Assembly: GCA_002269645.1 (NCBI GenBank)
Contig: NIVC01002623.1
Coordinates: 91,404-155,403, forward strand
Direction of reading: 5' to 3'
Origin: Macrostomum lignano
Lineage: Eukaryota
DNA: 64,000 nucleotides
The position numbers and the translations under genes are program-made. The notes below the pieces were generated by a model that did no database searches, was not told the origin of the DNA, and worked only from the letters and a program-made list of their open reading frames with translations. Below are positions 1-64,000 of the stretch, piece by piece; within the stretch, counting starts at the first letter, position 1, and the number at the start of each line of letters is the position of its first letter.

Positions 1-92
1 GAATAGTTGAGCTGGATGTAAAATACGGTCGTAAAATCGCCTCGCGCCTGCTGAGATGAATAATAAAAAATCTCTGTGGATCAGATTTGCTA

Positions 93-690
93 TTCCGAAA
101 CTGATTCTGAGTGAATCCGAAACTGATTCTGAGTGATTCCGAAACTGATTCTGAATGACACCGAAACTGATTCTAAGTGATTCCGAAACTGATTCTGAGT
201 GATTCCGAAACTGATTCTGAATGACACCGAAACTGATTCTGGGTGATTCCGAAACTGATTCTGAGGGATTCCGAAACTGATTCTGAGTGATTCCGAAACT
301 GATTCTGAATAATTCCGAAACTGATTCTGGGTGATTCCGAAACTGATTCTGAATAATTCCGAAACTGATTCTGGGTGATTCTGAGTGATTCCGAAACTGA
401 TTCTGGGTGATTTTGAGTGATTCCGAAATTGGTTCTGAGTGATTCTGAAACTGATTCTGAATAATTCCGAAATTGATTCTGGGTGATTCTGACTGATTCC
501 GAAACTGGTTCTGAGTGATTCCGAAACTGATTCTGAATAATTCTGAAACTGATTCTGAGTGATTCCGAAACTGATTCTGAATAATTCCAAAACTGATTCT
601 GAATGACACCGAAACTGGTTCTGGGTGATTCTGAGTGATTTCGAAACTGAATCTGAGCGATTCCAAAACTGATTCTATATTTGAATCACT
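93..690. repeat. Minisatellite, 22 bp unit (TTCCGAAACTGATTCTGAGTGA)
   Basis: CCGAAACTGA recurs at 95, 117 and onward; ORF 90..590 is a translation of the array. Confidence 0.95.
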
Positions 691-1120
691 TCGAAATTAG
701 AAACAGATTGTGAGTAATTTTTAGTGATATCTTGCCAAGCTTTTTAATAAAAAAACTGGGAGAGGCTCACTTCCATGGCTTCTGTGTTCCCTGCCTGAGT
801 TCTTTGGAAAGCCATCAAACTGCAAATAACTTTCACCAGTCCAGTTTCTGGACACTGCGACACCACACGTCAGCACCGACTTTGTCCCGTTGTTAGAACA
901 AGTTCCCAACTTTTTCTGCCATTTAAACAAAGGAGAATTCACAAAAACACCGGGGCTACAGGGCCAAATAAGCGAGCAAGTTGGGACTGCGTACGGCGGC
1001 ACTTCAGGGCCGAGAGTGGGGCCGGCGCCGCGTGCTGGACAAGGCTGGACTCGAGCCTGCTTGTCAGCGGCACTGCCCGACTGTGCTTGGGATGCCGGCT
1101 TTGTGCAGCTGGGTGCTCAA

Positions 1121-1735
1121 CTGAGGATCTGGGAGGCTGGCTCAGCAACTGAGGATCTGGGAGGCTGGCTCAGCAACTGAGGATCTGGGAGGCTGGCTCA
1201 GCAACTGAGGATCTGGGAGGCTGGCTCAGCAACTGAGGATCTGGGAGGCTGGCTCAGCAACTGACACTCTGGGAGGCTGGCTCAGCAACTGAGGATCTGG
1301 AAGGCTGGCTCAGCAACTGAGGATCTGGGAGGCTGGCTCAGCAACTGAGGATCTGGGAGGGCGGCGGTGGCCCAGCAGCTGAGGATCTGGGAGGCTGGCT
1401 CAGCAACTGACACTCTGGGAGGCTGGCTCAGCAACTGACACTCTGGGAGGCTGGCTCAGCAACTGAGGATCTGGGAGGCTGGCTCAGCAACTGAGGATCT
1501 GGGAGGGCGGCGGTGGCCCAGCAGCTGAGTATCTGGGAGGCTGGCTCAGCAATTGAGGATCTGGGAGGCTGGCCCAGCAACTGAGGATCTGGGAGGCTGG
1601 CCCAGCAATTGAGGATCTGGGAGGCTGGTCCAGCAACTGAGGATGTGGGAAGCTGGCCCAGCAACTGAGGATCTGGGAGGCTGGCCCAGCAACTGAGGAT
1701 CTGGGAGGCTGGCTCAGCAACTGCAGCTCCAGCAA
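1121..1735. repeat. Minisatellite, 28 bp unit (GAGGATCTGGGAGGCTGGCTCAGCAACT)
   Basis: Unit starts at 1123, 1151 and onward; same family as 7062-9105. Confidence 0.95.
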
Positions 1736-2659
1736 CTGCTACACACTTGAATCTAGCAGCTTACTAACAGCAGTAAGCCAACGGATTGAGAAAGCAGAAA
1801 CCAAGCCGGAACTCAAAAGAAATTCCCAAGGCAGGAAAAAAGACAAAAAACCCACTGGGACGGCCATAGATTGATTGCAGTGAATTGCGACTCAAAGCAG
1901 CGGGGGTCCGCAAACCTCAGAGATACCCCTGGCGGGGGCGGCCCACCTGGACAGGAAAATAGCAACCAATTAAGATGAGCAATAAGAGAGCTGCGGGGGA
2001 GGGGGAGAGGGTTAGAGCCAGGCCGTTACCAGGCCGTTGCCAAGGCGGTTGCCGACTGCAGCTGCGGTCGCGTAATGATCACATCGCATTGCCGCATTTG
2101 GCAGGCCATGTGGAAGGCCGGGGACTCAAGTGGGCGGGTCGCCAAGGCCGATGGGGGGGGGGGTCCCCCGAGCTCGATTCGATAGATCTGATTGCCAGCC
2201 TATTGTTCTCAACAACAACTGGCCCAGATGATGACATCTGGCCAGTCTGCATCCAGTGGATTGTCAGGCACGAACTCAATCTACAGTTGATTAGAAACCG
2301 TTTACAACAAACTGCTTGGATATTCGATTGCCGGCCCACTTCACAGATTTAATTACGCGAGCGTTGAGGACCCTTGATCGGAATCTGGGTCAGCCGGGAC
2401 TCTCGCAGCTAAATTGATTTACAGAATGCATAAATCATAACTGCAGCGATCTGTCAATCAGTGTGCACTGGGATGTCATTTGTCACACGCGGCTTTAATA
2501 AAGAAAATAAAAAAATCCAGATAAAAAATTCAGTCAAATGCCAAAAATTTTGCTGTGGAACAGAGCCTGTATATCAATTTGATCAACCCGGTCCCATCTG
2601 ACTTTATGATTATTAATTTGCTAGTGAAAGGAAAAAGTGGAACAACTGTCAATTAATTC

Positions 2660-3415
2660 CACTCACTCCCCAGCAATCAAGTCACTCCCCAGCAATCCCA
2701 GTCACTCCCCAGCAATCCCAGTCACTCCCCAGAAATTCCAGTCACTCCCCAGCAATCCCAGTCACTCCCCAGAAATCCCAGTCACTCCCCAGCAATCCCA
2801 GTCACTCCCCAGCAATCCCAGTCACTCCCCAGCAATCCCAGTCACTCCCCAGCAATCCCAGTCACTCCTCAGCATCCCAGTCACTTCTCACCAATCCCAG
2901 TCACTCTCATCAATCCCAGTCACTCCCCAGAAATTTCAGTCACTCCCCAGCAATCCCAGTCACTCCCCAGCAATCCCAGTCACTCCCCAGAAATCCCAGT
3001 CACTCCCCAGCAATCCCAGTCACTCCCCAGCAATCCCAGTCACTCCCCAGCAATCCCAGTCACTCCCCAGCAATCCCAGTCACTCCCAAGCAATCTCAGT
3101 CACTCCCAAGCAATCCCAGTCACTCCCCAGCAATCCCAGTCACTCCCCAGCAATCCCAGTCACTCCCCAGCAATCCCAGTCACTTCCCAGCAATCCCAGT
3201 CACTCCCCAGCAATCCCAGTCACTCCCCAGCAATCCCAGTTACTCCCAAGCAATCCCAGTCACTCCTCAGCAATCCCAGTCACTCCCCAGCAATCCCAGT
3301 CACTCCCCAGCAATCCCAGTCACTCCCCAGCAATCCCAGTCACTCCCCAGCAATCCCAGTCACTCCCAAGCAATCCCAGTCACTCCTCAGCAATCCCACT
3401 CACTCCTCACCAGTC
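2660..3415. repeat. Minisatellite, 20 bp unit (CACTCCCCAGCAATCCCAGT)
   Basis: Direct tandem units; same family as 9445-10335. Confidence 0.95.
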
Positions 3416-3745
3416 AGTCACAGAGTGAATCAAAAAAGAAACTCTACATTATCAGTCTGTTTTATTATGGCTTCAGCGCCTTTTGAAACTACAGAATTTA
3501 TATATACTCGTAGTTTATTAAAAACTCAGTCCCTGGCTCCATACTGTCTGCATTAATGACGTCTATAAATAAGAACAATTTACGAGTAATTAGCGTTCAA
3601 AAATTAATGTACGCCAACTTCTACTATCAGTAGGTAGGTTAAGATATTGCTGTATGATCAGTTTAGTTGAACGCTTTTTACCATAGACAGGCCTAATGAA
3701 GAGATCGATTGCATCACACTCGCGCCTTACTGCATGCCGGCGCAG

Positions 3746-6700
3746 TCACGGCCGCGCATCCGCAGCCAGCAGGACCTGGACGTCTCCGAATATCGCAGCC
3801 TCAGCGTCTTCGTCCCGCAGAGCCGCGAACTCCCGCGCCAGCCGCTCCAGGCGGTCGCTGCCGCCGCCGTCGCCGAGGCCGAGCAGCACCTGCGGAATGT
3901 CGACGTAGAAGTCGCCGAGCGGCGAGCGAAGCCGGTCCTCGGCGCTGCTCACTGCAAAGCGCGCGTTCGGGCGGCCCGCGAGCCGCGGCGCAAGTCGCTC
4001 GGCCAGTCTTGGCTCGGGGTCAACCAAGGTCACGCCGCCGGACGGGCCCACCGTGTCGCAGTAGAAATCGAGCAGCGGGGCGAAGCCGCAGCCCAGCTCG
4101 AGCACCTGCTGGCCTGGCAGCGGGGGAGCGTCAAGAAAGCATCCGGTTTTGTGCTGTTACCCAATGTAGCATCAGGCAGGGACCGGGCTCTGCATGCCGG
4201 TAGCAGGAGATAGATCATGACTCTCACTGTATGACCTCTGGAGTGACCTCTGTCAATCATTATGACTCTCACGGGATGACCTCTGGAGTGACCTCTGTCA
4301 ATCATTATGACTCTCACGGGATGACCTCTGGAGTGACATCTGTCAATCATCATGACTCTCACTGTATGACCTCTGAAGTGATCTCTGTCAATCATCATGA
4401 CTCTCACTGTATGACCTCTGGAGTGACCTCTGTCAATCATCATGACTCTCACTGTATGACCTCTGGAGTGATCTCTGTCAATCATCATGACTCTCACTGT
4501 ATGACCTCTGGAGTGACCTCTGTCAATCATCATGACTCTCACTGTATGACCTCTGGAGTGATCTCTGTCAATCATCATGACTCTCACGGGATGACCTCTG
4601 GAGTGACCTCTGTCAATCATCATGACTCTCACTGTATGACCTCTGGAGTGATCTCTGTCAATCATCATGACTCTCACGGGATGACCTCTGGAGTGACCTC
4701 TGTCAATCATCATGACTCTCACTGTATGACCTCTGGAGTGATCTCTGTCAATCATCATGACTCTCACGGGATGACCTCTGGAGTGATCTCTGTCAATCAT
4801 CATGACTCTCACGGGATGACCTCCGGAGTGACCTCTGGCAATCATCATGACTCTCACGGGATGACCTCCGGAGTGACCTCTGTCAATCATTATGACTCAC
4901 GGGATGACCTCTGGAGTGACCTCTGTCAATCATCATGACTCTCACGGGATGACCTCTGGAGTGACCTCTGTCAATCATCATGACTCTCACGGGATGACCT
5001 CTGGAGTGACCTCTGTCAATCATCATGACTCTCACTGTATGACCTCCGGAGTGACCTCTGTCAATCATCATGACTCTCACGGGATGACCTCCGGAGTGAC
5101 CTCTGTCAATCATTATGACTCACGGGATGACCTCTGGAGTGACCTCTGTCAATCATCATGACTCTCACGGGATGACCTCCGGAGTGACCTCTGGCAATCG
5201 TCATGACTCTCACGGGATGACCTCCGGAGTGACCTCTGTCAATCATTATGACTCACGGGATGACCTCTGGAGTGACCTCTGTCAATCATCATGACTCTCA
5301 CGGGATGACCTCTGGAGTGATCTCTGTCAATCATCATGACTCTCACGGGATAACCTCTGGAGTGATCTCTGTCAATCATCATGACTCTCACTGTATGACC
5401 TCTGGAGTGATCTCTGTCAATCATCATGACTCTCACTGTATGACCTCTGGAGTGACCTCTGTCAATCATCATGACTCTCACTGTATGACCTCTGGAGTGA
5501 TCTCTGTCAATCATCATGACTCTCACTGTATGACCTCTGGAGTGACCTCTGTCAATCATCATGACTCTCACTGTATGACCTCTGGAGTGATCTCTGTCAA
5601 TCATCATGACTCTCACGGGATGACCTCTGGAGTGACCTCTGTCAATCATCATGACTCTCACGGGATGACCTCTGGAGTGACCTCTGTCAATCATCATGAC
5701 TCTCACGGGATGACCTCTGGAGTGACCTCTGTCAATCATCATGACTCTCACTGTATGACCTCTGGAGTGATCTCTGTCAATCATCATGACTCTCACTGTA
5801 TGACCTCTGGAGTGACCTCTGTCAATCATCATGACTCTCACTGTATGACCTCTGGAGTGATCTCTGTCAATCATCATGACTCTCACTGTATGACCTCTGG
5901 AGTGACCTCTGTCAATCATCATGACTCTCACTGTATGACCTCTGGAGTGATCTCTGTCAATCATCATGACTCTCACGGGATGACCTCTGGAGTGACCTCT
6001 GTCAATCATCATGACTCTCACTGTATGACCTCTGGAGTGATCTCTGTCAATCATCATGACTCTCACGGGATGACCTCCGGAGTGACCTCTGGCAATCATC
6101 ATGACTCTCACGGGATGACCTCTGGAGTGACCTCTGTCAATCATTATGACTCACGGGATGACCTCTGGAGTGACCTCTGTCAATCATCATGACTCTCACT
6201 GTATGACCTCTGGAGTGACCTCTGGCAATCATCATGACTCTCACGGGATGACCTCCGGAGTGACCTCTGTCAATCATTATGACTCACGGGATGACCTCTG
6301 GAGTGACCTCTGTCAATCATCATGACTCTCACGGGATGACCTCTGGAGTGACCTCTGTCAATCATCATGACTCTCACGGGATGACCTCTGGAGTGACCTC
6401 TGTCAATCATCATGACTCTCACGGGATGACCTCCGGAGTGACCTCTGTCAATCATCATGACTCTCACGGGATGACCTCCGGAGTGACCTCTGTCAATCAT
6501 CATGACTTTCACGGGATGACCTCCGGAGTGATCTCTGTCAATCATCATGACTCTCACTGTATGACCTCCGGAGTGACCTCTGTCAATCATCATGACTCTC
6601 ACGGGATGACCTCCGGAGTGACCTCTGGCAATCATCATGACTTTCACGGGATGACCTCCGGAGTGATCTCTGTCAATCATCGTGACCATTTGCAGAATGG

Positions 6701-6924
6701 GCAGCTCCCAAGATCAAGTAAATGAAAGCAATCTGAGCAGAGGCTGGCACCGGCCCCTTCACTCCCACGCACCTTCTGCTAGACCGGCTTTCTTCAGAAA
6801 TTTGATCATCCTATCCTGCTTCAGCTCGAATTCGCGCCTCAGGATGTCCTCCATGGCAAAGAAGTCGTGGTGGTGAGGGTCGCTATGAGCCTTGATGCCT
6901 CGGCTGCTGGTGGCTGTGCGACAT
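3746..6924 (-). pseudogene. SAM-dependent methyltransferase copy 1, internally deleted mosaic. Exons 6924..6773 and 4113..3746
   Basis: Exon 1 encodes ...HHHDFFAMEDILRREFELKQDRMIKFLKKAGLAEG with donor G|GTGCG; exon 2 after CCAG| encodes QQVLELGCGFAP (motif I). Versus copy 2 it lacks 108 codons in frame (SAED joined to RLRSP). The ATG at 6924 (MSHSHQQ) is out of frame by one base; an in-frame ATG exists at 6854. Confidence 0.8.
4216..6680. repeat. Intronic minisatellite, 45 bp unit (ATGACCTCTGGAGTGACCTCTGTCAATCATCATGACTCTCACTGT)
   Basis: ATGAC phase at 4321 and 4366; fills the intron of methyltransferase copy 1. Confidence 0.95.
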
Positions 6925-7061
6925 TTGCTGCTCAAGCTGGAGCATTTTTTTGCTGGTGCAACTTAAACTCTTGCAGAAAAATTAAAGCAGCCTTGAAAAT
7001 TCGAACTTCAACTCCAATTTCTAGATTACTGGCGCTAGATTAGCAATCCATTTCATGTGCC

Positions 7062-9105
7062 AGCCTGGGAATCTGGGAGGGCGGCAGCGGTGGCCCAGTA
7101 ACTGAGGATCTGGGAGGCTGGCCCAGCAACTGAGGATCTGGGAGGCTGGCCCAGCAATTGAGGATCTGGGAGGCTGGCCCAGCAACTGAGGATCTGGGAG
7201 GCTGGCCCAGCAACTGACACTCTGGGAGGCTGGCCCAGCAACTAAGGATCTGGGAGGCTGGCTTAGCAACTGAGGATCTGGGAGGCTGGCCCAGAAACTG
7301 AGGATTTGGGAGGCTGGACCAGCAATTGAGGATCTGGGAGGCTGGCCCAGCAACTGACACTCTGGGAGGCTGGCCCAGCAACTGACACTCTGGGAGGCTG
7401 GCCCAGCAACTAAGGATCTGGGAGGCTGGCCCAGAAATTAAGGATCTGGGAGGCTGGCCCAGCAATTGAGGATCTGGGAGGCTGGCCCAGCAACTGAGGA
7501 TCTGGGAGGCTGGCCCAGCAACTGACACTCTGGGAGGCTGGCCCAGCAACTAAGGATCTGGGAGGCTGGCTTAGCAACTGAGGATCTGGGAGGCTGGCCC
7601 AGAAACTGAGGATTTGGGAGGCTGGCCCAGCAATTGAGGATCAGGGAGGCTGGCCCAGCAACTCAGGATCTGGAAGGCTGGCCCAGCAACTGAGGATCTG
7701 GGAGGCTGGCCCAGCAACTGAGGATCAGGGAGGCTGGCCCAGCAACTGAGGATCAGGGAGGCTGGCCCAGCAACTGAGGATCTGGAAGGCTGGCCCAGCA
7801 ACTGAGGATTTGGGAGGCTGGCCCAGAAACTGAGGATCAGGGAGGCTGGCCCAGCAACTGAGGATCTGGGAGGCTGGCCCAGCAATTCAGGATCTGGGAG
7901 GCTGGCCCAGCAACTGAGGATCTGGAAGGCTGGCCCAGCAACTGACACTCTGGGAGGCTGGCCCAGCAACTGAGGATCAGGGAGGCTGGCCCAGCAACTG
8001 AGGATCAGGGAGGCTGGCCCAGCAATTGAGGATCAGGGAGGCTGGCCCAGCAACTGAGGATCAGGGAGGCTGGCCCAGCAACTGAGGATCAGGGAGGCTG
8101 GCCCAGCAATTGAGGATCTGGGAGGCTGGCCCAACAACTGAGGATCAGGGAGGCTGGCCCAGCAACCGAGGATCAGGGAGGCTGGCCCAGCAATTGAGGA
8201 TCTGGGAGGCTGGCCCAACAACTGAGGATCAGGGAGGCTGGCCCAGCAACTGAGGATCAGGGAGGCTGGCCCAGCAATTCAGGATCTGGGAGGCTGGCCC
8301 AGCAACTGAGGATCTGGAAGGCTGGCCCAGCAACTGAGGATCTGGGAGGCTGGCCCAGCAACTGAGGATCTGGGAGGCTGGCCCAGCAACTGAGGATCAG
8401 GGAGGCTGGCCCAGCAACTGAGGATCAGGGAGGCTGGCCCAGCAACTGAGGATCTGGGAGGCTGGCCCAGCAACTGAGGATCTGGGAGGCTGGCCCAGAA
8501 ACTGAGGATCAGGGAGGCTGGCCCAGCAACTGAGGATCTGGGAGGCTGGCCCAGCAATTCAGGATCTGGGAGGCTGGCCCAGCAACTGAGGATCTGGAAG
8601 GCTGGCCCAGCAACTGACACTCTGGGAGGCTGGCCCAGCAACTGAGGATCAGGGAGGCTGGCCCAGCAACTGAGGATCAGGGAGGCTGGCCCAGCAATTG
8701 AGGATCAGGGAGGCTGGCCCAGCAACTGAGGATCAGGGAGGCTGGCCCAGCAACTGAGGATCAGGGAGGCTGGCCCAGCAATTGAGGATCTGGGAGGCTG
8801 GCCCAACAACTGAGGATCAGGGAGGCTGGCCCAGCAACTGAGGATCAGGGAGGCTGGCCCAGCAATTGAGGATCTGGGAGGCTGGCCCAACAACTGAGGA
8901 TCAGGGAGGCTGGCCCAGCAACTGAGGATCAGGGAGGCTGGCCCAGCAATTCAGGATCTGGGAGGCTGGCCCAGCAATTGAGGATCTGGGAGGCTGGCCC
9001 AGCAACTGGGGATCAGGGAGGCTGGCCCAGCAACTAAGGATCTGGGAGGCTGGCCCAGCAATTGAGGATCTGGGAGGCTGGCCCAGCAATTGAGGATCTG
9101 GGAGG
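7062..9105. repeat. Minisatellite, 28 bp unit (GAGGATCTGGGAGGCTGGCCCAGCAACT)
   Basis: About 70 tandem units with higher-order variant patterns. Confidence 0.95.
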
Positions 9106-9444
9106 TGGCGGGGGTCGGGCTAACGATTTCTCTAAACTGAAAAAGCATAAATCAGAAGCACAGAGCCCATCTGTCAATCAGTAAGCACTGGGGTGTCATT
9201 AGTGACAATCGGGTATTATATAAATAACGAAACTCAAAGTGTCAACAAAGCTTTTATTTTATTCGATGAACTGAATTTCCAGGCAAAAAACGCAATCAGA
9301 CTCTCTCAGACTCTCTGGCATGAGCTGTCATTCCTGCTTTGGAAGAGAATAAGAAAATTGAAAGCAAACCTCTGAATATTTAACAATAATCTCAGTACCT
9401 TTTTGCCAGTTGTCACTCAAACTACTTTTAATAATTTGCCATCA

Positions 9445-10335
9445 GTCCCAGTCACTCCTCATCAATCCCAGTCACTCCTCACCAATCCCAGTCACTCCTC
9501 ACCAATCCCAGTCACTCCTCACCAATCCCAGTCACTCCTCACCAATCCCAGTCACTCCTCACCAATCCCAGTCACTCCTCACCAATCCCAGTCACTCCTC
9601 ACCAATCCCAGTAACTCCTCACCAATCCTAGTCACTCTCATCAATCCTAGTCACTCTCATCAATCCCAGTCACTCCCCAGCAATCCCAGTCACTCCTCAC
9701 CAATCCCAGTCACTCCTCACCAATCCCAGTCACTCCTCACCAATCCCAGTCACTCCTCACCAATCCCAGTCACTCCTCACCAATCCCAGTCACTCTCATC
9801 AATCCCAGTCACTCCTCACCAATCCTAGTCACTCTCATCAATCCCTGTCACTCCTCACCAATCCCTGTCACTCCTCACTAATCCCTGTCACTCCTCACTA
9901 ATCCCTGTCACTCCTTAGCAATCCCTGTCACTCCTCACCAATCCCAGTCACTCCTCACCAATCCTAGTCACTCTTATCAATCCCAGTCACTCCCCAGCAA
10001 TCCCAGTCACTCCTCAGCAATCCCAGTCACTCCCCAGCAATCCCAGTCACTCTTCAGCAATCCCAGTCACTCCTTAGCAATCCCAGTCACTCCCCAGCAA
10101 TCCCTGCCACTCTCCAGCAATCCCAGTCACTCCCCAGCAATCCCAGTCACTCCCCAGCAATCCCAGTCACTCCTCAGCAATCCCAGTCACTCTTCAGCAA
10201 TCCCAGTCACTCCTCAGCAATCCCAGTCACTCTCCAGCAATCCCAGTCACTCTTCAGCAATCCCAGTCACTCCTTAGCAATCCCAGTCACTCCCCAGCAA
10301 TCCCTGCCACTCTCCAGCAATCCCAGTCACTCCCC
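9445..10335. repeat. Minisatellite, 20 bp unit (CACTCCTCACCAATCCCAGT / CACTCCCCAGCAATCCCAGT)
   Basis: Tandem units running up to the stop codon of methyltransferase copy 2. Confidence 0.95.
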
Positions 10336-10343
10336 CGCTGAAG

Positions 10344-12049
10344 TCACGGACGCTCGGCCGCCACCAGGAGGTTAATGTTGGAGAACAGCTCGGCTTCGGG
10401 GTCTCCCTGCTGCAGCGTCGGCAGCCCCTGGCCCAGCAGCTCGGCGACCTCCTCCTTGGTGATGCGGCCGAGGCTGGCCAGCTCATGCAGCGAGTGCTTC
10501 ACGTACGCGTCGACGTAGAAGTCGCCGAGCGGCGAGCGAAGCCGGTCGTGCAGGACGAAGGCGTCCCGAAGGCGCACCTCGAAGCCCGCGGCGGCGAGCG
10601 CGGAGCAGCAGCGGGCGGTGACGGGCGAGGCGGCGGGCCGCAGGAGGTCGGCGAGACGCGCCTGGACGGCCAGGGCGGCCGGGTTGGCGGCCTCGGAGGC
10701 GAACAGCTGCAGGGTGTCGTGAATGAAGTCCAGGATCACCAGGCGGCCGCCAGGACGCAGAGCCGAGCGGACGGCGGCCAGGGCGGTGGCGGTGTCGGCC
10801 AGGTGGTGGTACACGTTGGCCATCACGGCCAGGTCGAAGGCGCCTCCTGCCGGCAGCACCGACGCCAGGTCCTCGGCGCTGCTCACTGCAAAGCGCGCGT
10901 TCGGGCGGCTCGCGAGCCGCGGCGCAAGGCGCTCGGCCAGTCTTGGCTCCGGGTCAACCAAGGTCACGCCGCCGGACGGGCCCACCGTGTCGCAGTAGAA
11001 CTCGAGCAGCGGGGCGAAGCCGCAGCCCAGCTCGAGCACCTGCTGGCCTGGAAGCGGAATGAAGGTGAAGGGTGAGAATAGTAGGGGCTGTATCTTAGTG
11101 GTCCAGCGGCGCTCGTAGATGCCAGCGGCCCAGGCTCGATTCCAAGTGCAGTCAACATTAATTTGGGGCTAAATTGCTTCGCACCTGCTCAGGGGAGTTG
11201 GCGGAATGGGCAGCGATAACGTGCGCCATGGTGCACACAGCCCCCTGACCCCTAATAGAAAGGTGAGAATAGGTTGTGTGTCCCGATTGGGTGAGCACAG
11301 CATGCCTGTGCAGCATACAGGGGGACCCAAAGGCACTTTCCAATTCCATCTGTCAACGGAAAACCCGCAGTTAGGAATGCCCATTCTGCCTCTCCGGATC
11401 TCAGGCCCGACAATTTCTATCAACTCGACCGCGACCTGAGGGCGGACAAAGCAACCATCCACCTTCTGGACTCTTCGTAGGGGGGCCGCGCTGCGGACAC
11501 CAGCACCACCGAAGCTCCCTGTGTGACAGCGCAGCACCAGCTGGATGGTCAGGTGCACCAGGTTATCCTGGATGGATCAAGTGTGCCAGGTGTGTCCTGG
11601 ATGGGTCAGGTGTACCAGGTGTGTCCTGGATGGGTCAAGTGTGCCAGGGGTGCCCTGGATGGGTCAGGTGTACCAGGTGTGTCCTGGATGGGTCAGGTGT
11701 ACCAGGTGTGTCCTGGATGGGTCAGGTGTACCAGGTGTGTCCTGGATGGGTCAGGTGTACCAGGTGTGTCCTGGATGGGTCAGGTGTACCAGGTGTGTCC
11801 TGGATGGGTCAGGTGTACCAGGTGTGTCCTGGATGGGTCAGGTGTGCCAGGTGTGTCCTAGATAGGTCAGGTGTGTCCTGGATGGGTCAGGTGTGTAGAA
11901 ATCTGCATTTCCTTTTCACTCTCACCTTCTGCTAGACCGGCTTTCTTAAGAAAGTCAGTCAGCCTGTCCTTCTTCAGTTCAAAGTCGCGCTTTAAGATGT
12001 CTTCGAAGTCAAAAAAGTCGTGTTGATGCTGCTGGTGACTCTGCGACAT
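10344..12049 (-). CDS. Class I SAM-dependent methyltransferase (UbiE / Methyltransf_11-31-like), 275 aa. Exons 12049..11926 and 11047..10344
   Basis: Phase-1 GT-AG intron (GAAG|GTGAG ... TTCCAG|GC) gives LKKAGLAEGQQVLELGCGFAP (motif I), then VTLVDPEP, FDLAVMANVYHHL and LRPGGRLVILD. 124+704=828 nt, open frame. Confidence 0.9.
11082..11261 (+). mobile_element. tRNA-derived SINE-like insertion in methyltransferase intron
   Basis: A-box-like TAGTGG and B-box-like GGCTCGATTCC; flanked by 11 bp direct repeat GGTGAGAATAG at 11071-11081 and 11262-11272. Confidence 0.55.
11545..11895. repeat. Intronic minisatellite, 29 bp unit (GGATGGGTCAGGTGTACCAGGTGTGTCCT)
   Basis: Tandem units next to the exon 1 donor of copy 2. 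Confidence 0.93.
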
Positions 12050-12360
12050 TGCTCAAAAAGCATAAGCAGGTTTTTGAAAGCGCAATTTCTAATTCATAAC
12101 CGCCAATATGAGCAGCCTTGAAGCTATACTCGGGTTTCTAAAGTAGCTAATACTTGGGCTAGGTTGGCAATTCATACGATTGAATTAGTCAAGGGTTAGG
12201 GGCTAGACTGGGTGTCGCCGAACAAAACCAAGTAATCCCGCTCAGAAAATTGACATTGACAACAGGCACTTAAGAGCCAGAGTGGAATTATAAATTGCTG
12301 TAGAAAACATTCAAGCATTTTTTATGGCTCTATGGAAAAGAACGTTGCGATTTATCCGCA

Positions 12361-12835
12361 TCACTCCGCTAGCACCCCCCTCACTCCACTGGCACCCACC
12401 TCCCTCCGCTAGCACCCCCCTCACTCCACTGGCACCCACCTCCCTCCGCTAGCACCCCCCTCACTCCACTGGCACCCACCTCCCTCCGCTAGCACCCCCC
12501 TCACTCCACTGGCACCCACCTCCCTCTGCTAGCACCCCCCTCACTCCACTGGCACCCACCTCCCTCCGCTAGCACCCCCTCACTCCACTGGCACCCACCT
12601 CCCTCCGCTAGCACCCCCCTCACTCCACTGGCACCCACTTCCCTCCGCTAGCACCCCCCTCACTCCACTGGCACCCACTTCCCTCCGCTGGAACCCACCT
12701 CACGCCGATGACACCCTAATGGCACCCACCTCACTTCGCTGATACCCACCTCACTCCGCTAACACCCACCTCACTCCGCTAACACCCACCTCACGCCGCT
12801 GACACTCACCTCACGCCGCTGACTCTCACCTCACT
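12361..12835. repeat. Minisatellite, 20 bp subunits in 40 bp dimers (CACTCCGCTAGCACCCCCCT / CACTCCACTGGCACCCACCT)
   Basis: Tandem units; reverse complement of the array at 14855-15070. Confidence 0.93.
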
Positions 12836-13534
12836 CCATTTCATTGGATTATACAAGGGCTAGATTAGCAATGCATTAATTTGTTAGAAATTCACTGCAC
12901 ATCACAAATTACAATGTCATTACTCGTATATATTATGCTACCTAATGCTGAATCGAATATGCAGAGAAATTAATAAAAAAGAGCTTTTGAGCAGTTGATT
13001 TGCGCATCAAATTGATTATCCTTGCATTGTCAGCTGCAGGTGAACTCTCCAGCGGTTGAATAAACTATTGACTTTTTATTTGGAATGCACTCTGACTCAA
13101 TACCAGCTATATAATTGTGAAAGCAGACTGAATTGCAAACAGGCAACAGAAGCAACAAAAGTTTCTTGAAGAAAACCAAAAGTTACAGCGAATTAAATGT
13201 GGGATTCAACACGGCAACTGGCCGACACCGATAAAAAACTGAAAGCAGAAGACAGAGAAGCCAAAACGAGTGTGGGTACTGAAAGGCAGACAATAGAGCT
13301 GAACTTAGCATTGGCCAGGAGCTCGGGAATACTTGCTGTTGGAAAGAAAAAGTTGCTGACAAATGCACCTTTTGATTCAAGAGCCACCAGCGGAACAGGA
13401 TGCTGGAGCGAATGATGATGCAGCTGTAATGGCAGCGTTTAACAAATATAACAACCTTTACTATATTGTTATTCAAGTCACGTCAAGAGAACCCTGGATA
13501 CGAGCGTAGCGCAAAGGGGACTAATTAATGAAGC

Positions 13535-14190
13535 AGTCACGTGATCTCTGGGGATCCACTATTCAGTCACGTGATCTCTGGGGATCCACTATTCAGTCAC
13601 GTGATCTCTGGGGATCCACTATTCAGTCACGTGATCTCTGGGGATCCACTATTCAGTCACCTGATCTCTGGGGATCCACTATTTAGTCACGTGACATCTG
13701 GGATCCACTATTCAGTCACGTGATATCTGATGATCCACTATTCAGTCATGATCTCTGATAATCCACTATTCAGTCACCTGATCTCTGGGATCCACTATTC
13801 AGTCACATGATCTCTAAGGATCTGCTATTCAGTCACGTGACCTCTGGGATCCACTATTCAGTCACATGACCTCTGATGATCCACTATTGAGTCACGTGAT
13901 CTCTGGGGATCCACTATTCAGTCACGTGATCTCTGGGGATCCACTATTCAGTCACATGATCTCTGGGGATCCACTATTGAGTCACGTGATCTCTGGGGAT
14001 CCACTATTGAGTCACGTGATCTCTGGGGATCCACTATTGAGTCACGTGATCTCTGGGGATCCACTATTGAGTCACGTGATCTCTGGGGATCCACTATTCA
14101 GTCACGTGATCGCTGATGATCCACTATTCAGTCACGTGATCGCTGATGATCCACTATTCAGTCACATGATCCCATTATTCAGTCACGTGA
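13535..14190. repeat. Minisatellite, 30 bp unit (CAGTCACGTGATCTCTGGGGATCCACTATT)
   Basis: Tandem units (VISGDPLFSH pseudo-ORFs). Confidence 0.95.
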
Positions 14191-14854
14191 TTTCAAAGCC
14201 GGGTTCCTGAAGAAGACACATCTCATGACTCGGTTCAAGCCCGTGTGGCGTGAGAAAAATCCAATAAAATACAAATTGAAACAAAATCCAATTAAAACAA
14301 AGCCATACACAAAGAGACCCAATCACCGATAAACGCGAGCGCAAATGAAGAAAAACAAAAAAGGAAACTCCAAAAACTGTCAATTATTAAATAACCGTCG
14401 AATGAAAAAAGATTGCAACGTTTTCAACAAAAATCTACTCTGCGTGGAAAGACACAAAAGACCTCTTTGGAGCCAAAGTATTTTTATCAAGCAAACGAAA
14501 AAAATAATTTAGGCAAAAATAAGACATCCAATAAATATTTGACACTTATGCGCAAAATGCTCTGCAACAGTGCACAGGAAACACAACAACAACCAGAAAC
14601 CGGTGACCAAAGATCTAACAGCGAACAGAAACAAATAAACCCGCTCAGAAACCATTACATTGATAACAGGTGCCGAAGAGACCAAGCCCGATTGGGATTA
14701 CAAGCATCTATAAATGATGAGCTAATTAAGCAATTTTATACGGCTTTAAGGAAAAAAATTGCATTTATCTGCCGCACTCCGCCGGCAACCACCCCACACT
14801 CCGCTTCGCTCATAATTCGAACCGCTGGAAGCCTCTCCAAAAGCCGCAAGCTCG

Positions 14855-15070
14855 AGTGAGGTGGGTGCTAGCGGAGTGAGGTGGGTGCTAGCGGAGTGAG
14901 GTGGGTGCTAGCGGAGTGAGGTTGGTGCTAGCGGAGTGAGGTGGGTGCGAGCGGAGTGAGGTGGGTGCTATCGGAGTGAGGTGGGTGCTAGCGGAGTGAG
15001 GTGGGTGCTAGCGGAGTGAGGTGGGTGCTAGCGGAGTGAGGTGGGTGCTATCGGAGTGAGGTGGGTGCTC
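14855..15070. repeat. Minisatellite, 20 bp unit (GAGTGAGGTGGGTGCTAGCG)
   Basis: Tandem units just past the RBBP6 stop codon. Confidence 0.93.
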
Positions 15071-15083
15071 AGACACTCTCATT

Positions 15084-15483
15084 CTATAGAGCAAAGCTTT
15101 TGCCCACAGTCTTGTCAATGACGCCGTCGTCCACGGAGTTGACGCGCGCATCGTTATAGTCGCATTTTTCCACAACGAAAATATCGTCCCCAATAGAGCT
15201 GTCGCCGCCGTCAGTCTCGGACTCGCATTCGCCCTCCTCTCGATCCGATTCCGTTCTGTCCGGCAGGGCGGCTGCCGACGCGGCCGAGCAGGCCATCTCT
15301 TCGAGTTTTGCCTTATCGAATTGCACGCTTCCGTCGGTGCGGACAGGGGAGATAACGACTGCGGGGGCGTCGGCGATTGGCTGCTGAGCATCGGGAGCTT
15401 CCACAGGCGCAGTAGCTGCCGCCGATGATGTGCCGCTGCTGCAGTACTGATCGATCATCCTGTTGGTTGTGGCGAATTAGAAA

Positions 15484-15527
<44 letters not shown>

Positions 15528-18500
15528 CGAGCCTGCTATGAGTCTCACGTACCTGGAAAAAGTTCGATAGGCCACCGGGCTCGGGCTGACGGTCACGCGG
15601 CGTCGTTTTGGAATCGGCGAGCTGTCATCGCGGCGACGATCACGCGGACTTCGAGGACTCCGAGGACTGCGCGGACAGCGGCGGCCGCGGTGACGACTGC
15701 GGCTGCGACTGCGGCTTCTACCAGCATCGGCCTTGTCGCTTCTGCCTCGACGTTTGCTGCCGTCATCGGCATTACGGGATCTACCGGAGTGCCGTCTGGA
15801 CGACGATCGGGACCGGGACCGGCGCTGCCGACTGCCGCTGTTTCCATAGTAACGACAGTCCCGAACTGGGCGCCTCGAGCTGCGCGATCGGCCGCCGCGG
15901 TCAACAGCAGCAGGCTGGCCGTGGCGGCCGTCAGCGGATGGAATTTGGTGCGCCAGCTGCGCCGAGCGGAACTCGGCCTCGGTGAGCGGCCGGCCGCCCG
16001 TCGGGCCAGCTGAGTAGATCGGCGCGCCCTGATGGGGCAGCGGGTAGGCCAGGCCGGGCTGGCAGTAGTATCCCAGCTGCTGGTAGGCAGCAGCGTACGC
16101 CATCTGGGCCTGCTGGTAATACTGCACGGCGTAGTCGGCCGCTGTGAAATACCCGCCATTGGCCGCCTGCCATGCGTAGCACTGCGCCGTCTGCTGCTCG
16201 TCCATCGACGCTGGTGGCGGCGGCGGCGTTGGGCCTTTGGACTCGGTCGGAGACGACGGCACTGTGGAGTCTGCGACGGTCGACTGGTTGCGCTGAGGGG
16301 GTGGGGTGGGTGTATCGAAGAGTCAGCCAACTTATGGGGTGTTGTGCAACCCTTCAGGCTGTGTGCAACCCTTCAGGCTGTTGTGTAACCCTTCAGGCTG
16401 TTGTGTAACCCTTCAGGCTGTTGTGTAACCCTTCAGGCTGTTGTGCAACCCTTCAGGCTGTTGTGTAACCCTTCAGGCTGTTGTATAACCCTTCAGGCTG
16501 TTGTGCAACCCTTCAGGCTGTTGTGTAACCCTTCAGGCTGTTGTGCAACCCTTCAGGTGGAAGTTTAACCCTTCAGGCTACTGTGTAACACTTTAGGTGA
16601 CATTTCAGATTGTGCAACCCTCAGGCCGTTCTGTGACCCCTTCAGATGGGTTTTGAACACTTTAGACTGTTGTGTAACCCTTCACAATGTTTTCTAACTC
16701 TTCAGGCTGTTTAAAACCTTCACGCTGCTGGTTAAACCTTCAGGTTGCTATAAGTGTTCCGATAACTTTTGTAAAAAATCTTATGGTAGCTGTTTAAAAC
16801 CTTCAGGTTGTATAATTTATAGAAATCATTTTGGACTGTTGGCAAACAGCAAGCGCACTACTCTACTGTAAGTAGAAAGGCGAACCTGATTGTCAGCAAT
16901 GAACCTGGCGACCGCTTCGCCCAGATTCCGGTTCGGCACTAGGCAGTCAACGTCGGCCACTTTGTCCCGACAGGCCGGGCAGCGGTGCAGGCTGGGGCTG
17001 CCGGCCTCAAATAGGGCGGCGTGGAGGCAGCGCTTGCAGGCGGTGGCGCCGCAGCAGATGAGGATGTGCGGCTCCTGCATCAGCTGGCGGCACAGGAGGC
17101 AGCGCATGGCGCTCGGCACCGATTGGTCGGAGTCCGCGCGGCACTCAGCGGCCCTCGAGCCGTCGGCAGCGTCAGCGGCGGCGACGACAACGACGGTAGA
17201 CTGCGCAGGCGGCGACTGGCTAGCGGCGACTATCCCGGCGTCGGGAGACTGCAAGTCGCTATCGACTTCTTGGTCGGCTCGGCGGGACCGGGGATTTTCC
17301 TCGGCGCTGAACGGCCGCTTCTCCTTCTTGCCCTGCGCCTTCGCCTCGCTTCACGGGTGGGGGCGGGGTGCAGGCTGCAGCGGACACTGGGAGTCTCACA
17401 CCTGGACAGGGGGTGGGGTTGGCCCACTGGGAGTCCCACACAGGGACAGGGGGTGGGGTTGGCCCACTGGGAGTCCCACACAGGGACAGGGGGTGGGGTT
17501 GGCCAATCGGCGGGCACTGGGAGTCTCACACAGGGACAGGGGGTGGGGTTGGCCAATCGGCGGGCACTGGGAGTCCCACACAGGGACAGGGGGTGGGGTT
17601 GGCCAATCGGCGGGCACTGGGAGTCCCACACAGGGACAGGGGGTGGGGTTGGCCAATCGGCGGACACTGGGAGTCCCACACCGGGACAATGGGACAGACC
17701 ATCCCAAAAAGCAAGCCGGCCACTCACGCGTCCATCTTGGGCACGGCGTATCGGCCGTCCTTCATCAGGTAGGCGCCGTCCACTTTGGTCGGCAGGATCT
17801 GCAGGAAGTCGCTGGGGATGCCGCTCGGCCGCTGCACCCTGGCCGGGTCCAGTCGATTGCCGGAGCAGTCGGTGAGGCCCGGACACTGGCGGGCCCAGTG
17901 CTGGCCGGACACGCGGCACCGGTTGCAGGTGTAGCCGGCGGGCGGCGGACCGTCCGGTCGGGGCTGCTGGCTGCGGAAGCTGCGGCGGGGCGAGGATGAA
18001 GGAAGAATATGAGAGATTTAATCGCTGTAGGAACTGCTCAGATTGACTCATGGGAATTGTTAGATTCCAGTGCCATTGGGTATCCCTCAGATGCCAGTGT
18101 CATAGGGAATCCCTCAGATGCCAGTGTCATGGGGAATCCCTCAGATGCCAGTGTCATGGGGAATCCCTCAGATGCCAGTGTCATGGGGAACCCCTCAGAT
18201 GCCAGTGTCATGGGGAATCCCTCAGATGCCAGTGTCATGGGGAATCCCTCAGATGCCAGTGTCATGGGGAATCCCTCAGATGCCAGTGTCATGGGGAATC
18301 CCTCAGATGCCAGTGTCATGGGGAATCCCTCAGATGCCAGTGTCATGGGGAACCCCTCAGATTCCAGTGTCATTTTTCAGATGACAAGTGTCAATGAGAA
18401 ACTTTGGTCTTTTAAATGTCAGAAAAAGCATACATAGATTTTGATTAAAATTTAAACTGGAGGAAACAGAAAGGGACTTCTTAAACTTTAGGTACGTAAA

Positions 18501-21500
18501 ATACTTCCGATTTTTCTGAAACTTTTGCCAGAGTCTTAGAGGCTGTTCAAAATGATAGTAAAGCAAAAAAACTGCAAAAAATTACCTTCACAGTTAACAG
18601 GAGGTCGATTTGTTAATAGTCTACATAATTAGTGATAATTTGATGCAAGCAGTTTCGGAAATTCAGAGAATTGTATGTTTAAAAATTAAACTTTTTACTA
18701 TATTTATTTCTACTAATCTACGTTGTCTTCTCCATTTTAAAGGTAAGTACGGCTGCTGATATCAATTAAACATAGTTTGATAGGATTATAGTTTTTCTCC
18801 ATGGAGGTGTTTGATAACTTGCTGAATTTTTAATTTAAATAAGCTTCATTGCAATCCCCCCCTGGACCCCCTCAGTCTCCAAATTTATCTACCTAATCTT
18901 CAATAGACCCCCATGCCTCTATTGAAGTTTAGGTACGTGAAATCATTTCCTATGAAGATTCTCCCCACCCTAAAACCCCCCATTCCCCATGCCCCGGTGG
19001 TTGGCTTTAAGCTACAAAAAATGAAGTTCAAATTTGAAATCAGCACCATCAAAAACCTCTGTGGAGACAAAATTATGATCCTATCAAAACTGCAACTATT
19101 TTATCTACCTAAAGTTCAACAAGTCCAAGAAGTGACGGTGAGAAAACTCACCGAACTGAGTCGTACTTCTGCGTTGACTGTCGAATAATGAAATCGAGTT
19201 TCTCATCCTCCGTGAGGCCCTCCATCATGGCGAGCTCCTCCTCTTGTTGCTGCTTGGTTTCGTGAAATGGCTGAAACATGGCGTAATAGAGTGGCAATAA
19301 GGAAAAGTTCATTTCCTAATCTCCAAAGAGTCACCGAGACTGCTGTCTATGGCTGTAACTTCACACTCGTCTTGATGAAAAGTTGAAAACGTGGAACCTA
19401 AGTGAAACCTACATAGAACCTACGGGAAAACGATACCTATGTAAACACAGGTGAAACAGGAAAGAAGTGACTCTAGAGACGACTCTAAAACGAGATGTCA
19501 CGGTACAAGTCGCAAAAAAAGCCGTCAAAAAGTCGTCAGAGAATCGATTGCAAGCGACTCTGGGGCCGTAGAGTCCTACCTGAGACATGCTGGAGTTGCT
19601 GTAGAATCACTGAGTTGCGTCTGAAGCGCATCCAACACAACACAGCCGTCCAACACAACGACTGTTGGACGACTTTTTCGCGACTCTTTTACGATTCTGT
19701 AACTCACGTGACGCGCTCGCGACTCAACAGCCGCCTCTCCGTAGCGTTACAGTCGGTTGAGTCGTTTAAAAGTCAATAGTGAGTTGCTTGCAATGACTAT
19801 TTAGCGATTCTTGTCACGGGCATGAGAGCCAATCCCCAAAGATGATATAAATGAGCTTGGATTGCTTTGCATTCTCTGTTGAGTCTCGTCCTACTTACTG
19901 CAAAGCTACCGGATTGGCAAACGTACAAGATAAAAAAGATTTGAAACTAAAATCTGCATCTTTGACTTGAAAATTTGGAGATTCCTTTACCGAATCATTA
20001 TTCGGTAAAGGAACTGAAGCAATGGCTTCTTCTTCTTCAATTTACTCACGCATCAATCATATCATGCACCCCAAGATATCCCAATGGGCTAATCACCTAT
20101 ATTGGCCCGTTTGTGTGTAAATTTTCGCTCAAATCTGATGAACAAATACAGAGCTTGAGGAGTGTCTAAAACCTTTTGACTGTGCCAAGGTAGAAATTCA
20201 CAAATATGGTACACCCTGTATGCCCAAAACCCTCCTATTATTGTTATTATTATTAAACGTTAAGCCCTTGTTCCAGGACACCCGTTGCATCTGGGAGAGA
20301 CATAAGGGGCAGAGAAATAGGATTATTTTCAGAAGTCCTTGACGCGGGCGCCACTATAAACAGTGCCTCTGTCTGTCTGGTCTGTCTGGGGTTGATCTGC
20401 CCTCTCCTTTGAGCCAGCAACAGGATCAAACTGGCTGCAGCCAAAACAACAGAAGCCATTTATAATAGAGACTGGTGCGCGAGTACCAAGCGAAAGCAGT
20501 CGATGAAGCATGCGTTTTCTCTGTGCTAATAGACAGCAAATTCAAGTGCACAGCCTCATGCCTTACACTGGCCTCAGACTGATAGCAGTTCTGCCTCTGC
20601 GGCGACTTTGATCTTTGTCGATGCTTTGAAGAGTACCGCCTCGAAGATCCCGGAGCTTCCAGTCTGGGCGTACGAGCGACCAACACCTGGGTGAACTCCT
20701 GCAGTAGCTCGGCATCGCTGCTGTACACTGCAATGCACCCAAATACAACTGTGGCCTGAGCTGCTGTACACTGCAATGTAATCTACACCGATATTCTTAG
20801 CTGCAATTCCCTAGCCCGATATTCTCAGCTGCAATTCCCCAGCCCGATATTCTCAGCTGCAATTCCCCAGCCCGAGATTCTCAGCTGCAATTCCCCAGCC
20901 CGATATTCTCAGCTGCAATTCCCCAGCCCGAGATTCTCAGCTGCAATTCCCCAGCCCGATATTCTCAGCTGCAATTCCCCAGCCCGAGATTCTCAGCTGC
21001 AATTCCCCAGCCCGATATTCTCAGCTGCAATTCCCCAGCCCGAGATTCTCAGCTGCAATTCCCCAGCCCGATATTCTCAGCTGCAATTCCCCAGCCCGAG
21101 ATTCTCAGCTGCAATTCCCCAGCCCGATATTCTCAGCTGCAATTCCCCAGCCCGATATTCTCAGCTGCAATTCCCCAGCCCGATATTCTCAGCTGCAATT
21201 CCCCAGCCCGATATTCTCAGCTGCAATTCCCCAGCCCGAGATTCTCAGCTGCAATTCCCCAGCCCGATATTCTCAGCTGCAATTCCCCAGCCCGATATTC
21301 TTGGCTGCAATTCCCCAGCCCGAGCTCACCTTTGCCATCTTCGGCAGACAGCTGCAAGTCGTAGTCCGCACCTGTGAGTCCGCACTTGTCCCGAATGGCA
21401 GCCTTGAGATCTCGCACGCTCAGTGCGGAGCCGCTGATGCGCACGGCGTCCCAGCTCAGGCCGGACTTGAACCGATAGTAGATCACGGACACGCCGCCGG

Positions 21501-21540
21501 CGAGGGGTGCAGCAGCCGCAGACGGGGCGGCTCTCAGCAT
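15084..21540 (-). CDS. RBBP6: RBBP6 / Mpe1-family E3 ligase and 3'-processing factor (DWNN, zinc knuckle, RING, RS-rich tail), about 773 aa. Exons 21540..21330, 20727..20567, 19270..19152, 17979..17728, 17348..16886, about 16292..15553, 15459..15084
   Basis: DWNN VIYYRFKSGLSW..VRDLKAAI..DYDLQL; EDEKLDFIIRQSTQKYD; knuckle GPPPAGYTCNRCRVSGQHWARQC; GIPSDFL..GAYLMKDGRYAVPKMDAEAKAQGKKEKRPF; RING CLLC..CCGATACKRC..CPAC..PNRNLGEAVARF. All intron phases are compatible; total 2322 nt. Confidence 0.93.
16345..16750. repeat. Intronic minisatellite, 20 bp unit (TTGTGTAACCCTTCAGGCTG), degenerating rightward
   Basis: Tandem units in RBBP6 intron 5. Confidence 0.88.
17384..17690. repeat. Intronic minisatellite, 40/50 bp units (CACTGGGAGTCCCACACAGGGACAGGGGGTGGGGTTGGCC[AATCGGCGGG])
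   Basis: CACTGG phase at 17425, 17465, 17515, 17565; RBBP6 intron 4. Confidence 0.9.
18063..18372. repeat. Intronic minisatellite, 27 bp unit (GGGAATCCCTCAGATGCCAGTGTCATG)
   Basis: Tandem units in RBBP6 intron 3. Confidence 0.93.
19470..19822. repeat. Dispersed repeat fragment with a relative at about 30810-30970
   Basis: Shared GACTCT..ACTCTAAAA..GAGA.GT.ACGGTACAAGTCGC and GAGTT..TTGCAAT.ACT..TAGCGATTC.TGTCACGG blocks at both sites. Confidence 0.5.
20790..21322. repeat. Intronic minisatellite, 28 bp unit (CCCGATATTCTCAGCTGCAATTCCCCAG)
   Basis: Begins directly after the RBBP6 exon 1 donor. Confidence 0.95.
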
Positions 21541-21746
21541 GGCTGCGACTGAAATTGAAACAGCTAGAATTATTGAGAAACAGAGTAGCGACGGTTGGTT
21601 ACAGGCGGTGGCATAGACAGCCAAAACCGACTACAAGCATATAAAATGGACAGTTGAAGGTCGCTGAAATGGGGAGGGGCATTGGCCATGAGTGGCAGAC
21701 AAATCACGGGGACTGCAGGAAAAGCTGATTGGCTGGAAGCTAGTAG

Positions 21747-21810
<64 letters not shown>

Positions 21811-22044
21811 CCTCAATGAACAAAATAAGCTGCAGGCAAAGCTTAGTCAGAGATGTGTACCGCACCGCACCACTGCCATCTTGTGGGCCAACTGACAAAA
21901 TATACGATTTGAATATATTTACACGACTGACGATCAGGAAAAACACGTAGCACTAAGATATGCCTGCGTACTACTTACAGCAGTTTGATAAAGATGAATT
22001 TGTGATACACAAACATTTAAAATTGAATTTAACATAAAACATCA

Positions 22045-23105
22045 AGTAGGGATTCCAATTTGGGATCAATTAGGGGTTCTGGCTTAGGATTATTAAGGGA
22101 TTCCTGCTTGGGATCAATTAGGGATTCTTGATTAGGATCATTTAAAGATTCCTTTTAGGGATTAATTAGGGATTCCTGATTAGGATCATTTAGGGATTCC
22201 TGCTTGGGATCATTTAGGGATTCCTGCTTGGGATCAATTAGGGATTCCTGCTTGGGATCATTTAGGGATTCCTGCTTGGGATCATTTAGGGATTCCTGCT
22301 TGGGATCAATTAGGGATTCTTGTTTAGGATAATTTAGGGATTCCTGATTAGGATCATTTAGGGATTCCTGATTGGGATAATTTAGGGATTCCTGATTAGG
22401 ATAATTTAGAGATTCCTGATTAGGATCATTTAGGGATTCCTGATTAGGATAATTTAGGGATTCCTGATTAGGATAATTTAGGGATTCCTGATTATGATCA
22501 ATTAGGGATTCCTGATTAGGATAATTTAGGGATTCCTGATTAGGATAATTTAGGGATTCCTGATTAGGATAATTTAGGGATTCCTGATTAGGATAATTTA
22601 GGGATTCCTGATTAGGATAATTTAGGGATTCCTGATTAGGATAATTTAGGGATTCCTGATTAGGATAATTTAGGGATTCCTGATTAGGATAATTTAGGGA
22701 TTCCTGATTAGGATAATTTAGGGATTCCTGATTAGGATAATTTAGGGATTCCTGATTAGGATAATTTAGGGATTCCTGATTAGGATAATTTAGGGATTCC
22801 TGATTAGGATAATTTAGGGATTCCTGATTAGGATAATTTAGGGATTCCTGATTAGGATAATTTAGGGATTCCTGATTAGGATAATTTAGGGATTCCTGAT
22901 TAGGATCATTTAGGGATTCCTGATTAGGATAATTTAGGGATTCCTGATTAGGATAATTTAGGGATTCCTGATTAGGATAATTTAGGGATTCCTGATTAGG
23001 ATAATTTAGGGATTCCTGATTAGGATAATTTAGGGATTCCTGATTAGGATAATTTAGGGATTCCTGATTAGGATAATTTAGGGATTCCTGATTAGGATAA
23101 ACTAG
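22045..23105. repeat. Intergenic minisatellite, 24 bp unit (TTAGGGATTCCTGATTAGGATAAT)
   Basis: Highly homogeneous core 22500-23100; each unit contains TTAGGG and TTAGG. Confidence 0.95.
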
Positions 23106-23534
23106 GCATTCCGATTTGAGAAAAAAATTGATTCCGTGATAAATTTTAATTTTAAGGTTAAGGTTAATCTGTCAAAGCAAAAGTACAGAGCAGCAGGTTT
23201 GAATTAATTAATCAACAGAGAGTCTGGCTACATAAAGCAATATCAGTTTACTTAGTGCTACCGCAAGCGTTCACAACATGATTCAGTGGGAGATAAACAA
23301 ATGCCAGAGGATCGGGGCGGGTGGTTAAAAAAATCTGGAGCAACAGGAAACGACAAATGCCTATTGCTATTCTGCCAACTCAATAAAACTGTCCCCGGTT
23401 TCCGGGGGAAGTGAGGGCTGGCGGAAGCCCCAGTCAGCACATGCCTGTGCACGCATTTGCAGCGCCGCGTGTCGGATACGAGGTTAAAAATCCAATTTTA
23501 ATGGAATTCTGAGAATCAGCACGTATTCAGCATT

Positions 23535-24050
23535 TCCAATTCCAACTGTCAGATATCCCTATTCGAGATCCCATCTCCTCAATTCGAACTTTCAAATATC
23601 CCTATTCGAGATCCCATCTCCTCAATTCGAACTGTCTAATATCCCTATTCGAGAACCCATCTCCTCAATTCGAACTGTCTAATATCCCTATTCGAGATCC
23701 CATCTCCTCAATTCGAACTTTCAAATATCCCTATTCGAGATCCCATTCCCCATTCCAACTGTCAGATATCCCTATTCGAGATCCCATTCCCCATTCCAAC
23801 TGTCAGATATCCCTATTCGAGATCCCATTCCCCATTCCAACTGTCAGATATCCCTATTCGAGATCCCATCTTCTCAATTCGAACTTTCAAATATCCCTAT
23901 TCGAGATCCCATTCACCATTCCAACTGTCAGATATCCCTATTCGATATCCCATTCCCCATTCCAACTGTCAGATATCCCTATTCGATATCCCATTCCCCA
24001 TTCCAACTGTCAGATATCCCAATTCGAGATCCCATTTCCCAATTCAAACT
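23535..24050. repeat. Minisatellite, 41-43 bp unit (ATTCCAACTGTCAGATATCCCTATTCGAGATCCCATTCCCC)
   Basis: GTCAG phase at 23761 and 23802. Confidence 0.9.
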
Positions 24051-24132
24051 GTCAAATAACCACTTATGAAAAAATCCCCTCTCAAAAGCAGAATCATCAG
24101 GTCAGTTATCCCAGTTGCAAAAGCCCGGCCGC

Positions 24133-27100
24133 TCAGAAAATCCCTGATCCCTTCTGCAGGCCGGCGCGGGCCGCCCCGCTAAACAGCAGCGGCTGGTCGA
24201 TGCCGGCGGACGCCGAGCGGACCAGCGCGCCTGGCGCCAGGCCGGGCCGAGCGCGCCGGCTCAGTCGGCGCCGACAACGGGAGGCGGCGAAGGCCAGCAG
24301 GCCGGCGGCGGCCAGCAGGGTGCAGGACAGCGCGAACAGGCGGAAAGCGCGGTCGATGGGCGCCGCCGCCGTCTGCTGGCGGTTGCGAATGGCGGACTCG
24401 AGCGACTCGGCAGACAGGCGGTCGGGCGGCAGCGGCACCCGGTCCTCGGGCAGCAGCGCCAGGCTGGCCGCGCGAAAGGCCGGCCGCTTCGAATCTCCGG
24501 CTGCCTCGGCGGCGACGCGGCGGCAAGGCGACGGCGTCGGGCAGGCCGGCAGCGGGCGGTGCCGCCGGCGGGGACTGGCGGCGTCGATCTGGTCGGGCGC
24601 GGACGGCAGCAGCACCCGGCTGTGCAACCGCAGGCGGCTGCCCTCCATGCGCATCGGCAGCGGCGAAGGCGGCACACCGGCAGACTTCCAAGTCTGGAAG
24701 CCGTCCGCGAAGGCGGGCAGGCGGGCGGCGGTGGCGAAGTGCAGCATGGCGGCCACCAGCCAGTAGCAGTCGGCCAGCTGGTGCGCCGAGTCGGCGCAGT
24801 TCGAGTCGCCGAGTACGGCAATCCGGCCAGTGCCGGGCCGCACCGGCTGCGAGCCGGCGTGGGCGAAACCGAGCACGGGGGCGCGGACCTCCAGGCGAGA
24901 CTTGGCGCCGCCGGCCTGGCCATTGCAATGGCGGGGGCCAAAATCTCACCCAATGAAACTACAGGATTCAAAATCTCACCCAAAAAAAACTACAGAATTC
25001 AAAATCTCACCCCAATAAAACTATAGGATTCAAAATCTCACCCCAATGAAACTACATGATTCAAAATCTCACCTTAATTAAACTACATGATTCAAAATCT
25101 CACCCCAATCAAACTAAAGGATTCAAAATCTCACCCCAATGAAACTACAGGATTCAAAATCTCACCCCAATGAAACTACAGGATTCAAAATCTCACCCCA
25201 ATGAAACTACAGGATTCAAAATCTCACCCCAAAAAAACTACAGGATTCAAAATCTCACCCCAATCAAACTAAAGGATTCAAAATCTCACCCCAATGAAAC
25301 TACAGGATTCAAAATCTCACCCCAAAAAAACTACAGGATTCAAAATCTCACCCCAATCAAACTAAAGGATTCAAAATCTCACCCCAATGAAACTACAGGA
25401 TTCAAAATCTCACCCCAATCAAACTACAGGATTCAAAATCTCACTCGAAACTAAGCTAAGCAGCCCCCTCTGCTTGGGAAAAGAACCTCAGACTGCATTC
25501 CCGCCGAACCCGCACCTGCATCAGCTGGTGGCCCTCGTCAGCCAGGGCGGCGGTCAGCACCCGGCCGTCGTCCGGGAACTTGGCGATGTCGCAGCCGGAC
25601 GAGAACGCCACCAGCCGGTCGCCGAGCCGGAATTCACCGTCCAGAACCCGGTCGCCAAGCGCCACGCCGAACTGGCCAAGGAGGTCGTTGAGCGCCGGCA
25701 CATTGGCGCCGCCGGTGTCGGGCACCCACCACTGCCGGGTGTTTTCGTCGAAGAACCGGACTCGGCGCATCACGCTGGTGTTGTACCAGTCGGCCAGCAC
25801 CAACACGGACAGGCCGGCGGCCACATCGCGGCCGAGCTTGGCCACCTCTTCGGGGAAGAATTCCTCTTCAGTGTCCACCAGGAGCAGGGCGCCGTAGTTT
25901 GACGCGTTGTAGCAGGTGAGCGGCCGGCCCGCCACCTGGGAGCGGTGGGAAAGGATCAGCAAATGATTCAGTGGTGGGATTACGACCGTGAAAGAGATTG
26001 AAAGACCGTCTTCACTGATTGAGATCCCATCCCTCACTGATTGAGATCCCATCCTCACTGACTGAGATCCCATCCTTATTGATTATGATCCCATTCTCAT
26101 TGATTGAGTGAGATCCTATTCCGACCGAATAAATCCCAATTATCACTTAATCTCGAATGAAATGGTATTTCAGGATCGTAATCCCACCACAGAATCGATT
26201 GCTGGGCCTTTTCCACCCCTCCCCAGGTGGCGGAAATCAGTGTGGGATGAGATCTCAATCAGTGAGAATGGGATCTCAATCAGTAAGGAATGGGATCTTA
26301 ATCAGTGAATATGGAATCTCATTTAGTGAGATTTGGGAGACTTGCCAGTCCCAACAGAGCTATCTCTCACCTCAACAAAGTAGCCGGCGGACCTGAGCCG
26401 GCCGTACAGGTCCCGAAAGTTGGTGTGCGGATGGTCGCCGTGCCAGTCGAGCGGGTCCAGCTTCACCCGCAGGTTATCCCTGGGGAAATAGCCGGACGGG
26501 TAGCGCAGGCTGTGGAACTGGTCCCACAGCAGGCGGCGGCTGCGGGGCGGCCTGGGCGCGATGCGGACCCGCACAGGCAGGCTGAGCTCCGTGCTGGTCT
26601 CCTCGCCGACCCCGGCGCCTACCGTCTCCACCGTGAAGTTCAACCAGCCTTCGGCAACGCCGTCAAAGTCGGCGCCAGCCTCGGCAACGCCGAGCTGCAG
26701 GGCCAGCCAGCCGGACCACGGCCACAGCAGCTCGGAGTGGGTCGCCGACACCGTCAGCAGGCGGCCGTTCTGACCGTCGATCCACAGCGGCTCGCCTCGG
26801 ATCCGGCCGGCCACCTGCGGGGATCAGGAATGGCTGAATGTACTTTACAGCAGCTGCAAGCTGCATAGACATGCATCTTCATACGGCGTTGATCAGTCTC
26901 ACTTTGTAATTTCCCTTGTGGCTTTTCCCGCTGCCTCAGTGGCTTCTCCCGCTGCCTCAGTCGCTTCTCCCGGTCAATCAGTAGCTTCTCCCGTTGCCTC
27001 AGTAGCTTCTCCCGGTCCATCAGTAGCTTCTCCCGCTGCCTCAGTAGCTTCTCCCGCTGCCTCAGTAGCTTCTCCCGTTGCCTCAGTAGCTTCTCCCGCT

Positions 27101-30100
27101 GCCTCAGTAGCTTCTCCCGGTCCATCAGTAGCTTCTCCCGCTGCCTCAGTAGCTTCTCCCGCTGCCTCAGTAGCTTCTCCCGTTGCCTCAGTAGCTTCTC
27201 CCGCTGCCTCAGTAGCTTCTCCCGCTGCCTCAGTAGCTTCTCCCGCTGCCTCAGTAGCTTCTCCCGCTGCCTCAGTAGCTTCTCCCGTTGCCTCAGTAGC
27301 TTCTCTCAGTCCATCAGTAGCTTCCCCCGTTGCCTCAGTCGCTTCTCCCGGTCCATCAGTAGCTTCTCCCGTTGCCTCAGTAGCTTCTCCCACTGCTTCA
27401 GTAGCTTCTCCCGGTCAATCAGTAGCTTCTCCCGTTGCCTCAGTAGCTTCTCTCAGTCCATCAGTAGCTTCTCCCGTTGCCTCAGTCGCTTCTCCCGGTC
27501 CATCAGTAGCTTCTCCCGTTGCCTCAGTAGCTTCTCCCGGTCAATCAGTAGCTTCTCCCGTTGCCTCAGTAGCTTCTTCCGTTGCCTCAGTAGCTTCTCC
27601 CGCTGCCTCAGTAGCTTCTCCCGTTGCCTCAGTAGCTTCTCCCGCTGCCTCAGTAGCTTCTCCCGCTGCCTCAGTAGCTTCTCCCGCTGCCTCAGTAGCT
27701 TCTCCCGGTCAATCAGTAGCTTCTCCCGTTGCCTCAGTAGCTTCTCTCAGTCCATCAGTAGCTTCCCCCGTTGCCTCAGTCGCTTCTCCCGGTCCATCAG
27801 TAGCTTCTCCCGTTGCCTCAGTAGCTTCTCCCACTGCTTCAGTAGCTTCTCCCGGTCAATCAGTAGCTTCTCCCGTTGCCTCAGTAGCTTCTCTCAGTCC
27901 ATCAGTAGCTTCTCCCGTTGCCTCAGTAGCTTCTCCCGGTCCATCAGTAGCTTCTCCCGTTGCCTCAGTAGCTTCTCCCGCTGCCTCAGTAGCTTCTCCC
28001 GCTGCCTCAGTAGCTTCTCCCGTTGCCTCAGTAGCTTCTCCCGCTGCCTCAGTAGCTTCTCCCGCTGCCTCAGTAGCTTCTCCCGCTGCCTCAGTAGCTT
28101 CTCCCGCTGCCTCAGTAGCTTCTCCCGTTGCCTCAGTAGCTTCTCTCAGTCCATCAGTAGCTTCCCCCGTTGCCTCAGTCGCTTCTCCCGGTCCATCAGT
28201 AGCTTCTCCCGCTGCCTCAGTAGCTTCTCCCGCTGCCTCAGTAGCTTCCCCCGCTCAGCACCTTATCTCACTACTCTCCACCTCAAACACCATACAACCC
28301 TACCTTCCCTACCACAAGCCAGTCAGAATTGACAAGCAGAACTCACCGACATGCCGTTAAGTATGGTGACATTGACAACCACAGGCAGGCCAGTAAAGTA
28401 CATCGGCTGGCTGCAGTACGGCCACATATAGGGACAGTCGGTGAAGTCAATGTAGCTGGGGGACAGGCTGGCCTGAGGCTTGTAGGCCCGCAGCAGCTGG
28501 TAGGCTCGCAGCAGGTCCAGCTTGCCGTGGCCCTGCTCAAACATGTTAGCGTCCGGGAGCCGCCTGGCCGAAGCCAGCAGCGCCTGCTTGATGGAAGCCG
28601 GGTTGATGACCGGCCCCCGGTGCAGCACGGCGCTGTACAGCAGGGCGACGGCTCCGGCAACCACCGGGCTGGCCACGGAGGTGCCGCTGAGGGCCCGGCA
28701 GGTCTCGCGCAGTCCGGAGCCGCGCATCCCCGCGCCGTAGGTGACAATGTCCGGCTTGAGCCGGCCGTAGCCATCCGGCAGCTCCCAGGTGGTCATGCCG
28801 CGTGAGCTGAATCTGGCGACCCGATCGTCGAAGTCGATGCCGCCGACTCCGACGACGTCCATCTGGTCGGCGGGGTTGTTCAGGGTGCCGTACAGAGGGC
28901 CGTCGTTGCCGATGGCGGACACCAGCACGACGCCGTTGCTGGTCAGCTCCCACACCTTGTCAACGAATGGCCGGTCGAGAAAGTCCGGCCCGCCGATGCT
29001 CAGGTTGATCACGTGGATTCGGCGAAGCATGGCGTAGTTGAAGGCGTCCAGGAACCAGGACGTGTACGACACCTGGGGAGGGTGGGGTTGATGTCGAGTC
29101 GGGAACCAAGTGGTAGACAACTGGGGGAGAGTCGGGAACCAAGTGGTGGACAACTGGGGGAGAGTCGGGAACCAAGTGGTGGACAACTGGGGGAGAGTCG
29201 GGAACCAGGTGGTGGACAATTGGGGGAGAGTCGGGAACACTCAGGTGGTGGACAACTGGGGAGAGTCGGGAACCAAGTGGTAGACAACTGGGGGAGAGTC
29301 GGGAACCAAGTGGTGGACAACTGGGGGAGAGTCGGGAACCAAGTGGTGGACAACTGGGGGAGAGTCGGGAACCAGGTGGTGGACAATTGGGGGAGAGTCG
29401 GGAACACTCAGGTGGTGGACAACTGGGGAGAGTTGGGAACCAGGTGGTGGACAACTGGGGGAGATTCGGGAACCAAGTGGTGGACAACTGGGGGAGAGTC
29501 GGGAACCAAGTGGTGGACAACTGGGGGAGAGTCGGGAACCAAGTGGTGGACAACTGGGGGAGAGTCGGGAACCAAGTGGTGGACAACTGGGGGAGAGTCG
29601 GGAACATTCAGGTGGTGGACAACAGTCAGAAACCAGTGAGGTTCAGCAGCCTCAGGAAACCAAAAAAGGGAAACGCTTCTTAGCGCACCTGCGCATTGGT
29701 GAAGACCCTGAAGATGTACAAATCGGCGTCGGGCGCGAAGCCCAGACAGTCGCGGTAGCTGGCGATGACGCCGGCCACGAATGTGCCGTGGCCGAGGCCG
29801 TCGTCCAGCGTCTTCTCGTTTGTCCAATTGCTGCGCTCCTTGACTCGGCCGCGTTTGAAGTGCCCGTGTCCGGCCGCCAGCCCGGTGTCGAAGACGGACA
29901 CCCGGACGCCGCGGCCGGAGAAGCCGACGCTCCACAGCACGTCGGCCTGCAGCGCCGAGGTGATTTGAGTGGGTGCCGGCCGGACCCCAGCGCCGAGGCC
30001 GCCGCTGACGATCGGCGCGTGGCTGAAGCTGCGCCGACTGTGCCAGCGCGGCAGTTCGACGTCCTCGTCGGCGGGGCCGAAGCCGTGCAGAGTCCGCGTG

Positions 30101-30465
30101 ACTCGCCGCTGCGGCGTCACGGAGCGAACGGCGTCGCTGGCCAGCAGGCGCCGGGTGGCCTCGGCGGTGAGCGCCGGCGTACAGTTGAAGGCCAGGCGGA
30201 GCAGGTCAAAGTCGCTGGGGTGCTGGGCGGCAGGATTGTCACGTCGGACGGCGCGCCAGGCGCAGGGCAGACCGGCCAGGGCGCCGGAGAGCAGGCAGGC
30301 GCGGGCCTCGTTGCCATGGTAACCGGCGTAGCGGACTATGTACTCGCGCGGCACGGTTTCGGTGGAGAATTCGTAGCGCAGCTCAGAGTCGGTCTGGTTG
30401 CCGCCGCACGCGTAGATCCCTGTTGCCATGGCAACGCACAGCAGGGAGCACAGCGTGAGACGCAT
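24133..30465 (-). CDS. MBTPS1: Membrane-bound transcription factor site-1 protease (S1P / SKI-1), about 1049 aa. Exons 30465..29689, 29072..28347, 26814..26371, 25935..25516, 24915..24133
   Basis: Signal peptide; subtilase triad SVFDTG (Asp), GHGTFVAG (His), SGTSVASP (Ser); S1P-specific [68 protein letters not shown]; C-terminal TM helix. Five phase-0 GT-AG joins give 3150 nt. Confidence 0.97.
24938..25445. repeat. Intronic minisatellite, 31 bp unit (CAGGATTCAAAATCTCACCCCAATGAAACTA)
   Basis: Fills MBTPS1 intron 4. Confidence 0.93.
26005..26335. repeat. Degenerate intronic repeat (GATTGAGATCCCATC motif and its reverse complement)
   Basis: TGAGATCCCAT copies at about 26020-26100 and inverted ATGGGATCT copies at about 26240-26300 in MBTPS1 intron 3. 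Confidence 0.6.
26925..28255. repeat. Intronic minisatellite, 21 bp unit (GCTTCTCCCGCTGCCTCAGTA)
   Basis: Fills MBTPS1 intron 2; produces the spurious 480 aa SVASP ORF. Confidence 0.95.
29095..29620. repeat. Intronic minisatellite, 33 bp unit (GAGAGTCGGGAACCAAGTGGTGGACAACTGGGG)
   Basis: Fills MBTPS1 intron 1. Confidence 0.95.
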
Positions 30466-31094
30466 GCCGCCCAGTCTCTAGGGGCGAGCGCGCAGGGAAA
30501 CTGAAAGAAAGCGCGTCATGACTCGTGCAACAAAAAATTTCTTTAGTAGCTACCCTAGCAATAGCAACCAACGAAATTTCTAGCTCAAAAAGGTAACTAT
30601 TTGTAACAGGGAGGCCTATGTCTAGTTAAAAAAACAAATAATAAGAACATCAACAGTAGGAAACGATACAGAACGCACAGAAACATTGTATATTTAATTG
30701 ATGAAAAATGCTTCGATATAAACGCTGTTTTCAACGACAACCGCGGTTCCTAGGCAGGCATAGAAATCGTCCGAGCAACGGCAACACAGGTAAAGTAGGA
30801 AAGAATTGACTCTGGACAACTCTAAAATAACGAGAAGTGACGGTACAAGTCGCCAAAGAGCTATTTAAGAGTCAATTTGAGGCGTTTTATTGTCTGCGAC
30901 TGAGTCACAAGAGTCGCCCCTTGAATCACTAATGAGTTCTTTGCAATTACTCTAGCGATTCCTGTCACGGTAACGTTTTCAATGGGTTTACTAGTAAGCA
31001 ACTTTTCATATAGTAGTACGAGTACATTACAGAATATTAACAAAACAGACAACAAAAACGCAAACAACTATTGTACCAAATAAAAATAATACAA

Positions 31095-31780
31095 CCAGAT
31101 ACTAAAGAGTGCACAGCCTGCACATCCGTTACTCAACACCAGATACTAGAGTGCACAGCTTGCACATCCGTTACTCAACACCAGATACTAGTGTGCACAG
31201 ACTGCACATCCGTTACTCAACACCAGATACTAGTGTGCACAGACTGCACATCCGTTACTCAACACCAGATACTAGTGTGCACAGCCTGCCCATCCGTTAC
31301 TCAACACCAGATACTAGTGTGCACAGCCTGCCCATCCGTTACTCAACACCAGATACTAGTGTGCACAGCCTGCCCATCCGTTACTCAACACCAGATACTA
31401 GTGTGCACAGCCTGCCCATCCGTTACTCAACACCAGATACTAGTGTGCACAGCCTGCCCATCCGTTACTCAACACCAGATACTAGTGCGCACAGCCTGCC
31501 CATCCGTTACTCAACACCAGATACTAGTGTGCACAGCTTGCACATCCGTTACTCAACACCAGATACTAGTGTGCACAGCTTGCACATCCGTTACTCAACA
31601 CCAGATACTAGTGTGCACAGCCTGCCCATCCGTTACTCAACACCAGATACTAGTGCGCACAGCCTGCCCATCCGTTACTCAACACCAGATACTAGTGTGC
31701 ACAGCTTGCACATCCGTTACTCAACACCAGATACTAGTGTGCACAGCCTGCCCATCCGTTACTCAACACCAGATACTGAG
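31095..31780. repeat. Minisatellite, 42 bp unit (GTGCACAGCCTGCCCATCCGTTACTCAACACCAGATACTAGT)
   Basis: Tandem units (14 aa repeat pseudo-ORFs). Confidence 0.95.
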
Positions 31781-32105
31781 ATAATGAAACACGTCAAAAA
31801 TTACATTTGAAGGCTCAGTTTTGGTTTTGAAATGCATTAGCAACACAAGATCGTCAATAAGATTTTGACAGAGATTTATGCAGTTTAAAGCCTATTATTT
31901 CTACTGTTAGTAGTGTATTGAATTTTTATTAGTTGCAATTATTTACCGTATTTTCCCTATTTCTACTCAGCAGTAGTACAGAAAATAAATATAAATTTAA
32001 ATTAATTTTCTGCTGCTTTTACTGTAAGTAGTGTCAAGAAAATGCTATGCATTGTAAAATGTGTATTCATCTATCTTAAATGACCGAGCATACAGTTTAT
32101 TTTTA

Positions 32106-33032
32106 TACAAGCTGTTGAAACCCGCGGATTTTGAACCCGGGGAATTCCAATCCCCGGAACTACTTTTGCATGTATTCTGAAATCTAAGGCCATACACAAA
32201 CAAATTAATGTTAGTAGGATAGAGGTAGACATAAAATGGAGCACATTCGTGTAAAATTAGGGTTTGAGGCAAACATTGATATTGTTGGCTGGGGTACTCC
32301 GAAGAATGTCAGGCAATGTCTGTTTGACTCTAAAACATGTATTGGCAAACTCTGGCCTCTCCCTGACTCTCCCTACGTCCCTTAGATCCTTTAAAATTTC
32401 TATCGTCTCTTCTGTTTCCTCTCTTCTCTCTCGTCCCTCGTCTTTTCTCTCTCCTCTCTCTTCTCTCCTCTCTTCTCTCGTATCTTCCCTCATCTCTCTT
32501 CTCTTTCATCTCTCTTATCTCATCTCTTGTCTCTTCTCTCTACTCTTTCCTCTCTCTCTCTCTCCTCTCTACTTTTCGTCTTCTCTCTCCTCTCCTCTCT
32601 CCTCTCTACTCTTTCGTTTTCTCTCTCCTCTCTTCTCTCCTATCTTCTTTCGTATCTTCCCTCATCTCTCTTCTCTTTCATATCTGTTATCTCATCTCTT
32701 CCCTCTTCTTTTCTCTCTCCTCTCCTCTCTCCTCTCTCCCCCTCTTCTCTCGTCTCTTCCTTCTCCTCTCTATTCTTTTCTCTCTTCTCTTAACTCTCTT
32801 CTCTACTCTCTCATCTCTCCTCTCTACTCTTTCCTCTCTCTCTCCTCTCTCCCCTCTTCTCTCGTCTCTTCTCTCACCTCTTTCCTCTCATCTCTTTTCT
32901 TGTTTTATCTCTTCTCTCTCCCCTCGTCACTCGTCTCTTCCCTCACCTCTCTTCTCTCTTGTCTGCATTTTTATCTCTCCTTTCTCTTCTTTTATTTTTT
33001 CTCTCTTATCTCTTCGCGTTTCTCTCTGCTCT

Positions 33033-33107
<75 letters not shown>

Positions 33108-35001
33108 TCTCCTCTCCCATCTCTCTTCTCCTCTCTACTCTCTCCCCTCTTCATTCTCCTATTTCCTCTCCTCTCTCCTCTAGTCTCTGTAATCTCTTCT
33201 CTCTTCTCTCTCCTCTGTTCTCTCTACTCTCCCATCTCTCGTCTGTTCACCCTCATCTCTGCTCTCTCATCTGTCATCTTTACTCTCTTATACGTTCTCT
33301 CACTTATCTCCTCTGTACTCTTCTCTTTCACCTCTTCTGACTCCTCTCTTTCCTTACTCCTCTCTTCTTTTCTCTTCCCTCTTCTATACTCTCTTATCTC
33401 TATCTCTTCTCTTCTCACTCCTCTCTCCCCCTCTTATCTCCTCTCTTCTCTATCCTTTCTACTCTCTCCTCTCCTCTTGACCCTCTGTCATCTTCTTTCT
33501 GCTCTCTCATCTCTACTCTCTTCTCACTCTTCTTTACTCTCCTCTCATCGATCCTCTGTCTCATCTCTCCCCTCTTCTCACCTTTACTCTTTCCTCTCCC
33601 TCCTTTCTCCCCTCCTCTCGCTTCTTCCTCCCTTCTTCTCTGCTCTCTCCTCACCACTTGTCTCTCCTCTTATCTTCCATGTTTTCTCTTACCCCCCTCT
33701 CGCCTCTCCTCTCTTCTAATCTCTTCTTCTTCTATCTCGTCTACCGGTATTCCTTCTCCTTTCCACTCTCATCTGGCCCGCACATAAGCTGGATTCTTTA
33801 TCTGGCTTTTGAAGTAAAAGTCTGCCGATCCCTGCTTCGAAAGCCAGTTTGTGGGACGTACTACTCTCATCGTTATTCTCATGCTTTGATCACGTCATCT
33901 TTCTTGCCAATTTGCAGCCCTGAAAGGAATTTGTGTATCTTCAGCTCCACTGCAGTCTGCATCAGTCTAACAACCAAGGAAATACGCATTTCTTAGGCCA
34001 TTTAAATTTCAAAGTACTTTTAAGAGAAACTTAAAATTTCCATGGTGTGCCTAATTTAGTAGGGTTGTATTTCATTGCATCGCATCGCCTTTTCATAAAT
34101 ATTTCGCTTTTACAAACCATGCTTGATTGCCTCGATTTGCCAATTGCCATCCACTGTTAAACTGCTGCAGAGTTTGCCTATACAGAGGGGAGGGCAGTGG
34201 TTAGAATTTCTCACTAAACTGTTATGGCTAAACGTAGCCTCTCCACTCTCGGGGTGCGAGATTGCAAGAAGGCTATAAATAAAGTTATTCCAAAACACTG
34301 TACATTTGCTATGTACATTCAGTCCTATCGCCTGACCCTTCGTCTGGCTCTGGGGGAATGAGTGAGTGAGTGGCACAAACAACAGAAAAAGCAGACAAAC
34401 TTCACATGCTTACAGTTTCTTTTTCGGTTGAGTTACAGAGTTGAAACTTTACATTTAGATAGAGAATGAGTCAATGAAGAATTGTGTCAAGTTTAAAGTC
34501 AATCGCTTTACGTGGAGCAAACTTATGGCAGCTGAAAGTTAGTCAATTTTGAAACCCTTTTACACATCTGGGCCCAGATCGGAAAAGAGAGGCAGGCGGG
34601 CGGAGGTTGGGGTGGTTGCTACGCTGAAAAAACAGCCTAACTTTAAAAGTGCACAGCGGCTTTCAGGATTAACTTTGAGATTTGAAATTTTACACGATTG
34701 TGTCAAAATAGTTGAAAATTGCCTGTGTCAAATTTGAAGAGAATCGGTAGAAGTGGAGCGGCGCTATGGAGGATTTAGTGAAAAAATCGCGCATTTTGAG
34801 CAGTTTTTTTTACTTTTAGGTAGGAAGACTTGAGTCTAGGAAATTAAAAGGTAGCCTAAGACATTCTCCGTAGTAAGTTTAGGGTGGGTGTAAAGTTTGG
34901 TGTCATTTGGTTGAGCGGTTTCGGAGTCCATAGCGATCAAAATTGTCCACACACAGACAGACAGACAGACAGACAGAGTTTTGATTTTTATATGTAGAGA
35001 T
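32106..35001 (+). mobile_element. Non-autonomous Helentron/HINE (DINE-1-like) element, copy 1, with CT-rich interior
   Basis: Starts TACAAGCTGTTGAAACCCGCGGATTT; ends (ACAG)n GAGTTTTGATTTTTATATGTAGAGAT; collinear homolog at 39243-43373. The class assignment rests on resemblance of these termini to DINE-1/HINE ends. Confidence 0.6.
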
Positions 35002-35573
35002 TTGTACTTCGTTGCGGTCTAACCTAACTCTGACATCTCTGCCACATGCGGCCCGCGAAGTCTCTCTATCCGGTCCTTGGTTCCTTTGAAACTACACAAT
35101 AGCAACCCCGCCCGCTTCAGGTCTCTTCTCAGCTCTCTTACCTGCTTTCTTCCCTATTCTCATTTCTTCTCTCCTTTTATCTCATATCCTGTCAGCCTTT
35201 GTTTCTCCTTTCTCTTCTTTCCTCTTCTACCTCCTTTATTCCCTTTCTTCTCTCTGGCTCTCAGTCATTAGTTAGGTCTATGAGGTTATCTGGCTCATGA
35301 GGTAAAAAGTTTTCCGACCCCCGGATCTATGGATATAGCAATAGAACAAATCTGTTTAAAGAACATGAAGTACTTTATAACATTAATTTGCAGGCATCCC
35401 TACTAGCAGTCAGACACAAACCTGTCATTCCATCAATTGCGTTATATACAATGCTAATTTATATGGATAAGTACCATTATATATGTGACTACGTCCCTAC
35501 ATTACTAGTCTTTATAGTAGGCCCTTTGGCTATACACAAGACTTGATTGCGCTACAACTATGAGGATATTTTA

Positions 35574-36395
35574 CTTCGGGTGTGTCATAAGTGATGTCAC
35601 TGCAGGCCTCTGTCTAAAATATGTAGGCACATGGACTTGTGGGTTAGTGTAGCTGCAAAGTATACTTAGTGAAGCAATAGCAGTGCATTTGAGACGTGCA
35701 TAGGTTGTTTATGGCCCAAGCTATCGCAAGAATACGCCAAGCAGATTTAGCAAGTGCAACGCGATGAAAACTCGTCTATGCAGCGAACAAAAATAACCAT
35801 GAATCTCGACAAGACGCCTGCACCTAGCAGATCCGCAAGGTGTTCAGCAGCCGGGGCTTGAATGACATCCTAAACTGCCTGGTTGCTGAGGATGAAAGCT
35901 GGCTCCACCTGGATGGCAAGGGCAGCAAGGCAGACAACCGCTGCTGGCTGGGAGCTGGGGTCTGCTGCCGACCGTGACCACGAGGTCCGTCTCGGACAAG
36001 AAGACCATGCTGCTGGTGGCCTTTACGCCAAACAAAGATGTCTCATCGAGGGTCAAACGTCACCTGCTACCTGCACGGCGAGTGAATCTGCTCTGACAGA
36101 GTCCCTACAGCCCGGACCTCAACTTGTGCGACAGATTTCTGTTCAAATGGCTGAAGGCTGACTTTTCCAAGAAGAGTTTCGCAAATCATGAAGAGGTCAA
36201 ACAGGCCGCGTTGCACTGGTTATGGCTGTTGGATTAAAAACACCTGCAGGCTGAGGTGGACAAGCTGTATGAGCACTGCCAGAGAGTGATTGATATTGGG
36301 GGACTCTATATTGTTGAGTGGCACAGTTTTGTTCATCTGCGATTGCAAGTTCGTCTGTTTTCACATCAGTGACATAACTTTTGACACACCCGAAG
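35574..36395 (+). mobile_element. Internally deleted Tc1/mariner transposon
   Basis: 29 bp TIRs (35574-35602 and 36367-36395, 27/29 match), TA on both sides; transposase remnants LVAEDESW (first Asp), KKTMLLVAF, SPYSPDLNLCD (third Asp), KLYEHCQRVIDIGGLYI; the second-Asp region is missing and stops are present. Confidence 0.9.
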
Positions 36396-36641
36396 TATTA
36401 CTGCAGAGAAGAGCCAAGGCAAATCTGGACAGCCATTCCGGCTCAAACGGAAGACCCCACCGGACATGCTTTTGGAACCGAGACTAAATGTTAGCCTGCA
36501 CTGCCTAGTGCGCTAATTTCGATTCAAGTAGAACCGAATCACCAGGCAGTGCATGCAAATGAAAAGTCGGCACACCTGGGCCGCGTCATCGAGTCCTTCG
36601 ATAATACAGTTCTGGCTAAGGTCTTTTAAATTCGTACTCAC

Positions 36642-38403
36642 CCTGCCCACGTAAATGGACAGGGTGCGCGCGGACTCCTCCAGCTTGGCCCGCCGTTCGA
36701 GTATCGGGTGCTGGCCGTAATGCCTGGCCGCCCTGATGCAGCTGCAGATGTCGGCGCAGGCATCCGCGCCGTCCTCGTAGCCCTGCACGATTGGGAAAGT
36801 TGATCAATGAACACTTAACTTCTGTATTTGTCCTACTAGCAATTAGAAAAATATTTTATTGCGCGATTCTAGAAAACGGAGTTTCATTTAAAATGCGATT
36901 CTTTCTAAGAAGCAAAAATCTAATTGTGATTCTAAGAAACCAAATATATACAAATGTGATTCTAAGAAACCAAATATCTACAAATGTAATTCTAAGAAAC
37001 CAAATATCTACAAATGTGATTCTAAGAAACCAAATATCTACAAATGTGATTCTAATAAACCAAATATCTACTAATGTGATTCTAAGAAACCAAATTATCT
37101 ACCAATGTAATTCTAAGAAACCAAATATCTACTAATGTGATTCTAAGAAACCAAATTATCTACCAATGTAATTCTAAGAAACCAAATATCTACAAACGTG
37201 ATTCTAAGAAACCAAATATCTACTTATGTGATTGTAAGAAACCAAATATCTACAAATGTGATTCTAAGAAACCAAATATCTACTAATGTAATTCTAAGAA
37301 ACTGAATATCTACAAATGTGATTCTTAGAAACTGAATATCTACAAATGTGATTCTAAGAAACTGAATATCTACAAACGTGATTCTAAGAAACCAAATATC
37401 TACAAATGTGATTCAAAGAAACCAAATATCTACAAATGTGATTCAAAGAAACCAAATATCTACAAATGTGATTCTAAGAAACCAAATATCTACAAATGTA
37501 ATTCTAAGAAACCAAATATCTACAAATGTGATTCTAAGAAACCAAATATCTACTAATGTGATTCTAAGAAACCAAATATCTACTAATGTGATTCCATATA
37601 ACCCAATAAAGCAGATGTCATTAAGCAATCAATTTAATCACCTGAGCATTGGGACGCAGCAGCTGAACGGACAAAGCGAACAGCCTGCCAGCCAGGTGCG
37701 ACGGTGCGAGCTCAGCTCCGGCCCGACGCGCCACATCTTCGCCGAGCTGAAAGATCAGCTCGATCTGGCGGCCGATCGACAATTGTCTATTGTCCAAGTG
37801 CTCAGCCAGCACCACGGCGGCATCGAACACCCTAGTGGCATAGGACGGCACAGCACTGCCAGACTCGCCAGCCGCCAGGAACTCCTGGTAGATGGCGGCG
37901 AGGCTGGCAAACTGCTCGCTAGCCGGGTAGTTCAGATACCCGTCGTGGTGCAGCGGCAGCCGGCGAGTCAGGTCGGGCTTGAGCTCGACCACCGGCAGAA
38001 GCTGGCTGCAGGGCTCGTTTGTCAGATCAACGCTGCTAGGCAGCGACTCGGGCGATTGTCGCGCGCGCTTCAGGGACGGGCCCGGCTGTCGCTGACGGAG
38101 GGCAACAGCGGTGGTGGAGGCGGCTACAGCAGAGCTGCTGGCGGGCCAAGCTGGAGGCTGCTGTTGCTGTTGCCGGCTCCTCAGAACATTGCGAAGGTCA
38201 CTCGGCTCGATATTGAACTGATCATGGGGTTCAGTTTGATGACACAAGCGCATGTGCTCAGCAAGCTCGGTAAAATTGTAAAACTTTATGTCGCCACACT
38301 CGCCGCAGTGCAGCGTGACGCTGCTCAGCTCGTGGACGAGGGCAGCGTCGCTTTCGCTTTCAAAAATCAGTTGAAGTTGATCGCCGAATTTGGCAAATTT
38401 CAT
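36642..38403 (-). CDS. Uncharacterised protein with one N-terminal C2H2 zinc finger (partial model). Exons 38403..37642 and 36782..about 36642
   Basis: CGECGDIKFYNFTELAEHMRLCH; GC-rich coding-like frame; phase-0 join CAG|GTGATT ... GTGCAG|GGC. The 3' end is unresolved (donor GTGAGT near 36641, or read-through to a stop at 36513). Confidence 0.65.
36930..37595. repeat. Intronic minisatellite, 30 bp unit (GTGATTCTAAGAAACCAAATATCTACAAAT)
   Basis: Fills the intron of the C2H2 gene. Confidence 0.95.
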
Positions 38404-38409
38404 GGCTGC

Positions 38410-38632
38410 AGAATGGGTCAGACTGTAGAATTAGCTGAGGGAATGGGTCAGACTGCAGAATTAGCTGAAGGAATGGGTCAGACTGCATAATTAGCTGAAG
38501 GAATGGGTCAGACTGCAGAATTAGCTGAGAGAATGGGTCAGACTGCAGAATTAGCTGAGAGAATGGGTCAGACTGCAGAATTAGCTGAGAGAATGGGTCA
38601 GACTGCAGAATTAGCTGAGGGAATGAGTGAGA
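38410..38632. repeat. Minisatellite, 30 bp unit (GAATGGGTCAGACTGCAGAATTAGCTGAGA)
   Basis: Tandem units directly upstream of the C2H2 gene ATG. Confidence 0.92.
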
Positions 38633-39242
38633 CTACAAAGCTAAATATAAATTTTGATAACTTTCTTTAAGATTTTTGATAAATTGAAAAATTATTGATT
38701 TTTTACTTTGTTTTTGAATTTTGGACAGTGTTGGGCACTTCCAAACCGAGTAACTTGCAAATGGTAACACAAGTTACTTTTTCGTAAAGCGTTCCTTACG
38801 CAAGTTACTTTTTTATTTTAGTAACGGAGTAACGGTAAGTTACTCAAATTTCGGAAGTCCGTTACAGTTACTTTGCAACAATTGCAATATTTAAATTTAA
38901 AACTGAAATGCTTAGCTATTATGACGGTTGTCACATGTTTTTGCATTCTTCATTCCTAAATTCAAAATTAAGTGAATAGTATCATATGGTATTGCGCTTA
39001 ATTACGAGTAATGAAGAAATACTTGAAACATGTTTTACTTTGTTAATTTCAGTAAAATATTTTCGCCTTTCATTTTGGTTACTAAAAAATTTTCAAGTTT
39101 GATTCAAACAAACAACCAAAGAAAGAAATTCATCTGTAGCCTCCACAAGTCCCTCCACTGGCACTGCAGTACACTACACCATTTTATACAGTTCTATTTA
39201 TTTTACTCTATTGAATTATTGATATTTGTTTATTTTATAATT

Positions 39243-41781
39243 TACAAGCTGTTGAAACCCGCGGATTTGAACCCGGGGAATTTCAATCCCTGGAACTATT
39301 TTTGCATGTACTCATATTCTAAAATCTGAGGTCAAACTTAAACAAAAACTTGTTAATAGTTAGGTTAGAATTAAACATAAAATAGAGTACATTTGTGAAA
39401 AATTAGGATTTGAGGCAAACATTTATATTGTTGGCTGGGGTGCTGCAAACAGGCAAACTCTGGCCTCTGCCTCTCCTTATGTCCCTTGGATCCTTAGAAA
39501 CTTCGACCTTCTCTTCTGTTTCTTCTCCTCTCTCTTGTCTCTGTCTCTTCTCTCTCTCTCCTCTATCCCCTATTCCCTCGTCTATTCCCTCTCCCTTCTA
39601 TTCTTTTATCCCTCCTCTCCTCCCTCCTCTCTCCTCTCTCTCCTCTCATCTCTTCTCTTCTTTCCTCTCTTCTCTCTCCTCTCATCTCTCTGCTCTCTCC
39701 TGTCCCATCTCTCTTTCTCCTCTAATCTCTCCCCTGTTTCCTCTCCTCTCTTGTCCTTTCTCCTCTTTCCCCTGTCCTCTTGGTTCTCTCCCCTCCCCTC
39801 CTCTCTCCTCACTCACTTCTCTCTCTCTTTGTCTCACCTCTCATCTCTTATTTCTATCCTTTTTCTCTCTCTTCCCTCTTCTATACTCTCTCCCCTCTAT
39901 TCTCCTCTCTTGTCCTTTTGCACTCTGCTCTCTCTTCCTTCATCTCTCATCTCTACTTGTCGCGACTTTCCTAGTCATTTCTTAGTTCACCTTCAATTGT
40001 CTCTGTTTACTCCGTTTTCTCTCTCTCTGTCTAGCTCAATCTTGTTATTCTTATCTCTCTCTCTCCCTTGCTGCCTTCTGATTGGTTCTCCATTCTCGCC
40101 TCTCTCTTCAGTCGCGCACTTCACCCCTCTCCTTATTATCTGGAGTCAACCCCCCTCTAAATTAGTCATATAAATATACTTGTTTGGGCCCTGCGCCCAC
40201 TTACTGGCGTATCTTAGTATTCAATTTAACATCTAATTTAGTTCTAGTGTTTTTAGTCTTATTTTCTCTACATGGCGCCCAATGAAAAATAATTCAGTCA
40301 ATACAGTAAGGCTGGCAAAGGCCATGCCATCGTCGTTGTCGTAGCCCTACACCAGTCATCTCGTCATCCCGTCATCGACTCCTAATCGTCTCGTCTCTGC
40401 TTGCCGGCCTCTCAATCGTCTCGTTGCCGGCCTCTCAATCGTCTCCTCTCTGGTTGCCGGCCTCTCAATCGTCTCGTTGCCGGCCTCTCAATCGTCTCGT
40501 TGCCGGCCTCTCAATCGTCTCGTTGCCGGCCTCTCAATCGTCTCGTCTCTGGTTGCCGGCCTCAATCGTCTCGTCTCTGGTTGCCGGCCTCTCAATCGTC
40601 TCGTCTCTGGTTGCCGGCCTCTCAATCGTCTCGTCTGCCGGCCTCTCAATCGTCTCATCTGTGGTTGCCGGTCTCGTCTTCGGAGTCGGTGCCGGCAGCA
40701 TATTCACATTTCAACTCGGGCTGTCGGTCTCGTCTTCGGAGTCGGTGCCGGCAGCATATTCGCATTTCAACTCGGGCTGTCGGTCTCGTCTTCGGAGTCG
40801 GTGCCGGCGGCATATTCACAATTCAACTCGGGCCGTCGTCACGTCTTCGGAGTCGGTGTCGGCAGTCAATCTCACCGGTCTTTGTCAAACTTTCTTCACT
40901 CGGTCCCCTCCTCTCTTGTCAGTGTCTCCAGTTGTCTCTAGTCGTCTCCAGTTGTTCTTTTCATCAACTTGATTCTCATCTCATCTCATCTCTCTCATCT
41001 CAGCTCTCTTACTCAACTGACAATGTTAATGTTTTCTCTAAACTGTACTAGCCATTTACAATTAAAAATTGCTAATTTTTAAGGGGGAGGGTGGATATAT
41101 TCAGTCTTTTCAGTCTTCTCATTGGTTCAAAAACTACTCAATAAAAATCTAAGTTTAAAATTCGGTCTTAATATTTTGCATTCGCTCTACTGTTTTTGTA
41201 TTCAAATTCTTAGTCATTATGTATTTTTCAAATCGTTTTATACACCATTTATTGTGAATGTGTTTTTCAATTTAATTCGACCTAATTCTAACTCATTAAT
41301 TTCAATTGGTAATGGTACTCGAAAATTCAAAAAATGTTCCATTTTTTGGGGGGAGTGTCGCGACTTTCCTAGTCATTTCTTAGTTCACCTTCAATTGTCT
41401 CTGTTTACTCCGTTTTCTCTCTCTCTGTCTAGCTCAATCTTGTTATTCTTATCTCTCTCTCTCCCTTGCTGCCTTCTGATTGGTTCTCCATTCTCGCCTC
41501 TCTCTTCAGTCGCGCACTTCACCCCTCTCCTTATTATCTGGAGTCAACCCCCCTCTAAATTAGTCATATAAATATACTTGTTTGGGCCCTGCGCCCACTT
41601 ACTGGCGTATCTTAGTATTCAATTTAACATCTAATTTAGTTCTAGTGTTTTTAGTCTTATTTTCTCTACACTACTCTCTCATCTTTCCTTTTATCTCTCT
41701 CATCTCCACAATCTCATCTCTTTCCTCTCTCCTCTTCTTCCCTGTACTCTATCATCTCTCCTTTCTCCTCTCTTCTGTCTC

Positions 41782-41843
<62 letters not shown>

Positions 41844-43373
41844 TCTTATCTCCTCTCTTCTCACTTCTCTCTACCTCTCTCTCCCCTCCTATCTCCTCTG
41901 TGTTCTCTATTCTCTTCTCACTCTTCTCTACTCTCCTCTCTCATTGATCCTCTGTCTCATCTCTCCCCTCTTCTCTCTTCCTCTTCTCTCCTCTACTCTT
42001 TCCTCTCCCTCCTGTCTCCCCTCCTCTCGCTTCCTCCTCCCATATTCTCTGCTCTCTCCTTGTCCTCACCCCACTTGTCTCTCCTGTTATCTTATATCTT
42101 TTCTCTTACCCTCCTCTCGCCCTTCCTCTCTTTCTAATAGTCTATTCCTTTTCTTTTTTTTACTCTCATCTTGCCCGCAGCCATGAGTTGGATTCTTTAT
42201 CTGGCCTTTGAGTTAAAAATCTACCAATCCCTGCTTTGAAAGCCAGTTTGTGGGACACAGTACTATCATGGTTATCATTTCTCATGCTTTAATCACGTCA
42301 TCTTTCTTGCCAATTTGCAGCCCTGAAAGGAATTTGTGTATCTTCAGCTCCACTGCAGTCTGAATCAGTCTAACAACCAAGGAAATACGCATTTCTTAGG
42401 AGGCCATTTAAAATTTACACAGTACCTTTAAAAGAAACCTAAAATTTCCATGGTGTGCCTAATTTAGTAGGGTTGTATTGCATTGCATCGCCTTTTCATA
42501 AATATTTTGCTTTTACAAACCATTCTAGATTGCCTCAATTTGCCAATTGCCATCCACTGTTAAACTGCTGCAGAGTTTGCCAATACAGAGGGCAGTGGTT
42601 AGAATTTCTCACTAAACTGTTATGGCTAAATGTAGCCTCTCCACTCTCGGGGTGCAGAGAAGGCTATAAATAAAGTTATTCCAAAACACTGTACATTTGC
42701 AATGTACATTCAGTCCTATCGCCTGACCTTTTGTCTGGCTCTGGGGGAATGAGTGAGTGAGTGGCACAAACAACAGAAAAAGCAGACAAACTTCACATGC
42801 TTACAGTTTCTTTTTTGGTTGAGTTACGGAGTTGAAACTTTACATTTAGATAGAGAATGAGTCAATGAAGAATTGTGTCAAGTTTGAAGTCAATCGCTTT
42901 ACATGGAGCAAACTTATAGCAGCTGAAAGTTAGTCAATTTTGAAACCCTTTTACACATCTGGGCCCAGATTGGGAAAGAGAGGCAGGCAGGCGGAGGTTG
43001 GGGTGGTTGCTACGCTGAAAAAAACAACCTAACTTTAAAAGTGCACAGCACTGCTCAGGATTAACTTTGAGACTCAAAATTTTACATGATTGTGCCAAAA
43101 TAGTTTAAGATTATCTATGTCAAATTTGAAGCGAATTGGTAGAAGTGGAGTGGTGCTATGGGGGATTAAGTGAAAAAATTGCACATTTTGAGCAGTTTTT
43201 TATACTTTTAGCTAGGAAGACTTGAGTTTAGGAAATTTAAAGGCAGCCTAAGACATTCTCCGTAGTAAGTTTTGGGTGTAAAGTTTGGTGTAATTTGGTT
43301 GAGCAGTTTGGGAGTCCATAGCAAAGTAATTTGTCCATAGACAGACAGAGTTTTGATTTTTATAGGTAGAGAT
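39243..43373 (+). mobile_element. Helentron/HINE-like element, copy 2, interrupted by an LTR element
   Basis: Same 5' and 3' termini and collinear 3' 1.2 kb as 32106-35001 (for example 33800-35000 versus 42195-43373). Confidence 0.65.
39958..41670 (+). mobile_element. Non-coding miniature LTR retroelement (TRIM-like), 1713 bp
   Basis: 315 bp LTRs TG...CA at 39958-40272 and 41356-41670, identical by eye; 5 bp TSD CTACT; PBS TGGCGCCCAA at 40273 (matches tRNA-Lys CUU 3' end); PPT GGGGGGAG at 41348-41355; no gag/pol in the 1083 bp interior. Confidence 0.92.
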
Positions 43374-46038
43374 AATTTTAATTATTGATTGCCATTGCTC
43401 ATTGGTCCTTCTACTTGCCTTACATCGTGTCACCAATTCCTGTCTCTGGCTATTAATCAGTTAATCCTAATGCCCAATGGCAAATTTCGGTAACAACAAT
43501 GTGAAAAAATGTGCAATGTGAAAAAGCAGAAAATTTTGTTATTAACATGGGTAATGGAAATGGGTAACGGACAGTAACTTAAAAGTTACCAGGTTTTTGT
43601 CTAAAGTTACTAGGCTAACGTAAGTTACTATTTAAAAATTGGTAACTTAAGTTACTTAAGTTATCCAATATCCAATACTGATTTTATCCAATTATCCAAT
43701 TATCCAATACTGATATCCAATACTGATTTTGGATATGTTACAAAAGTTATATATTCAATTAAAAGAAAGTCATAGCTAATATAATTTTAAAGGTTTTATA
43801 GATATAAGTCAAAACCATAGTAATACGAGTATATATATTTGTTTATTTTTGATATATAACTTTCTTATAGTTATATTATAATTTGTCTTCATAGCACAAA
43901 AATGAACTTTATTAGTAACTTTACTATTTATTGGATTAGCAAAGACAAACATAATTGCTATTGGAATTTTTCATTGATTATTGACTATTTATTATTATTA
44001 ATATAAATTCTCTAAATAATTACTTATGCCTAATATATAGCCTATCTACATATACTTCCTTTACTAATTTAGATATTCTATTAATATAAATATTTTTAGA
44101 GATAATATAATGTCTAGGCTTATATAGGTCTATTTTTGTATTGCACCATATATAACATAATTAGGCCTAGTTAAGACCAAAGCAAAGTACTCATTATATC
44201 TATATATCTATAGCCATAGCATAGGCCTTATAAATATAATAATAGATCCATAAGCCCTACCTACTTATACCAAATTATAGCAAATGTTGACTAGTCTTTT
44301 CTTTATATTATAATATACTGACTAGGCCTAGGCCTACAACCTACAAGATCAAAAATTTTATTTTAATAAAACAGGGGCAGATCCAAAGGGGGGCCAAAGG
44401 GGCCATGCCCCCCTTCAATTTGGTGATATTTTTTTGGCTTGTAATAATGCTAGGTCTATTTTCCAATATTGGGTTATAGTGCTTGGTAAAGTTTGTCCAC
44501 CCCCTAAAAAACTTTCTGGATCCACGTGTAACGATGTTGATATTTATATTTTAAAAAATAATTTAGTATTAATAATGTGTCTTTAGTATTATATTAATTT
44601 ATTTATTACTCATTAGTGAATTTATAAGTTATTCAATATGTACGCTTAAAATTTGTTTTACTATATCCTTCATGGAAATATGAGTATTGCATTATTTAAA
44701 AGACAATTAAATTGCAATTTTGCACTCTACTTTTGTTGGTCTTGTGCGTGCTTTTTGGTTGGTCTGCCGCGTGGTGCCTTTTTGCTATAACTTATTACCA
44801 ATAATTTAATGGCAATAGTTTAAATCTTGTCAGTTCAAATAAATAATACAATTAAATACAATCAGTCAAATTTCAAATATAATACTCTCTTGCTTGCTAC
44901 GAAGACTCAATTTATTATTGATATTGCATAGCCATCAGCACCGAACAAAGAAGGGTTACGTCACAGATGCCTGGAATAAAAGATCTACTTGTGCCTTGCT
45001 TAGGCATAGCCATAAGATATATAGTGTAGAATACACCTATGATGCCCTTGTTAGCTAAATGGCTTACAATCAAGACCTAATCTAATCAATAGTATAAGCC
45101 TATTTCTTTTGTTGTTAGACAGCTAGACGCTAGCCTATATGATGTTGATAAATCTTGCTTATCCCAAAAATTAGTAGGCCCTATTAAAGCCAGATCAGGC
45201 TCTAAGATTTAAGATACTATACGAGATTATGAGCTATACTAAAAAGGTATAATATTTCATATAATTAATTAATACTCACTAAAGGAAAAAACAAAACCCT
45301 AGTGACGTCGTTATAAACAACGTTACTGAGGCTATTGTCAAAATAAATATCTTGCGAACATCAAATGGGATGTCAATAGGTTGAACAGTGACAGAGTGAA
45401 AAGTAGAGAATCAAGTCCTGAAGTTAGACGACGATAGGTCGAATTGAAAGTGGAATAAAGAACTGATAATTCTTAATACATTATTATTAATTAATATATT
45501 AATACCAAATCATATTTTTACTGAGTGGCAACTGCTGCATATTAGGCCTGTAAATAGCTGCATGTGAAAACTTATATTTGTTTATTGTGGCTGCTAAAAA
45601 TTCAAAAGTTAAATTGAACTGTTATGTACTTTACATACTATGACTTGTAGGTTCAGTAAAAGGGTTTGTAACTACTTATAGTAACGTACTACATGTAGAA
45701 ATGGAATTTTTAGTTACATAAATTGTTACATTCTGAAAACATTTAGTTTAAGCGGATAAGCCTCTTTGTTCACTTTGGTGAGGAAGCGACACCCAGTCTG
45801 TCGCGTCCTACTTTCTTCTACACAGTTAACCTGCTCTTGTTTTGAAAACTTGGGATCTGACTTTTGGTGTTACAGTTTTCCTTTAAGTCATGTCTATATC
45901 TGCCCGTGCACGGTATCATTTTGGCCGCAAGAATACAACTGCTACCAACTCAAACTGCTACCAAACTCAAACTGCTATCAATTCAAACTGCTACCAAATA
46001 AAGCAGAACCCTAAACTCGAATATTTTTATCATTCATC

Positions 46039-46260
46039 ATGAGAATCAAGTGTATAGGCTGGGGTCTCCAACCTGCCTCGGTAAAAGAAGATCCGATCCG
46101 GTTGTTTTCATCCACAAGTTTCCTTCATCGATAAGCTAGATCTGTGCTAAACGAGTGGATTGCCGTTCATTCTAGAGATTTGCAACGGATCCCGAGTTTG
46201 CAACTCTCAGCAGGTTAATTTGTTCTCTGAATTTTCTTGACAGACTTCAGGGATTCTAAC
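46039..46260 (+). pseudogene. Possible degenerate THAP-domain remnant
   Basis: Motifs MRIKC, HKFP, EWIAV and RLICSLNF appear in THAP order but across shifting frames with stops. Confidence 0.3.
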
Positions 46261-47297
46261 AACCCAAATCATAAAAGGCAGACAGCTGACGGTCCATCTG
46301 TGGCTATAGCCAGCCCACTTTGGGAGATCGGCATGTTGACAGAAGATGCATCTTCTCGAATGGGTACGAGCCGTACATTCTAATAAGTATTTTTTGTCTT
46401 TTTTCTTTACTATTTTTACGATTTTTAGGACACGACGATTCAGCTCTTATTTTGGTAGTTCAGTTTTAGATTATATCTTGTACGGACATGTGGGTCAACC
46501 TGTCTAGATCGATGGTTTATGGCCCTCTTATCAGTCTTATGGAAGCCGTCAACGCTCTATGAGCTAATCGGAGCTTGAAAAATAGCTACTTTCTATATAT
46601 AGAAATATTAATCATAGCTTTCCTATGAATTCTTTTTAATTTTCGTCGACTCTGCGAGGCACATTATCCTGAAGCTATTTTTTGACTGCACCTGTCAAGT
46701 TATTTAGTGTCTGGCATGTTTTAGGTCTCCAGATCGGCCAGTCAGAGTCATACTAGGCTTGTTCAATTAGAAAAAATCGCTTTAAGTACAAAGCAATCAG
46801 TTCAAACCGAAAAATCAACGCTTGGTATAACAAAACGAATCGAAACCTCGACTCAAACACAGCAATTTTGAGAGACGACCAATACACATGGATTTTAAAT
46901 ATACATTTTGTACATTTTAAATTTCAAATAAAAAACTGCATCCTTGAATCTCTGGATTGTTTTGCGGTGCTCAAGTGCAGGCCGGACTAAGCGCTTTAAG
47001 TGTTTCAATGAAATTTTAACATCAGAAAGCAGTTGCAAATAAATAATAACAGCTCTGACACAAGCATGAGTATGTATTTTGGTATTTTTAAGCGTTTAGG
47101 CGTGTAAGAAATGTTAAATTACTGTTAAGTTTGGCAATTTTCAATAATGCGTATACATAAGAGGTACCAAAAGTTTTCCAGCAATTTCATGGGTTGAGCG
47201 GTTGCACGCCTTGACCAAGAAGTACTGCATAGGATCTTGGTCATTTTGTATTTATTTTTAGCCAAATATCATTTTAAGGATATTAGGATAAAACTGC

Positions 47298-50200
47298 TCA
47301 AGTGCTAGTGCCGCTTTTTACTGCCAACTTCCGGGCCGAGTGGTCGTACATCTTAATCAAATTCACGAATACCTGGTCCAGCGACATCTGGTAGAGAGCC
47401 CAGTAGCTCACCCCCATACGGCTCTGGTTGGCTGCCAACCATTTCAGTGCGGGTGACAGGCTCCGCACCGCGGGCTTGGGTACCGAAAACCGCATGACAA
47501 AACTCAGGCCGAGGTCCTCCTGTGTATGCGCTCCTTTGAACTTCTCTACAACTGCGTTCTTGATGGATAGCCTCTTCTGTCTGACTGCCGACTCGCCATC
47601 CGGAGCCAGCAGCAGCTCCAAGGTGTACGCGTCTCCGTGACTGCAAGGAAAGTACAAAAGTTATATAAGGATAAAAATACCGTTACGTATAATAGGCTGG
47701 AGTTGATCTGTTGACAGTACTGGTAGCTACGAAGAATAAAAACGACCAGGATGTGAACAGTGCATCAACATGCACGCCTGACAGTCATTATGAGTCATGC
47801 TACTTATAGATATGGCATGCTGTGGTGTGGCGACTGCTGGTTAAATTCAATGTAGGAGGAATCTACTCGAAGAACTGTAACCTTCTCTTGACTAAAAACT
47901 CAGGGCTAACCAAATTTCTGGGGCCTACTGGTTAAGTACGCTAGCTCGTAGTTCTTTGGTAGCGGGTTAAGGTCTGGCGCTAAGGTTCCTGAGATCGATT
48001 CTGTGCCTGGTCTTAATCTGCGGCGCCTCTTGGCCTTAGATTTTTAGAGCGATTCTTACCCATTAGGACCGACCCCAGGGCACAGACTGCGTACATGCTT
48101 GAAGACAACGGAATCAAGACCACTGTACACCCTGCGTGAGCGCGTGCCTACCTACGAAATCTAATAATGCGTGTGCAAGCTCAGGCGTCGCATTTGGGGC
48201 GAAGTACGTATCCGTCGCTTTTATTTGCGACAAGACAATGCCTCTTGGAGTGCTTGCTCTCAGCAGATTGTTTTTCTCAGGTTCAAATTTGACTTAATAA
48301 GCATTTGGATTCAATTTGAACGATGGGCAGCAACTGGTGATTTTTTGTTATTTGGCTATAAAGACTAAATTAGGGTAAGGGTTTTTACATGGTGTCCTCA
48401 GAAGAGCGTACTGTCATATGGGATGCGATGATGCAGCGAGGCTGCATTGGCTGTCAAAGTTGACTGAAATAGCTCATATTCAGTATAGACCTGCCTGAAT
48501 ACACACTGCTCACGAGCTGGAGACAATGCAGACTGCTCAATAAAGCCCAATTCGCACTGCCATCAAGTCAAACGACCGATGTAAAAAGGAACGAAAGTTG
48601 AAGTACAAGTAATTTGGTTTAATTTGATGGCACTGTGAACGAGCCATAATTCACAACACAAAAATATTTCATGCTGCTAATTAATAGACTCACCGACTCT
48701 GCAGCTGCTGCACGGTGCCCACTGAAATCATGCGGCCTTTGTTCATGATGCCGACCCGACTGCACAGGGCTTCGACCTCCTCCATACTGTGGGTCGTAAC
48801 TATGACCGACCTCTGCTGATGCACCATGCGGCGGATGGCACCCCAGATGAAGCGCTTGTTCTCGGGATCAACGCCGGTCGAAGCCTCGTCAATAACGATA
48901 AGTGCCGGGTTGCCGAGCATGGCGATGGCGAGGCAGAGACGCCGCTTGTTGCCGCCCGAAAGCTGACCGGCTTGCTTGTCGCAGTGCTGCGCCAGGCCCA
49001 GGCTCTGCATCAGACAGATCGTCTGTCGCTCCGCTTCGATCGTATCAAGACCGCGGATGGCCGCGTAAAAGCGAATGTGCTCGGCGACGGTGATGCTGTT
49101 GAAAAGTGGATTGTGCTGAGGACAGTAGCCGATGGCGCCGATTGTGGCTCCCTCCCGACCGGAAACCCAGGCACCGTCATGCACGCGGACCTCACAAACG
49201 CCCTCCGTCGCAGCCTCCTCGCCGACAATGACCGACATGGAGGTGGACTTACCGGCTCCGTTGGCGCCCAGCAGACCGAAGATCTCGCCGGCCATCGTTC
49301 CGAAGGTGATGCCTCGCACAGCGTGGACTCCGTTTGCGTGAATCTTTTGTAGCTTCCGTACTTCCAGCACGTTCTTGGAGTTCCTGGGAGCCGCCAGCAC
49401 CCTCTCCGTCTCTTTGCGAGCGCCTTCTTCCATGTCGCTTTCGGGTTTGTTAGGCATGGTCTGGGAGCCGCCGTGGCAAAGAATCTCTTTGACAACTTCT
49501 TTTTTCTCAACGAATAAAATAATGCCGCTCAGAATGATAATGTGCACTGGCATTGCTATCAAACAGTTGAGTATCTCCTGTTGCTTCCACAGACTTTCAG
49601 CCATACCAGGCAGTTCGGAACCGTCAACTGTTTGATAATACTCAGCCTTGAAGAAATAGTACAACATGCAGTGAAACACAAGGCCAGTAGGGGCTGCAGG
49701 CGGAACTGTCCAAATCAGCACGTTAAAAATATAAGCGGGGAAGTAAGTTAGTAATGTGAAGGCTGCAGGCAATAACACTCCGACCAACACGCAAACCGTT
49801 GAGACAAGGGTGTTGTGAGTCTTTATAAAAACAGCGATGGCGTACATTGTCAGCAGGTTGGACACAAGTCCAAAGAAAAACAATGGTAGAAGTGCAGCAA
49901 GAATAAGATACGCGCGCCTGTATGCCTCTGTAACCATTAACAGCCCGATGGCTAATGCGTAGAAAATCGCATACTGGACCCAGTGCATCAAAAATGTGTT
50001 GATCCAATAGGCTAGATGCGTCATGCCAGTGGACAAGAGGTAGCCGCGCACCCTGCTGCATATGTCCTCAACTGGATCGCTCAAATATGAGATTGGGAGC
50101 AATGGGATCACTAATAAAAACACTATTAACGGCCAGCCGGTTCTGGCAAGTCTCGTCTCCCTACTATTTATTACAGCGAGAGCCGTAGTGTTTTCGTATC

Positions 50201-53200
50201 CTGCCATTCCAAAAAAATTCAGCATTGCGACTAGCGCTCTTCTGTGAATATGCACTTTGGATTGGGAGATATCTTTTCCAAAGAAAACACCAATGCTTAC
50301 GGACCGGCCCTTGTTTGACACATTCTTTTGCCAGGAAGAGGCGTAGTACAAAACGCACGGAGTATACCATTTTTTATTATCATCTATAAATCTATAGTTC
50401 CATAGCATATAGTACACATGATCATGAAAAATTTTATCAGACATAAGTTCCTCTATCCCCAAAAATGGAGGCTTTTCTATAACAATGGGCGGAAGAGGCT
50501 CGTCTTTTTTAGTTGCATCTCGAAGAGCAAGCCTCTTGCAGTCATCCACTGAGATGTAATTCGCGGCCCCATCAGAGATGCACACAATTGGTATTGCCTG
50601 TATACCAAAGTCTTCCACTCTAAACAACATCGGCTTGACCAGAATATCCATCTGCATCAATTCGAGCTTGCTTTCTTCAACTTTTTTAAACCCGGTTTTA
50701 GACGTAGCGGTGCTAACAGCCATCAGTGTGAGCAAGGCGGCCGGAACCAGGAACCTGCTTGCTAGATTAGCCTTTACCCGCACTTGTCGCTTGATATTGA
50801 TCTTGAACAGAGCGGCAAACTGACCTGTAACGAAGGTTCTCATTTTGGTTGAGCTTGTCATCAGTTGATCAGATGCTTCCTTCACCTCGGGAGTCTCAAC
50901 CGGAACACTAAGGATTTCGGTACGCTGAGGGAGCAGCAGCGTTCCTGCGCGAAAGGCTTTGATGATATCTTCCGAGTCCATCCCACCAAGCCTCATGAAC
51001 ACGTCGTCAAGAGATGCCTGCGATAAGCCAAACGTTTCTACCTCTCCGCTCGTCTCCAGAATTTGAACTGCTTCTGTCAACACAGCCGAGTCCATAGCAG
51101 GAACCTCAAGCTGGAGCTCCGTATCGATGTGACTCTTCACTCGGATCTGTTTCAGCTTGGTCAGTAGTGGCTGCACTCCAGTCTTGGACTTCAGTGACAC
51201 GTTCAGTGTAAAGCTGCACCAAACGCTTGCTTTAAAAACATCGAAGACCCCGCGCACACGATCTTGCCGCCGCACAAAAAGATTTTGCGGTCTGCAAGAA
51301 TGTCCGCCTCATCCATGAATTGAGTGCACAGAATAATGGAGCGGCAGCTCTTCTCCTCCTGTAGCAGCTGCCACAGCTGTCGCCTCGACACCGGATCCAG
51401 ACCGCTGGTGGGTTCGTCAAGAAACACAACATCCGGGTCGCCCAACAGAGCCAAGATCGTGCTCACCTTCCTCTTTTGCCCGCCACTCAGGTCGCACGAA
51501 CGCACATTCTCCTTGTCTTCCAAGCCGAGTCTCTGGAGCATACTCCGAGCTTTCTCCAGCTCGCTTTTACTGGCCAATCTGCTGAGCATAGTGACTCGGA
51601 TGCAGTCCATTACGGTGAGCGCGTCGCAAAGGTCGTCGAACTGAGGGCAGAGACTAATCCGTCCTCTAAGCGATAGACGGAGCAGCGGGTTCGTCACTAG
51701 ACAGCCGCCGATATAGGCCGTTCCCTCGTCTGGCAGCTCATCGCCTGTGAGGATCTTGACGAGGGTTGACTTGCCTGCGCCGTTGTGTCCGATGAGAGCC
51801 GTGATCTGGCCTCGGTAAATCTTGCCTGCAGTTGTTGAAAGGAGATGAATGATTGTCGAGTTCCATTATTAATTTCTTACTAGCATCACAATAGCACTCT
51901 AGATAGGCCAGCAAATAAATGCTCGAACAAGCGCCGATCGAAGAATTTATTGCACCATTACACTTCCCCTGAGCAGAAAAAAACATTTTGATCTCTGCCT
52001 TTCCGGGCGCCGAATATCTCACTGGCTATAATGATCTGCTGAGCAATGGTTTTCTGATGCTCTTCTACTTTTCAGCGCCTTGCGTTTTCTCTCCCTCTAT
52101 TTACTTTTTTGTACATCGTAGGTACGGCTTCATTGCTAAAAACGCCCAGATCTTCTAAATCCCTAGACCTCTTTTTTCCTCATATGTTTGAACGGAATTT
52201 TTCAGGAATAAAATATCTGTACTAGTATTGTCTTACTTTAGTATGTTGATAGTAACCTTCATTCAATCAATTTTATACAAAAAATGAAAACTAATGTCAA
52301 TTCACACCATGTAAAAAGTTGTCTTATTGTCGTTTAATCAAATCTAAATATACAAAATCTCTAAGGTTTGCATGCTTGTATTTACTAATTTGTGAAGCAA
52401 GGCGTTTGCATTCACGTTAATTAACTTACACGATAGCTTCTTCAGCACGGCGGGCACGTCAGAGCAGCAAAAGCACAAACTTCTGTAGGTCTTTGTGATG
52501 TCATTGACAGCGATAATTGGTGACAGCCCCATCACCGGCTCGATGTGGGGCTCTGCCTTCTCCGCCGTAACTTGACCCGCACCCTGAGCAGTGTCGTTCT
52601 CATCCTTCTTGCCTCGCTGGCTCCAGAAGGCGGGCATGAACGGGTATTGCGGCGGCAGACAAAGACCGTTTCCGCTGCTCAGGATGAAGTCCAGGTAAGT
52701 CAGCAGCAAGAATAGCAGCAGTAGCCCGATAGCCGTCCAGTTTTGGATTTGAGAAAGCCGCCCGGAGTCGTCGTCTTCTTGTTTAATTTCGGAGAATTGA
52801 CGTCTGACTTCCGAACTGAGCAGCTTGGTGATGTATTCAGTGGCGAGCAGTGGGGAGAAAATGTACAATAGGAATTTATACTTCTCTTGGGGTGGTGGCT
52901 TGATGAACTCTGTCACCAGCAAGCCGATGCTCATCACAGTAGCCAGTATTGACAAACCAATCGTTGACGGCATCAGCAGCTCCAGAAGCAGCAAGACGGC
53001 AGCAAAGTTGAGGCAAAACAATGTAAAGAAGACGAAGAGTCGAGCCATGGCTGAAGCTGGAAAAACACCGGGGCACTGCAGTGCATTCGATGCCGTGAAC
53101 ACACCGGCGAACAGGAGGCACTCAACCAGAGTGATGAGCCAAATAACCAGCCAGTAAACGGACACCGACAGGCCGCTCCGAAACAGTCGCTGCAGGAAGC

Positions 53201-54085
53201 CACCGTCTTTAGCGCCCGGACGCAGGTTATGGTAGAGATGAGCATATAGAAGGTCACTCCACCTGCTGCTAAACTGACTGTGAATCGCACAGTTGCGTGT
53301 ATCAAACGTATAAAATAATTCTTTTTAATGTACTTTGCACAAATTGACTGCGGCAATGATATTGACGCCGCAATATTCCGTTTTTTAATATTGTTGCGCT
53401 CAGTTGGTTTACGAGTAGGTTTCAGAGAAGGGTCTTTGTAAAACACTTCGAACTGTTGCACATCAGCAAATCTGTCGAGTCCAAGCCTTTTCTGCGTTGA
53501 AAGTATCAAAACTTTGTACAAAAATGCGCATCTGATGTCCCGGAATAACGTAGAGGTGGGCATAAAAATTTTACCTAAGCATTCCAACACCGTCCTAGAT
53601 TTTTCGGGAGTTTTGGAGTAGCGTATCAGCGCTACGATGGCTGGATTGGTCCGATGGATATTAAACCGCTCTCTGCAGTCCGTCTCTGGCCCGCAGTCCT
53701 CAATCCAGTCGGCATTTCCACCTGCCGCAGTCATGAAGCTGGTTGCGGCAGCCGCCTCAGCCGGGAAGGCTGACCGGTCAACCAGAACTTTGGATTTCGA
53801 CGCCGCAAAGTCGGAGGCGGTGTATAGGATGACTGTTTTGTTAGCATTTATTTCATCCAATGAAGAACTGACGTCCCCTTTAAGGGAAACAGCCGCTATT
53901 GGCAGGACATAAAGGTTGGACATCATTAGTGCGATGGGCACAACAATCACGAGGAGGCGCCAAGCCTTGAGCTTCAGCAGCAGCAGGAGCAGCAGTACGA
54001 ACTGCTCGAAGAACCCGCCGGCGCTCAGGTTCTGCTCCGGCTTGGGCACGGCTGACGGCTGCTTCTTGCTTGGGTCGAGCGGCAT
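47298..54085 (-). CDS. Full-size ABCA-subfamily transporter (ABCA5/6/8-like), about 1710 aa after correcting two 1 nt frameshifts. Exons 54085..52430, 51825..48694, 47640..47298
   Basis: NBD1 GHNGAGKST, LSGGQKRK, FLDEPTSGLD, TQFMDEADILADRK; NBD2 GANGAGKST, LSGGNKRRLC, IDEASTGVD, TTHSMEEVEALC; two TMDs with YW motifs. Frame breaks near 53205 and 51211. Confidence 0.9.
47945..48200 (+). mobile_element. Possible tRNA-related SINE in ABCA intron 2
   Basis: GC-richer island with TGGTAGCGGGTTAAGG head and degenerate B-box GAGATCGATTC; no TSD identified. Confidence 0.3.
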
Positions 54086-54869
54086 TCGGAAGTTTCTTCA
54101 GAGTGGCCACAAAGCCGCCTTTGTTGCAGGGAAGCCTGGCTGCCGTTCTCAGATTGCTATAGCTAGGAATGGTCTCAAGTTCTCTTCCTATACTGACCGC
54201 CTTTAGGCTGATTTGCCCAGCTCTCGGACTTAGCACACCGAGATCAGGAGTGCCGGAATTTCGGCAAGCACTAAGCATCTCAGTTTGGTCTATGGTGCGT
54301 TCAGCTATTGTTATTTTTAGTAGCTCATGCACTTAGCTGATGAAGAGTGAAGACTGAGCAACCGGTTCGAATCAACCTATTTTGGACACTCGTCCAGAAG
54401 CCCCACATGTAGAATACAGTCTCCCAACCGGTACCAAAAGTTGGTGGTAGCAGCGGAAAGCAAATGCAAATTGAAACAAAAATCGATCCTTCACTACTGA
54501 CTCAAAACATAAATTGTAACAAATAAATGAAAAGAGTATTTTCTTCAATAGCTGTGTTATTGGCATATTTATGAGCGTAGATTTATTTCAATCAGATCTG
54601 GTCAAGCATTTATATTTTAAAGATGTATTGAATAGAAGGCAGTTGTAAAATAAAATAGGAGCGTAACTTTGCCATCATTTAAACCGGTCTTCGAGCTTAC
54701 TAATCTTTACAAAGGTGCACGCCAACATACAGAGAGAGAGAGAGAGAGAGAGAGAGCATTGAATTTTGGAAACTAAAAGAGATAATTACAAGCTCAAATA
54801 ATAATGAAAAAAGATACGATTAGCCTGCCTGCAGGGAATTGCATGGTGTGTAAGAGAACAGCAATGCTG

Positions 54870-55235
54870 AGATTTTCTTGTTCCAATTCCTTATCTGCTC
54901 AGCCACCCCACTCCGAATCTTATCTGTGCAGCCACCCCACTCCGAACCCTTATCTGTGCAGCCACCCCACTCCGAATCCTTATCTGCGCAGCCACCCCAC
55001 TCCGAATCCTTATCTGTGCAGCCACCCCACTCCGAATCCTTATCTGTGCAGCCACCCCACTCCGAATCCTTATCTGTGCAGCCACCCCACTCCGAATCCT
55101 TATCTGTGCAGCCACCCCACTCCGAATCCTTATCTGTGCAGCCACCCCACTCCGATTTCTTATCTGTGCAGCCACCCCACTCCGAATCCTTATCTGCGCA
55201 GCCACCCCACTCCGAATCCTTATCTGCGCAGCCAG
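54870..55235. repeat. Minisatellite, 30 bp unit (CCTTATCTGTGCAGCCACCCCACTCCGAAT)
   Basis: Tandem units between the SAM gene stop and the ABCA start. Confidence 0.95.
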
Positions 55236-55366
55236 CCCCATCTATACCAGCTACATGCACAACACCAGCAAGGCTACAATTATTCTAACTGACCAGTTGT
55301 TTTCATGTAAATCCTAACTCAAACTGTAAATTCCCGCCAGTCAACAAGGTGGAAAGCACGATCAGG

Positions 55367-56593
55367 TCACGGCACCGGGGGCAGGTGCTCCCGCACCGCC
55401 TGCAGAATCCGCGCCCTCGGCCCCTTCGGCAGGCCGATGCCACGCAGGCCCCGATCGTCCAGGCACACCAGCTCGCGCACGCCGATGTTGTGCTGCTCAA
55501 AGTGCGGAATGTACTGCCCATAGCCCAGGTAGTCGAGGAACTGTCGGAGGAACGGCGGCTCCGATCCGAAGAACCTGCACTCCGAAGAACCGTGAACGAT
55601 TAGTAACGAGCTACATTATTGTATAAATATCACTGTTAAATCTACCATACTTGTTCCATCCCAACCAGTAAACTTCAAACCATCTACTTCCCCACACCTG
55701 TTTTCCCTCACATTTATTCCTGTCACATCCGTTCCCCTCACACCTGTTCCCCTCACACCTGTTCCCCTCACACCTGTTCCCCTCACACCTGTTCCCCTCA
55801 CACCTGTTCCCTTCACACCTGTTCCCCTCACACCTGTTCCCCTCACACCTGTTCCCCTCACACCTGTTCCCCTCACACCTGTTCCCCTCACACCTGTTCC
55901 CCTCACACCTGTTCCCCTCACACCTGTTCCCCTCACACCTGTTCCCCTCACACCTGTTCCCCTCACACCTGTTCCCCTCACACCTGTTCCCCTCACACCT
56001 GTTCCCCTCACACCTGTTCCCCTCACACCTGTTCCCCTCACACCTGTTCCCCTCACACCGGTTCCCCTCACACCGGTTCCCCTCACACCTGTTCCCCTCA
56101 CACCGGTTCCCCTCACACCGGTTCCCCTCACACCGGTTCACCTCACACCGGTTCCCCTCACACCGGTTCCCCTCACACCGGTTCCCCTCACACCGGTTTC
56201 CCTCACACCGGTTCCCCTCACACCTGTTCCCCTCACACCTATTCCCCTCAGCAGACAATACAAAAAGATAAAACTTCAGCAGACCAGGAGAGCTTCTTGT
56301 GCCGCAAAGGGTTCGTCATGTAGCCAAGTATTCCCGGACGGTCTGGCGGCCAGTCTCGTTGCCATGGCAACCCAGTCCCGATGCCGTTGCCGATCGGTCT
56401 GAGAAAGTCCGCTTCGTCCCCATCAGCAGACGGCTCGTCCAGGTGGCCGCTGCCGGCCTGTTGAATCGACTGCAGGCCGTCCAGCTGCACTTGTTGCGGG
56501 TCACTCGAGGACATCAGGCTGAGAGCCTGGTTCAGGCGCTGGCTCAGGTGGGTTACGTGCCGCTCCAGGCGTCGGACACGATGCTCGAGCGCT
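55367..56593 (-). CDS. 3' end of a coiled-coil plus C-terminal SAM (sterile alpha motif) domain protein. Exons 56593..56285 and 55574..55367; upstream exons not found in the window
   Basis: LEHRVRRLERHVTHLSQRLNQAL (coiled-coil-like); phase-2 join to FLRQFLDYLGYGQYIPHFEQHNIGVRELVCLDDRGLRGIGLPKGPRARILQAVRE*, a SAM consensus pattern. The last exon is not shown in this frame in the ORF track. Confidence 0.85.
55730..56250. repeat. Intronic minisatellite, 15 bp unit (CACACCTGTTCCCCT)
   Basis: Fills the last intron of the SAM gene. Confidence 0.95.
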
Positions 56594-56912
56594 CTAGTTG
56601 AAATGAATGAATTGGGTTTTTAACTCGTAATTCAAATCTGCTGAGTTGCCAGAATTATTAATGATAAAAGCTTTCTGCAGATTCTATGGTATTTTCTATT
56701 GTACATGTACTTTCCTTCAGACGCAATGAAGTTTAATTTAGGCCATTATTCCACACTTTTGGAACTTTCCATAGACAAAAGAGTCAATCAGTATATTTTA
56801 ACCAATAAGCAACGGATGCAAATACGAGAACTCGTATAACTGAAAAGATATCAGGGCCTCACGGCTAGTAGTCTATGGCCAAAACTGTGTCAAACAAGAA
56901 AAACATGTACTA

Positions 56913-57137
56913 CACCTTTTCACGTTCATTTTTTATCAAAGTCTAGTTCTAATAAAACTAGCGGAAATTCAATTCAGATAATTCAGACTTGGGCAACAAA
57001 CCCCCGTTCAAAACATTATGCAACCGAAGCAAGTTTTAGCCATAGACAAAAATTGTCCCCAGTCTGAATCGTCTGAATTGAATTTCCGCTAGTTTTTTTA
57101 CAACTGGACTTTGTTCAAAATTGAACGTGAAAAGGTG
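56913..57137. mobile_element. MITE, 225 bp, with about 85 bp imperfect TIRs and TA flanks
   Basis: TA|CACCTTTTCACGTTCA...CTAGCGGAAATTCAATTCAGA is mirrored by TCTGAATTGAATTTCCGCTAG...TGAACGTGAAAAGGTG|TA. Confidence 0.8.
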
Positions 57138-57839
57138 TAAAAGCTGCATTCATCCTTGAATTAAATAAACGTGAACACACATCCAGAACAGGAGCAATCA
57201 AATGTCACTGTCTATCAACGTTACTGCAGATGTCAAAGACGCCTATTACTTACCCCCAAAATTAAATGTACAGTTTTCAAAGCGGCAATTTTCGAAAATA
57301 CGGGACACTTGTGCCTGGGCGTTGCACGCGAAGGCGTATTCAGCATGCCAGTGAAGTATGAGACAGACTAGGCCCATGGGCTAAGGTCTGCGATGCTTCA
57401 CGCCTGCCCCTTCTTCAGCAGGTCAAGGCTGGTGGGAGGTCTGCACCCTCTATTTGCCTCTGGCAGCCGCAGACCCCCCCCACGCTGTCTCGCAAGTCGA
57501 CCCAGGGTACTCGTCCCCGCGTGTGTTCAAGGCAGTCCCTAGGGCTGCTGGACAGACTGGGCTCCGGCGCTGGCGACCCTATCCAGTGGCTTCGGCCGAA
57601 TTTGGGTATGCGGGTCTGGCTCGCCAACCTGCAGGCCGTGGTACTGCTCAACGTACTCTCTAATGCCTAAGGTGTTGACCGTGCCGATGGGCTGGAAGGC
57701 CGGGGAGTAGTCCGGTCGCAAGCGGTCCCCCTCCTGGTGTCGGGCCAGCCTTGAGGGTGTTATTGGCCTACTGCCCGGTCAGGTGGAGCGGCCGGGTGGG
57801 TACCGCGCCCCTTTGAGGGTAGCCCACCAACCTTTTATC

Positions 57840-59360
57840 ATGGCCTTCGAGCCGACTATGGATAAACAAGCTATTTCTAGGGACGGGGACCCTTCTAAAC
57901 CCCAACCTCAGTCCGAAGGACCGGCCGGCCCTGCTGGCAGATCCCAACCGACTGATTCAACTGTGGCAAAGGAAGGACCGGCTGGCTCTGCTGGCAGATC
58001 CGACCAGAGCTACCAAACTCAAAATACCCTAAGACCTGCCAGCTCCGCTGGTGGATCTAAGGGAACCGCGAGCTCTGAGCCTAAAGGACCGGCCAAATCT
58101 GGCAGATCCGATGAAGCTCAGCGGGCTCGGCTTGAGCGCAAACGCGCTAAACAACGCGCCAAAAGGCAGGCCAAGAAGGGAGCTGCGGGGGCCAAAGCGG
58201 CGGCGTCCACCATGGATGCTGAAGCGACTGGAGTCCCAAGGCAACCAGGCGGGCCGGCCGGTGGAAGCTCCAGTAGTTCAGCGGCGGCGCTCCCTGGAGC
58301 TGCTGCCGCGGCTGCTGAGGCCGAAACCACGGCGCAACAAATGGCCACTGCCAACAAGGAGGTTCCTTCGGGAGCTACCTTTGCGGCGAAGGCCAAGGCC
58401 AAAATCCCGGGAGTGATCATCCAAGGTCGCGACCAGGACTGGACCACTGATCAGCTTCAAAAAGTGTGGAGTGCTGTTGACTCCTATCTGATTGAGCTGA
58501 CTGTCGAGGAGGGAATCTCCATCGGCGTTGAGCGGATGGTGCTGCGAAGCACATTCGTTCTTATTGCTCCTAGCAGCGAGGAGGACGCTCGGCGGCTGCT
58601 CCAGCGGCTACCGACGGTCTCCTTGGATGCTGACCTTGGCGGAGCTCTTTTTCTTCGCGAGGGCCAGCGTCCAAAGACGATACCCTATGTGGTTTTCGTC
58701 CCTGCTAAGAGCACCGCAGCTGGACCAGACGTTATTCGCCGGGTCCTACTGCGTCTGAACCCCGACCTCCCTGCTAGTGGACTGGTGTATCACCGTAAAG
58801 TCCGCAGGGGGGAGACGGGCAACTCAATTGTCCTCGGCCTTTCCAGCACTTGGGCGAGTCGGTACCCTAATGGATCCTCTTTCCAGCTGGGTGCCCTCAA
58901 GCTCAAGTTGCGCCGAGGAAAGTCTGCCAAAGGGAAGGCTTCTGCCAACCCCGGCATCTCCGGCAAGAGCGGGGCGCAGTCTAAGGCCCAAGGAAAGGCG
59001 CAAGCCGATCCCAAAGCCAAAGCTGCATCTCGCCCCTCTGCTAGCAGCAGTTCGGCGACCGCGGTAACGGCTCCGGCCGAGCCCCGGGAACCAAACCTGC
59101 CAGTCGGAGAAGGAGTTGAGGACGAGGCCGGGTCTTCGGAATCCGAGCTCTCCTCGGCCACCTTGGTGGGGTCTGAAGGTAAAGATGCAGGTGAGGAAGC
59201 TTCCTCCATCCTGTCATCGGAGCCTGAGGACTCTGCTGGGGGGCCGGTGGGGGTGAGGAGGCCATGGACGTCGACCAACTCCCATCTCCCAGTCAAGCCC
59301 CAGCGGCCTGGGACGAGGACGATCTGTTGTCCAAGTCTCCTTGATGGCCTTGGGCTCTAG
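57840..59360 (+). CDS. LINE ORF1 (basic low-complexity ends, central DUF4780-like domain, no CCHC knuckles)
   Basis: ORF from ATG 57840; globular core KIPGVIIQG..SIVLGL..FQLGALKLKLRR. The domain name is from resemblance only. Confidence 0.75.
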   Translation: MAFEPTMDKQAISRDGDPSKPQPQSEGPAGPAGRSQPTDSTVAKEGPAGSAGRSDQSYQTQNTLRPASSAGGSKGTASSEPKGPAKSGRSDEAQRARLERKRAKQRAKRQAKKGAAGAKAAASTMDAEATGVPRQPGGPAGGSSSSSAAALPGAAAAAAEAETTAQQMATANKEVPSGATFAAKAKAKIPGVIIQGRDQDWTTDQLQKVWSAVDSYLIELTVEEGISIGVERMVLRSTFVLIAPSSEEDARRLLQRLPTVSLDADLGGALFLREGQRPKTIPYVVFVPAKSTAAGPDVIRRVLLRLNPDLPASGLVYHRKVRRGETGNSIVLGLSSTWASRYPNGSSFQLGALKLKLRRGKSAKGKASANPGISGKSGAQSKAQGKAQADPKAKAASRPSASSSSATAVTAPAEPREPNLPVGEGVEDEAGSSESELSSATLVGSEGKDAGEEASSILSSEPEDSAGGPVGVRRPWTSTNSHLPVKPQRPGTRTICCPSLLDGLGL

Positions 59361-59383
59361 CCAGATATTGCATTTAATACAGT

Positions 59384-62300
59384 ATGACTAAGCTCCACGC
59401 TGCCAAAGGAGCGACATTCTGTCTGCAAATAAATTTACAGCATTGCGTATCTGCGTCAGTAAATCTGATGAAGATTGCTGAGCTGTACAGGCCAGGCCTC
59501 ATCCTGATCCAGGAACCCTGGATGCGCAACGGTAAGTTGCCCAACATTCCCTCTGGCTACTCTGATTTTTATGTGTGTGGCCCGGGGAACAGCCGCCCTA
59601 GAGCGGCTATCCTCGCTGCTAGCCATCTCCAGGCTTGGCTGAGGACTGATCTCTCTGATGGAGACCTTTGCGTCATCCAATCTAATCATTTCTCTCCGCG
59701 TACGTGTCTTGTTGCCTCGGTTTATATCCCAGGCGACAGAGACCCTGCTCCGAGAGTTTACTGCGCCTTGCGCAGTACTGCGAGTCCCAGAACGCTGAGC
59801 TGTGCTTAGGGGGCGACCTCAACGCGCACCACAAGCACTGGGGCAGCAAAGATACCAACACTAGAGGAGAGGAGCTTCTGGCCCTCATCTCTAACACAAA
59901 CCTCATGCTCTGCAACCGCGGCAGCACTCCTACCTTTAATAATGGCAGATGGACCGAGGTCCTCGACGCCACACTCGCCACCCCAAGACTCTTTGACAGA
60001 GTCAAGGAGTGGAGAGTCTGGTCTGAGGAGCCCTCCCTGTCTGACCACTGCTTTATCGCCTTTAATATCGCGGACACTAAAACCCAGTCTCCGATCACTT
60101 GGAGACGCAATATCCGCAACACTGATTGGGCGGCCTACAAGGCTGCCCTTGATCTGCACCTGCAGGAACTCACGGACTTACGTCCGATTGAGACCTGCGA
60201 GGATGTGGATCATATGGCTGAGACGCTGACAGGTTGCATTATTGCAGCCTACGAAGCGGCTTGTCCTGCTCGCGCCTACAGAGGCAAGACCTCGGCGCCG
60301 TGGTGGAACCCGGAGCTGGGGAAACTCAGGCGGAAGGCCAAAAGCCTTCATCGCCGTGCCATGAAGACCGGAAACCCGGAGGACATGGAGCTTTTCCGGC
60401 AAGCCTCCCGCAATTTCAAATCTGAAGTGCGCAAGGCCAAGGAATGTAAGTGGCGCCAATTCTGCAATGAATTGGATCAAGACAGACCTACTTCTAGGCT
60501 TGTCAAGGCCCTTACAATGGACAAAATGTCCAAATTAGCCATGATCAAAAAAGATGATGGCTCTCTTACTAAAGACCCTGAAGAAGTGCTTCAGCATATG
60601 CTTAGCACATTCTTCCCGAGGGTACCTACTGCTAGACCGGAGCCCAACCATTCGATGGATGGAGCCACCCTAGCGGCGGGCATTGTCACTGAAGACCTAA
60701 TCGCTCGTGCGGTCAGAACCTTCAAACCCTTCAAATCTCCTGGACCTGATGGTATCTACCCTGTTCTCCTTCGTGAAGCAGCCAAGATACCCTCGTTCCT
60801 GAGACTCACCCGCAATCTTATGCGGGCCTCTATCCAGCTGGGATACGTTCCCAAAAGCTGGACTGAAGCTCGAGTAGTCTTTATTCCCAAACCTGGGAAG
60901 GGTGACTACCAAAGCGTCAAGGCCTTCCGGCCAATTAGCTTAACGTCAGCAATGCTTAAGCTCACTGAGAGGCTTATTCTCTGGCGGCTGCTCTCCTGCG
61001 AGCTGACAGCGATGCCCCTCAGCAATAATCAGCACGCCTTCCGTACCGGGAGGTCGACTGACAGCGCCCTGCATGCGATTGTCGAAAAGATTGAACGGGC
61101 GGTACTGGGTGACGGTTACGCCCTGGCTCTCTTTCTTGACATTGTTGGCGCCTTCGACAACGTTATCTTTGAAGCGTTTCAGAGGGCCCTTCAAAATCGC
61201 AAAGCTCATGCTACCCTCATACGGTGGATCATGTACATGATCTCCAACCGTACGGTCACTGCCCAACTTCTTGGGCAAACTGCCTCCACCAGAGTCTGTA
61301 AGGGTGGACCCCAAGGCGGAGTCCTCACCCCGACGCTCTGGAACCTGGTCATGGACGCTCTTCTGAGTGACTCCCGACCTGACCCCGTCTTCAAAGTCGG
61401 GTATGCTGATGACGTCACGGCCATTGTGGCAGGACCGTCTCCCAGCACGCTCAGGGATCTGATGCAGAGCTTTATCCGCAAAGCAGAATCCTGGGCCAAT
61501 GACAATGGTTTGGAACTCTCTGAGCCCAAAACCGTTGCCATTATGTTTACCAGCAGACTACGCTGGAACATACGTCCTCTGCAGCTCTACGGCAGAGATA
61601 TTGCCTTCGCGCACCAGACCAGATGTCTCGGGGTCACACTTGACCACCGGCTCAACTGGTCCTTCCACGTGAAAGCAAAAGCTAAGCGTGCCTCAGCCAT
61701 CCTGGCCCAGCTCCGACGAGCACTTGGCACTTCTTGGGGTCTATCCCAAAGCGGCTTTGGTGGATCTATACTTCCGTAGTTAGACCTGCCATTACGTACG
61801 CCTCTGTTGTCTGGGTTAGCGCTACCCAGGTCAAAAGCCATGCAGACCTGCTCAACACGATCCAAGGCAGAGCGTGTAGGCTCATCTGCAACGCCACCAG
61901 GTCCACGCCCTTTGCTGGCATGGGGGCCTTTCTTAATCTTCCGCCTCTTGACCTCTTCATCAGGGGTGAGGCGGCTAGAACGACGCGGCGTCTAATTGAT
62001 GCCGGCGTCAAATTCATTTACATGAGAGCACCTGCTAAGCGGAACCTTGTCCCGCATAGCGATCTGTGCCTCAACTTTCTCAACGAGTGTCAGGCCAATC
62101 GCGTCTTCACCGATGGCATTGCCTTAACGCTCAACCTGAGACAGCGCTACTCCGTAGCTATCGACTCGCGCGATAACATCAATGACCATTGGAACCCTGG
62201 TGAGCTTCATTGCTACACCGACGGTTCTAAGCAGTCAGCCAACACCGGCTTTGGTGTTGGAATCTTTCTGAACGGGAGGGTCATCGCTACCCACGCTCAA

Positions 62301-63217
62301 TACACTGGGGTCAACTCCAGTGTTTTCCAAAATGAAGTTCTGGCCATCAGCTCCTGCACTGCAGAGCTTCTCGCCACTGGCGTTACTGGTAAGAACATCA
62401 TTTTCCATTCGGACAGCCAAGCTGCCTTGCACGCCATCAGTGGCTGCAGCACCAACTCTGCTACAGTCCTTGACTGTATCAAACTCCTCAACATGTTGGG
62501 TTCCGCCAACAAAATTACCCTTAAGTGGGTTCCGGGGCATGTGGGGATCCGAGGAAATGAGTTGGCTGACACCCTTGCAAAAGTTGGTGCCTCCGGCTCC
62601 TCTCTCGGCCCGAACCTCTTGTCCCGATTCCTGGCTGTGTCATCGACTCGCGCATCAAAGCGTGGATCAGGACTCAGCACCGCTCGACTTGGGCGAACCG
62701 CACGAACTGCAGGCAATCCAGAGGCGCTGTCCCTCAGCCCTCTCACCAGCTCCGGAAGCTCCTCTTGCGCCTCTCGCGCAGAGACATCCGGGCTGCCACC
62801 ATGACCCTCTCTGGTCACGGCTGCTTCTCCAGGCACCAGTACCTGCAGGGCAACGCCACCAACGCCACCTGTAGTTTCTGCAACTCAGGTGACGAAACCG
62901 CTGAGCATTTCGTCAGCATCTGTCCCGCCTTCACGCGGGCCAGACTCACTTACCTCGGGCCACACACATCTATTACTGAAGCGTGCAAACCCGAAAACTT
63001 TAATCAGCTCATGCGCTACCTTCGGGCCACCCGCAGGGCTGAACTCTCCTTTCCAGAGAGCACCATAGCTGCTGGCGACACTGGGGACCTCCCTGGGCGG
63101 CGCCAACCCTCCGTCCATAGCGACGCGTCGGCCGTTCAGGGACTAGCGGAATGGGCGCCCGCGCCTTCCCGCTGTGTCCCCTCCGGGACAGCCCTGCAGC
63201 TAAGTCAAGTAAGTCAA
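59384..63217 (+). CDS. LINE ORF2: AP endonuclease, reverse transcriptase, RNase H, C-terminal CCHC (three 1 nt frameshifts near 59750, 61745 and 62610)
   Basis: APE QINLQH, LIQEP, GGDLNAHH, VLDATL, SDHC; RT KSPGPDG, FRPISL, GGPQGGVLTP, YADD, LGVTLD; RNase H YTDGS, FQNEVLAI, HSDSQAAL, WVPGHVGIRGNELAD; CSFC..ETAEHFVSIC. Confidence 0.93.
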
Positions 63218-64000
63218 GTGCCTGGGCGTTCATCACTGCAATAATTTAAAGCGAAACTGTTTTTACCGTTGACTTTGGCAGTGACTGAATTTCTACACCA
63301 TCCATTCTCGAACTCAGGTCCATGTCGTCGCCCGCCACCTCCGGAAGTTCCGGCAGTTCATCAGTGCCATGATCGTTCTCAAGCCACTTAATGAAATCAC
63401 TCAGGGCCTGGTCATCGTGATGTTCTCCATGCATGCTTATCTCCGACAAAAGTTGCAGCTCGTCCATCTTGACACCATTGAGCGAGTCGACCGGAAGATT
63501 TTTCCAATTGATAAGCGCAGGCATTTTGAAGCTACAAAAACGCGTCCCTTAATATGTCAAGAGTGATAAGAAATGGACATCAATATTGCAAGTTTTCTGT
63601 CTATGGTCCAAGTAACCTCTGCAGACAACATAGCGAGCAACGTTTAGTCTATGGTCAAGAGAAAAGTGTGGAATAATGGCCGCAAAAGTGTGGAATAATG
63701 ACTGCGCGCTGAGTGAAAGTATAAATACAATGCACTTGTGTACACCATTTTACCTCGCTTTTGAACAAACTCCGTTTCACTTTAGACAGCCGGAACTTCA
63801 GTTTAGACACTTTTAGACTGGAGCCCCGAATCTACATTCACTATCGACAAACTCCGTTTCAGTATCGACAGCTAAGCTTTGTGGTGCTACACTTCTATCT
63901 ATTTACATAGGCAAGTAAGAAACGCACATCCAGATCTAGGCGAAACTCCCTTTCACTTTCGACAAACGCCACTTCTCCTTAAACAGTCTATGGTCTAAGC

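Follow-up and report, generated by a model that had tools for sequence, protein, structure and literature searches.

The closest described relatives of the methyltransferase gene that we analysed in the flatworm Macrostomum lignano are uncharacterised bacterial class I methyltransferases of 260–280 aa with Methyltransf_11/12/25 domains, namely the Sorangium WP_012235332-like P0038, P0058 (from a Myxococcota/Deltaproteobacteria MAG) and the metagenomic P0032/P0029. They resemble the intact flatworm protein (hereafter copy A) in length and share its layout of an N-terminal helix, a Rossmann core, a cap and a hairpin ending in ...RP, and they give the best HMMER scores outside Macrostomum, at 31–45% identity in the core, with no single bacterial family claiming it. 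The largest bacterial family has a near-invariant GGGGGS in motif I where copy A has GCGFAP and, unlike these bacterial genes, that of copy A contains a spliceosomal intron and an exon-1 peptide for which, searched by itself, no match was detected in the homologous proteins compared, bacterial ones included.

Among proteins of solved structure, the natural-product methyltransferases MitM (8zc8), NovO (5mgz), CouO (5m58), RebM (3bus), TleD (5gm1) and AtmM (6uv6), together with the archaeal 3mgg, are both the best PDB sequence matches to copy A (E = 5e-10 to 5e-6, core only) and its closest structures (TM 0.5–0.69). The class of cap-bearing small-molecule methyltransferases is common to them and the copy A model, but identity is 17–24%, the cap geometry differs (rmsd 5–9 Å) and the substrate-binding residues are not transferable; moreover, no biosynthetic gene cluster surrounds the flatworm gene, unlike those of natural-product methyltransferases.

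UbiE/MenG/COQ5 belong to the same superfamily as copy A, Pfam PF01209 matching residues 35–158 with 31.7 bits (gathering cut-off 20.1), but only positions 41–163 of the 233 in this profile are covered and generic methyltransferase models outscore it. The NCBIfam UbiE/MenG equivalogs reach 15–33 bits against cut-offs of 158–420 (NF001240, 32.7 against 378; NF001244, 30.9 against 216; TIGR01934, 26.4 against 158), and copy A was rejected as a UbiE orthologue on this ground. The designation as UbiE-type in the original prediction thus holds for the superfamily and fails for the equivalog (31–33 bits for UbiE models with cut-offs of 216–378), and a quinone role cannot be inferred, since the equivalogs lie under their cut-offs and half the profile is matched. 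The best animal match is the metazoan thiol S-methyltransferase TMT1A/METTL7A (30% identity over 148 core residues), a possible neighbour in a neighbour-joining (NJ) tree; its HMMER score is half that of the bacterial matches, and its post-core region is unalignable.

Transfers of enzyme genes from bacteria to animals, methyltransferases included, are reported for instance in bdelloid rotifers. In the reported cases the gene lies beside animal genes, has acquired introns and is restricted to a lineage, and the claim comes with supported phylogenies and a much higher identity to the donor. The M. lignano case is a claim of the same type with a weak donor signal.

Gene structure and genomic setting

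The window, a stretch of 64,000 nt of contig NIVC01002623.1, contains copy A and a truncated duplicate, copy B, downstream of RBBP6 (Table 1), as well as MBTPS1, an ABC transporter and a non-LTR retrotransposon. Splicing the two exons of copy A gives an open 275-aa ORF that includes DTVGPSGGVTLVD, LRPGGRLVILD and GRITKEEVAELL...LLVAAERP, the stretches quoted in the original prediction, and the exon 1 peptide MSQSHQQHQHDFFDFEDILKRDFELKKDRLTDFLKKAGLAE(G). The product is identical to GenBank BOX15_Mlig033925g1 (P0001), also across the 11926/11047 junction for which transcript data had been called for, the BOX15_Mlig annotation deriving from a genome-guided RNA-seq assembly (PMC5730564). Spliced ORF, Pfam scores and GenBank model hence agree on the predicted 275-aa class I methyltransferase with a single phase-1 intron.

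Table 1. Features of the methyltransferase locus and its upstream neighbour (positions in the window)
Feature	Position	Strand	Remarks
RBBP6, upstream neighbour	15084..21624	minus	same strand as methyltransferase, ~3 kb away
RBBP6 DWNN exon	21217-21624	minus	Pfam DWNN, E = 8e-10
RBBP6 RING-type exon	16826-17254	minus	Cys pattern read by eye; Pfam without match for ORF
RBBP6 RS-rich C-terminal exons	15084-16262	minus	
Copy A exon 1	11926..12049	minus	ATG at 12049; 124 nt (41 codons + 1 nt); ends ...GCAGAAG/gtgag
Copy A intron	11048..11925	minus	878 nt, GT..AG, phase 1; directly before SAM-binding motif I; 29-bp minisatellite at 11541-11874
Copy A exon 2	10344..11047	minus	motif I (VLELGCGFAP), post-I D73, motif II (FDLAVMANVYHH), motif III (LRPGGRLVILD), helical cap, then C-terminal beta-hairpin (LLVAAERP); stop codon at 10346..10344
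20-bp minisatellite	9446..10333		~45 units; directly downstream of copy A
28-bp minisatellite	7091..9109		~72 units; between copies A and B
Copy B exon 1 remnant	6771..6935	minus	donor AAG/gtgcg
Copy B intron	4114..6770	minus	2657 nt, nearly all 45-bp minisatellite (4214-6686, ~55 units)
Copy B exon 2, truncated	3746..4113	minus	
20-bp array	2655-3406		downstream of copy B
28-bp array	1118-1723		

The linkage to RBBP6 that had been proposed for verification recurs at a second assembled locus, on NIVC01000337.1, where RBBP6, the full gene and the truncated copy follow each other in the order seen in the window, so that two separate contigs (155 kb and 807 kb) agree on this layout. Between the two loci, 6 of 702 positions of copy A exon 2 differ (0.85%; 3 synonymous, 3 non-synonymous), against a divergence of 4–4.7% in introns and flanks and of 4–5% in flanking non-coding DNA. 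This low divergence and the transcript-derived model are best explained if copy A is an expressed and selectively maintained gene. GC content is 46% in exon 1 of copy A versus 72% in exon 2, and the CpG observed/expected ratio of exon 2 is ~1.07 versus 0.70 for the window. The GC3 of the methyltransferase gene (0.91; 0.79–0.86 in the neighbouring MBTPS1 exons) is high, yet not foreign to the M. lignano genome.

Fold and predicted class of the copy A protein

The copy A protein scores above the gathering cut-offs of all the Pfam class I models Methyltransf_12/25/23/11/31, with 57.2 bits for Methyltransf_12 (cut-off 30), 51.1 for Methyltransf_25 (27), 50.1 for Methyltransf_23 (27) and 47.4 for Methyltransf_11 (21.2). 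Its motif I, which aligns with that of MitM, keeps E47, G49 and G51 with an Ala in place of the third Gly, and strand 2 ends in the acidic D73 (VTLVD73). In the AlphaFold2 model (mean pLDDT 89.2, pTM 0.87), strands 44–48, 68–73, 92–96, 112–118, 138–150, 198–205 and 266–273 make up a seven-stranded sheet with alternating helices, and both the strand order and the cap are as typical for small-molecule methyltransferases. Matches to PDB methyltransferases number 1117 at E <= 0.001, the closest structures being 3mgg (TM 0.63–0.69) and GtmA, TmtA and OxaG (~0.6), followed by TleD, AtmM, RebM and MitM. Profile, motif and predicted fold therefore agree in placing the protein among the class I (Rossmann-fold) SAM-dependent methyltransferases.

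Judging from its modelled seven-stranded core, cap after strand 5 and C-terminal beta-hairpin, copy A is probably a soluble methyltransferase with the architecture of small-molecule or natural-product enzymes. SAM would be contacted by motif I (E47, G49, G51), D73 and the E100/D101 loop, and a putative small acceptor would be held beneath the cap and methylated on oxygen, nitrogen, sulfur or carbon. Enzymatic activity and a substrate from the small-molecule class are thus predictions of the model; the literature and supplements searched contain nothing on activity, substrate or tissue expression of the methyltransferase.

Homologues and distribution

In an HMMER scan run exhaustively over 1.84 billion protein representatives, a set that lies outside the unannotated flatworm genomes, only the M. 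lignano models and P0024, from a Logan contig, beat E = 1e-30, and no orthologue was found in any other named animal. The exon of a homologue on L002, from a sequencing run, is 54% identical to copy A by tblastn (143 columns) and 60% by alignment; its gene has the phase-1 intron at the position seen in copy A, plus one further intron. Conservation of this position in two species suggests that the methyltransferase gene is old in the lineage. Donor searches in genomes, metagenomes, viral contigs and plasmids did not find a donor clade, and the only match in IMG/VR is 25% identical. On present sequence data, only macrostomid-like flatworms possess the gene.

Below the L002 homologue, the field of matches is flat and consists of bacterial and metagenomic methyltransferases, hundreds of them at 55–72 bits. 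Over the core, bacterial proteins reach at most 74 bits versus 38 for TMT1A/METTL7A, the best metazoan protein seen, and the gap (72–74 versus 38) amounts to some 24 natural-log units on the alien index, an intermediate value where a clear excess calls for 30–45 or more. A source was assigned to 30 of the 150 top matches, a eukaryotic protein being possible among the remainder; all the identifiable proteins among these 30 are bacterial, from Sorangium, Polyangiaceae, Myxococcota and Deltaproteobacteria MAGs, and the named top matches also include Leisingera, Saccharopolyspora and Chloroflexota. These results uphold the earlier impression of a protein more prokaryotic-like than metazoan. Outside the lineage, identity is about 30–45% in the Rossmann core and 25–32% over the full length. 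The bacterial P0032 is 31% identical to copy A over 252 residues, the tail ...DP..LF...VVA..RP included, and the C-terminal half of copy A alone obtains only ~16 bits against bacterial proteins.

Copy B and the tandem duplication

The original prediction described a tandem pair and an amplified gene. Copy B, however, is a degraded duplicate and the locus has one intact gene only; a third copy was not found by tblastn over the 64-kb window, and amplification is an overstatement for one intact gene and one truncated copy. The ancestral ATG of copy B (6924) is off-frame from the conserved DFF...GLAEG exon and reads MSHSHQQPRHQGS and a stop, while the conserved frame of exon 1 (...DFFAMEDILRREFELKQDRMIKFLKKAGLAEG) has its sole ATG internally, at 6854. 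Exon 1 is 79.6% identical in DNA to that of copy A, and the first ~190 nt of exon 2 are 97% identical. Exon 2 then lacks ~106 codons at a junction (~3934/3933) with GACC microhomology, where ...SSAED is joined to RLRSPLGDFYVD, and this deletion takes out strands 4–6 (motifs II and III, cap and beta-6). Its tail has diverged (DAEAAIFGDVQVLLAADARP versus DPEAELFSNINLLVAAERP in copy A), the last ~50 codons being ~65% identical in DNA. Start codon, full ORF and catalytic motifs, looked for in both copies, do not occur together in copy B, and its counterpart on NIVC01000337.1 (P0003) carries the same lesions.

The 20-bp array behind copy A and that behind copy B are one family, with consensus sequences 2 of 20 bases apart (rotated). 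The two 28-bp arrays likewise form one family (1 of 28 bases apart, rotated), which indicates that the duplicated unit comprised the gene, the 20-mer array and the 28-mer array. A segmental tandem duplication of this unit would have given rise to copy B, which would afterwards have lost its start codon frame and catalytic core and is probably now a transcribed pseudogene partially homogenised with copy A through gene conversion.

Copy B could instead specify a short non-catalytic protein (~150 aa from ATG 6854), with strands 1–3, motif I and the N-terminal helix retained, whose role would be to regulate copy A or to dimerise with it. Its frame is open at both assembled loci, and the annotation lists it as gene g2 within a transcriptional unit (P0003), a label that implies RNA-seq support under the naming scheme of the annotation. 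Copy B also diverges less between the loci (11 of 531 positions, 2.1%) than the flanks do (~4.1%), but gene conversion from copy A, indicated by the 97% identical stretch, would account for this, and the ratio of 7 non-synonymous to 4 synonymous substitutions is near neutral. As the ancestral start codon is missing and the Rossmann sheet cannot form once strands 4–6 are lost, we consider such a protein unlikely.

Origin of the gene

Since its closest relatives are bacterial, an old bacterial acquisition of the methyltransferase gene is plausible, with roughly an even chance of being right on the sequence comparisons, but not proven. The horizontal acquisition originally put forward is favoured by the bacterial nearest matches, the lineage restriction and the integration of the gene, and weakened by the missing donor clade, the alien index of ~24 and an unsettled NJ neighbour. 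In this rough tree of 127 core columns, the M. lignano and P0024 proteins group at 91%. The base tree then attaches them to the TMT1A/METTL7A group, as do 43% of the bootstrap replicates, various bacterial proteins taking this place in the others.

Vertical descent, in which the gene is a fast-evolving lineage-specific offshoot of a eukaryotic class I methyltransferase, for example of the TMT1/METTL7 thiol methyltransferase lineage, appears to us the less probable course. Its bacterial look would then stem from prokaryote-dominated databases and from a GC- and Ala/Arg/Gly-rich composition; indeed, protein databases are so overwhelmingly prokaryotic that, a priori, any orphan methyltransferase of class I is expected to match a bacterial protein best. 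The tree topology speaks for descent, as do the failure to find a donor in the databases searched, the GC3 inside the host range, the intron conserved in two species and the BLASTP match of TMT1A, with 59.7 bits over its 148 aligned residues and an identity (30%) similar to that of many bacterial matches. However, the two lineages paired in the NJ tree are the sole long eukaryotic branches of the set, a pairing expected as a long-branch artefact, and HMMER core scores are twofold for bacterial proteins. Bacterial proteins of ~270 aa can also be aligned from end to end, which TMT1A cannot past its core, and an intermediate homologue was seen neither in other animal proteomes (E better than 1e-30) nor among the 30 source-checked matches.

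A donor other than a bacterium, be it a fungus, protist, alga or large DNA virus with a bacterial-type methyltransferase, is improbable. Most top matches come from metagenomes or raw-read assemblies without an organism label, but those that carry one are bacterial without exception, and IMG/VR returned nothing beyond its single distant match. The fungal GtmA, TmtA and OxaG rank among the closer structures to copy A, a likeness that is generic at 16–24% identity. As for bacterial DNA mis-joined to flatworm sequence during assembly, the GC-rich, CpG-rich exon 2 could hint at it, but the gene is genuinely part of the flatworm's own genome, and contamination is excluded for practical purposes by a GT..AG spliceosomal intron whose junction recurs in a transcript-derived model, host-type minisatellites within the intron and on either flank, RBBP6 synteny on two long contigs with 4–5% non-coding divergence, and the failure to find a near-identical bacterial sequence in the genomes, metagenomes and plasmids searched.

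For the preferred origin by transfer from a bacterium, we infer both the bacterial source and the gain of the intron. A bacterial methyltransferase gene would have been transferred long ago into the macrostomid-like lineage; one or more spliceosomal introns would have been added there, and the gene would have drifted towards host-like, GC3-rich codon usage. As a whole, the best explanation of the locus, which we regard as evenly poised between right and wrong, is that M. lignano possesses a putative small-molecule methyltransferase that may descend from an old bacterial transfer, with intron gain in copy A and decay of copy B.

Copy A: gene structure and transcript support

The spliced product of copy A, a class I methyltransferase of 275 aa, contains all the sequence strings quoted in the original prediction and is 100% identical to the GenBank protein BOX15_Mlig033925g1 (155-kb contig), and the gene is already deposited there, as a hypothetical protein. 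The single phase-1 intron proposed for it is confirmed, since the spliced ORF matches the GenBank protein across the junction (...GLAEGQQVLELG...); it interrupts a Gly codon three residues ahead of the VLELGCG motif. Because the GenBank annotation was built from a genome-guided RNA-seq assembly (StringTie/TACO/TBONE; PMC5730564) and its protein spans the junction, the splice has indirect transcript support. Searches of the literature and supplements on the gene identifiers, on HGT in Macrostomum and on run SRR31628403 returned nothing relevant, and no paper was found that deals with the copy A gene or reports that a methyltransferase had entered Macrostomum horizontally.

Features of the window and of the homologous contig L002
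Feature	Position	Strand	Remarks
Copy A, exon 1	start ATG 12049..11926; 124 nt	-	3' end ...GCAGAAG/gtgagag
Copy A, intron	11925..11048; 878 nt	-	3' end pyrimidine-rich tract, then ...ttccag/
Copy A, exon 2	11047 to stop codon 10346..10344; 704 nt	-	spliced ORF
Copy B, exon 1	6935..6771	-	~5 kb downstream of copy A, same strand
Copy B, intron	between 6935..6771 and 4113..3746; 2657 nt	-
Copy B, exon 2	4113..3746	-	homology to copy A
20-bp arrays	9446-10333; 2655-3406		after copy A; after copy B
28-bp arrays	7091-9109; 1118-1723		each beyond a 20-bp array
Minisatellite arrays	92-676, 1118-1723, 2655-3406, 4214-6686, 7091-9109, 9446-10333, 11541-11874, 12361-12837, 13534-14171, 14854-15069, 16340-16597, 17385-17688, 18062-18373
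RBBP6, RS-rich exons	down to ~15084	as copy A
RBBP6, RING-like exon	16826-17254	as copy A
RBBP6, DWNN exon	21217-21624	as copy A	upstream of copy A; Pfam E = 8e-10
MBTPS1/site-1 protease	24133-30465	-	Pfam MBTP1_N, Peptidase_S8, MBTPS1_3rd
260-aa ORF	37621-38403	-	no Pfam match
ABC transporter	48690-54085	-	large exons; ABC_tran domain; ABCA-like layout, long transmembrane stretches
Non-LTR retrotransposon	57783-63244	+	apparently near-complete
L002 (Logan SRR31628403_1416922)	1-902		genomic; 398-nt exon, conserved phase-1 acceptor to phase-0 donor

Protein class and predicted activity

Copy A passes the thresholds of five generic class I methyltransferase models in Pfam. Its AlphaFold2 model, computed from an alignment of 123 sequences in place of a single-sequence model (pLDDT 48), is confident (pLDDT 89.2, pTM 0.87). 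After a long N-terminal helix it displays a Rossmann-like sheet of seven strands, with helices inserted after strand 5 and a hairpin at the C-terminus. The top PDB sequence matches, MitM, NovO, RebM and CouO, cover the core only (E = 5e-10 to 5e-6). The top structural neighbour is 3mgg (TM 0.63-0.69), with GtmA, TmtA and OxaG at TM ~0.6 and TleD, AtmM, RebM and MitM at TM ~0.5; the named neighbours are small-molecule methyltransferases, none of them near enough for a substrate to be transferred. The UbiE-type label first given to the protein holds no further than superfamily level and a UbiE orthologue is rejected, as the NCBIfam UbiE/MenG models give 15-33 bits against cut-offs of 158-420 and just half of the Pfam PF01209 profile is matched.

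From the fold class and the conserved motifs, we infer that SAM would be bound in copy A by motif I (E47, G49, G51), by D73 (end of strand 2) and by the E100/D101 loop, and that the enzyme would methylate a small acceptor lodged beneath the helical cap. Whatever the origin of the gene, "class I SAM-dependent methyltransferase, taxon-restricted" would be a better GenBank label than "hypothetical protein".

Copy B is a broken copy

The tandem arrangement originally predicted stands, and tblastn across the window found no copy besides A and B; copy B, however, bears three lesions. First, its start-homologous ATGTCGCACAGCCACCAGCAG (ATG 6924) hits a stop after 13 codons and does not share the frame of the conserved DFF...KKAGLAEG exon, whose sole in-frame ATG is 6854. 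Second, exon 2 passes from ...SSAED to RLRSPLGDFYVD over a GACC microhomology near 3934/3933, a deletion of ~106 codons in which strand 4, motif III (LRPGGRLVILD), the cap and strand 6 are gone. Third, the final ~50 codons have diverged to 65% DNA identity with copy A, the homology being still visible (DAEAAIFGDVQVLLAADARP in copy B vs DPEAELFSNINLLVAAERP in copy A). Identity to copy A is otherwise mosaic, with 80% in exon 1 and 97% in the opening 190 nt of exon 2, a pattern that points to probable gene conversion in the 5' portion of the latter. The duplicated unit took in satellites, each copy being followed by a 20-bp array and each 20-bp array by a 28-bp one. The intron of copy B is itself mostly minisatellite (45-bp unit, ~55 repeats).

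Since just motif I and strands 1-3 remain, copy B cannot form the sheet. We read it as a transcribed pseudogene held similar to copy A by conversion, and leave a minority chance that it yields a short non-catalytic product. The second GenBank model (Mlig010638g2-like) merits a flag as a truncated copy.

A second syntenic locus and selection on copy A

The 807-kb contig NIVC01000337.1 (locus L001) displays the same order as the window, namely RBBP6, a full methyltransferase of 278 aa, and a truncated copy that bears all three lesions of copy B. It is taken to be the duplicated counterpart of the window locus, as expected in the M. lignano genome, which the assembly paper calls substantially redundant (PMC5730564). 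Non-coding DNA is 95.3-96.3% identical between the two loci. Exon 2 of copy A has only 6 differences over 702 positions, half of them synonymous (3) and half non-synonymous (3), so that copy A diverges far more slowly than the neutral rate. For copy B there are 11 differences over 531 positions (4 synonymous, 7 non-synonymous), and it looks near neutral, once conversion from copy A is allowed for. The older M. lignano models P0023, P0002 and P0025 (UniProt A0A1I8F8K7, A0A1I8IR19 and relatives) are mis-predictions of these loci, in which frameshifted read-through has joined the methyltransferase to RBBP6 or the two methyltransferase copies to each other, and not additional paralogues.

A large part of the first 18 kb (92-18373) consists of minisatellites with 20-50-bp units, which generate numerous long but spurious ORFs on either strand; this repeat load is consistent with the ~15% of the M. 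lignano genome reported as tandem repeats (PMC5730564). The window further holds MBTPS1, an ABC transporter gene and a non-LTR retrotransposon. MBTPS1 has repeat arrays in its introns (e.g. 26918-28360) and strongly GC3-rich exons (0.79-0.86), and as the ABC transporter has a GC3 of ~0.58, far under that of the genes at 10-30 kb, codon composition varies sharply among neighbouring genes. In the retrotransposon, an ORF1-like 525-aa ORF is followed by an endonuclease (Exo_endo_phos_2) and reverse transcriptase ORF and then by an RNase H ORF. The 260-aa ORF could be one exon of an unannotated gene; CT-rich low-complexity repeats with extreme strand skew flank it at 32-33 kb and 39-41 kb.

Relatives of copy A

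An exhaustive HMMER scan over 1.84 billion cluster representatives gave five matches under E = 1e-30. Four are M. lignano gene models for the loci described above; the remaining one, P0024, lies on the 902-nt contig L002 from run SRR31628403 and is the sole homologue found outside M. lignano. Homology in L002 begins right after a ...caacctcaacag acceptor, matching the phase-1 position before (Q)HILELGCG, and stops at a GCG/gtgaga donor that follows ...EAAKA, a site without an intron in M. lignano. Identity to M. lignano reaches 54% in tblastn (143 columns) and 60% in an alignment; GC3 is 0.69. The gene and its first intron are therefore older than the split of two well-diverged species.

Below this set, the match landscape is flat, with three two-domain bacterial proteins at 87-93 bits and hundreds of single-domain proteins at 55-72 bits (core identity 30-45%). 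Among the 30 top matches checked for cluster membership, every organism-named one is bacterial (Sorangium, Polyangiaceae; Myxococcota, Deltaproteobacteria and Pseudomonadota MAGs), the rest being metagenomes or raw-read assemblies. Several bacterial proteins of ~270 aa align with copy A from end to end, down to the ...DP..LF....VA..RP tail at the C-terminus; P0032, for instance, has 31% identity over 252 residues (79 bits, BLASTP). A profile of these proteins recovers hundreds more, of which the few organism-named ones are bacterial (Leisingera, Saccharopolyspora, Chloroflexota) and the others metagenomic or read assemblies. The best animal protein found, the thiol S-methyltransferase TMT1A/METTL7A, reaches 38 bits in HMMER and 59.7 bits in BLASTP (30% identity, core only). 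The predicted closeness to prokaryotic rather than animal methyltransferases is thus borne out by HMMER, the nearest relatives being bacterial and 34-36 bits above the best animal protein. Single-protein and two-sequence queries of GTDB genomes, IMG/VR, JGI metagenomes and PLSDB plasmids gave only core matches of 22-46% and no donor.

Origin of the gene

The horizontal acquisition put forward in the original prediction survives in part, and we put a bacterial origin at roughly even. It is favoured by the confinement of the gene to this flatworm lineage, by nearest relatives that are bacterial in both core and overall architecture, and by the 34-36-bit gap, equivalent to an alien index of ~24, a value that is intermediate and so also counts against transfer. 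It is disfavoured by the lack of a donor clade in the databases scanned, by their heavy prokaryotic lean, and by the C-terminal half of copy A being barely significant alone (~16 bits) and the exon-1 peptide having no match among the proteins compared. GC content and GC3 were rejected as signs of foreign origin: copy A has a GC3 of 0.91 and the neighbouring host MBTPS1 exons reach 0.79-0.86, so composition does not discriminate.

Vertical descent with rapid divergence, which we consider rather unlikely, draws on a neighbour-joining tree of 127 core columns, where the flatworm pair is recovered at 91%, its neighbour varies, and TMT1A joins it in 43% of bootstraps; the pair and TMT1A being the only eukaryotic branches in the set, this grouping would most simply be long-branch attraction between them. 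Another type of donor is improbable. Three observations rule out contamination or mis-assembly: the presence of the intron, host minisatellites both within it and in the flanks, and synteny on two independent contigs.

Significance

The locus has no bearing on long-standing open questions, and copy A is at most a taxon-restricted, possibly bacterially derived animal enzyme gene, a kind already known; if its origin were vertical, it would be merely a lineage-restricted orphan methyltransferase. Tentatively, with the odds slightly against it, we propose that a macrostomid ancestor captured a bacterial small-molecule methyltransferase, which would have gained introns, been kept by purifying selection through the M. 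lignano genome duplication, and now provide a methylation step that other animals lack (e.g. in small-molecule detoxification or production). Such a capture would be among the very few documented functional gene transfers from a bacterium to a flatworm. Furthermore, a bacterial origin would make this one locus unite intron gain with a dated duplication and a paralogue in decay, and would offer a clean, testable functional gene gain in a flatworm open to transgenesis and RNAi.
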